Assembly: GCA_964551175.1 (NCBI GenBank)
Contig: CAZKBZ010000002.1
Location: 2,110-66,109, forward strand
Direction of reading: 5' to 3'
DNA length: 64,000 nt
Origin: an uncultured Desulfobulbus sp.
GTDB taxonomy: Bacteria > Desulfobacterota > Desulfobulbia > Desulfobulbales > Desulfobulbaceae
Below, in pieces: positions 1-64,000 of this stretch. Within the stretch, counting starts at the first letter, position 1. Each line of letters begins with the position of its first letter. The translations under genes were made by a program, and so were the position numbers. The notes beneath the pieces were generated by a model. It was not told the origin of the DNA, did not search any database, and saw only the letters and a list, made by a program, of their open reading frames with translations.

Positions 1-83
1 CAGAATTTTCATGCTGTTGATCAACCACTAAACGTCCTCAAACCAACCAAGTAAAGTTATTCTCAGCTGCCTTCACACTTACC

Positions 84-1544
84 CTATCCATCGATTCCAC
101 CCAGACAGAGGTATTTCATTTCCAGGTATTCATCGATTCCGTATTTTGATCCTTCCCTGCCGATGCCGGATTCCTTGATGCCGCCAAAGGGTGCTGTTTC
201 CGTGGACATGATGCCGGTGTTGATGCCCACCATGCCGTATTCAAGGGATTCCGCCACCCGCCAGACCCGGCCGACATCACGGCTGTAAAAATATGAGGCC
301 AGGCCGTAGGGAGAATCATTTGCCAGGGCAACCGCCTCCTCTTCATGTGTAAAGGAGAACAGGGGGGCCACCGGCCCGAATGTTTCCTCGTAGGCAATCA
401 GCATGTCTGTGGTTACATCCAACAGAATGGTGGGCTCAAAAAAGAAACCGCCCTGATCAGACCGCCTGCCACCGCAGCCAAGACGGGCTCCTTTATCCAG
501 TGCATCCTGGATCTGCTGTTCAACCTTCATCACCGCGTTCAGATCAATGAGCGGGCCCTGGTTGACACCAGCATCCAGACCATTGCCCACTTTGAGATGT
601 TCCCTGACCGCCTTGATCAGCCTGTCGGCAAAGGCCTCATAAATGCCCTGCTGAACGATAAAACGGTTAGCGCAGACACAGGTCTGACCGGAGTTTCGGT
701 ACTTGGAGGCAACGGCACCTTCAACGGCCTCGTCCAAGTCTGCATCATCAAAGATGATAAAGGGTGCATGTCCGCCCAGTTCCAGGGAAATTTTTTTCAC
801 CGTGTCTGCACACTGGCGCATCAGCATCTTGCCGACAGCTGTGGAACCGGTAAAACTGAGTTTGCGGACAATGGGATTACAGGTCAACTCCCCGCCTATC
901 TCACTTGCCGGTCCAGTCAGGACATTGAACACTCCCGGTGGCATTCCGGCCTCCCCGGCAAGTTGTGCAAGGGCCAGTGCGGAAAACGGTGTCTGGCCGG
1001 CTGGTTTAATCACCACCGGACAGCCGGCAGCCAGTGCCGGCGCCGCCTTGCGGGTGATCATGGCGGATGGAAAATTCCAGGGCGTAATGGCTGCACATAC
1101 GCCGACCGGCTGCTTGATGACCACTATACGCTTACCTGCCTGGCCCATGGGGATAGTATCTCCGTACACCCGTTTGGCCTCCTCGGCGAACCATTCGACA
1201 AAGCTGGCCCCGTACAGAACTTCTCCCCGGGACTCGGCAAGCGGCTTGCCCTGCTCCATGGTCATAATCATGGCCAGGTCATCCTGGTGCTCAACAATAA
1301 GATCATACCAGTGCCGGATTATGCGGGACCGTTCATGGGCGGTCATCGCCCGCCAGGCCGGCCAGGCAGCATCGGCAGCAGCAATGGCCCGGGCCGTCTC
1401 TTCCCTGCCCAGAGCAGGAACCGAACCTATCAGTTCACCTGTTGCCGGGTTATGCACCTCAATAACCCTGCTGGTTGTCGCATCTATCCAATCACCATCA
1501 ATAAAGCACTGAGTTTTAAATAAATCCTTTTTTTTCAAGTTCAT
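84..1544 (-). CDS. gabD: NAD(P)+-dependent succinate-semialdehyde dehydrogenase (aldehyde dehydrogenase family)
   Basis: 486-aa ORF with ALDH hallmarks ITPWNFP, LELGG and the catalytic-Cys motif GQTCVCANR. The overall sequence reads like GabD/SSADH. AAGGTGA Shine-Dalgarno lies just upstream of the ATG on the minus strand. Confidence 0.85.
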   Translation of the reverse strand: MNLKKKDLFKTQCFIDGDWIDATTSRVIEVHNPATGELIGSVPALGREETARAIAAADAAWPAWRAMTAHERSRIIRHWYDLIVEHQDDLAMIMTMEQGKPLAESRGEVLYGASFVEWFAEEAKRVYGDTIPMGQAGKRIVVIKQPVGVCAAITPWNFPSAMITRKAAPALAAGCPVVIKPAGQTPFSALALAQLAGEAGMPPGVFNVLTGPASEIGGELTCNPIVRKLSFTGSTAVGKMLMRQCADTVKKISLELGGHAPFIIFDDADLDEAVEGAVASKYRNSGQTCVCANRFIVQQGIYEAFADRLIKAVREHLKVGNGLDAGVNQGPLIDLNAVMKVEQQIQDALDKGARLGCGGRRSDQGGFFFEPTILLDVTTDMLIAYEETFGPVAPLFSFTHEEEAVALANDSPYGLASYFYSRDVGRVWRVAESLEYGMVGINTGIMSTETAPFGGIKESGIGREGSKYGIDEYLEMKYLCLGGIDG

Positions 1545-1767
1545 GGATCACCTTTGATAATGCATGCCGGCGCAGATATGAGAAGCAAAGAGTATCTGCA
1601 ACTCTGAACCGGCGCTTTTTTATTTCTGAAAAACAACAAATATGATAAATTAAATATATAGGTAACAAAGAAAACGTACTGAATTCCGTTCTAATGTACC
1701 AGCATTAAAATCCTTTTCAAGTCTATCCTGAAAAAGATTGGCAGGTGCAGCAACCGAATCGGCTGGA

Positions 1768-2241
1768 ATGATAACGGAACTGAGAGCATCAAAGCGGTAT
1801 ATTGATTATCTCCCCATTCGGGTAAGCGCCAGGGACGGGGTAAACGGAAAAATTGTGGCCGGACCGCTGTCAGGACGGATCATTGATATTTCTACCACCG
1901 GTGCCTGTCTGCTCATGACCCAGATAATGAGCAACAGTTATCATATTTTTCACTCGACTCGTGAAAACGACTCTCTTTCCCTGCAGTTGCAGATAAACCT
2001 GCCACCTGATATCGTTGACTGCACCATTTCGGCTCGACCGATATGGATGAACCTGTTCCGTCAGGATGAAATCCGAGCCTTTAAGATGGGAGTTGAGTTT
2101 CTGACCAATCCCGAAGGAAAACAGATAAAGCAATTAATGCTGGCCATGGCCAGGCAGCAGAAAAAACGGGCGGACTGGTGGGCTTCCCAGACAATGCGTC
2201 GAGCAAAATCACTCAATTTTTCACTGTTTACCGGACGGTGA
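1768..2241 (+). CDS. PilZ-domain (c-di-GMP-binding) protein
   Basis: RxxxR (RASKR) is followed about 30 aa later by DxSxxG (DISTTG), the two PilZ c-di-GMP binding motifs. The ORF opens at TTG 1738. The first ATG at 1768 is used here, so the start is uncertain. Confidence 0.7.
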   Translation: MITELRASKRYIDYLPIRVSARDGVNGKIVAGPLSGRIIDISTTGACLLMTQIMSNSYHIFHSTRENDSLSLQLQINLPPDIVDCTISARPIWMNLFRQDEIRAFKMGVEFLTNPEGKQIKQLMLAMARQQKKRADWWASQTMRRAKSLNFSLFTGR

Positions 2242-3766
2242 ATGCCTGCACAGGATTTGTCACGCCCCGCAGCTGAATTTCTCCCATATCAGTCACCGCC
2301 ACCCGATCATCCCGCAGATCACGACGTACTGCTTCAGTAATATATATCCTGCAGGCAGAGGACAGTGCAGCCAGTCGCTGGGCAATGTTCACTTCTGTTC
2401 CGATAACCGTGTAATCAAGACGCCTGGAAGAGCCGACATTGCCTAAAAACATATCTCCGCAGGTCAGGGCGACACCGAGATCAATGGTGGAAAAAAACCG
2501 GTCACGCTTCTGCCAGCACTGTTTCAGTTCTGCAAAACGTTTGCAGATGGCCATTGCAGTCTCCACAGCCCTTACATTGGCATTATCCAGTTCTATAGGA
2601 GCACCAAACAGTGCCAGGACGGCATCTCCCATAAATTTATCGATCGTGCCGCGGTGCTGAAAAATTGTTTCAGTGAACAGCTGAAAAAATTCATTCAAAA
2701 AATCACGCAGCACATCTAGAGGCAGTTGCTGAACCATACCGGTAAAGTTGCGAATATCAGCAAACAGAACCGTCACTTTTCTGATTTCACCCAGGTTGGT
2801 GGTCAAATCTGCATCACTGGCCAGCAGCAGTTCAGCCACTTCCGGAGCAACATACTGTTCCAGCAGAGTCTGCAGCCTGGTTTTCTCTTCCAGGGAAAGA
2901 AGGGAACGGACATTTTCCAGGGCCAGGGCAGCCTGGGTACAGAGGATACCCAGCATTTCAATGTCAGACTCGGCAAATCGGATATCACCGTCAGTATAGC
3001 TAACATTAAGAACCCCCAAGGTCCTGTCGCGAACGATCATGGGAAAGGAGACTGCCGACACGATTTCCGGCCGTTTCAGCAGATCGGCAAACGGGGAGTC
3101 CTGCTGCGTTTCCCGGTTCAATATCACCGGTTTTTTTTCAGCAAACACCCAACCGGCAATCTTGTCACCGGGCCGAATTCTGATCTGCCGGGCCAGTTCC
3201 TCATCTATCCCCCGTGAGGCTGCAATACGAAGACATCCTTCCTGTTCATCAAAGAGCATCACGGACAGGCTGTCTGCTGCCGTCTGGGCGGCAACAACGT
3301 CCAGCAGGCAGCCCAGAACCTGTTGCTGCGTGGTTGACGACAAAAACTTTTCTCCAAGTCCATACAGCGGCAACAGGGCACGGAGTCGAGTGTTCTCCTC
3401 GCGCAGGGCAGTTGATTCCATGGCCCTGTTGACATGAGAACGAAGCTGCTCAGGATCCAGAGGACGAGTCAACAGTCCTGAAAAACCGCTCTCCATGGCC
3501 TCAAGACAGGGGATCACGGAATTGGCGCCTGCAGCAATAAGCAGACCGACCAGTTCCGGATTCTCTGCCTGCAATCTGTGAAAGAGAGCAATACCGCTCT
3601 CTCCGGCAAGGTCCTCCGCCACCATGGCCACCCTGACCGGATTATTCCGACAAAACTCTGTTACCTCGGATGGAGCACAGCACTCCACCGGATATTCTTT
3701 TATAATATCTATAATCTGTTGACACAGTTCAGGATCATCTGCAATCAACAGGACAGGTGACGCCAT
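2228..3766 (-). CDS. Response-regulator receiver / GAF / class III adenylate-guanylate cyclase
   Basis: N-terminal REC-like domain (VLLIADD ... VAEDLAGESG), a central GAF-like region (SLSVMLFDEQEGCLRIAASRGI), and a C-terminal CYCc domain (VTVLFADIRNFTG, KFMGDAVLALFGAP, GTEVNIAQRL). Confidence 0.85.
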   Translation of the reverse strand: MASPVLLIADDPELCQQIIDIIKEYPVECCAPSEVTEFCRNNPVRVAMVAEDLAGESGIALFHRLQAENPELVGLLIAAGANSVIPCLEAMESGFSGLLTRPLDPEQLRSHVNRAMESTALREENTRLRALLPLYGLGEKFLSSTTQQQVLGCLLDVVAAQTAADSLSVMLFDEQEGCLRIAASRGIDEELARQIRIRPGDKIAGWVFAEKKPVILNRETQQDSPFADLLKRPEIVSAVSFPMIVRDRTLGVLNVSYTDGDIRFAESDIEMLGILCTQAALALENVRSLLSLEEKTRLQTLLEQYVAPEVAELLLASDADLTTNLGEIRKVTVLFADIRNFTGMVQQLPLDVLRDFLNEFFQLFTETIFQHRGTIDKFMGDAVLALFGAPIELDNANVRAVETAMAICKRFAELKQCWQKRDRFFSTIDLGVALTCGDMFLGNVGSSRRLDYTVIGTEVNIAQRLAALSSACRIYITEAVRRDLRDDRVAVTDMGEIQLRGVTNPVQAFTVR

Positions 3767-3876
3767 ATTGGATTCTCTACAGTGTTACAGGAAAAACTCA
3801 AATGATCAGATTCTCTTCATAATACCATTTTGTAACTGACAACACAAGACACTGTCCTGAGCTGGTTTCTGATAAC

Positions 3877-3905
3877 TTGACGTAATTCAGATTCCTGTTC
3901 ATAAT
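3877..3905 (+). promoter_or_regulatory. Candidate sigma70-type promoter for rarA (TTGACG-17 nt-CATAAT)
   Basis: TTGACG at 3877-3882, a 17-nt spacer, and CATAAT at 3900-3905. The -10 box ends only 6 nt before the rarA ATG (3912) and there is no Shine-Dalgarno, so the transcript may be leaderless. Confidence 0.35.
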
Positions 3906-3911
3906 AAGCCC

Positions 3912-5264
3912 ATGAATCCACAAAAGCACGATCCTGTTCCTTTGGCCGAGCGGATGCGTCCGTCAAAACTTGCTGATTTTGTCGGCCAGGAACACCTGGT
4001 GGGCAAAGGAAGGATCTTACATGAACTCATCGCCCGGGACCGGATCCCCTCCCTGCTGCTCTGGGGACCACCCGGATCCGGCAAAACGACCCTGGCAACC
4101 ATACTGGCAAACTCCATTCATGCTGATTTTGTCTTCTTTTCAGCTGTTCTGTCCGGTGTAAAGGAGATCAGGAAAATCGTCACGCAGGCTGAACAGAAAC
4201 AGGCAACAGCGGACGTACAAACCATTTTGTTTGTTGACGAGATCCACCGTTTCAATAAAAGTCAGCAGGATGCATTTTTGCCCCATGTGGAAACAGGACT
4301 GCTGACCCTGATCGGGGCAACCACGGAAAATCCTTCTTTTGAAGTCATCGCCCCTCTGCTGTCCCGCTGCCAGGTTCTGCTTCTCCATCCCCTTGACTCT
4401 GAAGACATCAAAAAAATTCTGCAACGGGCACTGCGAGACAATGATGGACTGGCTGGAGAGGGGCTGGAAATCGAGGATCAGGCACTGGAAATGCTGGCAA
4501 AGGGCGTGGACGGGGATTGCAGGCGGGCACTCAACTGCCTGGAAACAGCCTCAATACTTGTACAAAAAAACAGTGGCAACAAGCCCCTTATCATCACCGG
4601 AGAACTGGTCCGCGAGGCCATGCAGGAACGAAGCTTACGTTATGATCAGACAGGTGAGGAACATTACAACCTGATCTCGGCCCTGCATAAGAGCCTGCGC
4701 GACAGTGACCCGGATGGAGCATGTTACTGGCTGGGACGGATGCTTGCCGGCGGGGAAGACCCGCTTTACATCGCCCGCCGGCTGATCCGTTTTGCCAGCG
4801 AAGACATCGGTATCAGTGATCCCTGGGCGCTTGAGGTGGCAATCAGCTGCCGCCAGGCCTATCATATGCTGGGTTCTCCGGAAGGAGAGCTTGCCCTGTA
4901 CCAGGCTACAACCTATCTTGCCACTGCTCCCAAGAGTAATGCTCTCTATATGATGGAGAAAAAAGTCAACAAAGAGATCAGGCGCTCAGGCTCCCTGGAG
5001 GTTCCCCTGCACCTGCGGAATGCTCCGACAAAGTTGATGAAAAAAATCGGTTATGGAAAAAACTACCAGTATGCCCATGACAGCCGGGACGGACTGGTTG
5101 ATCAGGAGCATTTGCCCGATGAACTTTCAGGTACACAGTTCTATTATCCCACGGATCGGGGCTATGAGGCTGTTGTCCGCGATCGATTGATTCGCTGGCG
5201 AAAAATCCTACAACAACGGGTACGAAAACATGAAGATAACAAACAGAAAAAAAACAACTCTTAA
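3912..5264 (+). CDS. rarA: Replication-associated recombination protein A (AAA+ ATPase MgsA/RarA)
   Basis: Walker A LWGPPGSGKTTLA, Walker B ILFVDEIHRFNK, and a C-terminal MgsA-type domain (HYNLISALHKSLRDSDPDGACYWLGRML). Confidence 0.9.
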   Translation: MNPQKHDPVPLAERMRPSKLADFVGQEHLVGKGRILHELIARDRIPSLLLWGPPGSGKTTLATILANSIHADFVFFSAVLSGVKEIRKIVTQAEQKQATADVQTILFVDEIHRFNKSQQDAFLPHVETGLLTLIGATTENPSFEVIAPLLSRCQVLLLHPLDSEDIKKILQRALRDNDGLAGEGLEIEDQALEMLAKGVDGDCRRALNCLETASILVQKNSGNKPLIITGELVREAMQERSLRYDQTGEEHYNLISALHKSLRDSDPDGACYWLGRMLAGGEDPLYIARRLIRFASEDIGISDPWALEVAISCRQAYHMLGSPEGELALYQATTYLATAPKSNALYMMEKKVNKEIRRSGSLEVPLHLRNAPTKLMKKIGYGKNYQYAHDSRDGLVDQEHLPDELSGTQFYYPTDRGYEAVVRDRLIRWRKILQQRVRKHEDNKQKKNNS

Positions 5265-6810
5265 GCTGCCGGCAGCAGTTCTGCTGCTGTTACTGAGCAT
5301 GGCACATCCGCTGCAGGCGGGTGAATTTCTACTCTTTTACGCAAATGATGTTCTGGGCGAAACAGAGCCCTGTGGCTGAAAGTCCAGCCAGCTGGGCGGT
5401 CTGTCCAGAAAAGCGTATCAGATAAAAAACATAGCGAGTCAGGAAAAACTTCCCTACCTGTTTGTTGACAGCGGGGCGCTGCTCTTTAAACAAAAAAACA
5501 TCCGGCCCGGGATGCAGGAACAGGAAAAAGTCACTGCCCGGGGAATTGCCAGAGCCATGCAGACCATGAACTGCAGGGCCGTCTCCATTGCTGCGCAGGA
5601 TCTGGCCGGCGGGCTTGATCTGCTTAAACACATTCAGGACGAACAAAAACTGAACTGGCTGTCCATGAACCTGGTTGACAAAAATACCAGCCAGCCTATT
5701 TTTGCCCCATTTCTTGACACTGAAATCGGCGATACAACCATTACAATCCTGGGACTCACCGATGAACAGGCTGCTCAGGGAAAAGATGAGAACTACACCA
5801 TCCTGCCCTGGCAGGAGGTATTGCCCGAGATTGTTAAAGAAATGGACTCAAGGACGGACATGATCATCCTGCTTTCCAGCTACCCTGAAGAGGTCAACAG
5901 GGAGATTGGACGGACAGTTAAAGGTATCGACCTGATCCTTGAATCAGGTCACGGTGGATCCAATCTTGCTCCGCACAGGGTGGAAGACACACTGATTGCA
6001 AGGGTTGGGGCCCGGGGAAAATATATCGGCATGATGCGGATTAACTGGACTGAAGCCGGGAAATGGGGACGGAATCTGTCCGAGCAGTTACGTGCTGAAC
6101 AAAACCGGCTGGACAGGATAAACTGGCAGATCGGTCGCATGCAAAAACGGTCCCCTGAAAAAGACCTGCAGACAGACAGGCGCTACCAGCGGTTACTGGC
6201 AACCAGAGAAAAATCCATTCAAAAAATTGCAGAATTAAAGAAGAGAAAAAAACTGGCAACCGGAGAGCCGTGCAGCTTCAGCAACCGCTTTATCGGCCTG
6301 AAATCTTCCCTGCCCGAAGACAAAGAGATACAGGCCATTGTTGACCAGACCACCCGGGAGGTCAACAGGCTCAACCGCAACCGCATGCGCAACAGCACCA
6401 AGCAGTCCCATCCCTCACTGCAGACAATGGCCGGTTGGCCACGGTGCCAGAAATGTCATCCACTGCAGACAGCATTCTGGCAGACAACAGACCATGCAGA
6501 TGCACTGAAGACCCTGGAACAAGACAACCAGCAGTTTAACGAAGAGTGTCTGCTCTGCCATGTGACCCTGCCCTATTATGACGCTGCCAGGGTCAAATCT
6601 GAAAAACTGCTTCTGCAACTGCCCGGTTCCCTGAAAACCGTGGGGTGCGAGTCCTGTCATGGACCGGGAGCGGTCCACAGTGAACAGCCGGAATCAACTC
6701 TTCTTGTTAAGCCTGAGCAAAGGATCTGCACAGGTTGCCACACTCCGGACCATGACGACAATTTTGTCTTTGGTGACAAGATAGGCAGGGTTCGCTGCCC
6801 CAGGGGATAG
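5230..6810 (+). CDS. Periplasmic tetrahaem c-type cytochrome with metallophosphoesterase-like N-domain; proposed selenoprotein (UGA 5377-5379 read as Sec50)
   Basis: The frame of the 5512..6810 ORF stays open upstream to ATG 5230, with TGA 5377-5379 as the only stop. The upstream part encodes a Sec signal peptide, MKITNRKKTTLKLPAAVLLLLLSMAHPLQA. There are four CxxCH sites (CQKCH, CLLCH, CESCH, CTGCH). The TGA sits in GETEPCG-TGA-KSSQLGGL. Confidence 0.6.
5392..5408 (+). promoter_or_regulatory. SECIS-like hairpin downstream of UGA 5377
   Basis: CUGGGC[GGUCU]GUCCAG forms a 6-bp stem (one G-U pair) with a GGUCU apical loop. Counting the U of UGA as +1, the loop G and U fall at +23/+24, the same positions as in the E. 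coli fdhF SECIS as I recall it. Confidence 0.45.
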
Positions 6811-6812
6811 AA

Positions 6813-6848
6813 GACCACCTTGTAAAACAGCAATCTTGCAAGGTGGTC
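6813..6848 (+). terminator. Perfect 10-bp inverted repeat just after the cytochrome stop codon
   Basis: GACCACCTTG (6813-6822) pairs with CAAGGTGGTC (6839-6848) around a 16-nt loop. No U-tract follows on the plus strand, so terminator function is uncertain. Confidence 0.35.
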
Positions 6849-6913
6849 AAAAGAGGAAAAAAAGGGAAAGAAAGCCGGTAAGAAGACCGGAAACAACTCC
6901 ATCTTCTTACCGG
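6849..6913 (-). terminator. Rho-independent terminator of the BI-1 family gene
   Basis: Perfect 11-bp stem: CCGGTAAGAAG (6875-6885) pairs with CTTCTTACCGG (6903-6913). On the minus strand it is followed by a T-rich run (complement of 6849-6874), 13 nt after the stop at 6926. Confidence 0.55.
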
Positions 6914-6925
6914 AATATAAGGTTA

Positions 6926-7639
6926 TCAGTCACGGCTGCCGCCGAAAAACCGCAGCAGCATCAGAAACAGGTTGATAAAATCAAGGTACAGGGCAAGAGC
7001 GCCGATGATCGATCCCTTGCGGATAGCAGCTTCACCCTGCTCCATGATGCCCTGCTCCCCCATGGTCTTTATTTTCTGAACATCCCAGGCCGTCAGGCCG
7101 ACAAAGACCAGTACGCCGATAACGGAAATTGCCCAGTATACGCTTGAGCTCTTCAGAAAGATATTCACTATGGAGGCAATGATAATCCCGATCAACCCCA
7201 TGAACAGGAAAGATCCCATGCCGGACAGGTCCCTCTTGGTCACCATGCCGTATACCGCCATGGCGCCGAACATGCCGGCGGTAATCAGAAAGGTGCCGCC
7301 AATTGAGGCTTTGGTATAGGCCAGGAAAATGGTGGACAGGGTCAAGCCGTTGAGCACCGCATATCCCAGGAATAGACCTGTTGCCGTGCCGGGCTGTATT
7401 TTATCAATCCGGGCGGACAGGTAAAAAACCATGCCCAGCTCGGCAAAGATCAAAATCATAAAGACGGGACTGCCCACTATCGACATGGCCAGACCGGAAC
7501 TGGCGGTCAGCCAGGCAACGATGCCCGTCAAACCGAGTCCCATGGCCATCCAGTTAAAAACCTTGGCCAGAAAAACCGTTGATGCCTCCTGCCGTGCCTG
7601 GGCAACGGTTATGGTATTACTCGCATACTCTGTCTGCAT
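6926..7639 (-). CDS. Bax inhibitor-1/YccA family membrane protein
   Basis: Seven-TM protein with a typical BI-1/YccA layout (FLAKVFNWMAMGLGLTG ... C-terminal LALYLDFINLFLMLLRFFG). The start is moved to ATG 7637-7639 (MQTEY), which has AAGGAG 10 nt upstream. The longer ORF reaching 7756 would overlap the divergent neighbour. Confidence 0.85.
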   Translation of the reverse strand: MQTEYASNTITVAQARQEASTVFLAKVFNWMAMGLGLTGIVAWLTASSGLAMSIVGSPVFMILIFAELGMVFYLSARIDKIQPGTATGLFLGYAVLNGLTLSTIFLAYTKASIGGTFLITAGMFGAMAVYGMVTKRDLSGMGSFLFMGLIGIIIASIVNIFLKSSSVYWAISVIGVLVFVGLTAWDVQKIKTMGEQGIMEQGEAAIRKGSIIGALALYLDFINLFLMLLRFFGGSRD

Positions 7640-7743
7640 ACTGTATATTCTCCTTACATAGTTTTTATAGTTGGTGATATTTTGATCATCACAGCTTATT
7701 TTAATCATTTTGTCCGGGAAGGCAACTAAATCAGGATAACGAT

Positions 7744-8505
7744 ATGAAAATAGCAATCAGCGGCAAAGGCGGTGTGGGTAAAACAACGATAATGGCCTTG
7801 CTGGCCAGGGAATACAGAAAAATGGGCCGGGAGGTGCTGGTTATTGATGCCGATCCCAGCCCACACATGGCAGAAACCCTGGGCATCAAGGATGCCAAAA
7901 AGGTCAAACCCATTGCCGACATGACAAAACTGCTGGCTGAGCGGGCCGGTAAAACAGAGGGTTCTCCCTTTTACAATCTCAATCCCCAGGTCAATGACCT
8001 GCTGCGGGACTTTATGATAGAACAGGATGGCATCAAATTGATGATCCTGGGTGCGGTACAGACAGCTGAGGGAGGCTGTGCCTGCCCTGAAAACCATGTG
8101 CTCCGCCTGATGCTTAAAAAAATGCTGCTTACGGCTAACGAGGTGGTGCTGCTGGACATGGAAGCCGGCGTTGAACATCTTGGCAGGGGAACAGTGGCAG
8201 GGGTTGACCAGCTGTTGATCGTTGTCATTCCATCCCGGTCAAGTATACGTACCGCCTTGAAGATCAGAAAAATGGCAGAGGATGTCCGGATACCCCGTAT
8301 TTTTTATGTGGGCAATCTGGTGCATGATGAAGAAGACAGACAGTTCCTTATTGATTCCCTGGGGGAATCACCGGTTGCCTTTTTTCCTGACTCAAGAACA
8401 ATACGCACAGCTGAGCGCTCAGAAACTGCGATCATAAATATTGAAGACGCACTGGAGGACGCTCCCCGCCAACTTATGGAGGCAATATTGAGCAATGACG
8501 GCTGA
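7744..8505 (+). CDS. CooC/AcsF-type MinD-family P-loop ATPase (Ni-insertion accessory-like)
   Basis: Deviant Walker A SGKGGVGKTT and a CxC metal motif in EGGCACPEN, at the position typical of CooC. Length 253 aa. Confidence 0.7.
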   Translation: MKIAISGKGGVGKTTIMALLAREYRKMGREVLVIDADPSPHMAETLGIKDAKKVKPIADMTKLLAERAGKTEGSPFYNLNPQVNDLLRDFMIEQDGIKLMILGAVQTAEGGCACPENHVLRLMLKKMLLTANEVVLLDMEAGVEHLGRGTVAGVDQLLIVVIPSRSSIRTALKIRKMAEDVRIPRIFYVGNLVHDEEDRQFLIDSLGESPVAFFPDSRTIRTAERSETAIINIEDALEDAPRQLMEAILSNDG

Positions 8506-8563
8506 GATATCAAAAACAGAATATTTTTTTAACTTTCCCGGAAGGTGATCGCTCTCAAGAAAA

Positions 8564-10519
8564 ATGCAATTCGCATATAAACCGGGTTCTGAACATTTCA
8601 TGAAAAAAGTAAGAGAAACAACGGGAAATGTTCAAGGCGGTAGAATTCTCTGGATGACCATCTACCTGCTTTTACTCTCCTTTTTTTTTGTTGCAGGCTT
8701 TGCTCATCAATTCAAGTATCCCGGCCGGGACGCATCTTTTTCTTCTTTCCTGGCCGGGATACTGTTTTTTGACCGATTCATTGCCGAGTACCTTTTCGCA
8801 GCTGCTGTTATCCTGCTGCTGATTAACGGGAACCTTCTTTGCCGGCTTTTATCGTATCTCATTCTCGGCCTGTTTTTATTCATTAACAGTGTCCAGCTGA
8901 CATCAATTGCCCAGGGTGGTGAATTTCTCTCCAGGCTGGCTCTTGACAATATCAATCATATCAACATCCTGTTAAATGTTCAGACGCTTTTCATTCCATT
9001 TGTTGCTGTAATTGCTCTCCTTATTCCTGAAGCTGTTATCCATTTAGCCAGACTTCAACCCTCTTCCCGTAAATCACTGTTCCTTGCCGTTGCCCCTTTT
9101 ATCCTGCTGGGAATTTTCTTTTCACAAAGTCACTGGTGGTTGCCGGAGTCCGTGGAAGAAAAACGAACACTCTTTTTCTCTGCAAACAACATTGACCACA
9201 CTGCTCCGGCGATTGCCCTGTACAAAACTGTATTCCAGCAGAACATGGATTTTTTTTCAGAAAACCTGAGCAGAGAAGAACTCCGCCGTCTCCGGCAGTT
9301 TGGCATTATCCTCAACCCTGACAAACCCTATCCGCTGCTTAAAAAAAGAATTTATCAAGGTGATCCCCCTTTCCAACAAATTACCCCTGACAGTGCAGCG
9401 CCAAACATCATTGTTTTTTTCAATGAAGGAATCTCCGCACGCAGTTTGAGTGTATATGGCTCGAAATACCAGGATATCACTCCCTACCTGCAGGATTTCG
9501 CCCGCCATTCAATGGTCGTCACGAATTATTTCAATCATACGGCCGCTACTTACCGAGGACTGCATGGGCAACTCTGCTCCCTGTTCCCCACATTCGGCGG
9601 TAACGGGGGCTGGTACCCGAATTACCAGGAGCTAAAGAGAATTAAATACCTCAGCCTGACAGAACTCTTAAACCAACAGGGATACCAGACCATATTCCTT
9701 GATTCCCACCTCAAGGATAAAGCGTATGTGGATGACATGATGCAGACGTTGGATTTTCAGGAGGTATTAACAGCAGATGAGTTAAGAAACAGGTTTCTGT
9801 CAGGGGAAAAACCTGCACTTGAAGATGCTCTTTCCGACACCCAGTTCTTTCAAAGCTTAATCGGATTACTCAGGGAAAAAGCAACCAGGAAGAAAACCGG
9901 AAAACCTTTTTTTATCGGACTGTATAACTTTGGAACCCATTCGTGGGTTAACTCAGCAGATGATGAAGCACACTTCGGAGATGGCTGGAATCCATTTTTA
10001 AACACTATCCATAACCTTGACGCGGCGTTCGGCCTGTTCTGGAAGTATTTCCAGAATTCACCTTTTGCTGATAATACCATTGTCATTTTTACCACAGACC
10101 ATTGCCACTACCCTACACAACCGTTTGTTGCCGAAATTGATGACCCCGAGTATCAAAGACTTTTTGTGGACAGAATTCCTTTAATCATTCACGATCAACA
10201 GAGAAAACTTCCTGCATACTTTGATGCCGCAAACAGTACGTCACTGGATTTTGCTCCATCCCTGCTGCATTACTTAGGGATAACAAACCAGCCTAATCCT
10301 TTCCTGGGAAGATCAATTTTCTCTCAACAGGATCAGACTGAACGTCTCGGCGTTGCCGTCATAGAACCTGATATCTTTATCATTGACGGGAAAAAAATCC
10401 ATGGAGACAAAAATTCAAAGCTGTATCGCCAAGATCTCCAGCTTCTCAAAAAGTTCATCAAGATAAGTCATGGGCTGGAAATGACGGACAGATTGTGGCA
10501 CAAGCAACCAGCTGACTGA
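8564..10519 (+). CDS. LtaS/sulfatase-family (alkaline-phosphatase superfamily) membrane phosphotransferase
   Basis: About five N-terminal TM helices followed by an extracytoplasmic sulfatase-like domain (PNIIVFFNEGISARSL, NHTAATYRGLHG, IVIFTTDHCHYP). An alternative start exists at ATG 8600. Confidence 0.65.
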   Translation: MQFAYKPGSEHFMKKVRETTGNVQGGRILWMTIYLLLLSFFFVAGFAHQFKYPGRDASFSSFLAGILFFDRFIAEYLFAAAVILLLINGNLLCRLLSYLILGLFLFINSVQLTSIAQGGEFLSRLALDNINHINILLNVQTLFIPFVAVIALLIPEAVIHLARLQPSSRKSLFLAVAPFILLGIFFSQSHWWLPESVEEKRTLFFSANNIDHTAPAIALYKTVFQQNMDFFSENLSREELRRLRQFGIILNPDKPYPLLKKRIYQGDPPFQQITPDSAAPNIIVFFNEGISARSLSVYGSKYQDITPYLQDFARHSMVVTNYFNHTAATYRGLHGQLCSLFPTFGGNGGWYPNYQELKRIKYLSLTELLNQQGYQTIFLDSHLKDKAYVDDMMQTLDFQEVLTADELRNRFLSGEKPALEDALSDTQFFQSLIGLLREKATRKKTGKPFFIGLYNFGTHSWVNSADDEAHFGDGWNPFLNTIHNLDAAFGLFWKYFQNSPFADNTIVIFTTDHCHYPTQPFVAEIDDPEYQRLFVDRIPLIIHDQQRKLPAYFDAANSTSLDFAPSLLHYLGITNQPNPFLGRSIFSQQDQTERLGVAVIEPDIFIIDGKKIHGDKNSKLYRQDLQLLKKFIKISHGLEMTDRLWHKQPAD

Positions 10520-10554
10520 TAACTTTCAGGCTGCAAGCTGCATGAATTTGGGGA

Positions 10555-11985
10555 TTAATATGCGCCCTTTCCAGTAAAAATGCAGCGGACCGTCTTGCAA
10601 ATTATTGTAATATCATTCCACAGGGAGTAATTGAGAACATACCAGTCATCAAGTTCCACCCTTTCCTGGTAGTCATCCATGTCATTTCTTCTGGAAACCT
10701 GCCATGGTCCGGTTATTCCGGGCTTCATGGATACATATCTGCCTGCACTCTGCTCTCCGTTTCCCCTATAATATTCAGCAAGTTCCCTGCCGACAACGGG
10801 GCGGGCTCCAACTACACTCATTTCACCCTTTAACACGTTAAAAAACTGGGGAAATTCATCAAGACTGGTACGGCGCAGAAATCGCCCGACCCGGGTTATG
10901 CGCGGGTCAACTTTCAGTTTGAAATTATTCTTCCATTCCTCGGCAAGCTCCTGATTATCCCGAAGCAGCTCTTCAAGCTGGCGGTCGGCATCGACCACCA
11001 TGGTCCTGAACTTCAAACATTCAAACTCTCGTCCGGTGGCCATGATCCGTCGATGCCGATAAAATACCGGCCCCCTGCTGTCCAGTTTAATGGCCAGCAT
11101 GATGAGCAAGAAAAGTGGTGCAGTCAATACTAGAACAGTGCTTGAGAAAAGCACATCAAATGTCCGCTTCCAGCTTGAATCAGGATTAAAATTCAGGACC
11201 AGCATATCTCCAAGGGACTGTATCTCCGCATGGTGCAGGCCAAAGATATACAGATCAGGCACAAGGTAAATCTGGGCGCCCAGATCGCGGCATTCCTGAA
11301 GAATCCGGAATATTTTCCGTTCCGCGCGCATGGGCAGGGCAATATACACGTAATCAATATCATTGACTTTGAGATAATCACGCACCTCATTGATCCTGCC
11401 CAGCATGGGCTTATCAATTTCATCAAGCGCTTCTTTCGTCTCCAGTTTATCGTCAAAAAAACCGACAACTTCAATACCTGCCCAGGGAATCTCCTCCATC
11501 TGCCGGGCCATCCTGATACCGAGATCTCCGGCGCCGATGATGACTGCGTGTCGAATATTTTTCCCACGGGAACGGTAATATCGCAGGAGCTTGCGAACAA
11601 TGATATGAGAAAAAAAGATTAAAAAAGGAGTAGCCAAGGACCAGAGGAGAAAAACAGCCCGGGAATAACCCTCTGAAATCTTGAAAATAAAAAAGTAAAA
11701 AAGCAGAAAGCCGATCACTGTTGACCAGGCCTGCACTATTACGATAAATTCACGGTAATATTTCCAGCCCCGCCAGGAACGGTACAGCTGAAAATAATGA
11801 AAACTGATAAAAGAAACAGCAAAGACGACAAACTCAAGCCAGGTATAATACCGACTCCAGGGAACCTGGTACAACTGGACAAGCAGCCAGAGAAAGCCGC
11901 AGACCAGAGCACAGTCCAGGATATGAAGCAGTCTGTAAATAAGAGAACTGCGCTCACGCAGGTTCCAGGACAATACGGGTGACAT
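10555..11985 (-). CDS. Polyprenyl-phosphate hexose-1-phosphate transferase (WbaP/WcaJ-type initiating enzyme)
   Basis: N-terminal TM block, a Rossmann-like segment (HAVIIGAGDLG), and a C-terminal bacterial sugar transferase domain (SLDEFPQFFNVLKGEMSVVGARP). Confidence 0.9.
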   Translation of the reverse strand: MSPVLSWNLRERSSLIYRLLHILDCALVCGFLWLLVQLYQVPWSRYYTWLEFVVFAVSFISFHYFQLYRSWRGWKYYREFIVIVQAWSTVIGFLLFYFFIFKISEGYSRAVFLLWSLATPFLIFFSHIIVRKLLRYYRSRGKNIRHAVIIGAGDLGIRMARQMEEIPWAGIEVVGFFDDKLETKEALDEIDKPMLGRINEVRDYLKVNDIDYVYIALPMRAERKIFRILQECRDLGAQIYLVPDLYIFGLHHAEIQSLGDMLVLNFNPDSSWKRTFDVLFSSTVLVLTAPLFLLIMLAIKLDSRGPVFYRHRRIMATGREFECLKFRTMVVDADRQLEELLRDNQELAEEWKNNFKLKVDPRITRVGRFLRRTSLDEFPQFFNVLKGEMSVVGARPVVGRELAEYYRGNGEQSAGRYVSMKPGITGPWQVSRRNDMDDYQERVELDDWYVLNYSLWNDITIICKTVRCIFTGKGAY

Positions 11986-11991
11986 TATTGA

Positions 11992-12936
11992 TCAATTCCG
12001 TGAGGACCACCAGCTGCGGTTCATACTCATCCGCTCTGCACAGCAGCGTGGTAACATTCTGTGTCGTTTTCCCAGGTTATAACCAATGAACTTGCCAAAA
12101 TTCCGCAGCAGACATTGCGGCAGCAGATGATACTTTTTCCTTGCTGCCAGCATGGTCATTTCCGAGCGTACATATTTTCTGCCGGTTCCTCCGGGCCCGC
12201 CAAACTTCATCAGTTGATCGCCCTGGTCGACGTGGAAGACTCCGATATCAAAATACCTTTTAACATCTTGTAATATAGAATAATTATGCGAGTGATAAAC
12301 GCAAGATTCACTTACATAGGCCACACAATAGCCGCTTTCCAGCATCTTTGCCACTGTCAAGGTGTCTTCACCGAAAAGAAGTCTTTCCGGAAAAAACCCA
12401 TGTGCCGCAAGAATATCCTTGCGCCAGGCTGCAAAGGAATTGGAAATAAAAATCGTCCTGAAACCAAATTGACTGCGATCGTCCCAGCAACGGGTTTCAG
12501 AGTGGTCAGGATAATTGAACAGCCGCAGATGTTCACTGAAAAGATTCGCATCCGGATCAGGAAGCTGTCTGCCATAGGTTGCCGAAATTCTCTCATCCCG
12601 GGCGAATGGCCGGACAAGCAACTCAAGAGCATCCCTGCCGGCCGGTATCGCATCCTGAGTCATATAGATCAAAATCTCGCCTCCGGCAATCCCGGCCGCC
12701 ATTGTCCTGGTGCCACCATGATCAAAATCCTGCTGTGCTATTTTAACCTGACGAACATTATGACGGTGAACTATTGCACAGGTTCCATCCTCTGAGCCTG
12801 AATCGATAACAATAATCTCATCAGGGACAAGGGTTTGCTGCTTAAGCATGGTCAGCAACCTGTCCAGCCATTGCTCTCCATTCCAGGTCGGAATAATGAC
12901 GGAAATAGTCGGTCGATTTTCCACAGACCCGCTCAT
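11992..12936 (-). CDS. Family 2 glycosyltransferase
   Basis: ISVIIPTWNGEQWLDRLLTMLKQQT ... IIVIDSGSEDGT. The start is set at ATG 12934-12936, which forms an ATGA overlap with the upstream stop. The longer ORF would overlap the upstream gene by 150 nt. Confidence 0.8.
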   Translation of the reverse strand: MSGSVENRPTISVIIPTWNGEQWLDRLLTMLKQQTLVPDEIIVIDSGSEDGTCAIVHRHNVRQVKIAQQDFDHGGTRTMAAGIAGGEILIYMTQDAIPAGRDALELLVRPFARDERISATYGRQLPDPDANLFSEHLRLFNYPDHSETRCWDDRSQFGFRTIFISNSFAAWRKDILAAHGFFPERLLFGEDTLTVAKMLESGYCVAYVSESCVYHSHNYSILQDVKRYFDIGVFHVDQGDQLMKFGGPGGTGRKYVRSEMTMLAARKKYHLLPQCLLRNFGKFIGYNLGKRHRMLPRCCAERMSMNRSWWSSRN

Positions 12937-13754
12937 ACCCGCAACCAGCGAACCAGCACATACTTGATCAGAGCCCATAACATATAGGGAGAGGGATGTT
13001 TCCAGTACAGCAGTAGTTCGCTGGCAGCAGCAGTCAAACGCTGTTGATACGGAACCTGATGCCTGCTCTGCCAGCCGCGACAATGAAAAACCTTCAAATC
13101 AGGCAGATAGACAATACGCCAGGGTGACTTTTGAATCCGCAGACAGAGTTCAATATCTTCTTTATACAAAAAAAAATCAGGATCAAAGATGACGGATTCC
13201 GACAGAGCTACCTGGTCTAACATCTCTTTCCGACAGAACAGAAAAGCCGCACAGGCAGCAGGAATATCTTCCTGTTCTCCAAAGCGGTCATCATCCGGCT
13301 CCCCCTGTCCCCTGTCATGCCAGCGGCCATACCATTTCCTGAAAACACCGGTAGAATCTATAAATCCGGTCGCCTGTTGCAGCTTACTGTCAAAACCGAG
13401 CAACCTGCCGCTCACGCAGCCAACGTCCTTATTGCGGACTAGATAATTGATCGCCAATTCTATAGTGTTCGGTTCAGGAAAAGCATCAGGGTTCAGGAAA
13501 AGAACAAAATCAGAAAAACGATCAATGCTCTTAAAACCGAGGTTATTCGCCCGGCCGAATCCAATATTTTTTTCCAGATGCAAAACTGTCCGGTCCTTAT
13601 TGCGGTAAGGCTGCAAATAACCGGAATCAATCGATCCTGAATCAACAATTACAGTGGTTTCTGGCTGTACAGTTTGTTCATCTAAAGAAGTAAGGCAAGC
13701 CCCAATCTCGTCTTGGGAATTATGGGTTACTATAACTACTGATGCGCTGTTCAT
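12933..13754 (-). CDS. Family 2 glycosyltransferase
   Basis: ASVVIVTHNSQDEIGACLTSLDEQT ... VIVDSGSIDSG, plus the EDIELCLR motif. The start is set at the internal ATG 13752-13754 (MNSAS), 13 nt after the upstream stop. Confidence 0.8.
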   Translation of the reverse strand: MNSASVVIVTHNSQDEIGACLTSLDEQTVQPETTVIVDSGSIDSGYLQPYRNKDRTVLHLEKNIGFGRANNLGFKSIDRFSDFVLFLNPDAFPEPNTIELAINYLVRNKDVGCVSGRLLGFDSKLQQATGFIDSTGVFRKWYGRWHDRGQGEPDDDRFGEQEDIPAACAAFLFCRKEMLDQVALSESVIFDPDFFLYKEDIELCLRIQKSPWRIVYLPDLKVFHCRGWQSRHQVPYQQRLTAAASELLLYWKHPSPYMLWALIKYVLVRWLRV

Positions 13755-13767
13755 AACAGTACAGACA

Positions 13768-14829
13768 TTAGAGAAAGAAAAAGCAGTACATGCGCAACAA
13801 TCTGTTTCCCTTGCCCAGCGCACTACGCCGACGCATGATAGATACAATCACATCCTTTTCAGCCCTTTTCAGGCATAATGCAAATTCAGGAACCGTCATC
13901 TCATCATAACGGCGAAGCCCATGATGTTTCTCACGCATTTTCAACAGACTTGCAAATGCCTGAAACATACCCCTGCAATAGGGAAGAAACTGATGCTTTT
14001 TAATCGAGAACAAAAACCAGCAGAACTGATAAATACAAATAACGGGAAGAAACCGTATAAACAGGGAAAGCTGATAATTTTTCAGCAAAACATACAGAGA
14101 ATTTCTTGTGGACAGCCTGATGGTAAAAGCATTTATTTTTGAGCCAGTTGTTGCACTACCGATATGATACACTACAGCTGAAGGCACATAATATCCCCGG
14201 AGCCCAGCTCGATTTATTCGAAGGTTAAGATCAACATCTTCAAGATAGGCAAAAAAATCTTCATCAAATAAACCAACCCGATCAAAAAGTGTACGCCGAT
14301 AAAGGACAGCACCGGCACAGGCACCGAATACCGGTCCCGGCTTGTTATAGTGTTCACAGTCCTCTTCCATGGTTCCAAGACGATAACCTGCCCCTCCGCG
14401 CAGATACCCATCCCCAGCTCCATCAAGAATAGTACGCTGATTGAAGCTTAACATTTTAGGGACAAAAAAAACAAACTCCGGCAGCTTGCATGCTGTTGCC
14501 AGCAGCTGTTCCAATGCATCCGGCCGCAGCTCGGTATCATTGTTGAGCAGGAAAACAAATTGCCCGGAACTATTCTGAATACCGGCATTAACGGCTGCAC
14601 TGAACCCCTTATTTTCATGAAATTCTAAACAGCTCACTTCAGGCCATTCGGCCTTCAAGTACGAAACAGAACCATCTGTTGAACCATTATCAACAACACT
14701 AATCTGTAAGTTCCTGACAGTTTGTTTTTTGAGGGAAGACAGGCAGGTACATAAAACCTCAACACCGTTATAATGTGGTACTACGACATGAATGACAGGA
14801 TCACAACCTTCCATACCGACACGTTTCAA
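13768..14829 (-). CDS. Family 2 glycosyltransferase
   Basis: VVVPHYNGVEVLCTCLSSLKKQT ... SVVDNGSTDGS ... LEDVDLNLR, with C-terminal hydrophobic helices. Confidence 0.8.
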   Translation of the reverse strand: MKRVGMEGCDPVIHVVVPHYNGVEVLCTCLSSLKKQTVRNLQISVVDNGSTDGSVSYLKAEWPEVSCLEFHENKGFSAAVNAGIQNSSGQFVFLLNNDTELRPDALEQLLATACKLPEFVFFVPKMLSFNQRTILDGAGDGYLRGGAGYRLGTMEEDCEHYNKPGPVFGACAGAVLYRRTLFDRVGLFDEDFFAYLEDVDLNLRINRAGLRGYYVPSAVVYHIGSATTGSKINAFTIRLSTRNSLYVLLKNYQLSLFIRFLPVICIYQFCWFLFSIKKHQFLPYCRGMFQAFASLLKMREKHHGLRRYDEMTVPEFALCLKRAEKDVIVSIMRRRSALGKGNRLLRMYCFFFL

Positions 14830-14834
14830 CAGAT

Positions 14835-15800
14835 TTACTCCGGTTCCGGACGCCCAAGCACCTTGCGAACATAATATATCGGTTTACGTTGTGATTCATG
14901 GTAAGTACGCACCACAAGTTCAGCCAGTAATCCGATGGTAATAAACTGAATCCCAATGAAGATCAGCAAGATGGCCAGTAACAGCAGAGGACGATTTGCC
15001 AGAGAAATTCCGAAAAACTGGCGTTGAATGGTCATGTACAGAGCAATGAAAAAGCCAATGGTCGAGGCAACAAAACCAAACGTTCCAAAAACATGTAAAG
15101 GTCTGGTAGCATAACTGAGCATAAATTTTACCGTCATGAGATCCAAAATCACCCGCAACGTTCTGGTAATACCGTATTTAGAGGTGCCAAACATCCTTGG
15201 ACGATGATTTACTTTGATTTCGGTAATAGAGATACCCATACCGGAAGCTATTGCCGGAATAAAGCGGTGCATTTCACCGTACAAACGAATATTGTTTGCT
15301 ACATATTTGCGAAACGCTTTCAAGGTGCATCCGTAATCATGTAAATGGACCCCTGTTATCCAAGAGATGATCCGGTTGGCAACCATTGAAGGAAGGCGAC
15401 GTGACAGGAACGGATCTTTTCGTTCAAAACGCCATCCGGTTACCACGTCATAACCGGATTCCATTTTTTTTATCATTTCAGGAATATCATGGGGATCATT
15501 CTGCAGATCACCATCCATAGTGATAATTATATCACCCTGAGCGTAATCAAAACCCGCCGACATAGCTGCAGTCTGGCCGAAATTACGACGGAAACTGACA
15601 ACAACTACTGATACATCTGTTTTGCTTATTTGATCAAGCAACTCAAGACTTCTATCTGAAGAACCGTCGTCAATAAATATGATCTCATAACTATACTTTA
15701 TATCTTGAAGAACTTGAAAAAGTTCTTCATAAAGCGCAGTTATGTTCTCTTCTTCATTGTATATGGGAATAACAACCGAGATCTTCAATGTACACTCCAT
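14835..15800 (-). CDS. ArnC/GtrB-type polyprenyl-phosphate glycosyltransferase (GT2 with two C-terminal TM helices)
   Basis: ISVVIPIYNEEENI ... IIFIDDGSSDRS ... DGDLQNDP, then GTSKYG and two TM helices. This is the architecture of the ArnC/GtrB/DPM1-like enzymes. Confidence 0.8.
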   Translation of the reverse strand: MECTLKISVVIPIYNEEENITALYEELFQVLQDIKYSYEIIFIDDGSSDRSLELLDQISKTDVSVVVVSFRRNFGQTAAMSAGFDYAQGDIIITMDGDLQNDPHDIPEMIKKMESGYDVVTGWRFERKDPFLSRRLPSMVANRIISWITGVHLHDYGCTLKAFRKYVANNIRLYGEMHRFIPAIASGMGISITEIKVNHRPRMFGTSKYGITRTLRVILDLMTVKFMLSYATRPLHVFGTFGFVASTIGFFIALYMTIQRQFFGISLANRPLLLLAILLIFIGIQFITIGLLAELVVRTYHESQRKPIYYVRKVLGRPEPE

Positions 15801-15809
15801 ACTGGATGT

Positions 15810-17894
15810 TTAAGGAAATAAATAAATGTCAGGCCAGCAATCATTGCCGGTATGAAAAGTCAAACGTTCCGCATTACTCATGGGTGTCCCCATAAGCCAG
15901 ATAAATATCTCATAATCAGCAGCATCGTGCTGGTGTCCTCCTGTACTGGCACCATACACCATGGTATCCCTGCTGTTGGCTATTCTGGGAAAATACTCAT
16001 GACTATAGGAAGTCGGCGAATCAAACAAGAGAGTTTTCTCCATGGTGACGGGGTCTACCCTGTAAATGGCATTTTGTTGTTTTCCGCCATGATCGACATA
16101 ATAAAGAAATCTTGCAGCCGGACTCCAGTTCAGTTGACAGCCGTTTGCAATCTTCTGCATGGAACCATCAGCATGAATAATGGAAGTTTCTCGCATTGAT
16201 CCCCTCAAGGTTACCGCCATAGCATTCCGTACAGAACTCCATGAAGGTGTTTCCAGCAGAACCGAAGCAGGGAGATCAATATTGTTACCGGTTTCCATGA
16301 CCACCTCCTCCGCTCCGGTATCAAGAAAATAACGTACAAACTGATTGCCATTGCGCTGAAAATAGATGATTTTTCCATCTTCCGACCATGTCGGTACATT
16401 ACCATGTTCAGCGATAAGCCGTTCTTTTCCATCTACAAGAGACAAGAGATAGACATCCCAAGGAAAATAATTACGCTGAGGAACCCATTTTTCCCGGGAA
16501 CGGGCAAAAACAATGCTTTTGCCGTCAGGAGAGATTCTCGGAAAATACTCTGTATTCGGATGATCTGTCAACCGGGAGATTACCTTATCCGGCAGAGTAA
16601 GCATCAGGATATCATGAGACCCATAGCGATTAGAACTCCAGACAACAAAACCTTTTTTTGCGGGAAGCCGGCTGTCTGTCTTACTGATAACTCCTTCGTG
16701 AAAAATTCTCTGTACTGCCTGACCTCTGTCAGGGGGAATAATTGGCCCAATTTTTTTCACCAAACGCAGTTGAAACAGCAGAAACAGGCCGACCCCGCCT
16801 ACAAAAACCGTCAGCAACACCACTTTGACGCCAATGCGCCTCCTCTTAGATGTTCCTGCTGGTTCCTTGCTCGGTAAGGTAGAAAAAATAAACAATACCA
16901 TGGCCAGAGCGCCCAAAGTGTAATCAATACTCTGGCTGATAATATGGAGCGCCAGCATGATAATAACAGCGGCCGCCTTGTCCGCACCTAGAAAAATAAG
17001 AGCTGCCGCTCCACCCGACTCATAAGTACCGAAACTCATGAAAGAGGGAATCGGAAGGCTTGCTGATGCTTCAGCAGTGAGCAGAGTAGATATAACCGTA
17101 ATCGGCTCGGAAGATACGTTGGAAAAACTCGGTAATACAACTCCCATAAAAAGAAGGTAAAGGCCTGCATATTTAAAAATGCGCACAGAAAGAGAAATGA
17201 AAAACACCTGCCAGCCAATTCCTGCCTTGCGCACCTGCTCCAGTGAAGAGATAACATGGCGGGAAAAAACCAGGAAACGATCAAGATATCGTCCCCGGCC
17301 CGGCAGCCGTTGCTCAAGAAACCCTGTTACAGCGGGAACAATTGTGAAAAGAAAGAACAGGAGGGCAAGGCTCATGCAGACTAAAAAAACAAAAACCACA
17401 AGCAGCCACATCGGTAATGACGACGTCAGCGCCTGGTATCCAATGAGCAGCAAGACCAGACAGGCAAGGGCGATAAGATCAAAAATAAAACTGATGGCAA
17501 GTGAAGACAAACAGGCATCGGCTCTTGTCCTGTAACCACGATTTAACATGGCAATATAGCTTAACTCTCCCAAACGTGCAGGTAGAAGATCCACAAACAT
17601 GTTCCTGGCAACCGTAACCAGGCCAACATGATAAAGCGAAGGAACCCGGGATGTAGACGCCTTCAGCAATACAAAATATCGAAGGGTCCGGACAAACGCA
17701 CCGAGCAAATTGACAATCAGATATCCTCCGATACAAGGCAGCGAAGTTTGCAAAATAGTCTGAAACAGGCGGGGACGATCTGCGGGATCAGTGACCCCGA
17801 GAACATACTGTAACAATAAGCCTACAATCAGACAGGAAACACTCAAAGAGAGCAATACTTTCACAACAACGCGCAGATTAACAAAGTCTTTCAT
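15810..17894 (-). CDS. UPF0104 (MprF-flippase-like) membrane domain fused to a TolB-like beta-propeller
   Basis: The N-terminal roughly 370 aa are polytopic, with the UPF0104-type motif LLPARLGELSYIAML. The C-terminal roughly 300 aa carry PD40/TolB-like repeats (YFPRISPDGKSIVFAR, PTWSEDGKIIYF, LNWSPAARFLYYV). Confidence 0.7.
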   Translation of the reverse strand: MKDFVNLRVVVKVLLSLSVSCLIVGLLLQYVLGVTDPADRPRLFQTILQTSLPCIGGYLIVNLLGAFVRTLRYFVLLKASTSRVPSLYHVGLVTVARNMFVDLLPARLGELSYIAMLNRGYRTRADACLSSLAISFIFDLIALACLVLLLIGYQALTSSLPMWLLVVFVFLVCMSLALLFFLFTIVPAVTGFLEQRLPGRGRYLDRFLVFSRHVISSLEQVRKAGIGWQVFFISLSVRIFKYAGLYLLFMGVVLPSFSNVSSEPITVISTLLTAEASASLPIPSFMSFGTYESGGAAALIFLGADKAAAVIIMLALHIISQSIDYTLGALAMVLFIFSTLPSKEPAGTSKRRRIGVKVVLLTVFVGGVGLFLLFQLRLVKKIGPIIPPDRGQAVQRIFHEGVISKTDSRLPAKKGFVVWSSNRYGSHDILMLTLPDKVISRLTDHPNTEYFPRISPDGKSIVFARSREKWVPQRNYFPWDVYLLSLVDGKERLIAEHGNVPTWSEDGKIIYFQRNGNQFVRYFLDTGAEEVVMETGNNIDLPASVLLETPSWSSVRNAMAVTLRGSMRETSIIHADGSMQKIANGCQLNWSPAARFLYYVDHGGKQQNAIYRVDPVTMEKTLLFDSPTSYSHEYFPRIANSRDTMVYGASTGGHQHDAADYEIFIWLMGTPMSNAERLTFHTGNDCWPDIYLFP

Positions 17895-17921
17895 GTCAGT
17901 GATTCCTATACCATCTTATCT

Positions 17922-18914
17922 TCAACCCGACCCGTTCTGTTTGCCGGTACTTCGGCTTATTTTTGAACCGGTCAGAAGAATGCGACCAAGAAAGACAAGC
18001 CCTCCGAAAAAAGAATAACAAACTGTTATGGCGAGAAAAAATAATGCCAGCGACCTGGTCTGAATATCACTAAGCCCTGCTAAGCCAAAAAACATGACAT
18101 AACCCGCATCACGGACTCCAATTCCGTATATAGATATTGGCAAGGCCTCCATCAGAGTAATGACTGGTACAAAGGCAGCAAAGTAATAAAGCGATACAGG
18201 AGCCCCCAGGGCAAGGGCCATGAGATAAACCACCAGGATAACGGAAATCTGAAAGGTAAATGAAATAACCATGACCTTATATAATACGCGGGAGCTGCTA
18301 TGGTAGCGGGTCCAGGCTACAAAAAAATTATCAATAAAAGCTGCAACAGGAGCAATCCGATCAAGCCTGGTGATTTGCAACATGTATCGGGCCGGACTCT
18401 GCATGACAAGCATCCAGAGAATAAAAACAAGAAGGGCAAACAGAGAAAGGGGCAACAGAAAAAACAAGGGGTGACCTATTCTGCCGGCAACTGGGAAAGA
18501 GGCTGCAAGGCTTAATAAAATCAAAGCCAGGAATCCGGAAATACGGTCGGCAAACACTGACGCTGCGGAGCGTGCGACCTGATTTGACTGTTTTGCCACA
18601 TCATAAATACGATATGAATCCCCGCCGATATTTGACGGCAGAAAAATATTGAAAAAAGTGCCGGTCAGGTATGAAACCGTTAATCTGGCCAAAGAGATAT
18701 GTATATTGTCCGCATGCAGCAAAATCTGCCATTTCAAGGCACTTAGAACCGTATTGACAAGCAAGAGAAAAAAAATCAAGGGTAGATAACGGTAGTCGAT
18801 CCCGGAAAACAACTGGATAATACTGTCAAAAGGAGTGCTCCTGTAAAGTAAGACGAGCAGGAGACCACTGATGGTAAGCTTGAGGGCAACTAGCAATACT
18901 TTGGTATAATTCAT
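17922..18914 (-). CDS. UPF0104 / lysyl-PG-synthase-TM (flippase-like) family membrane protein
   Basis: 330-aa polytopic protein with the family motif LSALKWQILL ... FFNIFLPSNIGGDSYRIYD. Confidence 0.75.
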   Translation of the reverse strand: MNYTKVLLVALKLTISGLLLVLLYRSTPFDSIIQLFSGIDYRYLPLIFFLLLVNTVLSALKWQILLHADNIHISLARLTVSYLTGTFFNIFLPSNIGGDSYRIYDVAKQSNQVARSAASVFADRISGFLALILLSLAASFPVAGRIGHPLFFLLPLSLFALLVFILWMLVMQSPARYMLQITRLDRIAPVAAFIDNFFVAWTRYHSSSRVLYKVMVISFTFQISVILVVYLMALALGAPVSLYYFAAFVPVITLMEALPISIYGIGVRDAGYVMFFGLAGLSDIQTRSLALFFLAITVCYSFFGGLVFLGRILLTGSKISRSTGKQNGSG

Positions 18915-18921
18915 TTCGTTA

Positions 18922-19671
18922 TTACCGGACGGGTTCCGAATCCGGCCTGTTTTTCACGACCCTGGCCGGGATGCCCATGCAGATGCTATAGTCCGGAACA
19001 GACTTTGTTAGAACCGATCCGGCAGCGGCAACAGCTCCCCGGCCAACTTCCACTCCTCCGAGTACCGTTACTCTGCCTCCGAGCCAGACGTCATCGGCCA
19101 GTTTGACACCATTATCAAACAGTATTCCCTGTTTCCGGATGGGTATGCCACGAAGCTGAACATTATAGCTCCCTCCTCCGACAATAAAACATTGCTGGCC
19201 AATAATGTTGTCTCTACCGATCACCACAGGGCAGTCATGGGTTGACTGAATAATCGTCTGAGCGTTAATACCGGTATCTTCGCCGATGGTGATAGTACCT
19301 TCCTTGCACGACAGCATAACGTTATTGGAAAGAATAACATTACTGGCCAGGGAAATAGTTGTCTGCTTGTCTGCACTACGGCCATCCAAGATACAGTATT
19401 CACTGATAACTACCTTTTCACCGAGATGTATGCGGGAAGGATGGCGCAGTACAATACCGCAACCGAACATAACTCCACGTTGGCAGGATCCAAACAGCCG
19501 CGGCCAGAAAATCTTGCGCAACGCCATGCCCAAGGCACCGGGAATAGGGGCAAGACACTGGCACCATTCAAAGTATATCAGGCGGGATAGAGAAGGAGAA
19601 CCAACAACAACCTCTTTATATTTACTAACGGCAGACCCTTGTCCGGTTATTGCTTTGTGTGTTTTTTTCAT
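18922..19671 (-). CDS. Hexapeptide-repeat (left-handed beta-helix) acyl/acetyltransferase
   Basis: Imperfect hexapeptide repeats run through the C-terminal 170 aa (VWLGGRVTVLGGVEVGRGAVAAAGSVL). Confidence 0.8.
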   Translation of the reverse strand: MKKTHKAITGQGSAVSKYKEVVVGSPSLSRLIYFEWCQCLAPIPGALGMALRKIFWPRLFGSCQRGVMFGCGIVLRHPSRIHLGEKVVISEYCILDGRSADKQTTISLASNVILSNNVMLSCKEGTITIGEDTGINAQTIIQSTHDCPVVIGRDNIIGQQCFIVGGGSYNVQLRGIPIRKQGILFDNGVKLADDVWLGGRVTVLGGVEVGRGAVAAAGSVLTKSVPDYSICMGIPARVVKNRPDSEPVR

Positions 19672-21098
19672 GGATTGGCCTGGTTCTCTTTCTCTACTTT
19701 ATAGAATTTTTCCCAACGGGCATCCTTCAGTTCATCAACCCTAACGGGACGTGCATCCTTACAGCTGCTGCCAACACGGACCTCTGGCTGCATAACATAC
19801 TGATGGCTGGGCAGATGGAGTACAATATATTTATTGTTGTTTAACAAATCTTCCTGCTCGTAGAAATGAACAGCATTAACAAATTCCTGCATTCCTGCAA
19901 TAGGCTTGATCCAGCCATATTTGGGATACTTAATGTTGACCGCTGCAACAATTCCGACAAAAAAGAAAACAAAAACAATTACAACCGGTCCTTTTGGTTG
20001 GTATAATATACAGATACGATCAACAACATAGAGAAGAAACAGCAGCCAGAAAAAAACAGATACCAACCGATGGCAGTCACTGGTAAACAAATATTGAGGA
20101 AATTTAACACTTAAAAAAAAAAGTGCCAACGAACTGAAAATCAGGGAAAATATAATAAGAATATTTTTAGAATAGCAGATGTCTCTGCGAAAAAAAAACA
20201 GTGAAAACACTACTGCTACTAAGACTACAGCTCCCCAGTACAAGGCAACATGATCAAACAACCTCAGGAAGGCAACTTTTTCTACCATTACCTGAAAATA
20301 ACGCTTAACAACCCATAACTTCAGCTGGGTCAACTTTGAGGTCTGAGCTTCAACCGTGCAGAAATAAATTAGTGTTGACATGATACCAAGCAGAATCAAC
20401 ATATTTTTTTTATGGTTACGATAAAGCAGAATATGTAATAATCCTGCCGGAATCAATAATACGGAATAAGGTCCAGACCATGGCAAAAGAACAAACAGCA
20501 TGCCCATGGACACTGTTCCGAACCTGGTTCGCGGATCCGGAAAGAACAAAAGGCAGAATAGCACCAGAACACCCGTGTACATAATATAGATCAGGGTGTT
20601 ATAATAATAGATATGATTAAGACCGCACAAACCAAGAACTGTCGGGCCGATGAGAAGAACAACTCTGCTGCGCATGAGACCTGAAAAAAAGATGCAGGAT
20701 GCGGCTGCAACAGCTACGCAAAAGCCCCACCACTGATACGCGTATGGTTGCATCCTGACATCCAGCCGGGAAAACAGCCATGAAAAAAAATTCGCTGGTA
20801 CAGTTAAATAATTCTGTCCTATATGACTGGAAAAAACAGAGGCCAGGTCCCGTGAATGTCCGTAATAATAACTGAAAAGCAGGGAATCCTCCATATATAA
20901 ACCCGGTGTTTTCAAGGTCTGCCATGAACGGATAAGGTTAATCACAACAAGAAAAAAAACTCCGGCCACGGCCCAGGTAAAGTTCGTTTCTTTCTTCCCG
21001 GAAGGATAACCGGTAGATGATTGGTACTCCAGCGAATGGAGCTGAAACTTTCCAGTATGTGTCATGTCAATCAGATTAGAGGAAAAGAAGGAACTCAA
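19668..21098 (-). CDS. Uncharacterised polytopic membrane protein (paralogue of 25377..26768)
   Basis: About 11-12 TM helices. It aligns clearly with the 25377 ORF (PGLYMEDSLLFSYYYG / PGMYMEDATHYFNIYYG; SRLDVRMQPYAY / SKLDVRMVTWAY; GLNHIYYYNTL / SMNHIYYYTSL; C-terminal VRVGS..DAR). Confidence 0.6.
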   Translation of the reverse strand: MSSFFSSNLIDMTHTGKFQLHSLEYQSSTGYPSGKKETNFTWAVAGVFFLVVINLIRSWQTLKTPGLYMEDSLLFSYYYGHSRDLASVFSSHIGQNYLTVPANFFSWLFSRLDVRMQPYAYQWWGFCVAVAAASCIFFSGLMRSRVVLLIGPTVLGLCGLNHIYYYNTLIYIMYTGVLVLFCLLFFPDPRTRFGTVSMGMLFVLLPWSGPYSVLLIPAGLLHILLYRNHKKNMLILLGIMSTLIYFCTVEAQTSKLTQLKLWVVKRYFQVMVEKVAFLRLFDHVALYWGAVVLVAVVFSLFFFRRDICYSKNILIIFSLIFSSLALFFLSVKFPQYLFTSDCHRLVSVFFWLLFLLYVVDRICILYQPKGPVVIVFVFFFVGIVAAVNIKYPKYGWIKPIAGMQEFVNAVHFYEQEDLLNNNKYIVLHLPSHQYVMQPEVRVGSSCKDARPVRVDELKDARWEKFYKVEKENQANP

Positions 21099-21261
21099 CT
21101 GAAAGCTAGTTTCCTACATGTGGTGAAGGCTCTTCGGATAATTAAATATTCAGGCAACTACCTATACTTACTGAATAATAAACAGATTGACAGGCCGCCA
21201 ATATCCAACAAAAACAGAATAGCTGCTTTGTCTGATTGTTAACCAGAAAACTTTTCTCCAA

Positions 21262-21305
21262 AAAACACATTAAAAAAGGTCGACCCCTAAGGCAGGAATC
21301 GACCT
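21262..21305 (-). terminator. Rho-independent terminator after the SGNH hydrolase gene
   Basis: On the minus strand, AGGTCGA pairs with TCGACCT as a 7-bp stem (21277-21283 / 21299-21305) followed by TTTTTTAATGTGTTTTTT. It starts 27 nt after the stop at 21332. Confidence 0.55.
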
Positions 21306-21331
21306 TATTATATTTATGGCATACTTTATTA

Positions 21332-22363
21332 TCAAGTCTTGCACAGCGCCTTTTTTCGCTCAAGTAAAAAAAGAAAAAACATTGATAACGAAAAGATAAC
21401 AAAAAGCAACAGCATGTAACTTTCATGCAACACCAAGTAAGCTAAACAGATTAAAGGATAAAGCAAAAATCGGACCAACATTTTTACAATATCATGACGA
21501 TCAATAAAGTCGGCTATTGGAGGTGAGTAACGATAGTACATCTGTACAAATAGTTTGCCTGGCCTATTGGTCAGCAAACATTGGTCCCGAAACTTCCTTA
21601 ACACCATTACCTGGGGTTGAAAAGCGGTACCAAAAGCGGCTGTGGCGATAAAACAGCCACCACCGCCGCCACCGCCGCCACCGCCGCCACCGCCATAGGG
21701 TAACGCAGCTGCAAAACCCTGGGCCAATACGCCAGCCCCCTCATTATTGGGATGAACACCATCCACGCTCAATGCCTTCCAGTTGCCGATAACGCTCCCG
21801 TAGGAATCAACAAAAGGAACTGCCTTTTCCTGCCCCAACCCAATGATGGGAGGATTATAACTATCAGGAATAGCCGAACCGAGTCCGTCGTTACGATGAT
21901 TAGGTGTTATTGTGGAGAGTATCGGTATGGCTCCGGAAGCCATACTTTTGTCAAGCATTCTAGCTAAATTAAATTTCACGGTTGAAGGAGAGTATCCCCA
22001 AAAGGCATCATTTGCCCCTTCCATAATAATTATGTACTGAGGGTGATTTGATTGCAGAACACCATCTATTCTACCTACTCCTCCCCTGGTTGTTTCACCG
22101 TCAAGTCCCTGGTTTACGACATTAACACCATCGCCGACCATTCCCTGTAAATGAGCAGAATATGGTATCTGGCCATGGCCGGTTGTAATAGAGTCACCGA
22201 ATGCAACAACAGTGTCGGCATCTGACATTTTTGGAAGGACAAGCAATAAAATAAAACCGACCCCAACTAAACGATGAATTTTTTTTATAACTGAATAAAA
22301 CACAGCTACCTCTTTACTGTAATTGTATCTGGCCTTCAAAGCACAGAAGATTGGAAAAAACAC
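21332..22363 (-). CDS. Secreted SGNH/GDSL esterase with Gly13 linker and CFI-box-type C-terminal membrane domain
   Basis: SGNH blocks FGDSIT, GLDGETT, MEGANDA and DGVHPN. These are followed by 13 consecutive Gly, then CFIATAAFG...[33 protein letters not shown] plus terminal hydrophobic helices. The start codon is uncertain. Confidence 0.75.
21656..21694 (-). repeat. Simple GGC/GGT codon repeat encoding Gly13
   Basis: Thirteen consecutive GCC/ACC triplets on the plus strand. These are Gly codons on the minus strand inside the SGNH gene. Confidence 0.95.
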
Positions 22364-22448
22364 AAAAAATGTGACCTAACCAGAAACAGAATGATAGACG
22401 ATTAACCCTGAAAATAACCCGCCTTATATCAATAGTACTCTCTCCAAA

Positions 22449-23228
22449 TTATTCGTCTTGAAAAATCCGAAAAAAAGCCTGACGTGTATCCTTAATGAAA
22501 TCAGGATAGTCTATCTGTTTTTCGATCGACAAACCTTGAACCATCGTTTTCTGTGATTCCGGACCAACTATCTGCTCAGGTCCCCAACCATTGCCAGTCC
22601 AGAAAGACTGCAACATGACATACTTGCCGGACCGGTACCCTTCCCAGTTGACCATCAAAGTTCCAATTTCATCAACTGATATAACAGGAAGAACATCTGG
22701 CACCTCATTGGATTTATTAACTTGTTTCGGCCTTTGCCATTTCCCATCCAAAAATCTTGTGGAGTATATTTCATCATTGGAAATACCGTCGTTAGCCGAC
22801 CAAACCACCCATGGTACTCCACCGTCATCTACAATAACGGTTGGAGCAATATTAGATGATAACTCCGTAGGAAGAACTTGCGGTTCCAACCACTCGCCAT
22901 TGTCATTGGTCGTATAATGAATTTCAGACTCGCCCTGTTCAATAGCCGTCCAGAACAACCATATTTTTCCATCTGCGCCGGAATCAAGACATGGGTGCAG
23001 ATTATCCGCATTATCATCAGTAATTTTCTGTGGTGCAATCCAGTTTCCATTACGCTGTGCAGTGAAATACAACTCATGCCTCAAGCCATCAGACTCTGCC
23101 CAAACCAGATCAATTTTTTTTGCCTTGTCACTGTTGCTAACAGTTGCAGACGACATGGACAAACTGGAGACAAAAATTATCACAGCAAGGGTAACTACTG
23201 CTTTCAATCCGATACTTTCACCAATCAC
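22449..23228 (-). CDS. Secreted protein built from four ~50-aa W-rich beta-propeller-like repeats
   Basis: N-terminal signal peptide, then four repeats with the pattern h-h-W...G...E-h-Y.....G-W..P (KIDLVWAESDG.., KIWLFWTAIEQG.., VPWVVWSANDG.., TLMVNWEGYRSG..). Confidence 0.6.
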   Translation of the reverse strand: MIGESIGLKAVVTLAVIIFVSSLSMSSATVSNSDKAKKIDLVWAESDGLRHELYFTAQRNGNWIAPQKITDDNADNLHPCLDSGADGKIWLFWTAIEQGESEIHYTTNDNGEWLEPQVLPTELSSNIAPTVIVDDGGVPWVVWSANDGISNDEIYSTRFLDGKWQRPKQVNKSNEVPDVLPVISVDEIGTLMVNWEGYRSGKYVMLQSFWTGNGWGPEQIVGPESQKTMVQGLSIEKQIDYPDFIKDTRQAFFRIFQDE

Positions 23229-23363
23229 TCTGCAACTCCATTTGTATTATATTTTACCAGTACAACCGGCAGCGAGGTAGCTAGTCCTAAAGCTGTTTGA
23301 TTTCTTAAGAGATCCAATACAATGTTTATTGTTATTTAGAAGCAATTCACAAAGCAACAGCTG

Positions 23364-25232
23364 TCAGGTACCATATTTTGCAATCTCATACAAGCCGACA
23401 AAAACAAAATTATAAACACTCAACAAAAACATTACCAATATCAGAAAATGAAAAACCGGGCGAATCAAACACCTTTCCACATGACAGATATAAACTGAAC
23501 ACATTGCAAGAATCGGTAAAAAATAGCGCCCTTGGGCTTGGAAATCAACAGTCCAGGCATGATACATGGCCACTACCACCAGAGCCAGGCTGACGGAAAG
23601 AGTGATCATCAACAACAACACACCGGATAGACCTCCTCTGACCAGGACTGGAAGTATTATTGCAGCAAGTAAAAACAGCCCGAATATTCGCACAATATCG
23701 TAATAAATTGAAGGTCCGGAGATAGAAACATAACCATATACACCAAACGATGTTCTAAACGATTTTTCTCCCCACCGATCTTTCTGAAGGAAATGCTTCA
23801 GGGTTGTCCCCCTGTCCTTCATTTGCAAATATCCGTGTTTTAAAGGCAATGGAGTACTTGGTTTATACATATCAAGGGCAAGATGCTCCCGAGCCTCGAA
23901 CAACTTTTCTCCTCTGTCAAAGCCATTGACGTAATAATCTACTCCTCTGGACAGACCAAAAACAGAAAAAGCCACCAGGAGAACTGAACTCAAACGAAAC
24001 AAAAACTTGGCGTCAGCTGTCCAATCAGAAAAAACCACCTTCCACAGGCAAAACAAAAACAAAAACACATAGAAAAAATAAAAATTCTTTTTCAGCAGCA
24101 ACATCACGCCAAGCAGAAGACCTGTCAGCAGAAAATAATACCAGGTTTTCCTTGTCATGCCTTTACGAAGCAGGATATTCAACATGGAATCAGCAACAGC
24201 AACCTGGTAGCCGACAAGCAGAATAACAAACAAGGCAAAGGCGTCAGAATTAAAATAACTGAAAACATACCAGGTCTGTGGCGAGATGAGGACCGGCAAC
24301 AAAACAAGGCGAAACTCCATTTTTTTCAGTGCACCCAGCAGTAGGATGGAGAAAAGAAAAATATTAAAAAAACGAAGGATCAGAAAAGAAGGCTGGTACA
24401 GAGGTTCGGCAAGCTTCAAAAATTTACCGGCCAAAAAATAGACAATCTCACCTGAATGCAACCTGGAAACACCATAATTGCTGTATGTGTGAAGAATCTC
24501 CGGATCTTCAATTCTTGGGGGCAGGGTATGATTCTGATAATACTCGGCAGCATAGATATGAACAAACTCATCCGGATGCTTATTGTACTTACTTACTTCA
24601 GCCATAACAATGATCAAGGCAAAAACAAACACCAGGAGACAGTTGACATATAGATACTGCTCTGTGATTCCGGAAAAAACCCATGCCAGCAGATAAACGG
24701 AAATAAATATGCAGCCCATCCTAACCGTTTCCGACAGCAATGTGGAAGTCCTTGTTATTTCCGGCAACTGGAGTAGTAGTTGCGGATCCCGTCCTTCCGG
24801 GATGACGACGAGGCCCGTGTCATCAAGGGTCAACTTCCGTATCCCTTCGATCTCGACCAACTGGTCTAAGCCTGATTTGCTGTCGTATTTAAAAGTCGGA
24901 TAGCCCTCCTGTTTAATCACTAAAGATTTTAAAGTTACCCGTGCCGGCCGTTCTGAGGTATCAATTCGTATGCTTGACACCTTATCTAAATTACAGATAT
25001 GAAACCTGTAGATATTCAAACCTGGTCTAATTCTGATACGAACCATATTTTCCTCAGAGTAAAATCCGGATTCATTCAGCCAGTACACTTTCAGGACTGT
25101 CTGCTTATCTGTTTCCAGATCCAACTCGATAACCGCTTTCCGGACCAGTAACCCGTGATACAGTATGGACAAAAGAACCCCGGCCAACAGCAAGGCAATA
25201 TATTTTTTTATCTCAAATTTCTGTTCCATCAT
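23364..25232 (-). CDS. Large polytopic membrane protein, possible GT-C-type glycosyltransferase or polymerase, with N-terminal extracytoplasmic domain
   Basis: One TM helix, then a ~125-aa soluble domain, then about 12 TM helices. An acidic loop, KHPDEFVHIYAAEYY, follows the first helix of the polytopic block and resembles GT-C loop-1 motifs. No cytoplasmic catalytic domain is apparent. Confidence 0.5.
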   Translation of the reverse strand: MMEQKFEIKKYIALLLAGVLLSILYHGLLVRKAVIELDLETDKQTVLKVYWLNESGFYSEENMVRIRIRPGLNIYRFHICNLDKVSSIRIDTSERPARVTLKSLVIKQEGYPTFKYDSKSGLDQLVEIEGIRKLTLDDTGLVVIPEGRDPQLLLQLPEITRTSTLLSETVRMGCIFISVYLLAWVFSGITEQYLYVNCLLVFVFALIIVMAEVSKYNKHPDEFVHIYAAEYYQNHTLPPRIEDPEILHTYSNYGVSRLHSGEIVYFLAGKFLKLAEPLYQPSFLILRFFNIFLFSILLLGALKKMEFRLVLLPVLISPQTWYVFSYFNSDAFALFVILLVGYQVAVADSMLNILLRKGMTRKTWYYFLLTGLLLGVMLLLKKNFYFFYVFLFLFCLWKVVFSDWTADAKFLFRLSSVLLVAFSVFGLSRGVDYYVNGFDRGEKLFEAREHLALDMYKPSTPLPLKHGYLQMKDRGTTLKHFLQKDRWGEKSFRTSFGVYGYVSISGPSIYYDIVRIFGLFLLAAIILPVLVRGGLSGVLLLMITLSVSLALVVVAMYHAWTVDFQAQGRYFLPILAMCSVYICHVERCLIRPVFHFLILVMFLLSVYNFVFVGLYEIAKYGT

Positions 25233-25376
25233 GCCTGTATCAACAACCGAAGTTGTCCCGCATCTCCACAGGAGACATTTTGTTCCGAAACTCCGTTATT
25301 CCATTGACCTGAAGTGGCCAACAGGTTTCATTAGTCCTGTAAAAGGACACCCTTTGGACTCACATTTTTAGCGATC

Positions 25377-26768
25377 ATGAAACAACCTTCAGACTTCTTT
25401 CAATTTTCCCGGCCGAATTTTCTGTCCAGAGAATTGTATCCGATCCCCGACAAGAAGGATCTGCAAATACAGCTCCCCTTGATCGGAGGAGCTGTAATCC
25501 TGTATCTGCTGACTCTGGCCTTTCGTTCCTGGCCAAATCTGATTCACCCCGGAATGTATATGGAAGATGCCACCCATTACTTTAATATATACTATGGAGG
25601 TAATCGCGACCTATCATTTATACTGCAACACCCCAATGGATACTATAATATCTTGAACAATCTGGTCGCCTGGCTTTCCTCAAAACTCGACGTTCGGATG
25701 GTGACATGGGCATACCATCTCTTTTCCCTAACTACCGGTATTGTATGCGCTGTTCTCTTCCTCTTTACCGGATTGATAAAAAATCGCCTGCTGCTGCTTA
25801 TCACCCCGATAGTCTTGGGCCTTTCCAGCATGAACCATATTTACTACTACACCTCTCTCACCTTTCAAATGTATAATGTTGTTATTATACTGCTCATCCT
25901 CCTGTTTCTGCCCGGACCGGAATCATTTTTCAGTCTGGTTTGCAAAACAGCCCTGGCTACTCTTCTTATCTGGTCGGGTCCATACTCCGTAGTTGCTGTA
26001 CCTGTCTCCCTCGTCAGCATGGTCATGTTCAAAGGAAAATACAGAAATATATGGCTTATGTGGGTCATCATATGTTCTATCGGTTACTCCCTTTCCGTTC
26101 AAGGAGGGATGATACGTTTAGCGACGTTCAGTGATGCGGGTGCCAGACATTCAATGATTTCAACCCTGTTTACAAAAATTTTCTTCATGGATATGCTGGG
26201 ATCACTCTCAACGTATAAGATGAGTATCTTGTTGTTGATCATTGCGGCCATTTTTCTTTTTCTAAGAAAAAATTCCACCTATCTGAAAATTTCAATATTA
26301 CTGTTTGGTATTATCATCGGATCACTGGCACCCCTGTTTCTAAGCGTCAAGTACCTGCTTTATCAGCAAGTCTTTCCCTGTCACATCTATATCGCTCAAT
26401 TCTTCTGGCTGGTCTTTGTTCTCTATACGATCGATCAATTCATGCCGGTACTGAAAAAAACAGCACATTTTTTCCCCCCTGCAGTTGTCGCTGCCATCCT
26501 CTGCTTTGTCCTTGCGGACAATCTCAAACATCCGGCAAAAGGAAAACGAGAAATTATGACAAATTTACCGGATTTTCTTGCAACCATACACAGAGTCGAA
26601 CAGCTATCTCTTATTGATAACAACCAATACGTAGTGTTGAAAACCAACAACATTATTCCCAAGGGCATGCATCCCATGGTACGGGTTGGCAGTCTGCGCC
26701 ATGATGCTCGTCGTCTGCGCCGATCTGAAGTAAAAATATCAAAGGGGAAAGAGTTTATCATCGACTGA
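25377..26768 (+). CDS. Uncharacterised polytopic membrane protein (paralogue of 19668..21098)
   Basis: See 19668..21098. The topology and conserved blocks match. It is transcribed divergently from 23364..25232. Confidence 0.6.
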   Translation: MKQPSDFFQFSRPNFLSRELYPIPDKKDLQIQLPLIGGAVILYLLTLAFRSWPNLIHPGMYMEDATHYFNIYYGGNRDLSFILQHPNGYYNILNNLVAWLSSKLDVRMVTWAYHLFSLTTGIVCAVLFLFTGLIKNRLLLLITPIVLGLSSMNHIYYYTSLTFQMYNVVIILLILLFLPGPESFFSLVCKTALATLLIWSGPYSVVAVPVSLVSMVMFKGKYRNIWLMWVIICSIGYSLSVQGGMIRLATFSDAGARHSMISTLFTKIFFMDMLGSLSTYKMSILLLIIAAIFLFLRKNSTYLKISILLFGIIIGSLAPLFLSVKYLLYQQVFPCHIYIAQFFWLVFVLYTIDQFMPVLKKTAHFFPPAVVAAILCFVLADNLKHPAKGKREIMTNLPDFLATIHRVEQLSLIDNNQYVVLKTNNIIPKGMHPMVRVGSLRHDARRLRRSEVKISKGKEFIID

Positions 26769-26936
26769 TGTTGGGAAAAAACTCTATCAGGGGTAACCAC
26801 AAAACCTCGAAAAAGTTCTCCAGCACCCCTTGGAATCCGCCGGTCCTCCTGAACGAATCAGGGCCAGCAGAAGCCTATTGCAAACTCTATGTAGATTCAA
26901 CGACATATTGCCGGTAACGCGAAATGATTATTTCTT

Positions 26937-28460
26937 TCATTCATCTTCCTCTTCTCCTAACTGTTCAACCACCCTTTTTTTTGAAAACCTCATGGCCGAT
27001 GCAAGCAAATATTCCAGGGAAGGTTGTGGTTTGACCATGATAAGAAGCTGATAACTGAACAATGAAGGTCGAAGCCTGATAAAAAAACCATGCAGAGAGG
27101 AAAAAAGCTCTGCCAGCCATGACGAAGAAAAAACTAAATGATACGGGATCGCCAACCCATGGACTTCGCTGACAGTGAAATTGTTTTGAGAAAATAAACG
27201 CTTAATTGATCGCAAAGTAAACAGACGGAAATGACGCAGGTTTATAATCCCTTTTCTGGTATACGAAAACCTTCCGAACAATAATGTTATCCGTGTCAGC
27301 AAAAAAGCGATATTTCCCACGGCCAGGATTATTTCTATTTCTGGACAATATCGACACTTTTCACTGAGCCTTGACAACATTTTTTCCGGTTGCCGGGCAA
27401 GGTCAGTATCATCCAGCAATATCAGATAGTCAAAGCTGTCAAAGTTTTTACATTCCTCATTAAGCAAACTTTTTCCATCAATTACAACCTCGCTCCCTTT
27501 TTCCAGTAGACGTAAACGTAATGATTCGCTACTCTCACCTAAAATCAGTATCTTCGAAGCTGCCGGCAGTACCTGCACGATAAGATCTTCTGCATTTTTT
27601 GAATAAATTCTTTCCTGGTCAGCAGATTCCGGTGCACAGTCAAATTTTCGATCATAAAATATATGATAACGCTGTACCTGTGACTGAGTTGTCACTTTGA
27701 AAACATTCCAGGCATAGGCGATACCATTCACATGGCAAATCTCATCACCATAAAACGTAGGAATAGGCAATTCTCGTATTCGATAGCCGGCAATGACAAA
27801 CTGAATAATGATTTCAGTATCAAAATGAAAATCATTGCTGTTCAACGCAAAGGGAACACCTGCAAGAGCGCTTGTAGAATACAGGCGATAACCACTGTGA
27901 AACTCACTCAAGCTCGAGCCAAGCATTCTATTTTGAAACCATGTCAAGACCTTATTCCCTGCAAATTTATAAAGTGGCATTCCTCCCTTCAGGGCTGAAA
28001 ATCCTTCAAGCATGCGGGAACCGAACACTGCTTCCGCCTCACCCTCAGCAAGGGGTTTCACAAGTTTCGGAAGACATTCCGGTGCATACTGACCATCGCC
28101 GTGGACCAAGGCGACCCAATCAAAACTATTGGCAATGGCGTAGTGAAAACCTATTTTCTGATTTCCACCATACCCCTGATTTACGGGATTAAACAATACT
28201 GTAATCTTAAAAGGAACAAGACCGGCACGGCGGGTCAGCTCACTGCACCTGAAGGTTTTATCCTGGGAGGCATCATCTATGATCAGTATTTCTACTTCGT
28301 AGTTGTCAGCAAGATGACCGGGAATACGCTTAAGGACATCCTCAATGGTCTGCTCGGCATTGTAAGCGACAATAAAAACCAGAAGACGTCCTCTTCTTGA
28401 AGGACCTGCCTTACCCTGTCTTTCAAAAAAAATTGTCTTCCGCTCGGTCTCTTTCTGCAT
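26937..28460 (-). CDS. GT2 glycosyltransferase with C-terminal Rossmann/methyltransferase-like domain
   Basis: N-terminus LLVFIVAYNAEQTIEDVL ... ILIIDDASQDKT ... VHGDGQYAP. The C-terminal roughly 200 aa read KILILGESSESLRLRLLEKGSEVV ... FDYLILLDDTDLARQPEKMLSRL. Confidence 0.7.
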   Translation of the reverse strand: MQKETERKTIFFERQGKAGPSRRGRLLVFIVAYNAEQTIEDVLKRIPGHLADNYEVEILIIDDASQDKTFRCSELTRRAGLVPFKITVLFNPVNQGYGGNQKIGFHYAIANSFDWVALVHGDGQYAPECLPKLVKPLAEGEAEAVFGSRMLEGFSALKGGMPLYKFAGNKVLTWFQNRMLGSSLSEFHSGYRLYSTSALAGVPFALNSNDFHFDTEIIIQFVIAGYRIRELPIPTFYGDEICHVNGIAYAWNVFKVTTQSQVQRYHIFYDRKFDCAPESADQERIYSKNAEDLIVQVLPAASKILILGESSESLRLRLLEKGSEVVIDGKSLLNEECKNFDSFDYLILLDDTDLARQPEKMLSRLSEKCRYCPEIEIILAVGNIAFLLTRITLLFGRFSYTRKGIINLRHFRLFTLRSIKRLFSQNNFTVSEVHGLAIPYHLVFSSSWLAELFSSLHGFFIRLRPSLFSYQLLIMVKPQPSLEYLLASAMRFSKKRVVEQLGEEEDE

Positions 28461-28508
28461 ACATCACCTTGTACCACCAGCAACCCTATACAATGCTTTA
28501 CAGGCTGT

Positions 28509-28756
28509 CTATTTTTCTCTCTTGATCCTTTTGTATAAAGCTGTCAAACGGTCTTCATGGGGTATCATGAGACGGAACAAAGGCCTGCCAACACGATGAA
28601 GAACCGTTAACACCACGAGGCACCTAATGCCCGGTCCTCCTCCCAGATTCCCCATGGGCAGGAGTTTATTCAAAGTTGATATTCTGGTTATCCTGCCTAT
28701 CTCACCCCTGCCAAGATCAAACTGTTTTCCAGTAACCCGTACCTCTTTCATAGACA

Positions 28757-28757
<1 letters not shown>
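28509..28757 (-). CDS. Small hypothetical protein (82 aa)
   Basis: Its ATG overlaps the upstream TAA (TAATG), which suggests translational coupling. No recognisable motif. Confidence 0.25.
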
Positions 28758-30823
<2,066 letters not shown>

Positions 30824-30838
30824 TTACACTGAAAGAGC

Positions 30839-33223
30839 TTATGTGGTTGCGGCCAGTCGGAGACGACAATATGCCAGAAAGGCAACAATATAAATCAGTA
30901 TCGCTGCGATAAGAGTTACACGGAATCCTGAACAAATCGACAACAGAACACTGCTTAACCCACCTATAACAGTGAACAAACCATTCATTGCCCATGCCCA
31001 GGCTATGGCCCCCTGCGGCTGATCTTTGATGGTCATAATACCAAGAGGGAAAGGCATACCCATGAAAAAACCCACCGGAAAAATCAAAACAATTGCGGCA
31101 ACAATACGAACAAGTGTTGGAGACTGCAGAAACAACTCAAAGTAAGCGGGATAAACCAGCAACAGGAGAAGATTAGTCAACAGGACTCCTGTGAAGGGGA
31201 TCAACCAGCGGTTTCCGGGTGATATTTTTATTTTTTCCGACACAACACTCCCGATACCGGCAGCGAGCAGAAGGGCAAACACCACGACTGAGTAGGTGTA
31301 CAGGGGATAGCCGACCAGTTTCATAAAGATCTGGATAAAAACCAGTTCAACAATAATAAACCCGGCTCCCAGGCAGGAAAAATAGATAAGGGAGGCTACT
31401 TTCCCCGGCCAAGATGCCTTGCCAGCTGTAGAAAAAAACATTGGTATAAGTATGAAGAGCATTGTGAAGACAAGGGAGGCAAAACCGGTAACTATCAAAT
31501 GAATTACATCAGATGGAATCCAGCTCTTCTTCAGCTGAGAGTTAATTAATGACGCAGTGGAATAATTAAGATAATTTTCCGGATCGGCTTCAAGCCTGTC
31601 AAAGGATTTTCGCAGGAAATTAAAATATGGTTTGTTATCTGTGGACGCTGCAAGATGATATTTAGCGTTGCGAATCGTATCGCGGGAAAGCTCACCTGTA
31701 AAAAATTCAGCTGACAACATTCCATCTTCAGGGTTAAGGGGATTTACCACAGGTTTCATTACTGAAGGAAAATAGGACATCAACTCATCGAGTTCTTTCT
31801 CTGTCCATGGCTCCATCTTAATGAGCAAGGTAGGCAGGTTATCCTGGAATCCTTTTTTCACTGCCTCCACTACAACAATATATTTATGAAAATCTGTTCT
31901 GCCAAGTTCCTTCCATGCCAGAGCAGCAGTGGCAACCATTCGGGGATAGACATGATGGTTGATATGCAGGATACCGTCTTTTCCCAGATGAGTGAAGTAC
32001 TCTTTATAGGCTTCCGCTGTCTGCAGATACGTTGTCGCCATGGCTCCGGTGCCTGCAGCAATACTGGAGCTGGTATGATTGCTGTACATCTGGATGATAT
32101 CATATTTCTTGTTACTTGAACGCAGGAAGCTGCGACCTTCTCCGCGCAGTGCGTTTACCTTGGGATGATTAAAGATATTTCCGTTATAGTCAGCATAATT
32201 GGTCTTACCGATTTTAATTACATAGCCAACCAGTTCCACCGCATCCACATGTGCCGCGCCGAACATCAAAGCGGCCTTGGTTTCCGAGCCACCGGCAGCG
32301 CCGATAATAAGAACTTGCTGATTACTGTCTTTTTTCAGAGCATGGGATACCCAAACATTACTGCTGTAAAAATGATATCCCCGGTGATTAAGGACGTCTG
32401 TACGAAGCTGAACAAAGTTACCGTCAAAAGGAATAATAAAAGAAGACTGAGATCCACCGTCATAGGCTATATGTTTCATTTTTCCATAATCAATAACGTC
32501 TATTTTAGAGATTGGATCCCAATGGGATAACTCTATAAGACCTCGATCTCTGGCTCCTTTTACACCACGCTTATCAATATGATCCTTGAATTCAAAATAG
32601 CCGTCGTTGAAAAAAGGAACAGCAGCAAGTACCACAGCCAGTACCACAGTGACCGCAGTCCACTTGCTGTCAGAGGAGAAACAGCCGGATGCAAGCAGTC
32701 CGAAAGCACCGACAAGAAAAATGACCCCTCCCGGACCAATGGGTGGTAAAAAAGGTATAAGCATCAGACAGCCCACAGCAGCACCTGCCAAGTCCCAGCA
32801 ATAAAGCCTCTGGATTCTGTCGGCATAAACGGAAAATACGGTAGTAAATGCAAGACCAGCCAAAAAAAAGGGGGTAATAAGAAACAGGTACATAATAAGA
32901 AATAATACTGTCCCTTTCAACGGTGACTTATACAATACATTGAAATCAAAGGGTAACCAGTTCAAAGCTGGAAGGATTGTCAGTGCAAAAACAGCAAACA
33001 GAAAAGCCAGAATAGAGAGATATCTCCTGGGGTCTGTTTCTTTGTCCAATGGCCGTAGGGAAGAATAAACACCGGAAAGTCCAAAACAGAACATTGCCAG
33101 AGTGATGACCATGTATGCCATATTGGGATACCATATTACATCAAATACCCGAACCAAAATCAACTCCAGCATCAGTGTGGTCAGAGCCATGAACATCAGG
33201 CCTATACTCATTTTCACCATCAA
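30839..33223 (-). CDS. Membrane-embedded spermidine-synthase-like (aminopropyl/methyltransferase-fold) protein
   Basis: About 7 N-terminal TM helices, then a central SpeE-like Rossmann domain (VLIIGAAGGSETKAALMFGAAHVDAVELV ... YDIIQMYSNH), then about 6 C-terminal TM helices. Confidence 0.7.
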   Translation of the reverse strand: MMVKMSIGLMFMALTTLMLELILVRVFDVIWYPNMAYMVITLAMFCFGLSGVYSSLRPLDKETDPRRYLSILAFLFAVFALTILPALNWLPFDFNVLYKSPLKGTVLFLIMYLFLITPFFLAGLAFTTVFSVYADRIQRLYCWDLAGAAVGCLMLIPFLPPIGPGGVIFLVGAFGLLASGCFSSDSKWTAVTVVLAVVLAAVPFFNDGYFEFKDHIDKRGVKGARDRGLIELSHWDPISKIDVIDYGKMKHIAYDGGSQSSFIIPFDGNFVQLRTDVLNHRGYHFYSSNVWVSHALKKDSNQQVLIIGAAGGSETKAALMFGAAHVDAVELVGYVIKIGKTNYADYNGNIFNHPKVNALRGEGRSFLRSSNKKYDIIQMYSNHTSSSIAAGTGAMATTYLQTAEAYKEYFTHLGKDGILHINHHVYPRMVATAALAWKELGRTDFHKYIVVVEAVKKGFQDNLPTLLIKMEPWTEKELDELMSYFPSVMKPVVNPLNPEDGMLSAEFFTGELSRDTIRNAKYHLAASTDNKPYFNFLRKSFDRLEADPENYLNYSTASLINSQLKKSWIPSDVIHLIVTGFASLVFTMLFILIPMFFSTAGKASWPGKVASLIYFSCLGAGFIIVELVFIQIFMKLVGYPLYTYSVVVFALLLAAGIGSVVSEKIKISPGNRWLIPFTGVLLTNLLLLLVYPAYFELFLQSPTLVRIVAAIVLIFPVGFFMGMPFPLGIMTIKDQPQGAIAWAWAMNGLFTVIGGLSSVLLSICSGFRVTLIAAILIYIVAFLAYCRLRLAATT

Positions 33224-33272
33224 ATCGTTCCTTACAGGGAGGGGAAAGTAAAACGCAATAGTGTGTTGACGC

Positions 33273-34235
33273 TCAGCGCAACCAATTGCCGATCGTGTGC
33301 AATATACGGTGGGTTTGCTTCTTTATGCCGGGTTCACGAGAAGGGTGAACAACACTTCGTACTTCTGTCAGTTCCTGCTCCAGTTCAACAAGTCGGTCAC
33401 AACCGGCTGCCACCACCGCCTGGTATTCTGACGGCAATTTGGCCAACAGGTATTTTCGGATAACCAGCATATCCTGTTCTCGACCTATTATTGCTGCTTC
33501 ACCCAGGGTATTGCCGCCATGAATTCTGTACTGCAGAAGTTTTTTATCGTGGAGGTAGGTTACCTGATCAGGAAAGGCAAGCATTACCCTGAAAATAAAA
33601 TCATAATCATGCAAATACCGGAGAGAACAAAATTTCCCGGTTCGGGCAACGGCTTCACGAGTTAAAAAAAGATTTGAAGTCGTAACCATGAAGTTACCTT
33701 TCAGGAAGCCGGTATAGAGATCCCTGGAGTCAAAATAAAACTGACGGTTTTTTGAGTGCCATTGATTCCAGCCAAAATCAGGATCAGATAATTCCTGCCC
33801 GTTTTCATCAATGGGAATCACATCTGTAAACAGACATTGCGCACCGGTACGGTGTTGTTCTCCCAGCAATACCTCAAGACGGTCGGGCATGTACACATCA
33901 TCAGAATTCAGGATAGCAACATATTTCCCACGGGCCAGATCAAAGCCACGGTTAAGAGTATTATAAGCATCTTTATTCTCCTGCCAGAAATAGGTTATCC
34001 TGGAATCTGTGTACGCCTGAACCACCGCTCCGGTTTGATCCGTTGAGCCGTCATCAATGACCAGCAATTCAAAATCCACCCATGTCTGATTAAGAACACT
34101 ATCTATGGCCGGTCCTATGTAACGTTCATGATTATAAGCCGGAATGATCACTGAAACTGCTGGATCCATCTGATTAGTGTATATTAAGTTATGGGTATCT
34201 TGCAAAATTGCTATTTTGCCCGATTTCTGTGTCAC
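33273..34235 (-). CDS. Family 2 glycosyltransferase
   Basis: VSVIIPAYNHERYIGPAIDSVLNQT ... LLVIDDGSTDQT ... ILNSDD. An alternative start is at MDPAV (34169). Confidence 0.8.
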   Translation of the reverse strand: MTQKSGKIAILQDTHNLIYTNQMDPAVSVIIPAYNHERYIGPAIDSVLNQTWVDFELLVIDDGSTDQTGAVVQAYTDSRITYFWQENKDAYNTLNRGFDLARGKYVAILNSDDVYMPDRLEVLLGEQHRTGAQCLFTDVIPIDENGQELSDPDFGWNQWHSKNRQFYFDSRDLYTGFLKGNFMVTTSNLFLTREAVARTGKFCSLRYLHDYDFIFRVMLAFPDQVTYLHDKKLLQYRIHGGNTLGEAAIIGREQDMLVIRKYLLAKLPSEYQAVVAAGCDRLVELEQELTEVRSVVHPSREPGIKKQTHRILHTIGNWLR

Positions 34236-34541
34236 ATCGAAAAATCAAATGCTCACAAATGCCTAATATGCTGCGCTTTTATTTTCCGCTGTTCCTTGAA
34301 CTCGAACAAAATATCTAATTTTTCAAGGTACCCTTATGCCAAAATACAGGCCGAATAATGTATGTTCGAAAATGAAAATTTTCGTTCGAACGCGAGGCAG
34401 GCGAAAAAAAAGCAAGCATCTTCATGATATTCTGACAATTCTTTATTCACATCACACCGAGATCAAACACAATACCATTCCAAAAAAGGATGCTGGAATT
34501 ATTCATCAACTTTCAGGAAATATTCTGATCAGAAATATGCT

Positions 34542-35024
34542 TTACACGGCATCAAACTCCTGCCGTGCCAGCCTAACGCCGTCAATATAAATCAAAACAC
34601 TCCATAAGCCATAATATTTTATTTTATAATCTTGTCCCGTCATTAACCGTGTAACTGGACCATTCTGCCATACCTGCAACCAACTAAATAATCGATATTT
34701 TTTGACTTTATCTTGAACGACAAAATCGTATTCTGACCGCTGCTCCAGTATGCCTGTCGGTGTAATCCAGTCCACCCGCATCGTATGCTTACCGGCAGCC
34801 AGTCCTACTACGTCAAACACACAATAAAAAGTGTCGTCGAGACTAAAAGACGATTGCTCCCTGACAAATGGTTGTTCTCCATACATAGCTGAATATACGA
34901 CCGATACTTGAGTAGAGGCTTGAATAATACTGGCAAACATAAAAAACAGTATTATCCAGAAAACAGTCGCTTTTCTTAGTCGCAAATCACTATTGGAGAG
35001 CATCACAATTAACCGATTCAACAA
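34542..35024 (-). CDS. Hypothetical membrane-anchored/secreted protein
   Basis: 160-aa ORF with an N-terminal hydrophobic helix (VFWIILFFMFASIIQA) and a predicted beta-rich remainder. No motif recognised. Confidence 0.4.
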   Translation of the reverse strand: MLNRLIVMLSNSDLRLRKATVFWIILFFMFASIIQASTQVSVVYSAMYGEQPFVREQSSFSLDDTFYCVFDVVGLAAGKHTMRVDWITPTGILEQRSEYDFVVQDKVKKYRLFSWLQVWQNGPVTRLMTGQDYKIKYYGLWSVLIYIDGVRLARQEFDAV

Positions 35025-35032
35025 TACATATG

Positions 35033-35617
35033 TTAATTTGACACGGTGAAAATCATTTCATGCCATTTGGCATAAGCGCCATGGTCATGGCCGCAGGGAT
35101 AGACCTGATCAGCCCACAATTCAACAATATCTCCCTGGTTAATCTGAAATGTACCTACATCCATCATCTTATTCCGGTCAGGACATTTTTCATAAGAACA
35201 GCCACAGGCCAGCTGTCCCGTGGCGTAAGGATAATGACCTGATTTTACGATAACACCATTAATAGAAAAAGAGTAAGGAGGTGCTCCATCACGCTCGGCC
35301 TGAACCTTGATCTGGACTCTGTACCTGCCGCTAATACCCGGAAAAGAAGCTCTGCAGGTACCGCTGCCGGTATGAGCTTTTAAACCGAGAGCCCCATCTC
35401 GATTCGTCCAGTTTGAACTGCAATTAAAATCGGAGAAGGCATTTAATCTGATTTCGGAAGCTCCCGAAGACGATGCAACATCTGCATTTGCTACCTGTCC
35501 TGCCCCTGTATTACTATTCCCTCCTGCATCGTCGTCATCATCGTCAAATATACCACAAGAAGTAATCAGCATTACAATGACCATAGATAACAACAGATAC
35601 ACTACCTTGCTTTTCAT
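35033..35617 (-). CDS. Lipoprotein with poly-Asp linker and possible carbohydrate-binding beta-sandwich
   Basis: Lipobox LITSC in the signal peptide, a DDDDDD run after the Cys, and a GRYRVQIKVQAERDG...YSFSINGV segment reminiscent of CBM-type modules (weak). Confidence 0.5.
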   Translation of the reverse strand: MKSKVVYLLLSMVIVMLITSCGIFDDDDDDAGGNSNTGAGQVANADVASSSGASEIRLNAFSDFNCSSNWTNRDGALGLKAHTGSGTCRASFPGISGRYRVQIKVQAERDGAPPYSFSINGVIVKSGHYPYATGQLACGCSYEKCPDRNKMMDVGTFQINQGDIVELWADQVYPCGHDHGAYAKWHEMIFTVSN

Positions 35618-35678
35618 AAGCTCTCCTTAAGTCAAGATATTAACATTTTTTAGAACAATTATTATCGGACTACTCACA

Positions 35679-37502
35679 TTACATACTGCATAAAGAAACC
35701 GACTCTACCATAACAGAGGTAACTGTACGGCCTTTCTTTTTCCATCTCAATACCAATTCATGTATCATTGAGCGAGGTGGTATAGATACATACAACGTAT
35801 TCAGGACACTGTCCACTTGCTCTTCAGTCCAAAAAATCTCTTTTCCGCCAAACTTTCGGATTTTGACCTCAAGGCTTCCACTGCCTTGTGAGGCAAGACG
35901 AATTCGTGCAATATAACTACTGTTATCTTTTTTAGCCAGTCCGGGTAGGAAAATTTTCGTATCTTCAATTGAGACCTTTATGTTTTTTTTATCAATTTCC
36001 TTTCTGCTCTGATCCTGTTTTGCCGATAATTCAAATTGTGATGCCAAGTACTCTTGTCGTATGGCAGAAGGATTCTCCGGTGGCTGCCGCAGAATAAACA
36101 TGTTGAGTATTTCCTGAATAACAAAGGTCGGCTTTTCATAAGCAAAAATCTGAGTGGGAAAGTTAACGATTGTTCTATAATTCCAGACCTCCTTGGCATT
36201 TGCGCTAAAAAAATAAACACACTTTTCCAGGAAAGAATCACCCAACAGCAAAATCGATTGTATCGGAGCAGCAGGATTACGAACCATCCGGATTGACATA
36301 GTCTCTCCCTGACTATTACTGATCATACCCTTCGGTGGATAGACGTCATGGATTCCCTCAGATGGCAGGTCTTCAAGTTTGTACAGTGGTGTTCCAGGCT
36401 TGGGTACCAAAGTGAGATAATGTTCATTCTTATGCAGGCGAACCGGCAAACCGATCATATTCATGAAACGATGATGAGCCCAGTGTTTGTCGATTTTCAC
36501 GGTGAAGTCATCAAGTGTTACCGGAGTCAAAGGATATTCCGGGAAAAAAGTCTGCATCTTCCTGATGACCTCCTGATATGCCACCAGGGAGCCGTAATAA
36601 TTCCAGTGAAAATCTGTCCGATAAAAAAGCAGAGGATATTCACGGATCCTTTTTTCCTTGAGCATGGCAGGCAGCAGATCCACAAAATGAATATTGGCAT
36701 TATCCTTCAGGTATGCCGACAACTGATCATAACGCCGCTGCCCTTTTTTCAGGTTCTGCAAAGATTGAGGAAGAAATTCTGGATATACCAGAGCCTTTGT
36801 CGGAGCCAGAACAAATACATACTCGATACCTTGTTTTTTTAGCCAGTAACTGCGTTCTTCAAGGGTTAGCTTCCATTTCCAGAGATCCCATTCAGAAAAA
36901 GGGAACATACCCATGTAATCTGCAATGTTATCAAATTTCTCCACGACTCCTTTTTCAACTTTTCGGGCACCATATCCTTCAAAATAAAATCCTTTTTTAC
37001 CTAAAGCTACCGTGGTATTGGGAGAGACCTTGAAGAGGTAGATCTTCACCATGGCATTGAGATGAATATATGCCTTAGACAGGATACTGTTATCCTGCCA
37101 GTATTTTTCATAGGTTGCGGGGAACTGCCTGACAAGTGTCAAGGTAGACGCAGATGTTTTTTCCTGAACCCTTTGGAGATAGGCGATTACTTTGGAAAAA
37201 CTTCTGCCTGCAAAAGAGGTATGTGAAACCAGTGGATAAAACAATAAACCGCAAAACAGGGTTATCAGGAGTAAATGAGCCGGGCGGACATTCTTTTCAG
37301 ACGTCAGCCGGAATCCGATACGCAGACCGAGAAAGACAGCAGCCAGCAGAAGCAAAGCAACTCTGATAAGTAGACTTTGATAGGCACCGGATTCGAGGTC
37401 AGCAGCCAGGCTCTGCCGGTTTGCTCCCCCTATAAATGCAGCCAACATCGTCATGATGCCTGCTTGCAGCAAAATCTTTCTAAGTGTTCCTTTTATCATC
37501 AA
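35679..37502 (-). CDS. AlgJ/AlgX-like SGNH-type polysaccharide O-acetyltransferase with C-terminal extension
   Basis: N-terminal TM helices, a DxHW-type motif in YRTDFHWN, and GDS in LLLGDSFLEK. It overlaps the upstream MBOAT gene by 4 nt. Confidence 0.65.
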   Translation of the reverse strand: MMIKGTLRKILLQAGIMTMLAAFIGGANRQSLAADLESGAYQSLLIRVALLLLAAVFLGLRIGFRLTSEKNVRPAHLLLITLFCGLLFYPLVSHTSFAGRSFSKVIAYLQRVQEKTSASTLTLVRQFPATYEKYWQDNSILSKAYIHLNAMVKIYLFKVSPNTTVALGKKGFYFEGYGARKVEKGVVEKFDNIADYMGMFPFSEWDLWKWKLTLEERSYWLKKQGIEYVFVLAPTKALVYPEFLPQSLQNLKKGQRRYDQLSAYLKDNANIHFVDLLPAMLKEKRIREYPLLFYRTDFHWNYYGSLVAYQEVIRKMQTFFPEYPLTPVTLDDFTVKIDKHWAHHRFMNMIGLPVRLHKNEHYLTLVPKPGTPLYKLEDLPSEGIHDVYPPKGMISNSQGETMSIRMVRNPAAPIQSILLLGDSFLEKCVYFFSANAKEVWNYRTIVNFPTQIFAYEKPTFVIQEILNMFILRQPPENPSAIRQEYLASQFELSAKQDQSRKEIDKKNIKVSIEDTKIFLPGLAKKDNSSYIARIRLASQGSGSLEVKIRKFGGKEIFWTEEQVDSVLNTLYVSIPPRSMIHELVLRWKKKGRTVTSVMVESVSLCSM

Positions 37503-38962
37503 AATCTGAAATAAAGAAAAGGATTATAGGAACCTCCCATGACACTGGCTACAGAATATGACAGTATGAAACCAAGCCCGACTACCTGCAGTGTTGCAGC
37601 TACAGGTCCTCCAATAAAAACTGAATCCTGCACATCATCAGGTGGACCAATTTCATCAACGATCTTCCCTGTCAGTATCCTGAACAGTGGCATCGCACCA
37701 ATCAGTCCTGCGATCAGAGTGAAGGTAAATTCATTGTTTATATGAAGAAAAATCTGCGAATTATAAATCGGTGCTGTTCCGGGTGTAAACATTGCCCGCA
37801 GAAAAGCCAGAGCAAAAGAAAAACTGTCCGACCTGAAAACCACCCAGCCGCAAAGAACCACAAACATGGCGTAGAGGTGGCGAACAGGCGTGGGTAGGAT
37901 CTGTAAGACTTTAGTCCCTAGACCGGTTCGCTCCAGTATAAGAAAAAAACCGTGATACAGGCCCCAAACAATAAAAGTCCAGCTGGCACCATGCCACAGA
38001 CCACAGAGAAAAAATACGGTAATCAGATTGAAATATGTTCTTAGCACGCTACCCCTGCTACCGCCCAGCGGTATATAGAGATAATCCCGAAACCAGGTTG
38101 ACAGAGAAATATGCCAGCGACGCCAGAACTCCCTGATTGATCTGGAGATATAAGGATAATTGAAGTTTTCCAGAAAATGAAACCCGAACATACGGCCAAG
38201 GCCAATAGCCATATCGGAATAGCCGGAAAAATCATAATATATCTGCAGTGAATAGGATACCGCACCAAGCCAGGCCAAGGTTGCCGGAAGCCTGTCCGGA
38301 GGCAGGGAAAAAATGTAGTCAGCAGTTTGACCAAGAACATTGGCAATCAATACTTTCTTGCCAAGACCGATAATGAAACGACGGATACCGCTGGCCATGT
38401 CGGCAGTCGTAGTTATCCTGTTGCTGATCTGCTTGGCGATATCATGATACCGGACAATAGGACCGGCAATGAGCTGAGGAAACAAGGAAATGTAAAGTGC
38501 TATATTAATTGGATTTTTCTGGACTTTGGACTGTCTGCGGTACAGATCGATCACATAGGACATAGCCTGAAAGGTAAAAAATGAAATACCAATGGGCAGG
38601 TGAATATGCGGGAAACTGACAGGGTCAAGATCCAGGCGCTGAAGCAGGCCGTTCAGATTGGCAACTAGGAAATTAGCATATTTAAAAAAAATCAACAGCA
38701 GCAGATTGATCGCAACTGCGCCTACAAGGGCGGGCTTTCCGGTTTTCCCTTGCTGCTGGGCAAGGTCAATGAACAGGCCGAAGCAGTAGTTGACCAGAAT
38801 TGAAACCAGCATCAGCAAGACATAAATGGTTTCCCCCCAGGCGTAAAAAACCAGGCTTGAAGTCAGCAGGATAACATTACGCATCTTCCTGCCGGCAAGA
38901 AAATAAACAAGCAGGACAATGGGCAAAAAGAAAAAAAGAAAAAAGGTGGAGCTGAAAACCAT
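37499..38962 (-). CDS. MBOAT-family O-acyltransferase (AlgI/DltB-like)
   Basis: Polytopic protein with the conserved MBOAT region FWRRWHISLSTWFRDYLYIPLGGSR and a downstream His (LWHGASW). Confidence 0.9.
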   Translation of the reverse strand: MVFSSTFFLFFFLPIVLLVYFLAGRKMRNVILLTSSLVFYAWGETIYVLLMLVSILVNYCFGLFIDLAQQQGKTGKPALVGAVAINLLLLIFFKYANFLVANLNGLLQRLDLDPVSFPHIHLPIGISFFTFQAMSYVIDLYRRQSKVQKNPINIALYISLFPQLIAGPIVRYHDIAKQISNRITTTADMASGIRRFIIGLGKKVLIANVLGQTADYIFSLPPDRLPATLAWLGAVSYSLQIYYDFSGYSDMAIGLGRMFGFHFLENFNYPYISRSIREFWRRWHISLSTWFRDYLYIPLGGSRGSVLRTYFNLITVFFLCGLWHGASWTFIVWGLYHGFFLILERTGLGTKVLQILPTPVRHLYAMFVVLCGWVVFRSDSFSFALAFLRAMFTPGTAPIYNSQIFLHINNEFTFTLIAGLIGAMPLFRILTGKIVDEIGPPDDVQDSVFIGGPVAATLQVVGLGFILSYSVASVMGGSYNPFLYFRF

Positions 38963-39026
38963 TGAAATCAGTTCAGATCAAAACTTCAGGTAGCTAAAAG
39001 GATACCAACAACATAACAAAACAACG

Positions 39027-40961
39027 TCAACTGTAGCGGCCACATGCCTGACGCAACCTTTCCGTTACCGTTTCAATATCGAGCTGTTCAATATATAGCT
39101 GATGCCAGACTTCCATATTGAGCAGCATCCAGAGACGGACATGATGGTCATCCCGATTATTGCGGTGATCTTCAACCAGCTGGATCACATAGTTCCGGTC
39201 GAACAGGCCTTCGCGGACAAAAAAAGAGTCTTCCAAGCTTGTACGGACAAACTCGTATAACTCATTTCTAAACCAGTAGGCCACAGGGAACATAAAACCC
39301 TGCTTCCTTCTGCTGGTTATTTCCTCCGGTAGAAGTTTTTCGGCAAACTTACGCAGGATATACTTTAACTGACGTCCTTTGATTTTCAGGCTGCTTGGGA
39401 ACCTGGCAAGGTATTCAACAAGTTCATGATCAAGGAACGGCGACCGGGCCTCAAGGCTGAAGGCCATGTTCATTCGGTCGGTGAGCATGAGCGTATGCTC
39501 GGACAATCTGGTCATAAAGTCTGCATAAAGCATACGATCAATGGGGTCCTCGGCATTAGGCTTGTTGTACTGTTCAACAATAATCCGGTTAGAATCGATT
39601 GCCTGCAAATGCTGCCAGAGATCCGCTGAAAACAACTCCTGTTTCTGGGCATGGCTGAATCTGAAAAAAGCCGTGGCCTCTGCATAACGCTCTCCTTCAG
39701 TGAAATCCGACAGCTGATCCATCCAACGTAATTTCTGTACAAAACTCTTATAGGTAAAACTGTCCGGTAATGCTTTGAACAGAGGCCTCAACAGACCATG
39801 CCGCATAAATTGCGGCAGCATGGCGTACAGGCTGATATAGCCAACACCCATGTAACGATCAAATCCAGCAAAAAGTTCATCGCCCCCGTCCCCGCCCATG
39901 ACCACCTTGACATGTTCTCCTGCCAGACGAGCCGACTGGAACATGCAGGCTGCAATAGAGTCAGAGGGTTCATCAAGATGCCAGACGATTTTCGGCATCA
40001 GATCAATGAGACTTGCCGAAACTACTTTTTCCGTATGGACGGTATTAAATTGATCTGCAACGATACGGGCAAAGGGCAGTTCATTGAAATCCTGCTCTTT
40101 CACACCAATGGCAAAAGTTTCAAAGGGTTCATTCTTAATCTTTGCCATTAAGGCGACAACAGTACTGGTATCCATTCCACCACTCAAAAAAGCACCCACC
40201 GGTACGTCACTGATCAGATGGGATTCAACAGCCCTGTACAATTCCTGTTCCAGCCCTTCAAGAAACTCTTCCTCCGTATGATTCAGCTTGTCTGTAAAAT
40301 TCAGATCCCAATACCTGTTAACATGACATGAGCCATCACGATAGATCAGAGTGTGGCCGGGAGAGAGCTTGCTGATTCCCTTAAACATGGTATGGGGCGG
40401 CGGAATAAATCTCAGGGAGAGATAATGATGAACAGCTACATAATCAACCTCTCTCATGATATTGTCTGCCGCAAGAATGCTTTTTACCTCTGAGGCAAAG
40501 AGAAACTCATTGTTTTGCTCCGAAAAAAACAACGGTTTCTGGCCGATACGATCCCGGGCAAGCATGAGCTGCTGCTTCAGTTCGTCCCAGATGGCAAAGG
40601 CAAACATGCCGTTGAGCCGTTCCACACACCGCTCCCCCATTTCCTCATAAAGATGTACAATAACTTCCGTATCAGTATGGGTCCTGAAACAGTGACCTTT
40701 GGCTTCCAGTTCTTTTTTCAACTGCGGGAAATTATAAATCTCACCGTTGAATACTATCCATATGCTATCATCTTCATTGGCAATTGGCTGCCTTCCTGTG
40801 GAAAGATCAATTATACTGAGGCGCCGATGGCCGAGGCCCACCCTGCCTTTGACGTAAAATCCCTCATCATCGGGACCACGGTGTGCAATTTCTCTTGCCA
40901 TCCTCTGCAGCTCATTCTGATCAACATTTTTTCTTCCGAGTTTACCGCAAATTCCGCACAT
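39027..40961 (-). CDS. Asparagine synthase (glutamine-hydrolysing) family amidotransferase
   Basis: N-terminal nucleophile MCGICG and the RGPDD GATase domain. The synthetase domain carries SGGMDTS (PP-loop). Confidence 0.9.
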   Translation of the reverse strand: MCGICGKLGRKNVDQNELQRMAREIAHRGPDDEGFYVKGRVGLGHRRLSIIDLSTGRQPIANEDDSIWIVFNGEIYNFPQLKKELEAKGHCFRTHTDTEVIVHLYEEMGERCVERLNGMFAFAIWDELKQQLMLARDRIGQKPLFFSEQNNEFLFASEVKSILAADNIMREVDYVAVHHYLSLRFIPPPHTMFKGISKLSPGHTLIYRDGSCHVNRYWDLNFTDKLNHTEEEFLEGLEQELYRAVESHLISDVPVGAFLSGGMDTSTVVALMAKIKNEPFETFAIGVKEQDFNELPFARIVADQFNTVHTEKVVSASLIDLMPKIVWHLDEPSDSIAACMFQSARLAGEHVKVVMGGDGGDELFAGFDRYMGVGYISLYAMLPQFMRHGLLRPLFKALPDSFTYKSFVQKLRWMDQLSDFTEGERYAEATAFFRFSHAQKQELFSADLWQHLQAIDSNRIIVEQYNKPNAEDPIDRMLYADFMTRLSEHTLMLTDRMNMAFSLEARSPFLDHELVEYLARFPSSLKIKGRQLKYILRKFAEKLLPEEITSRRKQGFMFPVAYWFRNELYEFVRTSLEDSFFVREGLFDRNYVIQLVEDHRNNRDDHHVRLWMLLNMEVWHQLYIEQLDIETVTERLRQACGRYS

Positions 40962-41164
40962 CTTTTCTCTCTATAGTAACCCGTATCAATCTTGGAACGA
41001 TGTACCATCATCGGACAGATTGTGCAGGTGTATTGCTTGCAAAATTACCAAGTTGCTGCAGGCTAGGACTATGCACCATGCACAGAACCCTGTCAAGAGA
41101 CAACTTATGTGCCTGACACAGAAAAAAAGCTCTCGAGGATTTTAAACCTAAATAAGTGAATAGC

Positions 41165-41193
41165 TTGACATGGTACGCTTAATTGTTCATATT
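41165..41193 (+). promoter_or_regulatory. Candidate sigma70-type promoter of the plus-strand operon (TTGACA-17 nt-CATATT)
   Basis: TTGACA at 41165-41170, a 17-nt spacer, and CATATT at 41188-41193. It lies 29 nt upstream of ATG 41223, in the divergent intergenic region. Confidence 0.35.
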
Positions 41194-41222
41194 CTGCGAG
41201 CAACTTAACAACGGAATTTATA

Positions 41223-42059
41223 ATGCAGGCGAAAACAGACCATAACTCCTGGATCATGGGAGATGGCCATGTTCACATTCACGATTCATTTGCTCTTGAC
41301 AAGCTGTTCAAGGCTGCCCTGGACAATTTTAACCACTATACTCATTGTCTGAGCCTTAAAGGAACTCTTAACTATTTTCTCCTGCTTACTGAATCCGCCG
41401 GTACAGAGGCGTTTACCCGGTTGCGTAATTCACCAGGGCAGGTCGATGGGTTTACACTGCGGACTACTGATGAAGCAAACTGTCTGCAAATGGATCTTCA
41501 CCAGAATGCATCTCTGTATGTTGTCGCCGGACGACAAATTGTCACTGCCGAATCCCTTGAGGTTCTTGCACTTGGTCTGGACACCACCTATCCGGATAAC
41601 AACCCCTTGCAGGAAATCCTGCGAGACCTGGAAAACAAAAATTGCCTGATGGTGCTGCCCTGGGGGGCAGGTAAATGGCTTGGCAAACGGGGCAGAATTG
41701 TTCAGCGTACCGTTCAATCTTTTCGTAACCGCTCCTTTTTTCTTGGAGACAACGGTAATCGTCCTTTTTTCTGGCCAAAACCTGCTGTTTTTTCCCAGGC
41801 ATCCAAGATGGGGACTGGCAACCTTCAGGGCAGTGACCCGCTCCCCTTTCGCAACCAGGAGGAACGGGTTGGCAGTTTCGGTTTCTATTTTCCCGGGACA
41901 GTGAGTAGTGCTCGTCCTTTCCACTCCCTGAAGCAACAGATTACCGCTCCGGAAAGCAGCCTGCAATCCTTTGGCAGACCTGAACGCATTCTGCCCTTTT
42001 TCTGTCTCCAGATCAGCATGCAGCTAAGCAAGCATTTAACTCACAATCCATATAGTTAA
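41223..42059 (+). CDS. Hypothetical protein, possible PHP-like metal-dependent phosphoesterase
   Basis: N-terminal GDGHVHIHDSF (HxH) and a late GSDPLP recall PHP-domain motifs (as in CpsB/YwqE-type phosphatases). The assignment is weak. Confidence 0.4.
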   Translation: MQAKTDHNSWIMGDGHVHIHDSFALDKLFKAALDNFNHYTHCLSLKGTLNYFLLLTESAGTEAFTRLRNSPGQVDGFTLRTTDEANCLQMDLHQNASLYVVAGRQIVTAESLEVLALGLDTTYPDNNPLQEILRDLENKNCLMVLPWGAGKWLGKRGRIVQRTVQSFRNRSFFLGDNGNRPFFWPKPAVFSQASKMGTGNLQGSDPLPFRNQEERVGSFGFYFPGTVSSARPFHSLKQQITAPESSLQSFGRPERILPFFCLQISMQLSKHLTHNPYS

Positions 42060-42063
42060 CAAC

Positions 42064-43245
42064 ATGAAAACACTTGTCGTTGCGCCGCAGCCTTTTTTCT
42101 CTCCCCGGGGCACACCTTTCTCAGTATATTACAGGACGCTGATCAGTTCCGAGCTCGGGGAAAAAATAGATTTTCTGACCTATGGTCAGGGCCAGGATGT
42201 TATCATTCCGGGTGTACGATTTTTCAGAACCCCGGCCTTTACTTTTTTGGGTACTATAAAAATCGGGCCATCAATACTCAAGCTGTTCCATGATGTTTTT
42301 ATTTTTTTCCGGATGGTTGAGCTGCTACTTCGATATCGGTATGATTCTGTTCATGCCCATGAGGAGGCTGTGTTCCTGTCTATTCTCCTCAAGCCCATTT
42401 TCAGGTTCAAACTGATTTACGACATGCATTCCAGCCTGCCGCAGCAGTTATCCAACTTTAACTTTACCAGGTTAAAAATACTGATCAAAACTTTCACCTG
42501 GCTTGAAAACAAAAGCCTTGCAGCAAGTGATGCCATTATCACCATCTGTCCGGATCTGTATAACTACGTGGAATCCGTGCTTCCCGGAAATGACAAGAAT
42601 TTTCTCATCGAAAACTCTATTTTTGAGCCTGTTCGGCTGGCCAACGCTTCTGCTGCAAATTCTGCAAATGAACAGAGCCCCCCTGTGACCATTCCAGCTT
42701 CCTTTACCTGCCGGGTAGTATATGCCGGCACACTGGAAAGTTATCAGGGTATAGATATCCTCGTTCAGTCCATTCCCTACGTAATCAAACATAATAAACA
42801 TATAGGATTTATCATTGTCGGAGGAACAGAAGAACAGGTTAATAAATATAAACAAATGAGTGAACACTACGGTGCAAAGCGACATGTCATCTTCACCGGA
42901 CGTGTTTCACAGGCTCAGGCCAGGGCTTATACGGAACAGGCGACTGTTCTGGTCTCTCCGAGAAGCAGCGGCACCAACACTCCTTTAAAAATTTATGAAC
43001 AGCTTGCCTCTGGTACGCCACTTGTTGCTACTTCGATTTACTCTCATACCCAGGTGTTAACTTCAGACGTAGCTTTTTTGGTGAAACCGGACCCGACGGA
43101 TATGGCAAATGGCATTTTGCAGGCAATTGATCCGAGCGGTGAAAGCCAACGAAAAGCCGAGAATGCAAAAAAACTCTACAACAGCCACTACTCGAGAAAA
43201 GCGTACGTTACTAAACTACTCAACGTCTTAAACCATGTAGCCTGA
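42064..43245 (+). CDS. GT4 (GT-B fold) glycosyltransferase
   Basis: C-terminal half VYAGTLESYQGID ... GTNTPLKIYEQLASGTPLVATSI, an E-x7-E-type region. Confidence 0.8.
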   Translation: MKTLVVAPQPFFSPRGTPFSVYYRTLISSELGEKIDFLTYGQGQDVIIPGVRFFRTPAFTFLGTIKIGPSILKLFHDVFIFFRMVELLLRYRYDSVHAHEEAVFLSILLKPIFRFKLIYDMHSSLPQQLSNFNFTRLKILIKTFTWLENKSLAASDAIITICPDLYNYVESVLPGNDKNFLIENSIFEPVRLANASAANSANEQSPPVTIPASFTCRVVYAGTLESYQGIDILVQSIPYVIKHNKHIGFIIVGGTEEQVNKYKQMSEHYGAKRHVIFTGRVSQAQARAYTEQATVLVSPRSSGTNTPLKIYEQLASGTPLVATSIYSHTQVLTSDVAFLVKPDPTDMANGILQAIDPSGESQRKAENAKKLYNSHYSRKAYVTKLLNVLNHVA

Positions 43246-45125
43246 TGTGCGGCATCTGCGGCTTTGTCCGCTTCCACGAACAAAATCATGAAGCTGACCT
43301 GCAGCGACTTGATCAGATGGTACAAACCCTGTACCATCGAGGTCCTGATGAATCCGGCATGGCTCTCCAGAACGGGGTTGCCATGGGTATGCGCAGACTG
43401 TCAATTATCGATTTAGGCGGTGGCACACAACCGATCCATAATGAAGATCGTACCATCTGGACGGTCTTTAACGGTGAAATCTATAACTTTTTGGAACTTA
43501 AATCCGACCTGCAGCAGCACGGCCATGTCTTTGCCACTAACTCCGACACCGAAACCATTGTCCATGGTTATGAGCAATACGGAACAGACTTCCCTAAGCA
43601 CCTTAACGGCATGTTTGCCATTGCCCTCCATGACAGAAAAAAACATCGCTTTATCCTGGCCAGGGATCATCTGGGGATAAAACCGCTTTACTATCTCTTC
43701 ACTGACAAGCACCTGATCTTTGGCTCGGAAATCAAAGCCATACTGGCCAGCGGTTGGGTTGACCGTTCCCTGGACATGAACAGTCTGGCCGCATTTCTGT
43801 CATGGGAATATATCCCGGGCCGTGCCACCATGTTTACCGGTATTCACAAACTAGAGCCTGGTGAAATGGTGACCATTGATCTCAATCGTCCTTCTTTCAT
43901 CCCTCAGCACTACTGGGACATTCCTCTTCCGGATCCCGAGGTGATGCAACTCACTAGCCGAGAATGGGAAGAGCGCATAGAAGCCCAGATCTTAAAGTCC
44001 ACCCGTATGCAGATGATTAGTGATGTACCCTTGGGGGCTTTTTTGTCCGGTGGTGTCGATTCCTCACTGATTGCGGCAGCTATGGGCCGAGTCCAGACTT
44101 TCAGCATCGGCTTTGATGATCCGACTTATAATGAGCTTCCCTGGGCAAGAAAAGTTGCCGGTCACCTTGGAGTCGATCATCGTGATAAGATCATACGGCC
44201 TGATGTCTACTCATTGTTTGACCAGCTGATGCATTTCATGGAAGATCCCATCGGCGACTTTTCCATCTTCCCGACTTTCCTTGTCTCCCAGCTTGCCCGG
44301 GAGCATGTGACAGTTGTTTTGAGTGGAGATGGTGGCGACGAGCTTTTCGGTGGTTATGAGACCTACCTTGCACAGAAGACTTGTCTCCTTTATCAACGAA
44401 TCCCGAAATTTATGCGAAGCAGGGCAATAGAGCCGCTGATCAACCTTCTCCCCCCCAGTGCCAAAAAAAAAGGTTTCGTCAACAAGGCACGCCGCTTTGT
44501 GGAAGGGGCTTCCTATCCGGAAGTAATGGAACATACACGCTGGCGCATATTTGCCAGTGACCAAATGCGCTCCCGGCTTTTCAGCACCTCGGCTGAAAAA
44601 GAAATAACCCTGCCTGCAGCTGATCATATCAGCCGACTTTTTTCCCGGGCCGGTAAGCGGGGCAATCTTCAGCGAGACCTTTATGTTGATGTCAAGAGCT
44701 ACCTGTGTGATAATATTCTGACCAAAGTAGACAGGATGTCAATGGCGGTTTCCCTTGAAGCACGGGTACCCTACCTGGATCCGGATCTGGTTGAGCTTGC
44801 CTTCCAGATACCGGAGAAATACAAGCTTGAAGGCAGCGAAACCAAAGCAATCTTAAAACGGGTGGCAGCGCGTCATATCCCTGAAGACTGTGTGTACCGA
44901 CCAAAGGAAGGATTCAGTATTCCCATTAAACACTGGCTCAATAATGAGTTCCGCCCCCTTCTTGAAGAACACCTCAATGAGTCCTCCGTCAAGAGCAATG
45001 ACCTGTTCCAGTGGAAGACAATAAAAAGGTTAAAGGATGAGCATTTGACCGGTCGGGAAAATCACAGCCATCTCCTCTGGGCTATGATTGTTTTCCATGA
45101 CTGGCAAAAACGCTGGCTTGGCTGA
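43245..45125 (+). CDS. Asparagine synthase (glutamine-hydrolysing) family amidotransferase, second copy
   Basis: MCGICGF, RGPDE, and the PP-loop SGGVDSS. The start overlaps the GT4 stop by 1 nt (TGATG). Confidence 0.9.
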   Translation: MCGICGFVRFHEQNHEADLQRLDQMVQTLYHRGPDESGMALQNGVAMGMRRLSIIDLGGGTQPIHNEDRTIWTVFNGEIYNFLELKSDLQQHGHVFATNSDTETIVHGYEQYGTDFPKHLNGMFAIALHDRKKHRFILARDHLGIKPLYYLFTDKHLIFGSEIKAILASGWVDRSLDMNSLAAFLSWEYIPGRATMFTGIHKLEPGEMVTIDLNRPSFIPQHYWDIPLPDPEVMQLTSREWEERIEAQILKSTRMQMISDVPLGAFLSGGVDSSLIAAAMGRVQTFSIGFDDPTYNELPWARKVAGHLGVDHRDKIIRPDVYSLFDQLMHFMEDPIGDFSIFPTFLVSQLAREHVTVVLSGDGGDELFGGYETYLAQKTCLLYQRIPKFMRSRAIEPLINLLPPSAKKKGFVNKARRFVEGASYPEVMEHTRWRIFASDQMRSRLFSTSAEKEITLPAADHISRLFSRAGKRGNLQRDLYVDVKSYLCDNILTKVDRMSMAVSLEARVPYLDPDLVELAFQIPEKYKLEGSETKAILKRVAARHIPEDCVYRPKEGFSIPIKHWLNNEFRPLLEEHLNESSVKSNDLFQWKTIKRLKDEHLTGRENHSHLLWAMIVFHDWQKRWLG

Positions 45126-45209
45126 TAAAACTGATTTCGTGCACCGTGCATTCATGTGACGTTTTTCCTCTTCAATTAACAGCAAGACAACCGGGATGCA
45201 ATCAAGAAA

Positions 45210-46742
45210 ATGTCAATGAAACGTAGCCATGCACAATTGGCAGAGAAAACATATGATCTCATCATAATCGGCGGTGGAGTGTACGGCATTGCACTCTCCC
45301 TTGTTGCCTCCCAGTTGGGTCTACGCAACCTGTTGATAGAAAAAAATGATTTCGGATGGGCCACTACCTATAACTCCCTGCGAACCATTCATGGCGGTCT
45401 GCGTTACCTCCAGAAAATGGATCTGTCCCGTTTTTTTGAATCCGTTGCTGAACGCCACTGGTTTATGCAGGAATTCCCTGGTCTGGTTACTCCTCTTCCC
45501 TGCCTTATGCCTCTGTACGGTAACGGCCCTTACCGGCCGTCTGTCTTTCGGGTAGCCTTGGGAATCAATGACTTTCTCTCCAGAAAACGGAACCGGTGCG
45601 TTCACCCGGAACAGGAACTGAAAAACGGACATGTCATCGGCCCGGAAGAGGTAATCCAACTTTTTCCACTAGTCGATACACAGGATTTAAAAGGTGGCGC
45701 AGTATGGTATGACGGCGGTATGCCCTCGTCCCAGTTGGTTGTTATGGAAATGTTGAAAAGAGCCTGTAGCGGACCAACCACGGCCCTGAACTATATGGAA
45801 GCAGATAAACTGCTGCTGGATAATAATAAAGTACAGGGAGTACACTGCATTGACAGGGAAACCTCTACAGGCTGCACATTCCGGTCAGCCAAAATCATTA
45901 ATGCTGCCGGCCCATGGTGTCGTTCTCTGGCTGCTAAATTTGATTGTGATGATCCTAATCTTTTCAAGTATTCCATTGCCTGGAACCTACTCATCAACAA
46001 AAAAGCTCTGTCCAGTCACTCAGTTGCAGTAAAGCCGAAAATACCGGGAGCAAGGATGTACTTCATTCATGCCTGGCATGGAATAATCATGGGCGGTACC
46101 GTTCACTCCCCTTGGAACGGAGTTACCGACCTTCCCATGCCGACCCGGGCGGAGCTCAAGACATACCTTAAACATCTCAACCATGCTGTACCTGGCCTTA
46201 ACGTACAACAAAAAGATATTGTGCAGATTTACAGCGGCCTGCTGCCGGTGAAGGAGCAGGGTGGAGATACCCTTGCAGACAGGGAGATTATCAAGGACCA
46301 TAAGGTTACAGGAGGCCCACGGGGACTGTATACCATATCCGGTGTCAAATTTACCACAGCCAGAAAAGTTGCTGAAAAAACTATAAAAATTCTCTTTCCT
46401 GAAAAAACTCCACTGGCAGCTAACAGTATCCGCCTTCGTTTTGCATCCAAAGCAGACCATCTTGACGGCAACTTCGCCTATGACTGGCAGCCGAAGGAAT
46501 CCGATTCACACTGGAAGGAAAGACTATCCGCCATCATCGATGAGCAGGCGGTGCTGCATCTTGACGACCTTATTGTCCGTAGAACAACAATCGGTGATAA
46601 TCCGGCTCGGGCCCTGAAAATTGCACCTGTTATCAGCAGGCTTTTCCCGTGGGATAAGGACAAACGTGCCCAGGAGCTGGGCCGACTGCAGACGTTCTTT
46701 ACTTCCAGGTCTCCCGATGGACAAGAAATATTGTCACGCTGA
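45210..46742 (+). CDS. FAD-dependent oxidoreductase (glycerol-3-phosphate dehydrogenase/oxidase-like, DAO family)
   Basis: N-terminal dinucleotide fold YDLIIIGGGVYGIA followed by SLRTIHGGLRYLQ, typical of GlpD/GlpA-like enzymes. Confidence 0.75.
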   Translation: MSMKRSHAQLAEKTYDLIIIGGGVYGIALSLVASQLGLRNLLIEKNDFGWATTYNSLRTIHGGLRYLQKMDLSRFFESVAERHWFMQEFPGLVTPLPCLMPLYGNGPYRPSVFRVALGINDFLSRKRNRCVHPEQELKNGHVIGPEEVIQLFPLVDTQDLKGGAVWYDGGMPSSQLVVMEMLKRACSGPTTALNYMEADKLLLDNNKVQGVHCIDRETSTGCTFRSAKIINAAGPWCRSLAAKFDCDDPNLFKYSIAWNLLINKKALSSHSVAVKPKIPGARMYFIHAWHGIIMGGTVHSPWNGVTDLPMPTRAELKTYLKHLNHAVPGLNVQQKDIVQIYSGLLPVKEQGGDTLADREIIKDHKVTGGPRGLYTISGVKFTTARKVAEKTIKILFPEKTPLAANSIRLRFASKADHLDGNFAYDWQPKESDSHWKERLSAIIDEQAVLHLDDLIVRRTTIGDNPARALKIAPVISRLFPWDKDKRAQELGRLQTFFTSRSPDGQEILSR

Positions 46743-46867
46743 GGCTGCATGTTCCTTCCCTAACAGAAACTCCGGCAGCATACAATTGACGCTGTTGGCC
46801 GAAGACTGTATCATGGTCACTGTTTTCTTCTCGACACATTAAAATACGTCAAACAATACCTGAACAT

Positions 46868-47689
46868 ATGAGAAACGAAATGGAGATAAACCTTCCCTGG
46901 CAGATACGGATGTTCCGCAAGACATTGAAAAAACAGATGCGTCTTAAAGAGCTAACCAAACTCTTAGGCAGCATAAAATCTGATGAAAAATGTCTTTTAG
47001 TTACCTGCGGTGATAATAACGGTGCAATGAACTATTTTCTCCGTGAACTCGGTGGGCAATGGTCCTGGGCAGAGCTCGAAACCCAATCAATAGATGAAAT
47101 GCGACAGCTGCTTGGAGAAAATATTCTTCTGGGCTCTTATGACAGACTTGATTATCCTGACCGTTTTTTTGACAGGATCATTTCCATTGACTGCCTGGAA
47201 CATATTGAGAATCCTAATGTTTTCACCCATGAACTGTACAGGATCTGCAAATCCGGCGGCCAGGTAATTATTACCATCCCCGGTGGTGATCAGAAAAAGA
47301 TTGTCAACAAGTTAAAAAACATAGTCGGCATGACCAAGGAAGCATACGGCCATGTTCGTGACGGCCTGACCGTTGCCGAACTTGAACCGATCATGGAAGA
47401 GGCTGGATTTGTACCGACCCGTAGAGTAACTTTTTCCCGATTTTTTACGGAAATGGTCGAACTGACCATCAATTTCCTCTACGTTAAGGTGCTGGCAAAA
47501 AAAGGCGAGGCAAATGTTGAAGAGGGAACCATTGCCCCTGCCACGGAAGAGCAGTTAAAATCCGTTGAAAAAACCTACAGGATGTATGCCCTTGTCTATC
47601 CGTTTTTCAAGGCGATATCCTCTCTTGATGTGTTAGTAATGGGTGGCGAGGGATACGTTACCATTGTGGAAGGAAAACGAAATGCCTGA
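46868..47689 (+). CDS. Class I SAM-dependent methyltransferase
   Basis: LLVTCGDNNG (motif I-like) and FDRIISIDCLEHIENPNVFTHELYRICKSGGQVIITIP. Confidence 0.7.
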   Translation: MRNEMEINLPWQIRMFRKTLKKQMRLKELTKLLGSIKSDEKCLLVTCGDNNGAMNYFLRELGGQWSWAELETQSIDEMRQLLGENILLGSYDRLDYPDRFFDRIISIDCLEHIENPNVFTHELYRICKSGGQVIITIPGGDQKKIVNKLKNIVGMTKEAYGHVRDGLTVAELEPIMEEAGFVPTRRVTFSRFFTEMVELTINFLYVKVLAKKGEANVEEGTIAPATEEQLKSVEKTYRMYALVYPFFKAISSLDVLVMGGEGYVTIVEGKRNA

Positions 47690-48671
47690 AAACAGCAAAA
47701 AAATTCTGGTTACCGGGGCAGGAGGGTTCCTAGGCTATCACACTGCCAACTTTTTTTCCGCCCTGGGACACAAGGTGGATGGAATGGACCTCCACTTTCC
47801 CGCACATCCGGTTGATGGAAAAAAATGTTTGTTTAACATGCTGGAACAAGATTTTCGAGACTGGAAGTTAACGGAAAAGGCCCTTGTCGGCAAGGATGTG
47901 GTTTTTCATCTTGCCAGTGCCCATCTGCAAATCAGCCTTGATGAAAGTGAATACTGGGATATAAATGTACATGGGTTGCGCACCCTGCTGGAAAAATCTC
48001 ACAAGGCCGGTGTCCACCGTTTTGTCCACATCAGTTCAGTTGGAGCCTATGGTAAGCTTGAAACTGTACCGGCGGATGAACGTACACCTTGTCACCCCCA
48101 ATCCATTTATGGTGAAACCAAGCTGGCCGGTGAAAAAGAAGTCATTAAATTCTGTAAAGAATCCGGTATGGACTATGTTATTTTGCGGCCAGCATGGGTG
48201 TATGGTCTGGGTTGCCCGAGAACTGCGAAACTCCATCGGATGCTCAAGAAGAAACGTTTTATAATGATTGGAAAGGGAACTAATAAACGCCATCCCATGT
48301 ATATCAAGGATATGCTTGAGACCTTCCGTTTGGCTATGGAGCGGGACAAAGCTGCCGGAGAAATGATGATTATCGGAGGAGACCAGATCGTTACCACATA
48401 TGAGTTGATTGAAACCTTCTCTTCCGTACTTCATCTGCCTGGACCACTGATTACCCTGCCATACCCTCTGGGTGTTGCCATTGCCTCTGTTGCTGAAACC
48501 CTGTTCGGTCTGTTGGGAAAAGAACCTCCCATTTCACGTCGTACCCTGGAATTTTTCGATACTGATAACGGTTTTGATATCAGTAAATCCAAAAAAATTC
48601 TCAACTTTATCCCCCAATACTCACTGGAAGATGGTTTGAAGGATTACGCCGAAAATTTCAGCACCGTTTAA
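47682..48671 (+). CDS. NAD-dependent epimerase/dehydratase (SDR family)
   Basis: KILVTGAGGFLGYH and the catalytic YGETK. The start is set at ATG 47682, which overlaps the methyltransferase stop (ATGCCTGA). Confidence 0.85.
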   Translation: MPENSKKILVTGAGGFLGYHTANFFSALGHKVDGMDLHFPAHPVDGKKCLFNMLEQDFRDWKLTEKALVGKDVVFHLASAHLQISLDESEYWDINVHGLRTLLEKSHKAGVHRFVHISSVGAYGKLETVPADERTPCHPQSIYGETKLAGEKEVIKFCKESGMDYVILRPAWVYGLGCPRTAKLHRMLKKKRFIMIGKGTNKRHPMYIKDMLETFRLAMERDKAAGEMMIIGGDQIVTTYELIETFSSVLHLPGPLITLPYPLGVAIASVAETLFGLLGKEPPISRRTLEFFDTDNGFDISKSKKILNFIPQYSLEDGLKDYAENFSTV

Positions 48672-50343
48672 GCATTTCAACGGCAAACAGGTGACGCAGA
48701 AGATTAAGAACCAGATCGTAAAACTGTGGTTGTGTCTTCTCTGCCCGCCTGAACCAAAGATCCATGACTTCAATGGCCTGACCCATCACTGCCGGATCAT
48801 AATAAATCCTGCCATCCCGTACCACCACATTGCAATTATGATCGGCTTTGCTTAAAGTAACATATTGTTTGGGCCAGGAAGTCCTGCAATAGTACCATTG
48901 CAGAAATTCTCTGTCCTGCCCGGTCTCACGTTCGCCATCCAGAAAAAGAACCGGTTTGTGGTTCCAACGTGAAAAATAATCCAGAGAATGCACCATGTCC
49001 CGGTCCAAAATCTGTTGCCTCCATATCTCCTTGCTAAACCAGTCCGGAAACTGCTCTTTCCCGTACACTGTCTTTCTGACATGTTGTGCCCAATTCCAGA
49101 AAAAGTTTACATCCGGCGGCCAATTGAACCTTTCATATACCCTGCGTGGTGGCCCGATCAGAGTAATCGACCGGACATCCTTTGTCATGCTCCCAACACT
49201 GATTGCCGGATCGGCACCCATGGAATGACCGACAATATGAAGAAAATCAACACATAACCCCGTTTGCTGTTGCAAAAATTCCACACCGGCAATGGCATCA
49301 ATATCCAGATTGATACTCTTCAGAATGCCTGCAGTAAAAGGATCTGCAGACCTGCCATACCCGGCAAAGTCTATTGTCAGCACTGTGTATCCTCTACCGG
49401 CGAGCTCCGTCGCCATAACCCTATATAGGGGAAAATCGCTTCCCTGGGGATAATTTCCATGCAACAACAGGACAGCTGAGTGGCTTTCTCCGGGATATTT
49501 TGCCTCATATAGCATGCCATGAAGTGAAAGATTGTCTGGGCTGCGTTGCAGACTCACAGATCGGGAGATAACATCCTTCCTGTAGGCAATGAGATCATGT
49601 TTTCTCTGACCTGCTCCCAAAGACCGTCTCCCTTCGCTAACCAATAAAACTACGGCACCAAGAATCGCAAGCCAGCCCAGGGAAAGAGCCAACAGGTGAA
49701 AACCGTACAGCCATGAACGGCTCCGCGCTATGGCCTGGCCTTTTACGCAGACAGACTTTTTTTTGTTTATTCTGCTGGGCAAAAACAAAGCAAGTTGAAA
49801 AAAGGTATAAAAGGCAAAAAACAGTGTACAGGTAAACAGGATCTTGAAGCCATACCTGTTAGGAAGCGGTGTAGACAAGACAAGACCCAGCTGTGGATCA
49901 CCTTTTTTGGGAATAACCAAAACTCCCTCATCCGTTTTCCGGATACTGTCTATATCATTTAGGGCAACAAGAGAATCCGTGTCCAAAGAGGTTATCAAGG
50001 CATTGCGCCCATCCACCAGGGAAATTTCAACAATCCTCATGCGTTCACTCGGATCGATACGCAGAGAATAGATCGGCTTGCCAGGGACAGGAAATCGAAG
50101 CAAATAACGAACAGTAGCACCAGGAATTTCCCGTACCTGGCTGAATCTTTCACCAATCCCCTCACCTGTATCAAAAAAAACCTGCAGGGAACTTTGTTGA
50201 AACGATTCAACTTTAAACAACAGATACGTCTGACGATATCTGCTGCCCCAAATAAAAGCAAATGAGACCGCCAGCAGGACAGCAAGAAAAACAACAATCA
50301 AATGCCTGTATTTATCACTGACCCGCAACAGAAGAGAAAACAT
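48658..50343 (-). CDS. Membrane-anchored alpha/beta hydrolase with N-terminal extracytoplasmic domain
   Basis: One TM helix, a ~120-aa domain homologous to the N-domain of 23364..25232, more TM helices, then a hydrolase fold (LLLHGN, nucleophile elbow GHSMG). Confidence 0.7.
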   Translation of the reverse strand: MFSLLLRVSDKYRHLIVVFLAVLLAVSFAFIWGSRYRQTYLLFKVESFQQSSLQVFFDTGEGIGERFSQVREIPGATVRYLLRFPVPGKPIYSLRIDPSERMRIVEISLVDGRNALITSLDTDSLVALNDIDSIRKTDEGVLVIPKKGDPQLGLVLSTPLPNRYGFKILFTCTLFFAFYTFFQLALFLPSRINKKKSVCVKGQAIARSRSWLYGFHLLALSLGWLAILGAVVLLVSEGRRSLGAGQRKHDLIAYRKDVISRSVSLQRSPDNLSLHGMLYEAKYPGESHSAVLLLHGNYPQGSDFPLYRVMATELAGRGYTVLTIDFAGYGRSADPFTAGILKSINLDIDAIAGVEFLQQQTGLCVDFLHIVGHSMGADPAISVGSMTKDVRSITLIGPPRRVYERFNWPPDVNFFWNWAQHVRKTVYGKEQFPDWFSKEIWRQQILDRDMVHSLDYFSRWNHKPVLFLDGERETGQDREFLQWYYCRTSWPKQYVTLSKADHNCNVVVRDGRIYYDPAVMGQAIEVMDLWFRRAEKTQPQFYDLVLNLLRHLFAVEMLKRC

Positions 50344-50539
50344 AACAACTCAAGGTTAAAGGAGAATTTACTATCAGGCAAGACACACTGTCAGTAGCGG
50401 CACATCCGGACAACAGTTGAAAAATACTGAACAAATCCTCATGGCTTCAATGAATTGGAAGCCCCCGGCAGATATCGGGAAAAAAGACATTTATCGATTA
50501 CCACAGGAGAGAAAACCATATTGGCTACTTGTGAAAAAA

Positions 50540-51973
50540 TCAGGATAATCGCTTAGACAACAACATCTGAAGAAAACGAAAAAAAGTGTTTACATTTCTA
50601 TACTTTTTATTGAGCGCCCTGCTCACATTATTATAATTAACAGGAACTTCAAGAACCCTCATTCTCTGATTAAGTATTTCAACCATCATCTCCGCAGAGA
50701 ATTCCGGTCCCTTGAAACGGAGGTTATCCTGAATCGCCAGGTATGATGTCTGCCATATTGCCCTAAATGTGCACCCCACATCGGTAAATCGTCCCTCAAA
50801 ATGCCACCACAATACTTCCAAAAGCTTGGCGACAAAAACGTTTGCCAGTCTGACAATACCCTGAATGTCCGTACCACGTTCCATTAATTGACGGCTTGTC
50901 CGAGTGCCGATAACCATGTCCGCCTCTTTCAGATAGGCAAAAAGTTTCTCAACATCCCTGGCCGGAAAGGCATAATCAGCTTCGGTGAGGATCAATATAT
51001 CAGCATCTGCAAGATCAAAGGCATATTTAATCTTTTGTCCATATAGAACACAATCTGAAGGACAACGGACAAGCTTTATCCCGTATTTTATTGCAATATG
51101 CTCAATAAAATTATCTGCGGGAACGATCAGGTAAATATCTTCCGGAGAGAAAATTTTACTGTATCGGGCGATTGTAAACCCTACATTTTCCTCCGTTCCC
51201 TCACTGTAAATAAATAATGACTTACTTCGGCTGGCAAACAGGTGGTTTCGATCATGAAATTGCGCAAGAGCAAAAGAGTCACGATCGTTAATATTGACAT
51301 AACTCCCTTTCAACCAAAAGGGAAAAATCGTTTTTGCCTGCAGGCACAGCTCGTTGAGAAAAGATATGAACTCTACATAATCGTCTGCTGCCTTTTCAAA
51401 AGCCTTGGCCAAGAGCAAAAATATTTCAGGAGAGAAAACAAAAGTACCGCAGCCAAGGATATCGTTATCTATATGGTCCGGTTTTTCGATCAGTTCAGCA
51501 ATACACTGCCCCTGAAAACGAACCGCATAGTTCCTCCTGATCAGTTCTTTATCATCGACCTCCTTAATACCACAAGTGGCAATAGCTTTTCGAAAAGGGT
51601 AATTCTTCAATTCATGATGATTGGATTCCACGTAGCATTCATCTGAAAGAATCACACAAAAATAATCATCAATTATTTGACGGCCAAGCAAAATTGACCA
51701 AGCTAATCCCCTTTCCAATTCTGTGTTACGGACATAATGAAGATGAACACCGAGTTGCCGTCCGTTTCCCAAAAAACTCTCAATTATCTCTGCATGATAT
51801 CCTGTAATGATAACAATGTCTCTGATTGAAAGTTGATCACGCATCAACTCAATATTTCGCTGGAGGTTAGGAGTACCGCCAATCTTCAGCATACTTTTGG
51901 GCAGCTTGCTTGTATAGGGTCTAGCCCTGGTACCTTTACCGGCTGCAGGAATCAACCCATACAACTTGCTCAT
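50540..51973 (-). CDS. Sugar-phosphate nucleotidyltransferase fused to a GT2-like domain
   Basis: N-terminus LIPAAGKGTRARPYTSKLPKSMLKIGG (GxGTRxxP...PK). The C-terminal roughly 200 aa resemble the second half of DPM1-like GT2 enzymes (LILTEADYAFPARDVEKL, MVIGTRT). Confidence 0.65.
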   Translation of the reverse strand: MSKLYGLIPAAGKGTRARPYTSKLPKSMLKIGGTPNLQRNIELMRDQLSIRDIVIITGYHAEIIESFLGNGRQLGVHLHYVRNTELERGLAWSILLGRQIIDDYFCVILSDECYVESNHHELKNYPFRKAIATCGIKEVDDKELIRRNYAVRFQGQCIAELIEKPDHIDNDILGCGTFVFSPEIFLLLAKAFEKAADDYVEFISFLNELCLQAKTIFPFWLKGSYVNINDRDSFALAQFHDRNHLFASRSKSLFIYSEGTEENVGFTIARYSKIFSPEDIYLIVPADNFIEHIAIKYGIKLVRCPSDCVLYGQKIKYAFDLADADILILTEADYAFPARDVEKLFAYLKEADMVIGTRTSRQLMERGTDIQGIVRLANVFVAKLLEVLWWHFEGRFTDVGCTFRAIWQTSYLAIQDNLRFKGPEFSAEMMVEILNQRMRVLEVPVNYNNVSRALNKKYRNVNTFFRFLQMLLSKRLS

Positions 51974-52695
51974 GTTCTGACCTTTCCAGAGGGGGGGGAG
52001 AGAACAAAAAAATAATACAGGATGAGGTAGATAAATTTCAGCGTTTCAACTACATGGCTCATTTTGGAACTACCGGTCTGCCGGGCACGGAATTCCACCG
52101 GAATTTCATGGATCACAATCCCCTTTCTAGCCAGCCGCGCCGCCACTTCAAGGACATGTTCAAAACCATTCCGTTCCATCGGCAAATCAGCTACGATCTG
52201 ACGGCGGAATCCTTTAGATCCTGTATACAGATCCGTTACATTCTGCTGAAAAAGAATGTTGAACATCCTGGAAATAATCTTGTTCCCAATCGTTTTGAAA
52301 AAAGCCATTCCCTTATTACGATCATCCAGAAAACGGGATGTATAAACGACCTCATGATGATCCAATGCCGCCACAAGATCCGGGATCACTTCAGGTGGAT
52401 ATTCGCAGTCAGCATCAATAATAATTACTATCTCTGCAGATGATGCTCGAATACCATCCCGTAACGAGGCTCCGTATCCCTCATTCTGTTCGTGTTCAAT
52501 GACTGTCACGTCCTTAAAACTCTTTAACAAGGCAAGCGAACCATCTGTAGAAGCGTTATCAATAAAAATGATGTGAAACTCCAGATCAAGATCGGAAATA
52601 CGTTGGTAACATTCTACCAACGAGTCTTTCTCATTATAAACCGGAACAACAATATCCACTGATTCCTTTTTCATGAACTTTTTTCCTGAGAACAA
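51970..52695 (-). CDS. GT2 glycosyltransferase (DPM1/polyprenyl-phosphate sugar synthase-like, soluble)
   Basis: VDIVVPVYNEKDSL ... IIFIDNASTDGS ... IIIDADCEYPPE. Its ATGA overlaps the downstream gene. Confidence 0.8.
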   Translation of the reverse strand: MFSGKKFMKKESVDIVVPVYNEKDSLVECYQRISDLDLEFHIIFIDNASTDGSLALLKSFKDVTVIEHEQNEGYGASLRDGIRASSAEIVIIIDADCEYPPEVIPDLVAALDHHEVVYTSRFLDDRNKGMAFFKTIGNKIISRMFNILFQQNVTDLYTGSKGFRRQIVADLPMERNGFEHVLEVAARLARKGIVIHEIPVEFRARQTGSSKMSHVVETLKFIYLILYYFFVLSPPSGKVRT

Positions 52696-52760
52696 TTTTC
52701 ACATTAGACGCTGAAAATCTAGTTTGTCATGGAATCCTGAAAAATACAAACCTCATTTTA

Positions 52761-55700
52761 CTATGATCTCCCTCCGCCAGTGCCGGCAAGCCAAATCTGC
52801 CAGGCATCCCGGGTTAATCCCTTTTCCTCCAACAGTCGTTGTTCATTGTAATAGGGATGGCGGACAAGAATTTCCTGCCATCGTTGCTGAAACAGCTCTC
52901 TTTCCCGTCTGCATCCGAGATGCTCTCCCTCTTCACCAAATCTGTATTGATACTTTGCTGAACAAAAAGGAGTTACAACATGCTCAACGCCTTCATCTCT
53001 CAAGCGCAGACATAAATCGATATCGTACAGACAGAATGGATAATTCTCATCATCAAAACCTGCAACCTGTTGAAACAGTGAACGCCGCACCATGCAGAAA
53101 TCAAAAGATACGGCTATTACATTCTGGGGACAGACAATCCCGTTGAGATGAAATGATCCATCCACAAGAAATGAACGATACACCCTGCAGCTTTCATCTG
53201 TGATATCCGGAAGTGCCGGATCAACTGTCTGTCCGCCCTGCCCCTTGATCTTGCCACCGACAACGCCACACAACTCCGTCAAGGAATAGCCGATCAGGGT
53301 ATCAATCCACGCAGGTTCCTCCGGCACTACTCCCCCTTTGAGAAAAACGAGATATTCCCCAACGGCGTGCTCAACAGCACGGTTCAAAACCTTGGCATCA
53401 CTTTCTTCAGAAGAAATTTCATGAAAAGAAACCTTCCCAGCCAACTGAGCCGGAAAGGTATCACTTTGCAGATTTGCCACCGCGGTAGGACAAAGTATAT
53501 GGATGTCAAAGTGCTGATATTTGATGCGGTCAACCAGCATTTTCAGCCAGGAAAACATATCATTAGAGTATACTGACAACAGGCTGATAATTGATATATG
53601 AGGCTCCCTGTCTTTCAGCCTGTGCACTTGATAATAATATTTCCATTGTCCCTGACGGACTTCAACACTCAAACCACGCCGTTTCATAGCCGACTGTAAA
53701 GCGTACAGACCAGCTGCATCAGCATAGTTCTTTTGATCATGATGAATGCTGGTGGAGGTTTCCGTTGCCCGCCATTTATAAAGAGAACGCCGAATGTGAT
53801 GTATTTTATCCGTTAACTCAGTAGATTTCAGCAATAGTTCATAATCCTGCGCTCCTGAACATGAGGCTGACAAACCACCAACCTGATCAAAAAGGAAGCT
53901 GCGAATGACAAACATATGGGTTATGTAATTATGACAGAGCAGCAACTCAGGATTAAAATCAGGCTTGTAAAACCTCTCAATATGACGACTTTCCCGGTCC
54001 ACCAGATCCTCGTCACTGTATAGAATATCCGGATCAAATCTGTTGATCGCCCGGACCATTTCATACAAAGCATCTAAGGTCAGCTCATCATCATGGTCGA
54101 GAAAACCGAGATACTCACTTTCGGCCAGATCAGCGGCCTCGTTCGTTGCTCTGGAAATCCCCCGGTTCTCAGAAAGAAATCTCACCTTGATACGTTGATC
54201 TTTTCCTGCATATTCCTGCAATAATGGGGCAATATGGGCCGCACTGCTGCCATCATCCACCAGGCAGAGTTGCCAGTGAGGATAGGCCTGATAGAGCACG
54301 GAATGGATAGCGCGGCGTAGAAGATGTTCATCGGTATTGTAGACCGGCATCAGGATACTGATAACCGGCTTCCTGGTAAGATCGGCTACTTCCTGACAGG
54401 GATAAAAACCTGCAACAATTCCCTGTTCCTGATAATGCAGTAACGGATGGGTGCTGTCTGACAGACTTTCCGGATAAGTCTTACTGTAATAAGCGGGATC
54501 AAACAGTGCGGATGGGCGATACAGCTTATTACTCCCCTTCTGACTGAAATGAAAAAAAATCTGCAAAGGATCTTCAATCTCAGGACAATAATTTTTCCGA
54601 TACCAAGCAGGATCAAAAAAACGATTCGGGCTGCACCCTTCCTCTGCTCCATAACAAATATAGTGGAAAAATGGAGGAATACCTTTCAGGGCAACAGAAG
54701 GATTGGATTCAAGGTAATAATTCTTATCAAAAAAACGCAACAACGGATCTTTTCTCTCCAGCCCATAGGTTACAAAATGGGTCAACGGATCAACAGAAGA
54801 CATCTTGATTTCCGGGTGTCGTGCAATATATCCGCTGAGATCGAGAAACGGATTCGGGTTGCAGGCTGCACGCCAGCCTTTCTGTAAATAATGGGAAAGA
54901 GGTGTTTTTCCCTTGGCTGCACTTTCCGGATATTCTTGCGCATACCACTTACTCCAGAAAAGGGGATTGGGATTTTCTCCATCCTGCCAACCTTTTTCAA
55001 TATAATGCAGTAAGGGATCATGACCCTCGGCCACCTCAGAATTCTGTCGGTACCAGATTAAGGTCTGCTCAAAAAATGGACTTGGACTTCTTCCTTCTCT
55101 CCAGCCTGTTTCTACATAATACATCAACGGATCAATAAGCAGCGGATCCATCCAGGGATTATTCCTCAGGTAAAAAACAGGATCAAACAAACCGCTTTTT
55201 TTGATGGCCCGGTAATGTGCATTTAACAGATAATATTTTAATGATTTAAGACGCAGTTTAATAAGGGCTTTATTGACACCCCACCAAGAGAGAGGAACTC
55301 CTGCTACAGTAGATCGATTTTCTTCCAATGTTGAATGACTTGTATCTTCTGCATTTTTTTCCTCTGCCGGCTGTCCTGCCATCACAAAATCCAGACAGTC
55401 CCGTCCAAAAGCAAGATATTGCAGGGAAATAACCAGTTTCTCCCCTGTTTCGTCCGATAAATCATCCTCCGTCAGGTTGAAAAAAATGCAAGGATCATCT
55501 TTACAAAAAATGAACACATCACCTTCTGCCACATCGGCATTGGTTGTCCAATTTCCAACCGGTCTGGATGAACCCTGCTCCTGGATTCTTATACTCTTTA
55601 TCCGTAGTACCACATAGTCATCAGCAGCTTTAAAAATCAGTTGCTTAACACCGGTCCTGTCAGGAAGTAAAAACTCAAGGCGGTTGGTACTGACGTCCAC

Positions 55701-56501
55701 CTTGCGGACCCACTGTTCAGGCTGCTGTTGATCATCCGGGTTCTGAACAAGCAAAGCAGCTTCATGATACTGCTCGTGAACATCCAGCAGTTTATCTATC
55801 CAGACAGAGATGTTTGCAGAGTAGAGCGACTGATGTTTATGGTAGATCCGGGTAAAAGTATCAAGCTTATGCTGCCGGGGACGTGCACGCACCATGGAAT
55901 CTGCTGACACCCGGTAATAAAAAAGAATCTTCGGTATCTGGTAGACCTTTCGGCCCATTTCCAGGAGTGAAAGCCAGAAATCATAATCCTCCCAACCATA
56001 CAGCAAACTCTCATCATATCCGCCAGCCGCCTGCCAGTCTTTTCGACGAAACAGGGCAGAACAGAAAATAACATTGTCAAGCAGCATGGTCTCCAGCGAA
56101 AACTCCGGCAGTTGCCACTCGGTATCAACAGCACCAAAAAGCCGGGCACGACAATACACAATTCCCAAATTGGGACGTTCAGACAGCAGCTTGACCGCCT
56201 CCTCCAGATACGTCGGCCCTATCCGGTCATCGGCATCCAGTGGAAGGATGTATTCCCCCAGGGCCTCTCGTATTCCGTTGTTTCTGGCTGCGGCAAGTCC
56301 CTGATTTCGAGTAGAGATGACTCTTGTTTTAGGTCTGTTATAACTCTCCAGCAACCTGTTCGTATCCGAATCCGTTGAACCGTCGTTAACGACAATAATT
56401 TCATATTCTGCGTAGCTTTGTTTCAATACAGAAACAACTGCTTCATCAACAAATTGTCCCTGATTAAAACAGGGTATAACCACGGAAACGGATACCGACA
56501 T
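52761..56501 (-). CDS. 1246-aa multi-domain glycosyltransferase (GT2 - repeat region - GT2 - GT2-like)
   Basis: GT2 number 1: VSVVIPCFNQGQFVDEAVVSVLKQ ... VVNDGSTD ... LDADD. GT2 number 2: ISILMPVYNTDEHLLRRAIHSVLYQ ... LVDDGSS ... LDHDDE. The C-terminal third has a DIDLCLR-type motif. Confidence 0.85.
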   Translation of the reverse strand: MSVSVSVVIPCFNQGQFVDEAVVSVLKQSYAEYEIIVVNDGSTDSDTNRLLESYNRPKTRVISTRNQGLAAARNNGIREALGEYILPLDADDRIGPTYLEEAVKLLSERPNLGIVYCRARLFGAVDTEWQLPEFSLETMLLDNVIFCSALFRRKDWQAAGGYDESLLYGWEDYDFWLSLLEMGRKVYQIPKILFYYRVSADSMVRARPRQHKLDTFTRIYHKHQSLYSANISVWIDKLLDVHEQYHEAALLVQNPDDQQQPEQWVRKVDVSTNRLEFLLPDRTGVKQLIFKAADDYVVLRIKSIRIQEQGSSRPVGNWTTNADVAEGDVFIFCKDDPCIFFNLTEDDLSDETGEKLVISLQYLAFGRDCLDFVMAGQPAEEKNAEDTSHSTLEENRSTVAGVPLSWWGVNKALIKLRLKSLKYYLLNAHYRAIKKSGLFDPVFYLRNNPWMDPLLIDPLMYYVETGWREGRSPSPFFEQTLIWYRQNSEVAEGHDPLLHYIEKGWQDGENPNPLFWSKWYAQEYPESAAKGKTPLSHYLQKGWRAACNPNPFLDLSGYIARHPEIKMSSVDPLTHFVTYGLERKDPLLRFFDKNYYLESNPSVALKGIPPFFHYICYGAEEGCSPNRFFDPAWYRKNYCPEIEDPLQIFFHFSQKGSNKLYRPSALFDPAYYSKTYPESLSDSTHPLLHYQEQGIVAGFYPCQEVADLTRKPVISILMPVYNTDEHLLRRAIHSVLYQAYPHWQLCLVDDGSSAAHIAPLLQEYAGKDQRIKVRFLSENRGISRATNEAADLAESEYLGFLDHDDELTLDALYEMVRAINRFDPDILYSDEDLVDRESRHIERFYKPDFNPELLLCHNYITHMFVIRSFLFDQVGGLSASCSGAQDYELLLKSTELTDKIHHIRRSLYKWRATETSTSIHHDQKNYADAAGLYALQSAMKRRGLSVEVRQGQWKYYYQVHRLKDREPHISIISLLSVYSNDMFSWLKMLVDRIKYQHFDIHILCPTAVANLQSDTFPAQLAGKVSFHEISSEESDAKVLNRAVEHAVGEYLVFLKGGVVPEEPAWIDTLIGYSLTELCGVVGGKIKGQGGQTVDPALPDITDESCRVYRSFLVDGSFHLNGIVCPQNVIAVSFDFCMVRRSLFQQVAGFDDENYPFCLYDIDLCLRLRDEGVEHVVTPFCSAKYQYRFGEEGEHLGCRRERELFQQRWQEILVRHPYYNEQRLLEEKGLTRDAWQIWLAGTGGGRS
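54399..55190 (-). repeat. Seven tandem ~33-40-aa protein repeats inside the multi-domain glycosyltransferase
   Basis: Residues about 438-701 repeat the pattern FDPxxY...NP......DPLxHY...G..EG..PNP. Examples: DPLMYYVETGWREGRSPSPFF, DPLLHYIEKGWQDGENPNPLF, TPLSHYLQKGWRAACNPNPFL, PPFFHYICYGAEEGCSPNRFF. Confidence 0.7.
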
Positions 56502-56505
56502 ATCA

Positions 56506-57273
56506 CTACCCTTTCACATTCGACCATAAACTGCCCAGCCATTCGTGAAAACGCTGCTGAGCAATATAAACATTTTTGCAGGACAGGAGATAAGCACGGG
56601 AAACATCACCCTGTTTCTCTGTAATTGTAAAGTCGGTTGGTGCTGGTAATGGTTGCATGCCGACTGCTCTAACTATATGTAATGCCCTTGGCATATGCCA
56701 GGAAGAGATCACGAGCACAAAATGATGCTCAGCCAACAGAGGCACAAGCAACTCTGCCTCTTCAACTGTATCTCGAGGACTATCTTCAACTATCATTTTA
56801 TCCGGATTCACACCGAGTTTCAGAGCAAGGTTCCCAACTATCCTGGCATTGGCAACAAAATCAATATTCCTGCCGCCACTTATCACCAATGTCCTCTGAG
56901 GTAGCATTCTGTGAATCCGAATCCCTTCAACTATTCTCTAAAGTGAGGAACCACTGATCTGACTGGAAATTGGTACACCTGGATCAGAAACATGGGTATT
57001 TCCCAGCACTACGACATATTTCAAATTGTTAACCTGCTCCGTAGAAAGTCGCTGAACTGCGAGAGGAGGGTACTGACGTTCCAGATCAAAAAGACAGTGA
57101 CGACCCCAGAAACCATACCCACACATTGTTAACACAGTAATGGTGAGGAAGATAATAGCCCGAGGACCTCTTCTTTTCCCAGTCAGGAGCAGAACAAAGG
57201 CAGACAACAACAGCAGGATAACAGGAAGAGGGGCTAAGAGAGATACAACAGTTCTGGCCAGGGTCAACAGCAT
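56506..57273 (-). pseudogene. DUF218 (ElyC/YdcF/SanA-like) gene interrupted by one in-frame TAG
   Basis: ORFs 56938..57273 and 56506..56907 are in the same frame. On the minus strand the sequence reads ...QISGSSL-TAG-RIVEGIRIHRMLPQRTLVISGG... The joined product is about 255 aa, with N-terminal TM helices and a DUF218 core (VVLGNTH ... ISGG ... DSPRDTVEEA ... VISSWHMPRA). Confidence 0.7.
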
Positions 57274-57350
57274 GCTTCACACCTGAATATGTGCCAGCTT
57301 TCTCGAAACTTGTAACTATTTGTTTTCAAGGTCCCAGCGTCTGTAAACAA

Positions 57351-58349
57351 TTATGTTGTAAGATAAGACCGGCCATGTCGACATGCATGCCAGTTCCAGG
57401 CTGTAGAAATTATGTTCTTAAGGTCGGAACGGATCGGCTGCCATCCCAGAAGCTGTTCAGCTTTTGTTGTATCAGCTACCAATTTCGGAGGATCACCTTT
57501 ACGGCGTTCTTTAAAAATAACACGAAACTGTTCGGCACTGAGCTGTTGAACCTCTTTGAGAATATCCATAACAGAACAACCCATGCCTGTGCCAAGATTG
57601 ATCTCCTGGCTGCGCCCCTTATCTTCAAGGTACTGCAAAGACTGAACATGAGCCTCTGCCAGGTCGGTGACATGTACATAATCCCTGATGGCTGTACCGT
57701 CAGCTGTATCATAATCCGTCCCAAAAACACAAACATGCGGCTTCAATCCCAGTGCAGCATATATGGTGAGAGGAATAAGATGTGTCTCAGGAGTATGGTC
57801 CTCTCCAACCTCTCCTTCGGAATCTGCACCGGCTGCATTAAAGTAACGCAGCATTACCGACTTGACTCCGTAAGCTTGATCGTAATCTCTTAAGATTTCT
57901 TCGACCATCAATTTGCTCCGGCCATAAGGATTAATAGGAGTTTGTTCATGTGTTTCACCTATCGGCAGGGAATCCGGCAAGCCATATGTTGCACAACTGC
58001 TTGAGAAAACAATATGATTACATGCATTTCTCCGCATTGCGCCAAGCAAAGACAATGTACCACAGACATTGTTGTGATAATACCTTTCAGGTTCCGCCAT
58101 GGACTCACCAACATAGGCAAAGGCTGCAAAATGAATGACTGCTGCAGGGGAATACTGCTTAAACACTACATCCAATAGTTCCTGATCTCGAATGTCACCG
58201 TCAATAAAAGGACCCCATTTTACAAAGGATTCATGTCCATACACAAGGTTATCCAAAACAACTGGAGAATATCCCATCTGGTGCAGCAGTTTGCAGGTAT
58301 GACTCCCTATGTACCCGGCACCACCTGTGACTAATATTACTTTATTCAT
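57351..58349 (-). CDS. galE: UDP-glucose 4-epimerase
   Basis: VILVTGGAGYIGSH, FSSSCATYG, and the catalytic YGRSK. Length 332 aa. Confidence 0.9.
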   Translation of the reverse strand: MNKVILVTGGAGYIGSHTCKLLHQMGYSPVVLDNLVYGHESFVKWGPFIDGDIRDQELLDVVFKQYSPAAVIHFAAFAYVGESMAEPERYYHNNVCGTLSLLGAMRRNACNHIVFSSSCATYGLPDSLPIGETHEQTPINPYGRSKLMVEEILRDYDQAYGVKSVMLRYFNAAGADSEGEVGEDHTPETHLIPLTIYAALGLKPHVCVFGTDYDTADGTAIRDYVHVTDLAEAHVQSLQYLEDKGRSQEINLGTGMGCSVMDILKEVQQLSAEQFRVIFKERRKGDPPKLVADTTKAEQLLGWQPIRSDLKNIISTAWNWHACRHGRSYLTT

Positions 58350-58415
58350 CTTTTTTTAGAATACTCCATCAACTTCCTTTATTCCGATCGATATTTCTCA
58401 ACAGAATCCCACTCC

Positions 58416-59096
58416 TTATTTGACAATTGCCATTTTCGTTACAAGATCGTTTAGTTCCTGAAGGCATCCCATAAGAATCATAATCGTTCCTACCATTTCC
58501 AACCCTTCCTCTAACACAAATTCAATCAGCTGTAAAACTGAGGATAAATTAAAAGAATATGAAATATATTCTAAAAAAATACCACCAAAAGCATAGAGAA
58601 AAAGTCCACCTATTACCCAAAATTGAAGATATTTTTCATCATTTCTAACTACTACAAAATAGATAACGCAGAATAAAAAAAATAACATACTAAATGGAGC
58701 GTACATGTACACCCATTTTACAGATGTGCACTCACTAAGAAGTTCATGTAAACGTGCTGCTTCATCTAAAGACAAAAAAGCAAAAACTGAAGCAAAATAA
58801 ATCCAGAACTGACTCCACTTGTCTGATTTATCATTAACTTTATTATGAAATAAAAATATTACTAATGAACATAAAAATACTAAAAATAGTAAAATAGTTG
58901 AATACCATGTGGGTATATTTGCTTCTGCATTAAGATCAAATCTATTGTGTACGGCTGGTGACAGAGTTTCTGTAAAAAAATGCATTACTATAAGAAAAAA
59001 AACTATAGTTAAAAAAAAAGAAAAATGTGTTTTTGTTTGTACATTAATCATAATACCGTACACGTTGTCATCTTTTACTCTTTGCATGGTCCCCAT
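58416..59096 (-). CDS. Hypothetical six-TM membrane protein in an AT-rich segment
   Basis: 226-aa ORF made of hydrophobic helices. Its composition is visibly more AT-rich than its neighbours. No motif recognised. Confidence 0.45.
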   Translation of the reverse strand: MGTMQRVKDDNVYGIMINVQTKTHFSFFLTIVFFLIVMHFFTETLSPAVHNRFDLNAEANIPTWYSTILLFLVFLCSLVIFLFHNKVNDKSDKWSQFWIYFASVFAFLSLDEAARLHELLSECTSVKWVYMYAPFSMLFFLFCVIYFVVVRNDEKYLQFWVIGGLFLYAFGGIFLEYISYSFNLSSVLQLIEFVLEEGLEMVGTIMILMGCLQELNDLVTKMAIVK

Positions 59097-59554
59097 ATTC
59101 TGGTCAAAATTTCTCTATTTTACTGACATCAGTGAATCGGATGTCAAAAGATGTTTCCATGAATTTCTGGATCATTAACTTTATAAACATCGAGGAGCCA
59201 TATTTATTGCGCTGATCACTGGGATGTGTATTCGAAGGAGATGCTCCAGAGATGCCATTTGCGCCAGAGCAAGTCAGAAACCGTAGCAATTGAGCGAAAC
59301 AACGGGGGACAGCGACATTGGTTTGCCCGCTTTCAGGTGAATGGCAATATGAACGAGCTATTATCATTACTTTATTAAAACTCTCAAACATCCAAAATAG
59401 ACATACTCCTGAGAGAGAACAGATAGAAAGAATACCAGAGGTGTCTCTCACCTTGGATTTTGCAAAATCCTACTGTTAAGCACAAGATAAGCCTATATTG
59501 TCTGCAAGTAGACTGTGGTATATTGCTCGATAAATTGATCAGATTCGGACTTAT

Positions 59555-60664
59555 TCATCCTTTCTTTTTTATCCTCAAATTCAACACCTTCAAATACAGG
59601 GACTCATAATCATTGATCATTCTTTCCAATCCAAACTTTTCCCTGATTTTTTCCCTTCCAGACATTCCCATACTTTTTATTTTTTCTTCATCACACAAAA
59701 CATCTAAAATTGTGGAAGAAAGTGTTTCCGGCAAATGATCCGAAACCAGTAAACCTGTTTTCCTGTGATCCACAAGTTCCCTGTTGCCTCCCAGATCAGA
59801 GGCAATCACAGGCTTTCCCATAGCCATGTACTCAATAATTACATTTGACGTTCCCTCTCCTTGAGGGCTGAGGAGAATACCAACCTGACACCCCATTATC
59901 AGTTGTTCCGGATGATTTACATCAGTGAAGAAATGAATGCTTTTGTCAAGATTTAAAGAAGAAGATAATTGTCGGCAACGATCAAGAGTTTCGCCACGTC
60001 CAACAAGTATCAGCCTAAGGGATGGAACCTTCTGTTGCATTACAGGCAGCGCCCGGATTAATGAAATTTGATCCTTTTTTCTGGTGAAATTGCCAACCAT
60101 GCAAATAGCAGGATATCCATAAAAAACAGATTCTACCCCCTTGAATCTGTTTAAATCAACCCCATTATATATAACACTTGCATTAGAAAACTTCTCAACC
60201 CCAAAGGCTCGCAGACCAGCTTGCGAATTTGCCACGATCCAGGTCGCAAAAGACATGCAAATCCTGCTGATTCGGTCACGTCGGTTCAATCTGGGACGTG
60301 CGCTGCGAATAGAACCGTTAATAACCGGCTTACCGGTAATTTTTCCTGCAACAATTCCGGCACAATCACTGACGCTTCCAAAAGTATGTATTAAGTCTAT
60401 ATGATATTTCCCAACAAGATTGATTAATGAAAAAGCCAGAGTAAAATCATATGAACGAGATTGCCTGACAGGCAACACAATATCTGAATATTTTCCGGCC
60501 TCTTCCTCGCGTTCGCCTCCCTTTACCAGCACGCCAAAAACTGTACGAAAAACTCCCTTACCTTTCAAACCTCTCAGTAATTCTACAATCTGGCGTTCAG
60601 TCCCACCTGAAGACATTCCGTCTGCCAAAATTAAAATGGCAGGTTTTTCATGGCCAGCATCCAT
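59555..60664 (-). CDS. GT4 (GT-B fold) glycosyltransferase
   Basis: ILILADGMSSGGTERQIVELL at the N-terminus and SPQGEGTSNVIIEYMAMGKPVIASDLGGNRELV in the C-terminal half. Confidence 0.8.
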   Translation of the reverse strand: MDAGHEKPAILILADGMSSGGTERQIVELLRGLKGKGVFRTVFGVLVKGGEREEEAGKYSDIVLPVRQSRSYDFTLAFSLINLVGKYHIDLIHTFGSVSDCAGIVAGKITGKPVINGSIRSARPRLNRRDRISRICMSFATWIVANSQAGLRAFGVEKFSNASVIYNGVDLNRFKGVESVFYGYPAICMVGNFTRKKDQISLIRALPVMQQKVPSLRLILVGRGETLDRCRQLSSSLNLDKSIHFFTDVNHPEQLIMGCQVGILLSPQGEGTSNVIIEYMAMGKPVIASDLGGNRELVDHRKTGLLVSDHLPETLSSTILDVLCDEEKIKSMGMSGREKIREKFGLERMINDYESLYLKVLNLRIKKKG

Positions 60665-62023
60665 TTAACGCCTGATTCTACCAAGAACTACAGCACGAGA
60701 CCCAATAATATCTGAATGCAACCTGCAAGTATTAACTATTTCCAGAGGAAAGGGCCATTTCTGTGCATGAGCTGCCAGTTGCTTTCCAGACTGTCCTGCT
60801 GAGCCGATAACCACGAGATACGACACAGATATCAGCTCAAAACCGGACAAAAAAGAATCTTCCGCTTCAACTTGAACAAAGGCCAGATCGTATTGGCTCA
60901 AGGGCAAACTGTTCCAGTCAAGCCCGCAACCATCTTCGGCTGCAAAGACATCAAATCGCGTAAAAGCGAAATAGTATAAATATCGGCGTATTAATGATAC
61001 GGTATCCGACGGGCGTATCATTACAATCCAGCTAGCCCCAGCGGTAAGGGCTGAAATGGTGACAGTCTCTTCCAGCAAGCAGAAATCCAGAATGGCAGCC
61101 TTTTGTAACTCAACACCGTTATTGGATAAGAAAACTGCTAACGTGTCTGGTTTCTTTTGAGAAAAATTATCTTCCCTTTCGAGTAGAGAAGGCGTCAGCC
61201 TACCGAGTGCTGTCATTTTCTTCAGAAGATCTTTTCCAAACCTTCTGTTGAAAAGTACAAAATTCTGAATATCAACATAATATGTTCCTGTAGAATCACT
61301 AAGAATGTTATGCCTAAAATCAGGTGGTCGCAGATCACAATGCTCCTGAATACTGATTGTCTGCATACCTATCTCTTTCATTGCTTTCCTAAAACGAGAA
61401 ACAAACTCTATCCCTTTATCACCGACCACTACCTCTCCGGTAACAGGTTGAACAATCAATCCATATTGACAGCTTCCATCTTCAGCTTCCAGCCTGACAA
61501 GATCATAAACTCTTGGTGCAAGACCCTCCTCATGAAGCAAATTGCTGATAACTGTTTTTTCCAGCAAGCTGCCAACGGCAATCATGCTGAACCATGTTGA
61601 AGCCGGTGCCAGCTTGCAGGAAGTATAGTAGGGTGTGGAGTCCGGTGAGATTTCTCTGCTCTTGGATATTTTTAAACCCACATTACAGGGGTAGCAATCC
61701 AGAATTTTACGATTAATTTTTTCTATGTCTTTCGGATTATCGATGTATATACTATGTCTTCCGGATTTGAATCTCAAGCCTGCTTTCTCTATTTTCTCAG
61801 CTAAATCTTGGGGATATGTATTCCCAAAATTAATACCTGAAAAGACTACAGGGATCGACTGACTTTTTTTGCATCGGACACGGTTAAAGCGATCAGCCCA
61901 AAAACGAACAAAAGCTAAATATGCATAGAATGCATTAATGAGATAACGATCAAAAAAACGGCAAAAAGGCCACAGAGATCCCGGTATGATTTTTTTTAAA
62001 CCTCCCCGGAACCCGACACCCAT
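60665..62023 (-). CDS. Hypothetical protein with protein-kinase-like (sugar/lipid kinase-type) central domain
   Basis: LHEEGLAPRVYDL ... GLIVQPVTGE ... DFRHNILSDSTGTYYVDIQNF resembles the APH/LPS-kinase catalytic loop and the DFG-equivalent. The C-terminal roughly 150 aa are unassigned. Its stop directly abuts the GT4 ATG. Confidence 0.4.
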   Translation of the reverse strand: MGVGFRGGLKKIIPGSLWPFCRFFDRYLINAFYAYLAFVRFWADRFNRVRCKKSQSIPVVFSGINFGNTYPQDLAEKIEKAGLRFKSGRHSIYIDNPKDIEKINRKILDCYPCNVGLKISKSREISPDSTPYYTSCKLAPASTWFSMIAVGSLLEKTVISNLLHEEGLAPRVYDLVRLEAEDGSCQYGLIVQPVTGEVVVGDKGIEFVSRFRKAMKEIGMQTISIQEHCDLRPPDFRHNILSDSTGTYYVDIQNFVLFNRRFGKDLLKKMTALGRLTPSLLEREDNFSQKKPDTLAVFLSNNGVELQKAAILDFCLLEETVTISALTAGASWIVMIRPSDTVSLIRRYLYYFAFTRFDVFAAEDGCGLDWNSLPLSQYDLAFVQVEAEDSFLSGFELISVSYLVVIGSAGQSGKQLAAHAQKWPFPLEIVNTCRLHSDIIGSRAVVLGRIRR

Positions 62024-62041
62024 CTTTCCTCCAGACCTCTG

Positions 62042-63979
62042 TCAATTACTCAATTTTTCGAGTCTATCCAAAGCTACCCAGAAGCCCTGTCCGTTATTCT
62101 TATGGCCCTGCCAGATCTCCGGAATAAAGGATACTTCCGGCATCATATGTTTCAATTCAAACATAATTAATTTAAAATCTATTTCTCCATCACCGATCTG
62201 CAAGCCCTCGCCATCTACTCCCCTAGCATCGGCTATATGCATGTGAGCAGTTACAGGAGCAACCTCCGCTAAAAATTCCAAAAAAGAGTATTTTAAATGA
62301 TTGCAGGCAAGCTTTGAATGTGAAATATCAAGGCAAACTCTGTAATCATTTTCCTTGCAGAAATTAACGATTTCATGCACATCGACAAACAAGTTGTGAT
62401 ACCGCTGTCCCCCGAAATGCCAGGGAAATGGCGGCATAGTCTGGGGGATAATCTCAATACCTTCCTGAACTATTCCTGCCAAGCTGTCAGCTAAAAGATC
62501 ATATTTTTTCTTGCGATCATTTTCTGGAATAAAATTATCAGCACTGAATCCTCCTGCATTGATAACAATCAGAGGGCGTGCTGCAACCGGAAAAAACTCT
62601 TTTAATTTATTTGTAATATCGACTACCCGCTGAAGCTCTTGAATCGAACGGGCGCGATACTCCTGGTCTTCAGCACATAAATCCAGGATATGATCTCCTG
62701 AAAACAGTTCCGGGCTGTGAACGACCAACTGATGAGGAAACGTACCCGATATGAATTGATGAATATCAAGTTCGAGATCCTTATAACTCAGATGAATCTC
62801 CAGAAGATCCATACGGCACGAATCTGCAATGGACACAGCATCATGATACCGTACCGGAACACCAAAGGGGTGGACGAATTGAAAATCTCTAGGCCTGGCC
62901 GCATTACTCTCCAAGTCTTCCGGATAAAAGAAATCTCCCTTGACAAAATTTCGATTAGCTCGTGCGCCTATCAAGTCATTTTTACGGTAAGGAGGCAGTC
63001 CCTTGCCAGGACTCTTTATCTCTATCATATCGGAAGTAATGCATTCTCCCTTTTTCAAGTCCCTGTTAATCACAAGACTCTTGGCAAGGCTTTCACGATT
63101 AATCAATTCTCCCTGAGAAACTGTACGACTTCTGTCGCTTCCCAGTGCCTGTTCAATCATTCTGATTCCCTGGACCATGGATTGAAATTCTTCGGGCAAC
63201 AAACTGACCTTATGATCATTACCCTCCATTGACCGATCCAGCGTAAAATGTTTTTCAATAATCTTGGCTCCCAAAGCGACTGCTGCCAAGGCAACCTGAC
63301 CTCCCCGCTCATGCCCTGAGTATCCTACGGGAAAATCACTTATCTCATGCAATCTCTCTATATAAGTAAGATTAATATCTTTGAAGGGAGCAGGATAAGT
63401 TGAGTTACAGTGCAAGAGAACAAACTGTGCACCCAATTTCTGCAAAAGACTTACAGCTGCACGTATTTCCTGTTCTGTGGACATGCCGGTTGAACAAATC
63501 ATTGGCTTGCCCTTGGCTGCTACGGCTGTGAGAAGGTCATGATTGGTCAAATCAGCAGAGGCGATCTTAAAAGCCTCCATGCCACATTGGTCAAGAAAAT
63601 CAACGCTGACCTCGTCCCAGGGAGTACAAAGAGGGGTAACATTTTTCTTTCGGCAATAATTGAATATTTCAAGAAGTTCCTGGTCAGATAATTGAAATTT
63701 ATCCAGAATATCAAGAACATATTGTGAACCTAAATCTTCTCCTGCATCATTAACATTGCCTTCGTTGAGATACAGTTTCTTCAAATTTCTCATCTGAAAC
63801 TTTACACAATCTGCACCGGCAGCGACAGCTTCATCAACTAAGCGATAAGCAATATCAATTTGACCATTATGATTATTGCCAATCTCAGCAATAATAAAAA
63901 CCGGTGATTCACGGGTAATTTGATGAGACCCTATGGTAATTTTTGGTTTGCGCTTGGTGGCTACAGCAGTCAAACGCAT
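62042..63979 (-). CDS. NeuB-family (sialic/nonulosonic-acid synthase-like) enzyme with SAF domain, fused to a xylose-isomerase-like TIM-barrel domain
   Basis: FIIAEIGNNHNGQIDIAYRLVDEAVAAGADCVKFQ, KPMICSTGMSTEQEI, LLHCNSTYPAPFKDINL and GYSGHERG. SAF-like segment KSPGKGLPP. The C-terminal roughly 290 aa (LEIHLSYKDL ... VVHSPELF ... HMHIADA) look like sugar-phosphate isomerase/epimerase TIM barrels. Confidence 0.8.
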   Translation of the reverse strand: MRLTAVATKRKPKITIGSHQITRESPVFIIAEIGNNHNGQIDIAYRLVDEAVAAGADCVKFQMRNLKKLYLNEGNVNDAGEDLGSQYVLDILDKFQLSDQELLEIFNYCRKKNVTPLCTPWDEVSVDFLDQCGMEAFKIASADLTNHDLLTAVAAKGKPMICSTGMSTEQEIRAAVSLLQKLGAQFVLLHCNSTYPAPFKDINLTYIERLHEISDFPVGYSGHERGGQVALAAVALGAKIIEKHFTLDRSMEGNDHKVSLLPEEFQSMVQGIRMIEQALGSDRSRTVSQGELINRESLAKSLVINRDLKKGECITSDMIEIKSPGKGLPPYRKNDLIGARANRNFVKGDFFYPEDLESNAARPRDFQFVHPFGVPVRYHDAVSIADSCRMDLLEIHLSYKDLELDIHQFISGTFPHQLVVHSPELFSGDHILDLCAEDQEYRARSIQELQRVVDITNKLKEFFPVAARPLIVINAGGFSADNFIPENDRKKKYDLLADSLAGIVQEGIEIIPQTMPPFPWHFGGQRYHNLFVDVHEIVNFCKENDYRVCLDISHSKLACNHLKYSFLEFLAEVAPVTAHMHIADARGVDGEGLQIGDGEIDFKLIMFELKHMMPEVSFIPEIWQGHKNNGQGFWVALDRLEKLSN

Positions 63980-64000
63980 TCTTTCATCAACCAGAGGAAC

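Follow-up and report, generated by a model that had tools for sequence, protein, structure and literature searches.

Background

A family of selenoproteins has been catalogued as 'COG0737, UshA-like, CxU' by Zhang and Gladyshev in 2008 (PMC2398784), and it is found again in reviews of 2022 and 2026 (PMC9312934, PMC13188914). It is represented in NCBIfam by the profile NF041198 (UshA_like_PCGU, 'UshA-like (seleno)protein'), and homologues in Ca. Electrothrix, Ca. Electronema, Desulfolithobacter and Desulfobulbaceae already bear that name at NCBI. A second profile, NF049981 (UshA-like (seleno)protein family 2), describes proteins with a UshA-like scaffold and a selenocysteine (Sec) near an N-terminal motif. 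The Thermodesulfobacteriota are, according to a review, among the lineages richest in selenoproteins. In the literature searched we found no report of experimental selenium incorporation in any UshA-like PCGU member, and nothing useful on selenoproteins in cable bacteria or Desulfobulbaceae, or on a function of the PCGU family. Three further systems serve below as references: the periplasmic UshA, 5'-nucleotidase and SoxB enzymes (COG0737), the tetrahaem cytochrome c554 of Nitrosomonas europaea (1bvb/1ft5), which is a free-standing carrier of the hydroxylamine oxidation pathway, and the SECIS element of E. coli fdhF, whose sequence we verified in E. coli for the comparison of registers.

Results

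One reading frame and its family

In the window (by which we mean the whole 64-kb stretch of DNA that was analysed), the ORF listing has two entries in one common frame, 5230..5379 (49 aa) and 5512..6810 (432 aa). Starting from ATG 5230, frame 1 is open down to the stop codon at 6808-6810 and its sole internal stop is the TGA at 5377-5379, as an earlier note on this DNA had read it; translation of the frame also returned the context GETEPCG-TGA-KSSQLGGLSRKA exactly as that note had written it, and the 35 nt which it had described as shared with the 3' end of rarA are there (rarA is 3912..5264). When the TGA is read as Sec (U50, in the motif PCGU), the complete coding sequence 5230..6810 (+ strand, like all the features of this gene given below; stop codon included) encodes 526 aa, and we hold it very probable that this is a single exported member of the catalogued UshA-like (seleno)protein family with Sec at UGA 5377-5379. 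The gene-caller ORF 5512..6810, which lacks a signal peptide and is 100% identical to a public call of 432 aa (P0001), is an annotation artefact. The same split into an orphan ORF of 47-49 aa and a truncated cytochrome ORF was seen in every close relative examined, hence the arrangement is not a product of chance. The Sec form of the UshA-like protein also keeps a constant place after rarA in Desulfobulbales and cable bacteria.

The read-through protein matches NF041198 with 614.9 bits (cut-off 275, E = 1.1e-184), and the match is full-length, residues 22-514 being aligned with positions 13-518 of the 519 of the profile. The PCG[U/C] motif, the position of Sec and the order of the domains (signal peptide, UshA-like domain, tetrahaem module) are all those of the family, from which the protein does not differ in any essential way; the window copy is publicly called in its truncated form, and in ND-V-x-G it shows a Leu in place of the His or Arg of its nearest relatives. 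NF049981 stands further apart: the protein reaches only 42.6 bits against it (cut-off 140), and that profile has CxxU instead of CxU, 262 positions and no cytochrome module. To the author of the earlier note this family was not familiar as a described selenoprotein; the novelty thereby implied is not upheld, NF041198 and the three publications cited above having the family already. As the UshA-like CxU family has been catalogued since 2008, the finding at 5230-6810 is correct but not new.

A selenocysteine/cysteine column

Among the matches listed, the codon aligned with the TGA of the window is TGA at 21 loci, the window included, and TGT or TGC at about 45 loci. The 21 TGA loci are made of the 20 loci which were scored for the hairpin described below and of L001, the window's own sequence in another assembly; they come from Desulfobulbia, cable bacteria, Cognaticolwellia, Myxococcota, Oligoflexia and Eisenbacteria. 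The genome scan for homologue loci gave mostly distant Cys forms among the matches listed, the window's own genome not being one of them, while the metagenome scan gave 0 loci with a single protein as query and 5 loci with an alignment as query. The motif PCG[U/C], which follows shortly after the ND-x-x-G strand, is almost invariant, being present in essentially all of the ~65 aligned loci; the homologues thus do carry either Cys or an in-frame TGA at this column, the very point on which the earlier note had proposed to check them. All of the full-length protein homologues (8/8) have Cys in the column of U50 (GETEPCGC), and the residue aligned to U50 in homologues is always Cys and never Trp. 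PCGC is present in Ca. Electronema, Myxococcota, Planctomycetota, Verrucomicrobiota, Scalindua and others.

A side observation concerns the cable bacteria: the marine Ca. Electrothrix have the Sec form, and the single homologue seen in the freshwater Ca. Electronema has Cys.

A hairpin that follows the TGA

A SECIS apical hairpin, CUGGGC-GGUCU-GUCCAG, with a stem of 6 bp and a loop of 5 nt, occupies 5392..5408, with 12 nt between it and the UGA. Counted from the U of UGA, GGUCUG takes nucleotides 22-27, so that G23 and U24 fall at the exact positions which they have in the SECIS of E. coli fdhF; the distance from UGA to hairpin is equal in the two elements, G22-G23-U24-C25-U26-G27 are identical, and GGU CUG are codons +7/+8 in both. 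The window element differs from that of fdhF by the sequence of its stem, which is of 6 bp and has no bulged nucleotide of the U17 type, and by the conserved peptide LGGLS(R/K) which it encodes. The pattern is unique in the 64-kb window, where 0.01 occurrences are expected by chance.

On average 5.75 of the 6 pairs of the hairpin are kept at the TGA loci (20 loci scored), against 2.53 of 6 at the Cys loci (p = 1.9e-9). The pairs covary, CG/UA/UG and UA/GC being the types met across loci, and 94.4% of the cells are paired versus 31-63% in slid controls. The folding of the 71-nt region around the hairpin is not significantly better than that of shuffles (z = -1.26), the z-scores of whole segments do not separate TGA loci (-0.56) from Cys loci (-0.33), and a relaxed Rfam scan of 5340-5460 gave noise only. 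Only a score restricted to the specific 17-nt hairpin brings out the signal; it is comparative data, and not thermodynamics, that support the hairpin.

Sec machinery, and an unlikely read-through by other means

We looked for the Sec machinery around the gene. The 64-kb window contains none of selA, selB, selD and tRNA-Sec: ARAGORN found no tRNA in it, Rfam at gathering thresholds gave no match in it, and the NCBIfam annotation of its 44 ORFs gave no sel genes. No tRNA-Sec was found in 16 related loci either. A scan of the window for frames joined by TGA yielded no other selenoprotein gene; 13083-11994-10555 (a glycosyltransferase, then a sugar phosphotransferase) and 63979-62044-60665 (a NeuB-like gene, then an unknown gene) were rejected as candidates, each being a pair of adjacent genes in the same frame.

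This absence of sel genes and tRNA-Sec from the window would suit a UGA read through without Sec, by near-cognate insertion of Trp or Cys or under a reassigned code. We regard this as improbable. The code is not reassigned, as TGA ends 23 of the 44 genes of the window and is the commonest stop codon there; the hairpin has a loop of the SelB-binding type, GGUCU, at the spacing of fdhF; a near-cognate Trp is at odds with the constant Cys of the homologues; and curators list the family among the selenoproteins.

Export and haem attachment

The first 30 codons of the gene (5230..5319) encode a Sec-type signal peptide, MKITNRKKTTLKLPAAVLLLLLSMAHPLQA, with a predicted cleavage before GEF; both the peptide and its cleavage site were judged by eye from the n/h/c layout of MKITNRKKTTLKLPAAVLLLLLSMAHPLQA|GEF. 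All close relatives have an equivalent hydrophobic N-terminus ahead of the TGA, every one examined having its signal peptide there and nowhere else, and the full-length Cys homologues start with such an N-terminus too.

The other end of the protein is a tetrahaem module resembling cytochrome c554 (6430..6807), identified by Pfam and profile matches. The four CxxCH haem c sites already counted in that note are all present (C406/C409/H410, C440/C443/H444, C473/C476/H477 and C500/C503/H504) and invariant in homologues. Pfam Cytochrome_C554 (PF13435) matches residues 406-478 above its cut-off (2.6e-11), Cytochrome_C7 matches as well, and the PDB profiles matched are those of cytochrome c554 1bvb (4.9e-11) and of the multihaem protein 6i5b. 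The spacing of the four CxxCH agrees with that of the Nitrosomonas cytochrome; the window module, unlike that free-standing carrier, is C-terminal and fused to a UshA-like domain.

In cytochrome c maturation, a CxxCH protein devoid of a signal peptide gets no haem attached in the periplasm. The product of 5230-6810 has what is expected of a c-type cytochrome, CxxCH sites together with an export signal, and in the tetrahaem protein the existence of this signal depends on read-through of the UGA.

Selection on both sides of the TGA

Upstream of the TGA, pN is 0.06-0.18 for a pS of 0.49-0.82, and between the TGA and ATG 5512 pN is 0.09-0.27 for a pS of 0.37-0.64, which indicates purifying selection on both stretches. 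The second stretch is conserved at the protein level and hence is translated.

These results bear on a TGA which would be a genuine stop, separating the gene of an exported 49-aa peptide from that of a 432-aa cytochrome starting at ATG 5512. Such is the default output of the gene caller, with the window's commonest stop codon at the boundary, and we give it very little credence: the four-CxxCH protein would lack a signal peptide and hence any access to periplasmic haem attachment, the 44 codons from the TGA to ATG 5512 are under purifying selection and the family HMM is matched from residue 22, the homologues with a Cys codon are continuous, and the called lengths of homologues vary from 400 to 542 aa, as is typical of arbitrary downstream starts. 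One may also suppose that a TGY Cys codon was misread in sequencing or assembly, or was mutated to TGA with loss of function (a pseudogene); TGA is one base away from TGT/TGC, and the assembly behind the window is of metagenome type. This is hardly believable, since an independent assembly of the window sequence has the identical TGA (L001, Logan SRR15988951), 19 further loci of different organisms have it too, the SECIS hairpin is kept only where the TGA is present, and the ORF that follows is both intact and conserved.

The UGA as Sec in place of Cys, within a C-G-U motif, was the central proposal of the earlier note; the Sec/Cys pair, the TGA-specific SECIS of fdhF type, the two-sided purifying selection and the curated HMM all uphold it.

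A UshA-like domain that has lost most metal ligands

Between the signal peptide and the haems, the protein has a domain of the UshA/5'-nucleotidase (calcineurin) type with degenerate metal motifs (approximately 5320..6090), recognised by profile and fold matches. The profiles matched are 5'-nucleotidase 2z1a (2.9e-12), SoxB 2wdc (2e-9) and also 1ush. As a structural proxy we used the AlphaFold model (pLDDT 86.8) of a Cys homologue, P0023, which is 51% identical to the window protein; its top Foldseek matches in the PDB are 5'-nucleotidases (E ~1e-15). The model also predicts a long helical linker (approximately 6090..6270), its helices 287-311 and 322-343 corresponding to the window sequence LSEQLRAEQNRLDRINWQIGRMQ...IAELKKRKK.

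The N-terminal fold, the periplasmic location and a conserved GG-x-x-R after the first beta-strand motif are common to UshA, SoxB and the window protein. However, the alignment to 2z1a shows that the metal-ligand motifs D-x-H, G-D, G-N-H-E and the later His are not conserved: their counterparts in the window are ND-V-L, DSG-A, AAQD and LLSS, where the first Asp alone is kept. Compared with UshA and SoxB, the His of ND-x-H is replaced by L, R, Q or H, the Asp of GD by A, S or G, GNHE by AAQD (in the window) or GAHD, and the His of LSH by S. The C-terminal substrate-binding domain of 5'-nucleotidases gives way to the helical linker and the tetrahaem cytochrome, and a Cys-Gly-Sec loop is found here which the UshA/SoxB enzymes do not have. 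With its ligands mostly replaced, its C-terminal domain swapped and this loop added, the protein is a structural relative of UshA and SoxB and not a functional member of their group; judging from the loss of most dimetal ligands, its N-terminal domain is probably not a phosphoesterase.

Discussion

If the gene works as a selenoprotein gene, translation would begin at ATG 5230, which lies within rarA, 35 nt from its end, and the ribosome would place selenocysteine at UGA 5377-5379. SelB with Sec-tRNA(Sec) would be recruited by the hairpin 5392-5408, whose GGUCU loop is in the fdhF register, and in the source organism Sec would then actually be inserted. The product would be exported by the Sec pathway and would have its four haems c attached in the periplasm; its N-terminal domain keeps the 5'-nucleotidase/SoxB fold, deprived of most dimetal ligands. 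The P-C-G-U/C loop comes directly after the first former metal-binding motif (ND-x-H). By analogy, it may form a redox-active selenenylsulfide/thiol-selenol centre, which could swap electrons with the c554-like tetrahaem module; that C-G-U acts in redox chemistry and is coupled to the haems is our inference. One may speculate, with a good deal of doubt, that the family is a periplasmic oxidoreductase of a new type: a dead 5'-nucleotidase/SoxB scaffold would hold a Cys-Gly-Sec centre in electronic contact with four haems, and in Desulfobulbales and cable bacteria the protein might act on a species of sulfur or selenium.

For annotation, the consequence is that the public call, a 432-aa protein without signal peptide beside an orphan ORF of 49 aa, is wrong and should be replaced by one selenoprotein of 526 aa; the same mis-call recurs in most of the homologues inspected. 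No new question is opened by this locus, as the family, its CxU motif and the Sec/Cys distribution were already catalogued. For the biology, it adds one more uncultured member of Desulfobulbales type to a known selenoprotein family.

Reading frame and constraint across the UGA codon

The frame that begins at ATG 5230 is open to the stop codon at 6808-6810, and the TGA at 5377-5379 is the sole stop inside it; the mechanical ORF list cuts this frame in two, 5230..5379 (49 aa) and 5512..6810 (432 aa). Upstream of the TGA, the frame encodes MKITNRKKTTLKLPAAVLLLLLSMAHPLQA|GEF..., whose basic/hydrophobic/AxA-like layout is, judged by eye, that of a Sec signal peptide, and four CxxCH sites lie in the part downstream of the TGA. 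The earlier note had described this split frame, the signal peptide and the haem sites, together with an overlap of 35 nt with the 3' end of rarA (3912..5264), and we found all of them in the window.

TGA terminates 23 of the 44 genes in the window. This means that the code is standard and that the UGA at 5377-5379 is a local recoding event. We compared the window with eight relatives at the codon level: in the 19 codons before the TGA, pN is 0.06-0.18 versus a pS of 0.49-0.82, and in the 30 codons that follow it and precede the annotated ATG 5512, pN is 0.09-0.27 versus a pS of 0.37-0.64. Hence, both flanks evolve as coding sequence.

Selenocysteine and cysteine forms

The protein search returned 1594 homologues. 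Most of the best ones have a called length of 400-485 aa and span no more than 73-90% of the query, which is the truncation seen in the window; one (P0001, 432 aa) is 100% identical to the window's called ORF. The supposition that the UGA stands in place of a Cys is borne out by the alignment, as all eight full-length homologues read GETEPCGC, with the Cys aligned to the TGA. At the DNA level, among the matches listed, 21 loci (counting the window and L001, its own sequence from a Logan assembly) have TGA at the aligned position, and about 45 have TGT or TGC (Myxococcota, Planctomycetota, Verrucomicrobiota, Scalindua, Acidobacteriota and others). The TGA loci include five Desulfobulbia-type genome loci and eight further close relatives, the complete genome of Ca. 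Electrothrix aestuarii among them, while the others are scattered (Cognaticolwellia, an Enterobacterales bin, Myxococcota, Oligoflexia, Eisenbacteria, an unclassified proteobacterium). PCG[U/C] is essentially invariant in the aligned loci, and a signal peptide is encoded in frame upstream of the TGA in every close TGA locus.

Ca. Electrothrix aestuarii, a marine cable bacterium (L088, CP159373.1; L083 and L085 are of the same sequence type), has the Sec form directly after rarA. The one homologue found in the freshwater Ca. Electronema sp. JM (L091) is a Cys (TGC) form with other neighbours, and in L091 and another Cys locus, L093, this form is followed by a gene of 450-455 aa with faint cytochrome-c matches. 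Because of these different settings, the two forms may be paralogues rather than the outcome of a simple Sec-to-Cys switch.

In the 64-kb window we found neither sel genes nor tRNAs, and no further selenoprotein gene. A review counts the Thermodesulfobacteriota among the lineages with the most selenoproteins.

The SECIS hairpin

Twelve nucleotides after the UGA lies a hairpin, CUGGGC-GGUCU-GUCCAG (5392-5408), whose motif is unique in the window (one match, 0.01 expected). We set it against the E. coli fdhF SECIS, whose sequence was verified in 5419 E. coli genomes (TGA CAC GGC CCA TCG GTT GCA GGT CTG CAC). GGU CUG occupies codons +7/+8 in both genes; therefore G22-G23-U24-C25-U26-G27 are identical and the register is shared with fdhF. 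In E. coli, G23 and U24 are contacts of SelB.

In 12 TGA loci, 94.4% of the hairpin cells are paired, versus 31-63% when the partner is slid. In these loci the basal pair is CG, UA or UG and the next one UA or GC; the covariation at the basal pair ties a synonymous Leu codon (CUG/UUG) to the choice between Arg and Lys (AGA/AAA). On average, 20 TGA loci keep 5.75 pairs of the 6-bp stem, versus 2.53 in 30 Cys loci coding for the same peptide, xGG(L/I)xR (Mann-Whitney p = 1.9e-9). Thermodynamic z-scores by themselves are unremarkable, and Rfam has no family matching the hairpin. We consider the selenoprotein reading of 5230-6810 strongly supported; the earlier note had reached it from the raw sequence alone, and rightly.

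At the locus of P0023, the closest full-length Cys form (L092:4150-4200), UUAGGC-GGUCU-GUCCAG is still present after the TGC codon; it retains the SECIS loop and 3' arm, and a single pair is broken in the 5' arm. It resembles a fossil SECIS, one that a recent change from Sec to Cys would have left behind. A Candidatus Eisenbacteria MAG (L028:3148-3200) has TGA at the Sec column and lacks the canonical GGUCU hairpin (3/6 pairs; peptide YGGATR); another GC-rich stem-loop farther downstream may be its SECIS.

Domains and structure

The family profile matches 5'-nucleotidase (2z1a, 2.9e-12), UshA and SoxB over residues ~22-270, and cytochrome c554 and a multihaem protein (6i5b) over residues ~395-505; the Pfam match is limited to the C-terminal Cytochrome_C554/C7 module. 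The AlphaFold model of P0023, 51% identical to the window protein, is confident (pLDDT 86.8, pTM 0.83), and its top PDB matches are 5'-nucleotidases (E ~1e-15). In a residue-level alignment the dimetal ligands of 5'-nucleotidase are mostly gone from the family: ND-x-H has become ND-V-(L/H/R/Q) (ND-V-L in the window), G-D has become SG-(A/S/G) (DSG-A), G-N-H-E has become (A/G)A(Q/H)D (AAQD) and L-S-H has become LSS (LLSS). We therefore do not class the protein as a phosphoesterase. Residue 42 (5353-5355) is Leu in ND-V-L-G, where the nearest relatives have His or Arg; thus the window copy has lost the last remnant of the D-x-H metal motif.

The PCG(U/C) loop comes directly after the first former metal motif. 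The C-G-C/U loop (P0023 residues 44-56, about 43-55 in the window protein) is the sole internal segment of the model with a pLDDT below 50-60, so AlphaFold does not place it confidently; a mobile loop or the absence of a ligand could be the reason. By analogy, our best inference is that PCG(U/C) would form a selenenylsulfide/thiol-selenol redox centre, which might exchange electrons with the four haems.

Genomic surroundings

In the window, the neighbouring genes encode a succinate-semialdehyde dehydrogenase, a response regulator with a GAF domain (its equivalent in relatives also carries a guanylate-cyclase domain) and RarA, then a Bax1-I/YccA-like membrane protein (convergent gene), a ParA-like ATPase and a member of the sulfatase family. 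The closest relatives, Ca. Electrothrix aestuarii included, keep the order Aldedh, GAF regulator, rarA, UshA-like. Of four Sec loci examined, all have rarA directly upstream and three have Bax1-I and ParA downstream, with different genes there in Electrothrix. The overlap with rarA is 35 nt in the window (5230-5264) and 29 nt in two relatives, L087 (4671-4699) and L090 (4680-4708); its conservation suggests that the two genes, though functionally unrelated, are co-transcribed or translationally coupled. No neighbour, in the window or in the relatives examined, suggests a function for the UshA-like gene.

The UshA-like and Bax1-I-like genes converge, and the space between them holds, immediately past the stop codon, a perfect inverted repeat of 10 bp (GACCACCTTG...CAAGGTGGTC, 6812-6849) with a 16-nt loop. 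This repeat is a candidate bidirectional terminator, missed by the consensus scan because its loop exceeds 8 nt.

Farther on lies an exopolysaccharide/glycosylation cluster of ~50 kb (10555-63979) with many family-2 glycosyltransferases, GalE, a multi-domain glycosyltransferase of 1246 aa (52761-56501) and two paralogous XrtA/PEP-CTERM-type asparagine-synthase amidotransferases (39027-40961, minus strand; 43245-45125, plus strand). Also in the cluster are a DltB-like MBOAT protein (37499-38962), a protein with a CFI-box-CTERM domain (21332-22363) and, at 62042-63979, a NeuB-like sialic-acid synthase to which extra sequence is fused. The large ORFs at 19668-21098, 23364-25232, 25377-26768 and 28757-33223 have no NCBIfam match.

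Family identity

When U50 is replaced by C, the protein of 526 residues matches NCBIfam NF041198, "UshA_like_PCGU, UshA-like (seleno)protein", over essentially the whole profile (E = 1.1e-184, 614.9 bits, cut-off 275). Hence a curated model named after the very motif singled out from the sequence already exists. Zhang & Gladyshev 2008 give "COG0737, UshA-like, CxU" in their Table 2, among families described as previously known, and count 76 Sec sequences and 92 Cys homologues for it in GOS data (PMC2398784); reviews of 2022 (PMC9312934) and 2026 (PMC13188914) list "UshA-like protein, NF041198, CxU" with credit to that paper. In our protein search, homologues from Electrothrix, Electronema, Desulfolithobacter and Desulfobulbaceae already bear the NCBI name "UshA-like (seleno)protein". 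The novelty implied by the earlier note thus does not hold: the UshA-like selenoprotein is an already known finding. Our literature searches found no experimental work on the family. What remains is the correction of the annotation, and one more member of the UshA-like (seleno)protein family.

Follow-up and report, generated by a model that had tools for sequence, protein, structure and literature searches.

We present the identification of a probable extracytoplasmic glycosylation module using polyprenyl-phosphate-linked donors, which occupies positions 14835-26768 of the analyzed window (a 64,000-nucleotide stretch of one contig from an uncultured Desulfobulbus sp.) and lies inside a large surface-polysaccharide island of a sulfate-reducer-type Desulfobulbaceae genome. 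Most likely, the machinery acts outside the cytoplasm to decorate a sugar polymer of the cell surface. All nine reported open reading frames (9/9) are present at the given coordinates, and they are not chance reading frames because homologs at 35-80% identity are known from dozens of Desulfobulbales genomes. The island that encloses this stretch spans about 55 kb and runs past the window edge. The original prediction had delimited a module of about 12 kb; its reading as lipid-linked periplasmic glycosylation is supported, now on firmer grounds, but these boundaries are too narrow, as the functional unit reaches past them to a partner GT2 glycosyltransferase of protein C (26937-28460) and to the most conserved neighbors of protein B, namely orf82, a ribofuranosyltransferase homolog, and a soluble GT2. 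The logic of a lipid-linked donor that is flipped and then used by a GT-C transferase is already known, three- and four-component GT-C systems being established (PMC9574508, PMC11127046); the advance offered here is incremental, not conceptual.

At the core of the module are three large polytopic proteins, A (19668-21098, minus strand), B (23364-25232, minus strand), and C (25377-26768, plus strand), described in the original prediction as matching no nameable GT-C, Wzy, or ligase family and as filling the periplasm-facing GT-C role of a Gtr/Arn-type scheme. None of them matches a Pfam or NCBIfam profile even at E<=10, including PF09913 in the case of B. A and C constitute a single family, so that two families rather than three are represented, and B appears from profile matches among its relatives to sit at the edge of the Pfam DUF2142 family (PF09913) as a distant member: this profile is matched by 5 of 61 B-family proteins (best E 1.3e-9), and two B-family clusters carry the DUF2142 name in UniRef. 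The AlphaFold2 model of B (pLDDT 93.4) retrieved EmbB, Pmt4, Pmt1/2, and ALG12 from the PDB with a Foldseek probability of 1.00 (E 9.8e-4 for EmbB and 1e-3 for Pmt4), with AftA and ArnT further down the list. As judged from this model, B is a GT-C-fold glycosyltransferase, preceded by an N-terminal TM-anchored beta-sandwich. Its residues H219, P220, D221, E222, and H225 are invariant across 86 sequences. The motif they define, H-P-D-E-x-x-H, directly follows the third helix of the protein, the first one of the GT-C core, and lies in the first loop of that core to face outward. BLAST and hhalign recovered no relation between B and the A/C family. Gene context makes a polyprenyl-phosphate-linked sugar the candidate donor for B.

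GT-C enzymes are difficult to spot by sequence, and families continue to be added (GT136 in 2024). A and C are paralogs (33% identity, E 2e-73) within an unnamed family of 769 clusters at 50% identity that ranges over the Desulfobulbales (cable bacteria included), Nitrospinales, and Myxococcota. Distant relatives likewise lack any Pfam match, and a search of PDB sequences with the A/C profile found nothing, GT-C proteins included. These proteins of about 460 aa have approximately 11 predicted TM helices, with the N-terminus in and the C-terminus out (by the positive-inside rule, from sequence), and their C-terminal periplasmic domain is small, at about 80 residues. A Glu-Asp dyad, E63-D64 in C numbering, is invariant in the family just after helix 1; in the model of C (pLDDT 94.7), TM1 (26-56) is succeeded by loop helices at 64-75, 79-83, and 92-101. 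E63 and D64 are retained in 41-43 of 44 distant relatives, and the wider set P58, E63, D64, G88, Y89, N95, S200, and P202 in 41-44 of 44, the conserved polar residues falling in outward, periplasmic-face loops. The best seven Foldseek matches of the C model in the PDB are all GT-C enzymes (STT3A, AftA, PglB, AftD, and ArnT), albeit weak ones (E 0.12-0.9, probability 0.25-0.92, TM-score 0.25-0.41 against a usual bar of 0.5); below them come unrelated folds with probability <0.1, rank 11 excepted, which is AglB, another GT-C enzyme. The top 50 matches of the B model contain no WaaL or SEDS structure, nor do those of the C model. Moreover, in 23 of the 39 loci that could be evaluated, the A/C-family gene has as its direct neighbor (within 700 bp) a DPM1/AglJ/ArnC-like GT2, the type of which was checked with NCBIfam. 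Taken by its modeled structure, the A/C family looks like a new branch of GT-C-type enzymes. Weighing against this, and against the module as a whole, are the weak fold similarity of A and C and the profile searches, which returned no GT-C family from the PDB or Pfam. The models of B and C are comparable to EmbB (7BVF), Pmt4 (9I5K), Pmt1/2 (6P25), ALG12 (9S6T), AftA (8IF8), ArnT (5EZM), PglB (6GXC), and STT3A (6S7O) in topology and in the position of the acidic residues; however, identity is only 9-16% and TM-scores range from 0.22 to 0.41, and A and C are shorter than the solved enzymes, their C-terminal periplasmic domain being small. The proposed GT-C role is supported for B by predicted fold and for A and C by topology, dyad, weak fold matches, and GT2 linkage.

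Several genes are candidates for the synthesis of the donor. The GT2 at 14835-15800 (minus strand; PF00535 4.4e-35, residues 8-169) aligns over its full length with the ArnC model NF007986 (E 2.3e-76, 256.8 bits) and possesses two C-terminal hydrophobic helices (235-258 and 261-299); its second-best model is PgfS (1e-54). By these profile matches it is an ArnC/GtrB-type paralog, as had been proposed, and a putative polyprenyl-phosphate sugar synthase. The ArnC equivalog assignment (Und-P Ara4FN transferase) was rejected, 256.8 bits lying below the NF007986 cut-off of 529. Orthologs with 65-82% identity adjoin B in loci L065 and L074 and are found within 10 kb of it in L003, L008, L009, L014, and L034; that this proximity holds in only about 8 of the examined loci speaks against the module as proposed. 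A DPM1/AglJ-like GT2 of 507 aa (26937-28460, minus strand; PF00535 1.3e-19, AglJ 4.5e-17, dolichyl-P hexose transferase 8e-11) is the convergent partner of C and its candidate donor synthase, and the pair is found again in at least 15 loci. Further along the island, 50540-52695 (minus strand) encodes a sugar-1-P nucleotidylyltransferase fused to a DPM/PpgS-like GT2, together with a short DPM/AglJ-like GT2. Genes of these types adjoin A/C-type genes in L083, L088, L094, L097, L107, and L116, and they are a candidate donor-synthesis pair for the A-type enzymes, whose genes come after a short DPM/PpgS-like GT2 in L016 and neighbor the NTP-transferase-GT2 in L088 and L116. A compact operon combining an ArnC-like gene, a short GT2, a long A/C member, MBOAT, and AlgX recurs in L085, L096, and L103.

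The two UPF0104/MprF-flippase-like proteins of the original prediction were recovered well above the PF03706 gathering threshold of 33.4 bits. The first (17922-18914, minus strand; LPG_synthase_TM PF03706 2.6e-38, 132.6 bits) also matches the TIGR00374 'flippase-like domain' (1.4e-18) and is a candidate flippase for lipid-linked sugars. The second (15810-17894, minus strand; PF03706 1.5e-18, 67.8 bits) is fused to a PD40/TolB-like beta-propeller (PF07676 3.8e-14, with a TolB model matching as well) that is preceded by an extra TM segment (353-379) and is probably periplasmic. In related loci, genes of this fused type always have the 330-aa PplT gene as a neighbor. The adjoining gene (18922-19671, minus strand; PF00132, NF007797 1.9e-18) codes for the anticipated hexapeptide-repeat acyltransferase, a cytoplasmic WcaF/WbbJ-like O-acetyltransferase. 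Together the three form a conserved triad that comes immediately after B in L008, L009, L087, and L091. No GtrA-family small four-TM flippase was detected among the scanned window ORFs of >=80 aa, and the module offers no flippase candidates other than the two PplT proteins, whose translocation activity is predicted from family membership. Most UPF0104/PplT proteins are treated as putative or predicted lipid flippases (bioRxiv 10.1101/2022.03.11.483950; PMC12713373). Like GpgF and HexF, those described here lie beside a lipid-glycosylating GT2; the known or proposed substrates of the MprF/PplT group, however, are aminoacyl- and glycosyl-phospholipids rather than polyprenyl-phosphate sugars, and the documentation or prediction of PplT for phospholipid or glycolipid flipping is a point against our favored reading. 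The PD40 fusion is absent from the architectures in the accessible part of the PplT survey.

The company that UPF0104 flippase candidates keep with glycolipid synthases (PMC12713373) raises the alternative that two unrelated functions lie side by side, with the ArnC-like GT2, acetyltransferase, and PplT proteins serving a GpgSDF/HexSDF-like glycolipid or lipid A modification, and A and C being non-glycosyltransferases such as transporters or acyltransferases. The A/C family has no sequence-level tie to any glycosyltransferase family, and the Foldseek E-values of C are not significant alone. Nevertheless, we consider this alternative improbable: the adjacencies B-Hexapep-PplT-PplT/PD40 and Hexapep-PplT-ArnC-like-B are conserved, GT2 genes neighbor the A/C genes in the majority of evaluable loci noted above, the top folds of C are exclusively GT-C with the acidic dyad at the canonical position, and the long A/C members possess the N-terminal module of B. 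This TM-anchored beta-sandwich is common to B, the long A/C-family members, and an alpha/beta-hydrolase of the same island (hhalign probability 96-97%). The hydrolase (48658-50343, minus strand; Abhydrolase_6) aligns with the B N-terminal profile at an hhalign probability of 97.2% (E 3.7e-11; hmmsearch 1.6e-12). The shared domain probably targets these proteins to a common substrate or complex.

The stretch further encodes two extracytoplasmic accessory proteins, which, as anticipated, go beyond the known schemes and are conserved along with B. One is the expected anchored SGNH/GDSL hydrolase (21332-22363, minus strand), whose SGNH domain (PF13472 3.3e-21, 77 bits) is joined by a Gly-rich linker to a CFI-box-CTERM anchor (NF041770 4e-30, 103 bits), with a hydrophobic segment at each end. 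The other (22449-23228, minus strand) had been called a secreted propeller-like protein: the signal anchor and four blade-like repeats of about 48 residues, visible in alignment, bear this out, whereas family matches are confined to sub-threshold GH43, BNR_4/BNR, and neuraminidase/sialidase hits, and its profile gives only weak propeller matches against the PDB. This gene stands beside B in 9 of 9 close ortholog loci and in 0 of 20 distant ones. B, propeller, and SGNH form a conserved trio, cable bacteria included, where it lies apart from any polysaccharide locus, an arrangement that does not favor the decoration of a surface polymer. It would suit protein O-glycosylation of the PMT or Pgf type, in which an Und-P-sugar from an ArnC/PgfS-like synthase is used by the GT-C enzymes to glycosylate periplasmic or surface proteins. 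PgfS, of the S. mutans protein glycosylation system, is after all the second-best model of the GT2, Pmt4 and Pmt1/2 are among the best folds of B, and loop 1 of B has a PMT-like Asp-Glu dyad. Yet, in this window and most relatives alike, the genes are surrounded by others for building and acetylating polysaccharides (a PGT, many glycosyltransferases, and MBOAT/AlgX); MIR or TPR acceptor-peptide domains are absent; and EmbB, AftA, and ALG12 match B as well as the PMTs do. Hence, we regard a role in protein glycosylation as unlikely.

Returning to the decoration of a surface polymer, we propose a mechanism in four steps, all of which we infer. At the cytoplasmic face, the ArnC/GtrB-type GT2 would place sugars on undecaprenyl phosphate, and the DPM1/AglJ-like GT2s elsewhere in the island (26937-28460; 50540-52695) would load the lipid likewise; the hexapeptide transferase may then acetylate this product, or the neighboring soluble glycosyltransferases, the ribofuranosyltransferase homolog included, may lengthen it. 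The two PplT proteins, one with its periplasmic PD40 propeller, would then carry the lipid-linked donor across the membrane. At the periplasmic face, the GT-C-type enzymes B, A, and C might pass the glycosyl unit to a growing or finished glycan. The catalytic residues would be D221-E222 for B and E63-D64 for C, pairs that each lie in the first periplasmic loop. Finally, the anchored SGNH enzyme and small propeller could de- or re-acetylate, bind, or trim the glycan of B.

The neighborhoods of B bear on the nature of the donor. As the original prediction required, the genes turn up together again in related genomes: their order is almost the same in L003, L014, L007, and L004, and Hexapep, PplT, the ArnC-like gene, and B directly adjoin one another in L065. 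Conservation is modular, not all-or-none. The commonest neighbor of B is orf82 (28509-28757, minus strand), a small conserved protein with no family match (39 of 82 loci), followed in 33 of 82 by the gene at 28757-30814 (minus strand). Its bipartite cytoplasmic product, combining a HAD phosphatase with a glycan phosphoribosyltransferase homolog (beta-ribofuranosyltransferase-like), aligns at residues 25-560 with 37-552 of the PDB 7SHG 'Ribofuranosyl transferase' (E 3.4e-22) and also matches Bcs3 (4e-12); we take it to be a full-length homolog of the solved enzyme, with a putative ribofuranosyltransferase activity. The soluble GT2 at 33273-34235 (minus strand; TuaG-like, GT2_320, PF00535 9e-33, no TM) completes the conserved GT2-RibfT-orf82-B block and has counterparts of 57-70% identity in 27 of 82 B loci. 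Since the commonest neighbors of B are cytoplasmic glycosyltransferases (GT2_320 and the ribofuranosyltransferase homolog), an oligosaccharide donor fits better than a single sugar, a point that counts against our favored reading.

This same context invites a dual-chain or 'complex' pathway resembling that of the Lactococcus PSP, in which the ArnC-like GT2 initiates, the adjacent GT2s and the ribofuranosyltransferase homolog extend in the cytoplasm, and the flipped Und-P-oligosaccharide is polymerized by B, A, and/or C or ligated by them en bloc to a second glycan, itself begun by a WbaP-type transferase, the GT-C enzymes replacing the missing Wzy/WaaL. The DUF2142 proteins WpsI (polymerase) and WpsJ (ligase-type GT-C) work in this manner (PMC9574508, PMC12599335). 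Downstream of the ArnC-like gene, in the same array, lie three GT2 genes (three PF00535 proteins) and a WbaP-type polyprenyl-phosphate glycosylphosphotransferase (10555-14829, minus strand; Bac_transf 3e-64, CoA_binding_3), and the genes GT2_c/b/a likewise come after the ArnC-like gene in L003, L008, L009, and L014. Pfam profiles applied to the large ORFs of the 64-kb window detected no Wzx, Wzy, WaaL, Wza/Wzc, or ABC transporter, and the structure and profile searches placed none of the polytopic proteins in the Wzx, Wzy, WaaL, or transporter families. Conversely, the A/C genes have stand-alone DPM1-like GT2s as their specific partners, and in L085 and L016 they lack elongating glycosyltransferases in the vicinity, an arrangement typical of single-sugar donors. 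Moreover, no WpsH/Wzz-like co-polymerase was seen in the 64 kb, and, as the island continues past the window, export or polymerase genes may lie outside it. On balance, the dual-chain route appears a minority possibility. Like the Lactococcus WpsI/WpsJ and Streptococcus rgp loci, the island combines a polytopic GT-C fold, with relatives of B reaching PF09913, and an ArnC/GacI-type initiator in the context of cytoplasmic elongating glycosyltransferases; however, B itself scores nothing on PF09913, carries the N-terminal TM and beta-sandwich extension, and belongs to a Gram-negative host of the Desulfobulbales, and counterparts of the Wzx-type WpsG and of WpsH were not found in the window.

With respect to the GtrA/GtrB/GtrX, ArnC/ArnEF/ArnT, CsdA/CflA/CsdB, and C. 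youngae ORF15/14/12 (GT136) systems, our favored module shares the GT2 synthase with C-terminal TM helices, the polytopic GT-C-type transferases whose first outward loop bears an acidic motif, and the adjoining of synthase and GT-C genes within a polysaccharide locus. No GtrA, SMR, or MATE flippase was found. The module differs from the three-component systems in having two MprF-type PplT proteins, one PD40-fused, as its sole flippase candidates, three GT-C-type genes of two families, one of them unnamed, several separate DPM1-like synthases, and the additional conserved SGNH (with its CFI-box anchor) and small propeller. A broader synthesis, which we offer as a tentative possibility, would have A and C founding a GT-C-type family that ranks as a new CAZy family, the shared TM-anchored beta-sandwich acting as an undescribed targeting module, and the PplT proteins, one propeller-fused, flipping polyprenyl-phosphate sugars, all of which, with B, the propeller, and the SGNH enzyme, might build a ribofuranose-containing O-acetylated envelope glycan, conserved across the order, via a Gram-positive-style dual-chain route lacking Wzy/WaaL.

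The sizeable unnamed A/C family hereby gains a testable function, candidate catalytic residues (E63/D64), and a likely donor-synthase partner. If MprF-type PplT proteins do serve polyprenyl-linked sugars, the set of flippases for periplasmic glycosylation would be widened. The genes described also outline a conserved Desulfobulbales pathway for an uncharacterized envelope glycan, in the order to which the cable bacteria belong, a group now attracting interest for its envelope chemistry. In one of these, Ca. Electrothrix YB6, the genes for B, the propeller, the SGNH hydrolase, a short GT2, and A occur together.

The segment at 14835-26768 holds nine long ORFs, eight of them on the minus strand; Pfam and NCBIfam profiles agree with the gene descriptions of the original prediction, which had read it as a candidate periplasmic lipid-linked glycosylation module with uncharacterized polytopic proteins in the GT-C role. 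An ArnC-like GT2 with two C-terminal hydrophobic helices (14835-15800, minus strand) aligns end-to-end with NF007986 (E 2.3e-76; 256.8 bits, under the 529-bit equivalog cut-off) and also matches the NCBIfam PgfS model (1e-54). Next come two MprF-flippase-like/UPF0104 (LPG_synthase_TM) proteins, hereafter PplT, one with PD40/TolB-like repeats behind an extra transmembrane (TM) helix (15810-17894, minus strand) and one plain (17922-18914); a WcaF/WbbJ-like hexapeptide acetyltransferase (18922-19671); an SGNH hydrolase (21332-22363) that carries both a Gly-rich linker and a CFI-box-CTERM anchor; and a signal-anchored 259-aa protein with four repeats of ~48 residues (22449-23228). The latter, which we term the propeller protein, gave only sub-threshold GH43/BNR matches and no significant PDB match, either as a single sequence or as a 17-sequence profile. 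The polytopic proteins A (19668-21098, minus strand), B (23364-25232, minus strand) and C (25377-26768, plus strand) recovered nothing usable from Pfam and NCBIfam at E<=10, the sole match (YlaH, 0.016) being spurious. In correction of the original prediction, A and C proved paralogous to each other (33% identity, E 2e-73), and hence only two polytopic families are present. B showed no relation to the A/C family by BLAST, nor did the whole family profiles in hhalign (probability 0.8%), indicating that the two are not simply divergent paralogues.

Relatives of B number more than 388 in the protein database, and a search of species-representative genomes gave at least 435; almost all belong to Desulfobulbales, among them Ca. 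Electrothrix and Ca. Electronema. Residues H219, P220, D221, E222 and H225 are invariant. The AlphaFold model of B (pLDDT 93.4) displays, from the N- to the C-terminus, a TM helix, a beta-sandwich (residues 34-155) resembling PLAT/C2-type domains in Foldseek, a TM hairpin and a polytopic core. Foldseek places this core with EmbB (E 9.8e-4), Pmt4 (1e-3), Pmt1/2, ALG12, AftA and ArnT at probabilities mostly of 0.9-1.0, in keeping with the GT-C role proposed for it. The Pfam family DUF2142 was reached by 5 of 61 B-family members (best E 1.3e-9), the window's own B being without a match. Based on these Foldseek matches and the DUF2142 reach of its relatives, the modeled structure indicates that B is a GT-C-fold enzyme on the fringe of DUF2142, a family that includes the Lactococcus proteins WpsI, a proposed GT-C polymerase, and WpsJ, which is of the ligase type (PMC12599335, PMC9574508). 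Searched against PDB sequences, the alignment profiles of both the B and the A/C families gave chance matches only (laminin, Rcf2, L21).

We compared the window proteins with the six-frame ORFs of 82 B-centered loci. The commonest neighbors of B are orf82 (28509-28757; 39 loci), a 685-aa HAD protein (28757-30814, minus strand; 33 loci) and a soluble 320-aa GT2 (33273-34235; 27 loci), followed by the propeller protein (20), the SGNH hydrolase (17), PplT (14) and the hexapeptide transferase (13). The gene set extends further than originally drawn: the three commonest neighbors, in a block ordered soluble GT2-(membrane/SpeE-like)-HAD-orf82-B, and a 507-aa GT2 fall outside 14835-26768. The orf82 gene (minus strand), usually directly upstream of B, codes for a small, basic protein without a family match. 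The 794-aa product of 30839-33223 (minus strand), with about seven TM helices either side of a spermidine-synthase-like domain, has counterparts of 70-74% identity in loci L001, L003, L025, L102 and L119. Gene orders near that of the window were found in L003, L014, L007 and L004, ArnC-like orthologues of 65-82% identity in L003, L008, L009, L014, L034, L065 and L074, and a contiguous hexapeptide transferase-PplT-ArnC-like-B array in L065. The propeller gene accompanies close B orthologues (>=45% identity, full flanks) in 9 of 9 loci, as against 0 of 20 for distant paralogues (<40%). In Ca. Electrothrix aestuarii the B-propeller-SGNH trio stands amid housekeeping genes, and in Ca. Electrothrix YB6 it is followed by a short DPM/PpgS-like GT2 and A, and then by argB and pqiA; we found nothing on these genes in the cable-bacteria literature. 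The cytoplasmic glycosyltransferases among B's neighbors, and the absence of Wzy and WaaL among the window's large ORFs, would favor a dual-chain pathway of the Lactococcus type, wherein at least one GT-C enzyme polymerizes or ligates an Und-P-oligosaccharide; we regard this alternative as less likely.

For the A/C family, a word-indexed search recovered 118 relatives, mostly from Desulfobulbales, all annotated as 'hypothetical' and without a Pfam match, while an exhaustive profile search yielded 769 representatives at E<=1e-3, 91 of which form the core (E<=1e-30). Nitrospinales and Polyangiaceae supply distant members; ten such representatives that we scanned contained no Pfam domain, and every named one is a 'hypothetical protein'. 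In C numbering, P58, E63, D64, G88, Y89, N95, S200, P202 and P209 are kept in 36-44 of 44 distant sequences. In the model of C (pLDDT 94.7), ~11 TM helices are joined by a small alpha/beta domain at the C-terminus; behind TM1 (26-56) runs a ~50-residue loop that contains three short helices and opens with the invariant Glu-Asp. The positive-inside rule would place the N-terminus in the cytoplasm and, on the periplasmic side, the C-terminal domain along with the conserved polar residues. The best seven PDB matches of C in Foldseek are all GT-C enzymes (STT3A, AftA, PglB, AftD, ArnT), at weak scores (E 0.12-0.88, TM-score 0.25-0.41); AglB, also GT-C, stands at rank 11, the remaining lower ranks being unrelated folds at probabilities <0.1, and no WaaL, SEDS or transporter fold appears near the top. 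Against viral structures, C retrieved only weak matches to uncharacterized proteins, the best from an Oenococcus phage (TM-score 0.46). We consider it improbable that the segment holds an unrelated glycolipid module and that A and C are not glycosyltransferases.

Long A/C members (640-780 aa) possess an N-terminal TM helix and beta-sandwich homologous to those of B (hhalign 96.4%, E 1e-9), and the homology between the families is confined to this accessory module of the long forms. An alpha/beta-hydrolase (48658-50343, minus strand) carries the same N-terminal module (hhalign 97.2%, E 3.7e-11; hmmsearch 1.6e-12), which bears R-I-D-P-S-E and D-P-Q-L motifs and matched no Pfam family in scans of its carrier proteins. 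Hence, it is a periplasmic module common to three enzyme classes of one pathway, and suggests that they share a substrate or complex.

Of 39 evaluable A/C-centered loci, 23 have a DPM1/AglJ/ArnC-like GT2 no more than 700 bp from the A/C-family gene. Three patterns recur: C convergent with the 507-aa GT2, whose window copy (26937-28460) is just beyond the studied segment; a short GT2 and a nucleotidyltransferase-GT2 fusion adjoining A-type genes; and a compact operon of an ArnC-like GT2, a short GT2, a long A/C member, MBOAT and AlgX (L085, L096, L103), located between rpoBC and housekeeping genes. The window copies of the second pattern (50540-52695, minus strand) code for a sugar-1-phosphate nucleotidylyltransferase fused to a DPM/PpgS-like GT2, then a short AglJ/DPM-like GT2, a pair that adjoins A/C-type genes in L083, L088, L094, L097 and L107. 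Synthase/transferase pairing of this kind characterizes the GtrB/GtrX, ArnC/ArnT and CsdA/CsdB systems (PMC9574508, PMC11127046). A Wzy, WaaL or transporter role for A/C, contrary to the GT2 pairing and without profile or fold support, was rejected. Also recurring beside A/C-family genes is a pair of an MBOAT and an AlgX-like SGNH protein (35679-38962, minus strand), of the type that O-acetylates polysaccharides in the periplasm.

The segment lies inside an island of ~55 kb, from roughly 8.5 kb to past 64 kb, which includes an initiating transferase of the WbaP type, nine or more genes of the GT2 and GT4 families, the MBOAT/AlgX pair for acetylation, two amidotransferases of the AsnB type, a NeuB-like synthase and epimerases; none of its large ORFs within the window matched a Wzx, Wzy, WaaL, Wza/Wzc or ABC-transporter family. 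Over residues 25-560, the HAD protein is homologous to 7SHG, a bipartite ribofuranosyl transferase of solved structure (E 3.4e-22); a further homologue is Bcs3, the Hib capsule polymerase. Together with the conservation of the HAD protein beside B, this suggests a glycan with beta-ribofuranose derived from PRPP (PMC11127046, PMC10299916). The PplT gene at 15810-17894, in which the extra helix joins the MprF-flippase-like domain to a TolB-like PD40 propeller, is always paired in related loci with a plain 330-aa PplT gene (L003, L004, L007, L008, L009, L014, L087, L091), recalling the two-subunit flippase ArnE/ArnF.

From the computed folds, motifs and gene linkage we infer donors, flipping, acceptor and all activities as follows. 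The GT2 synthases would charge undecaprenyl phosphate; as no GtrA, SMR, MATE or Wzx flippase was found in the window ORFs scanned, the PplT proteins are the only candidates for flipping the lipid-linked donor; in the periplasm, B, A and C would move the sugar from it to a glycan acceptor via D221-E222 and E63-D64, and the SGNH and propeller proteins would act on the same glycan. We favor this module as a whole as the probable reading; protein O-glycosylation, with a protein as acceptor, seems quite unlikely. The overall scheme is of an established kind, its new elements being a GT-C-like family that has no name as yet but shows defined signature residues, a putative periplasmic targeting module shared between enzymes, PplT-type flippase candidates, including the PD40 fusion, and B-propeller-SGNH as a conserved trio.

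Elsewhere in the island, the amidotransferases (39027-40961, minus strand; 43245-45125, plus strand) are full-length and of the asparagine-synthase type, and may amidate uronic acids. At its edge, an LtaS/sulfatase-type protein with five TM helices and a sulfatase domain (8564-10519, plus strand) could transfer phosphoglycerol or phosphoethanolamine. At 11992-14829 (minus strand), three GT2 genes have mechanically called ORFs that start at TTG and overlap by 80-150 bp; their true start codons probably lie further downstream. The island continues past the window end at 64000, and 62042-63979 codes for a NeuB-like synthase fused to a xylose-isomerase-like TIM barrel.
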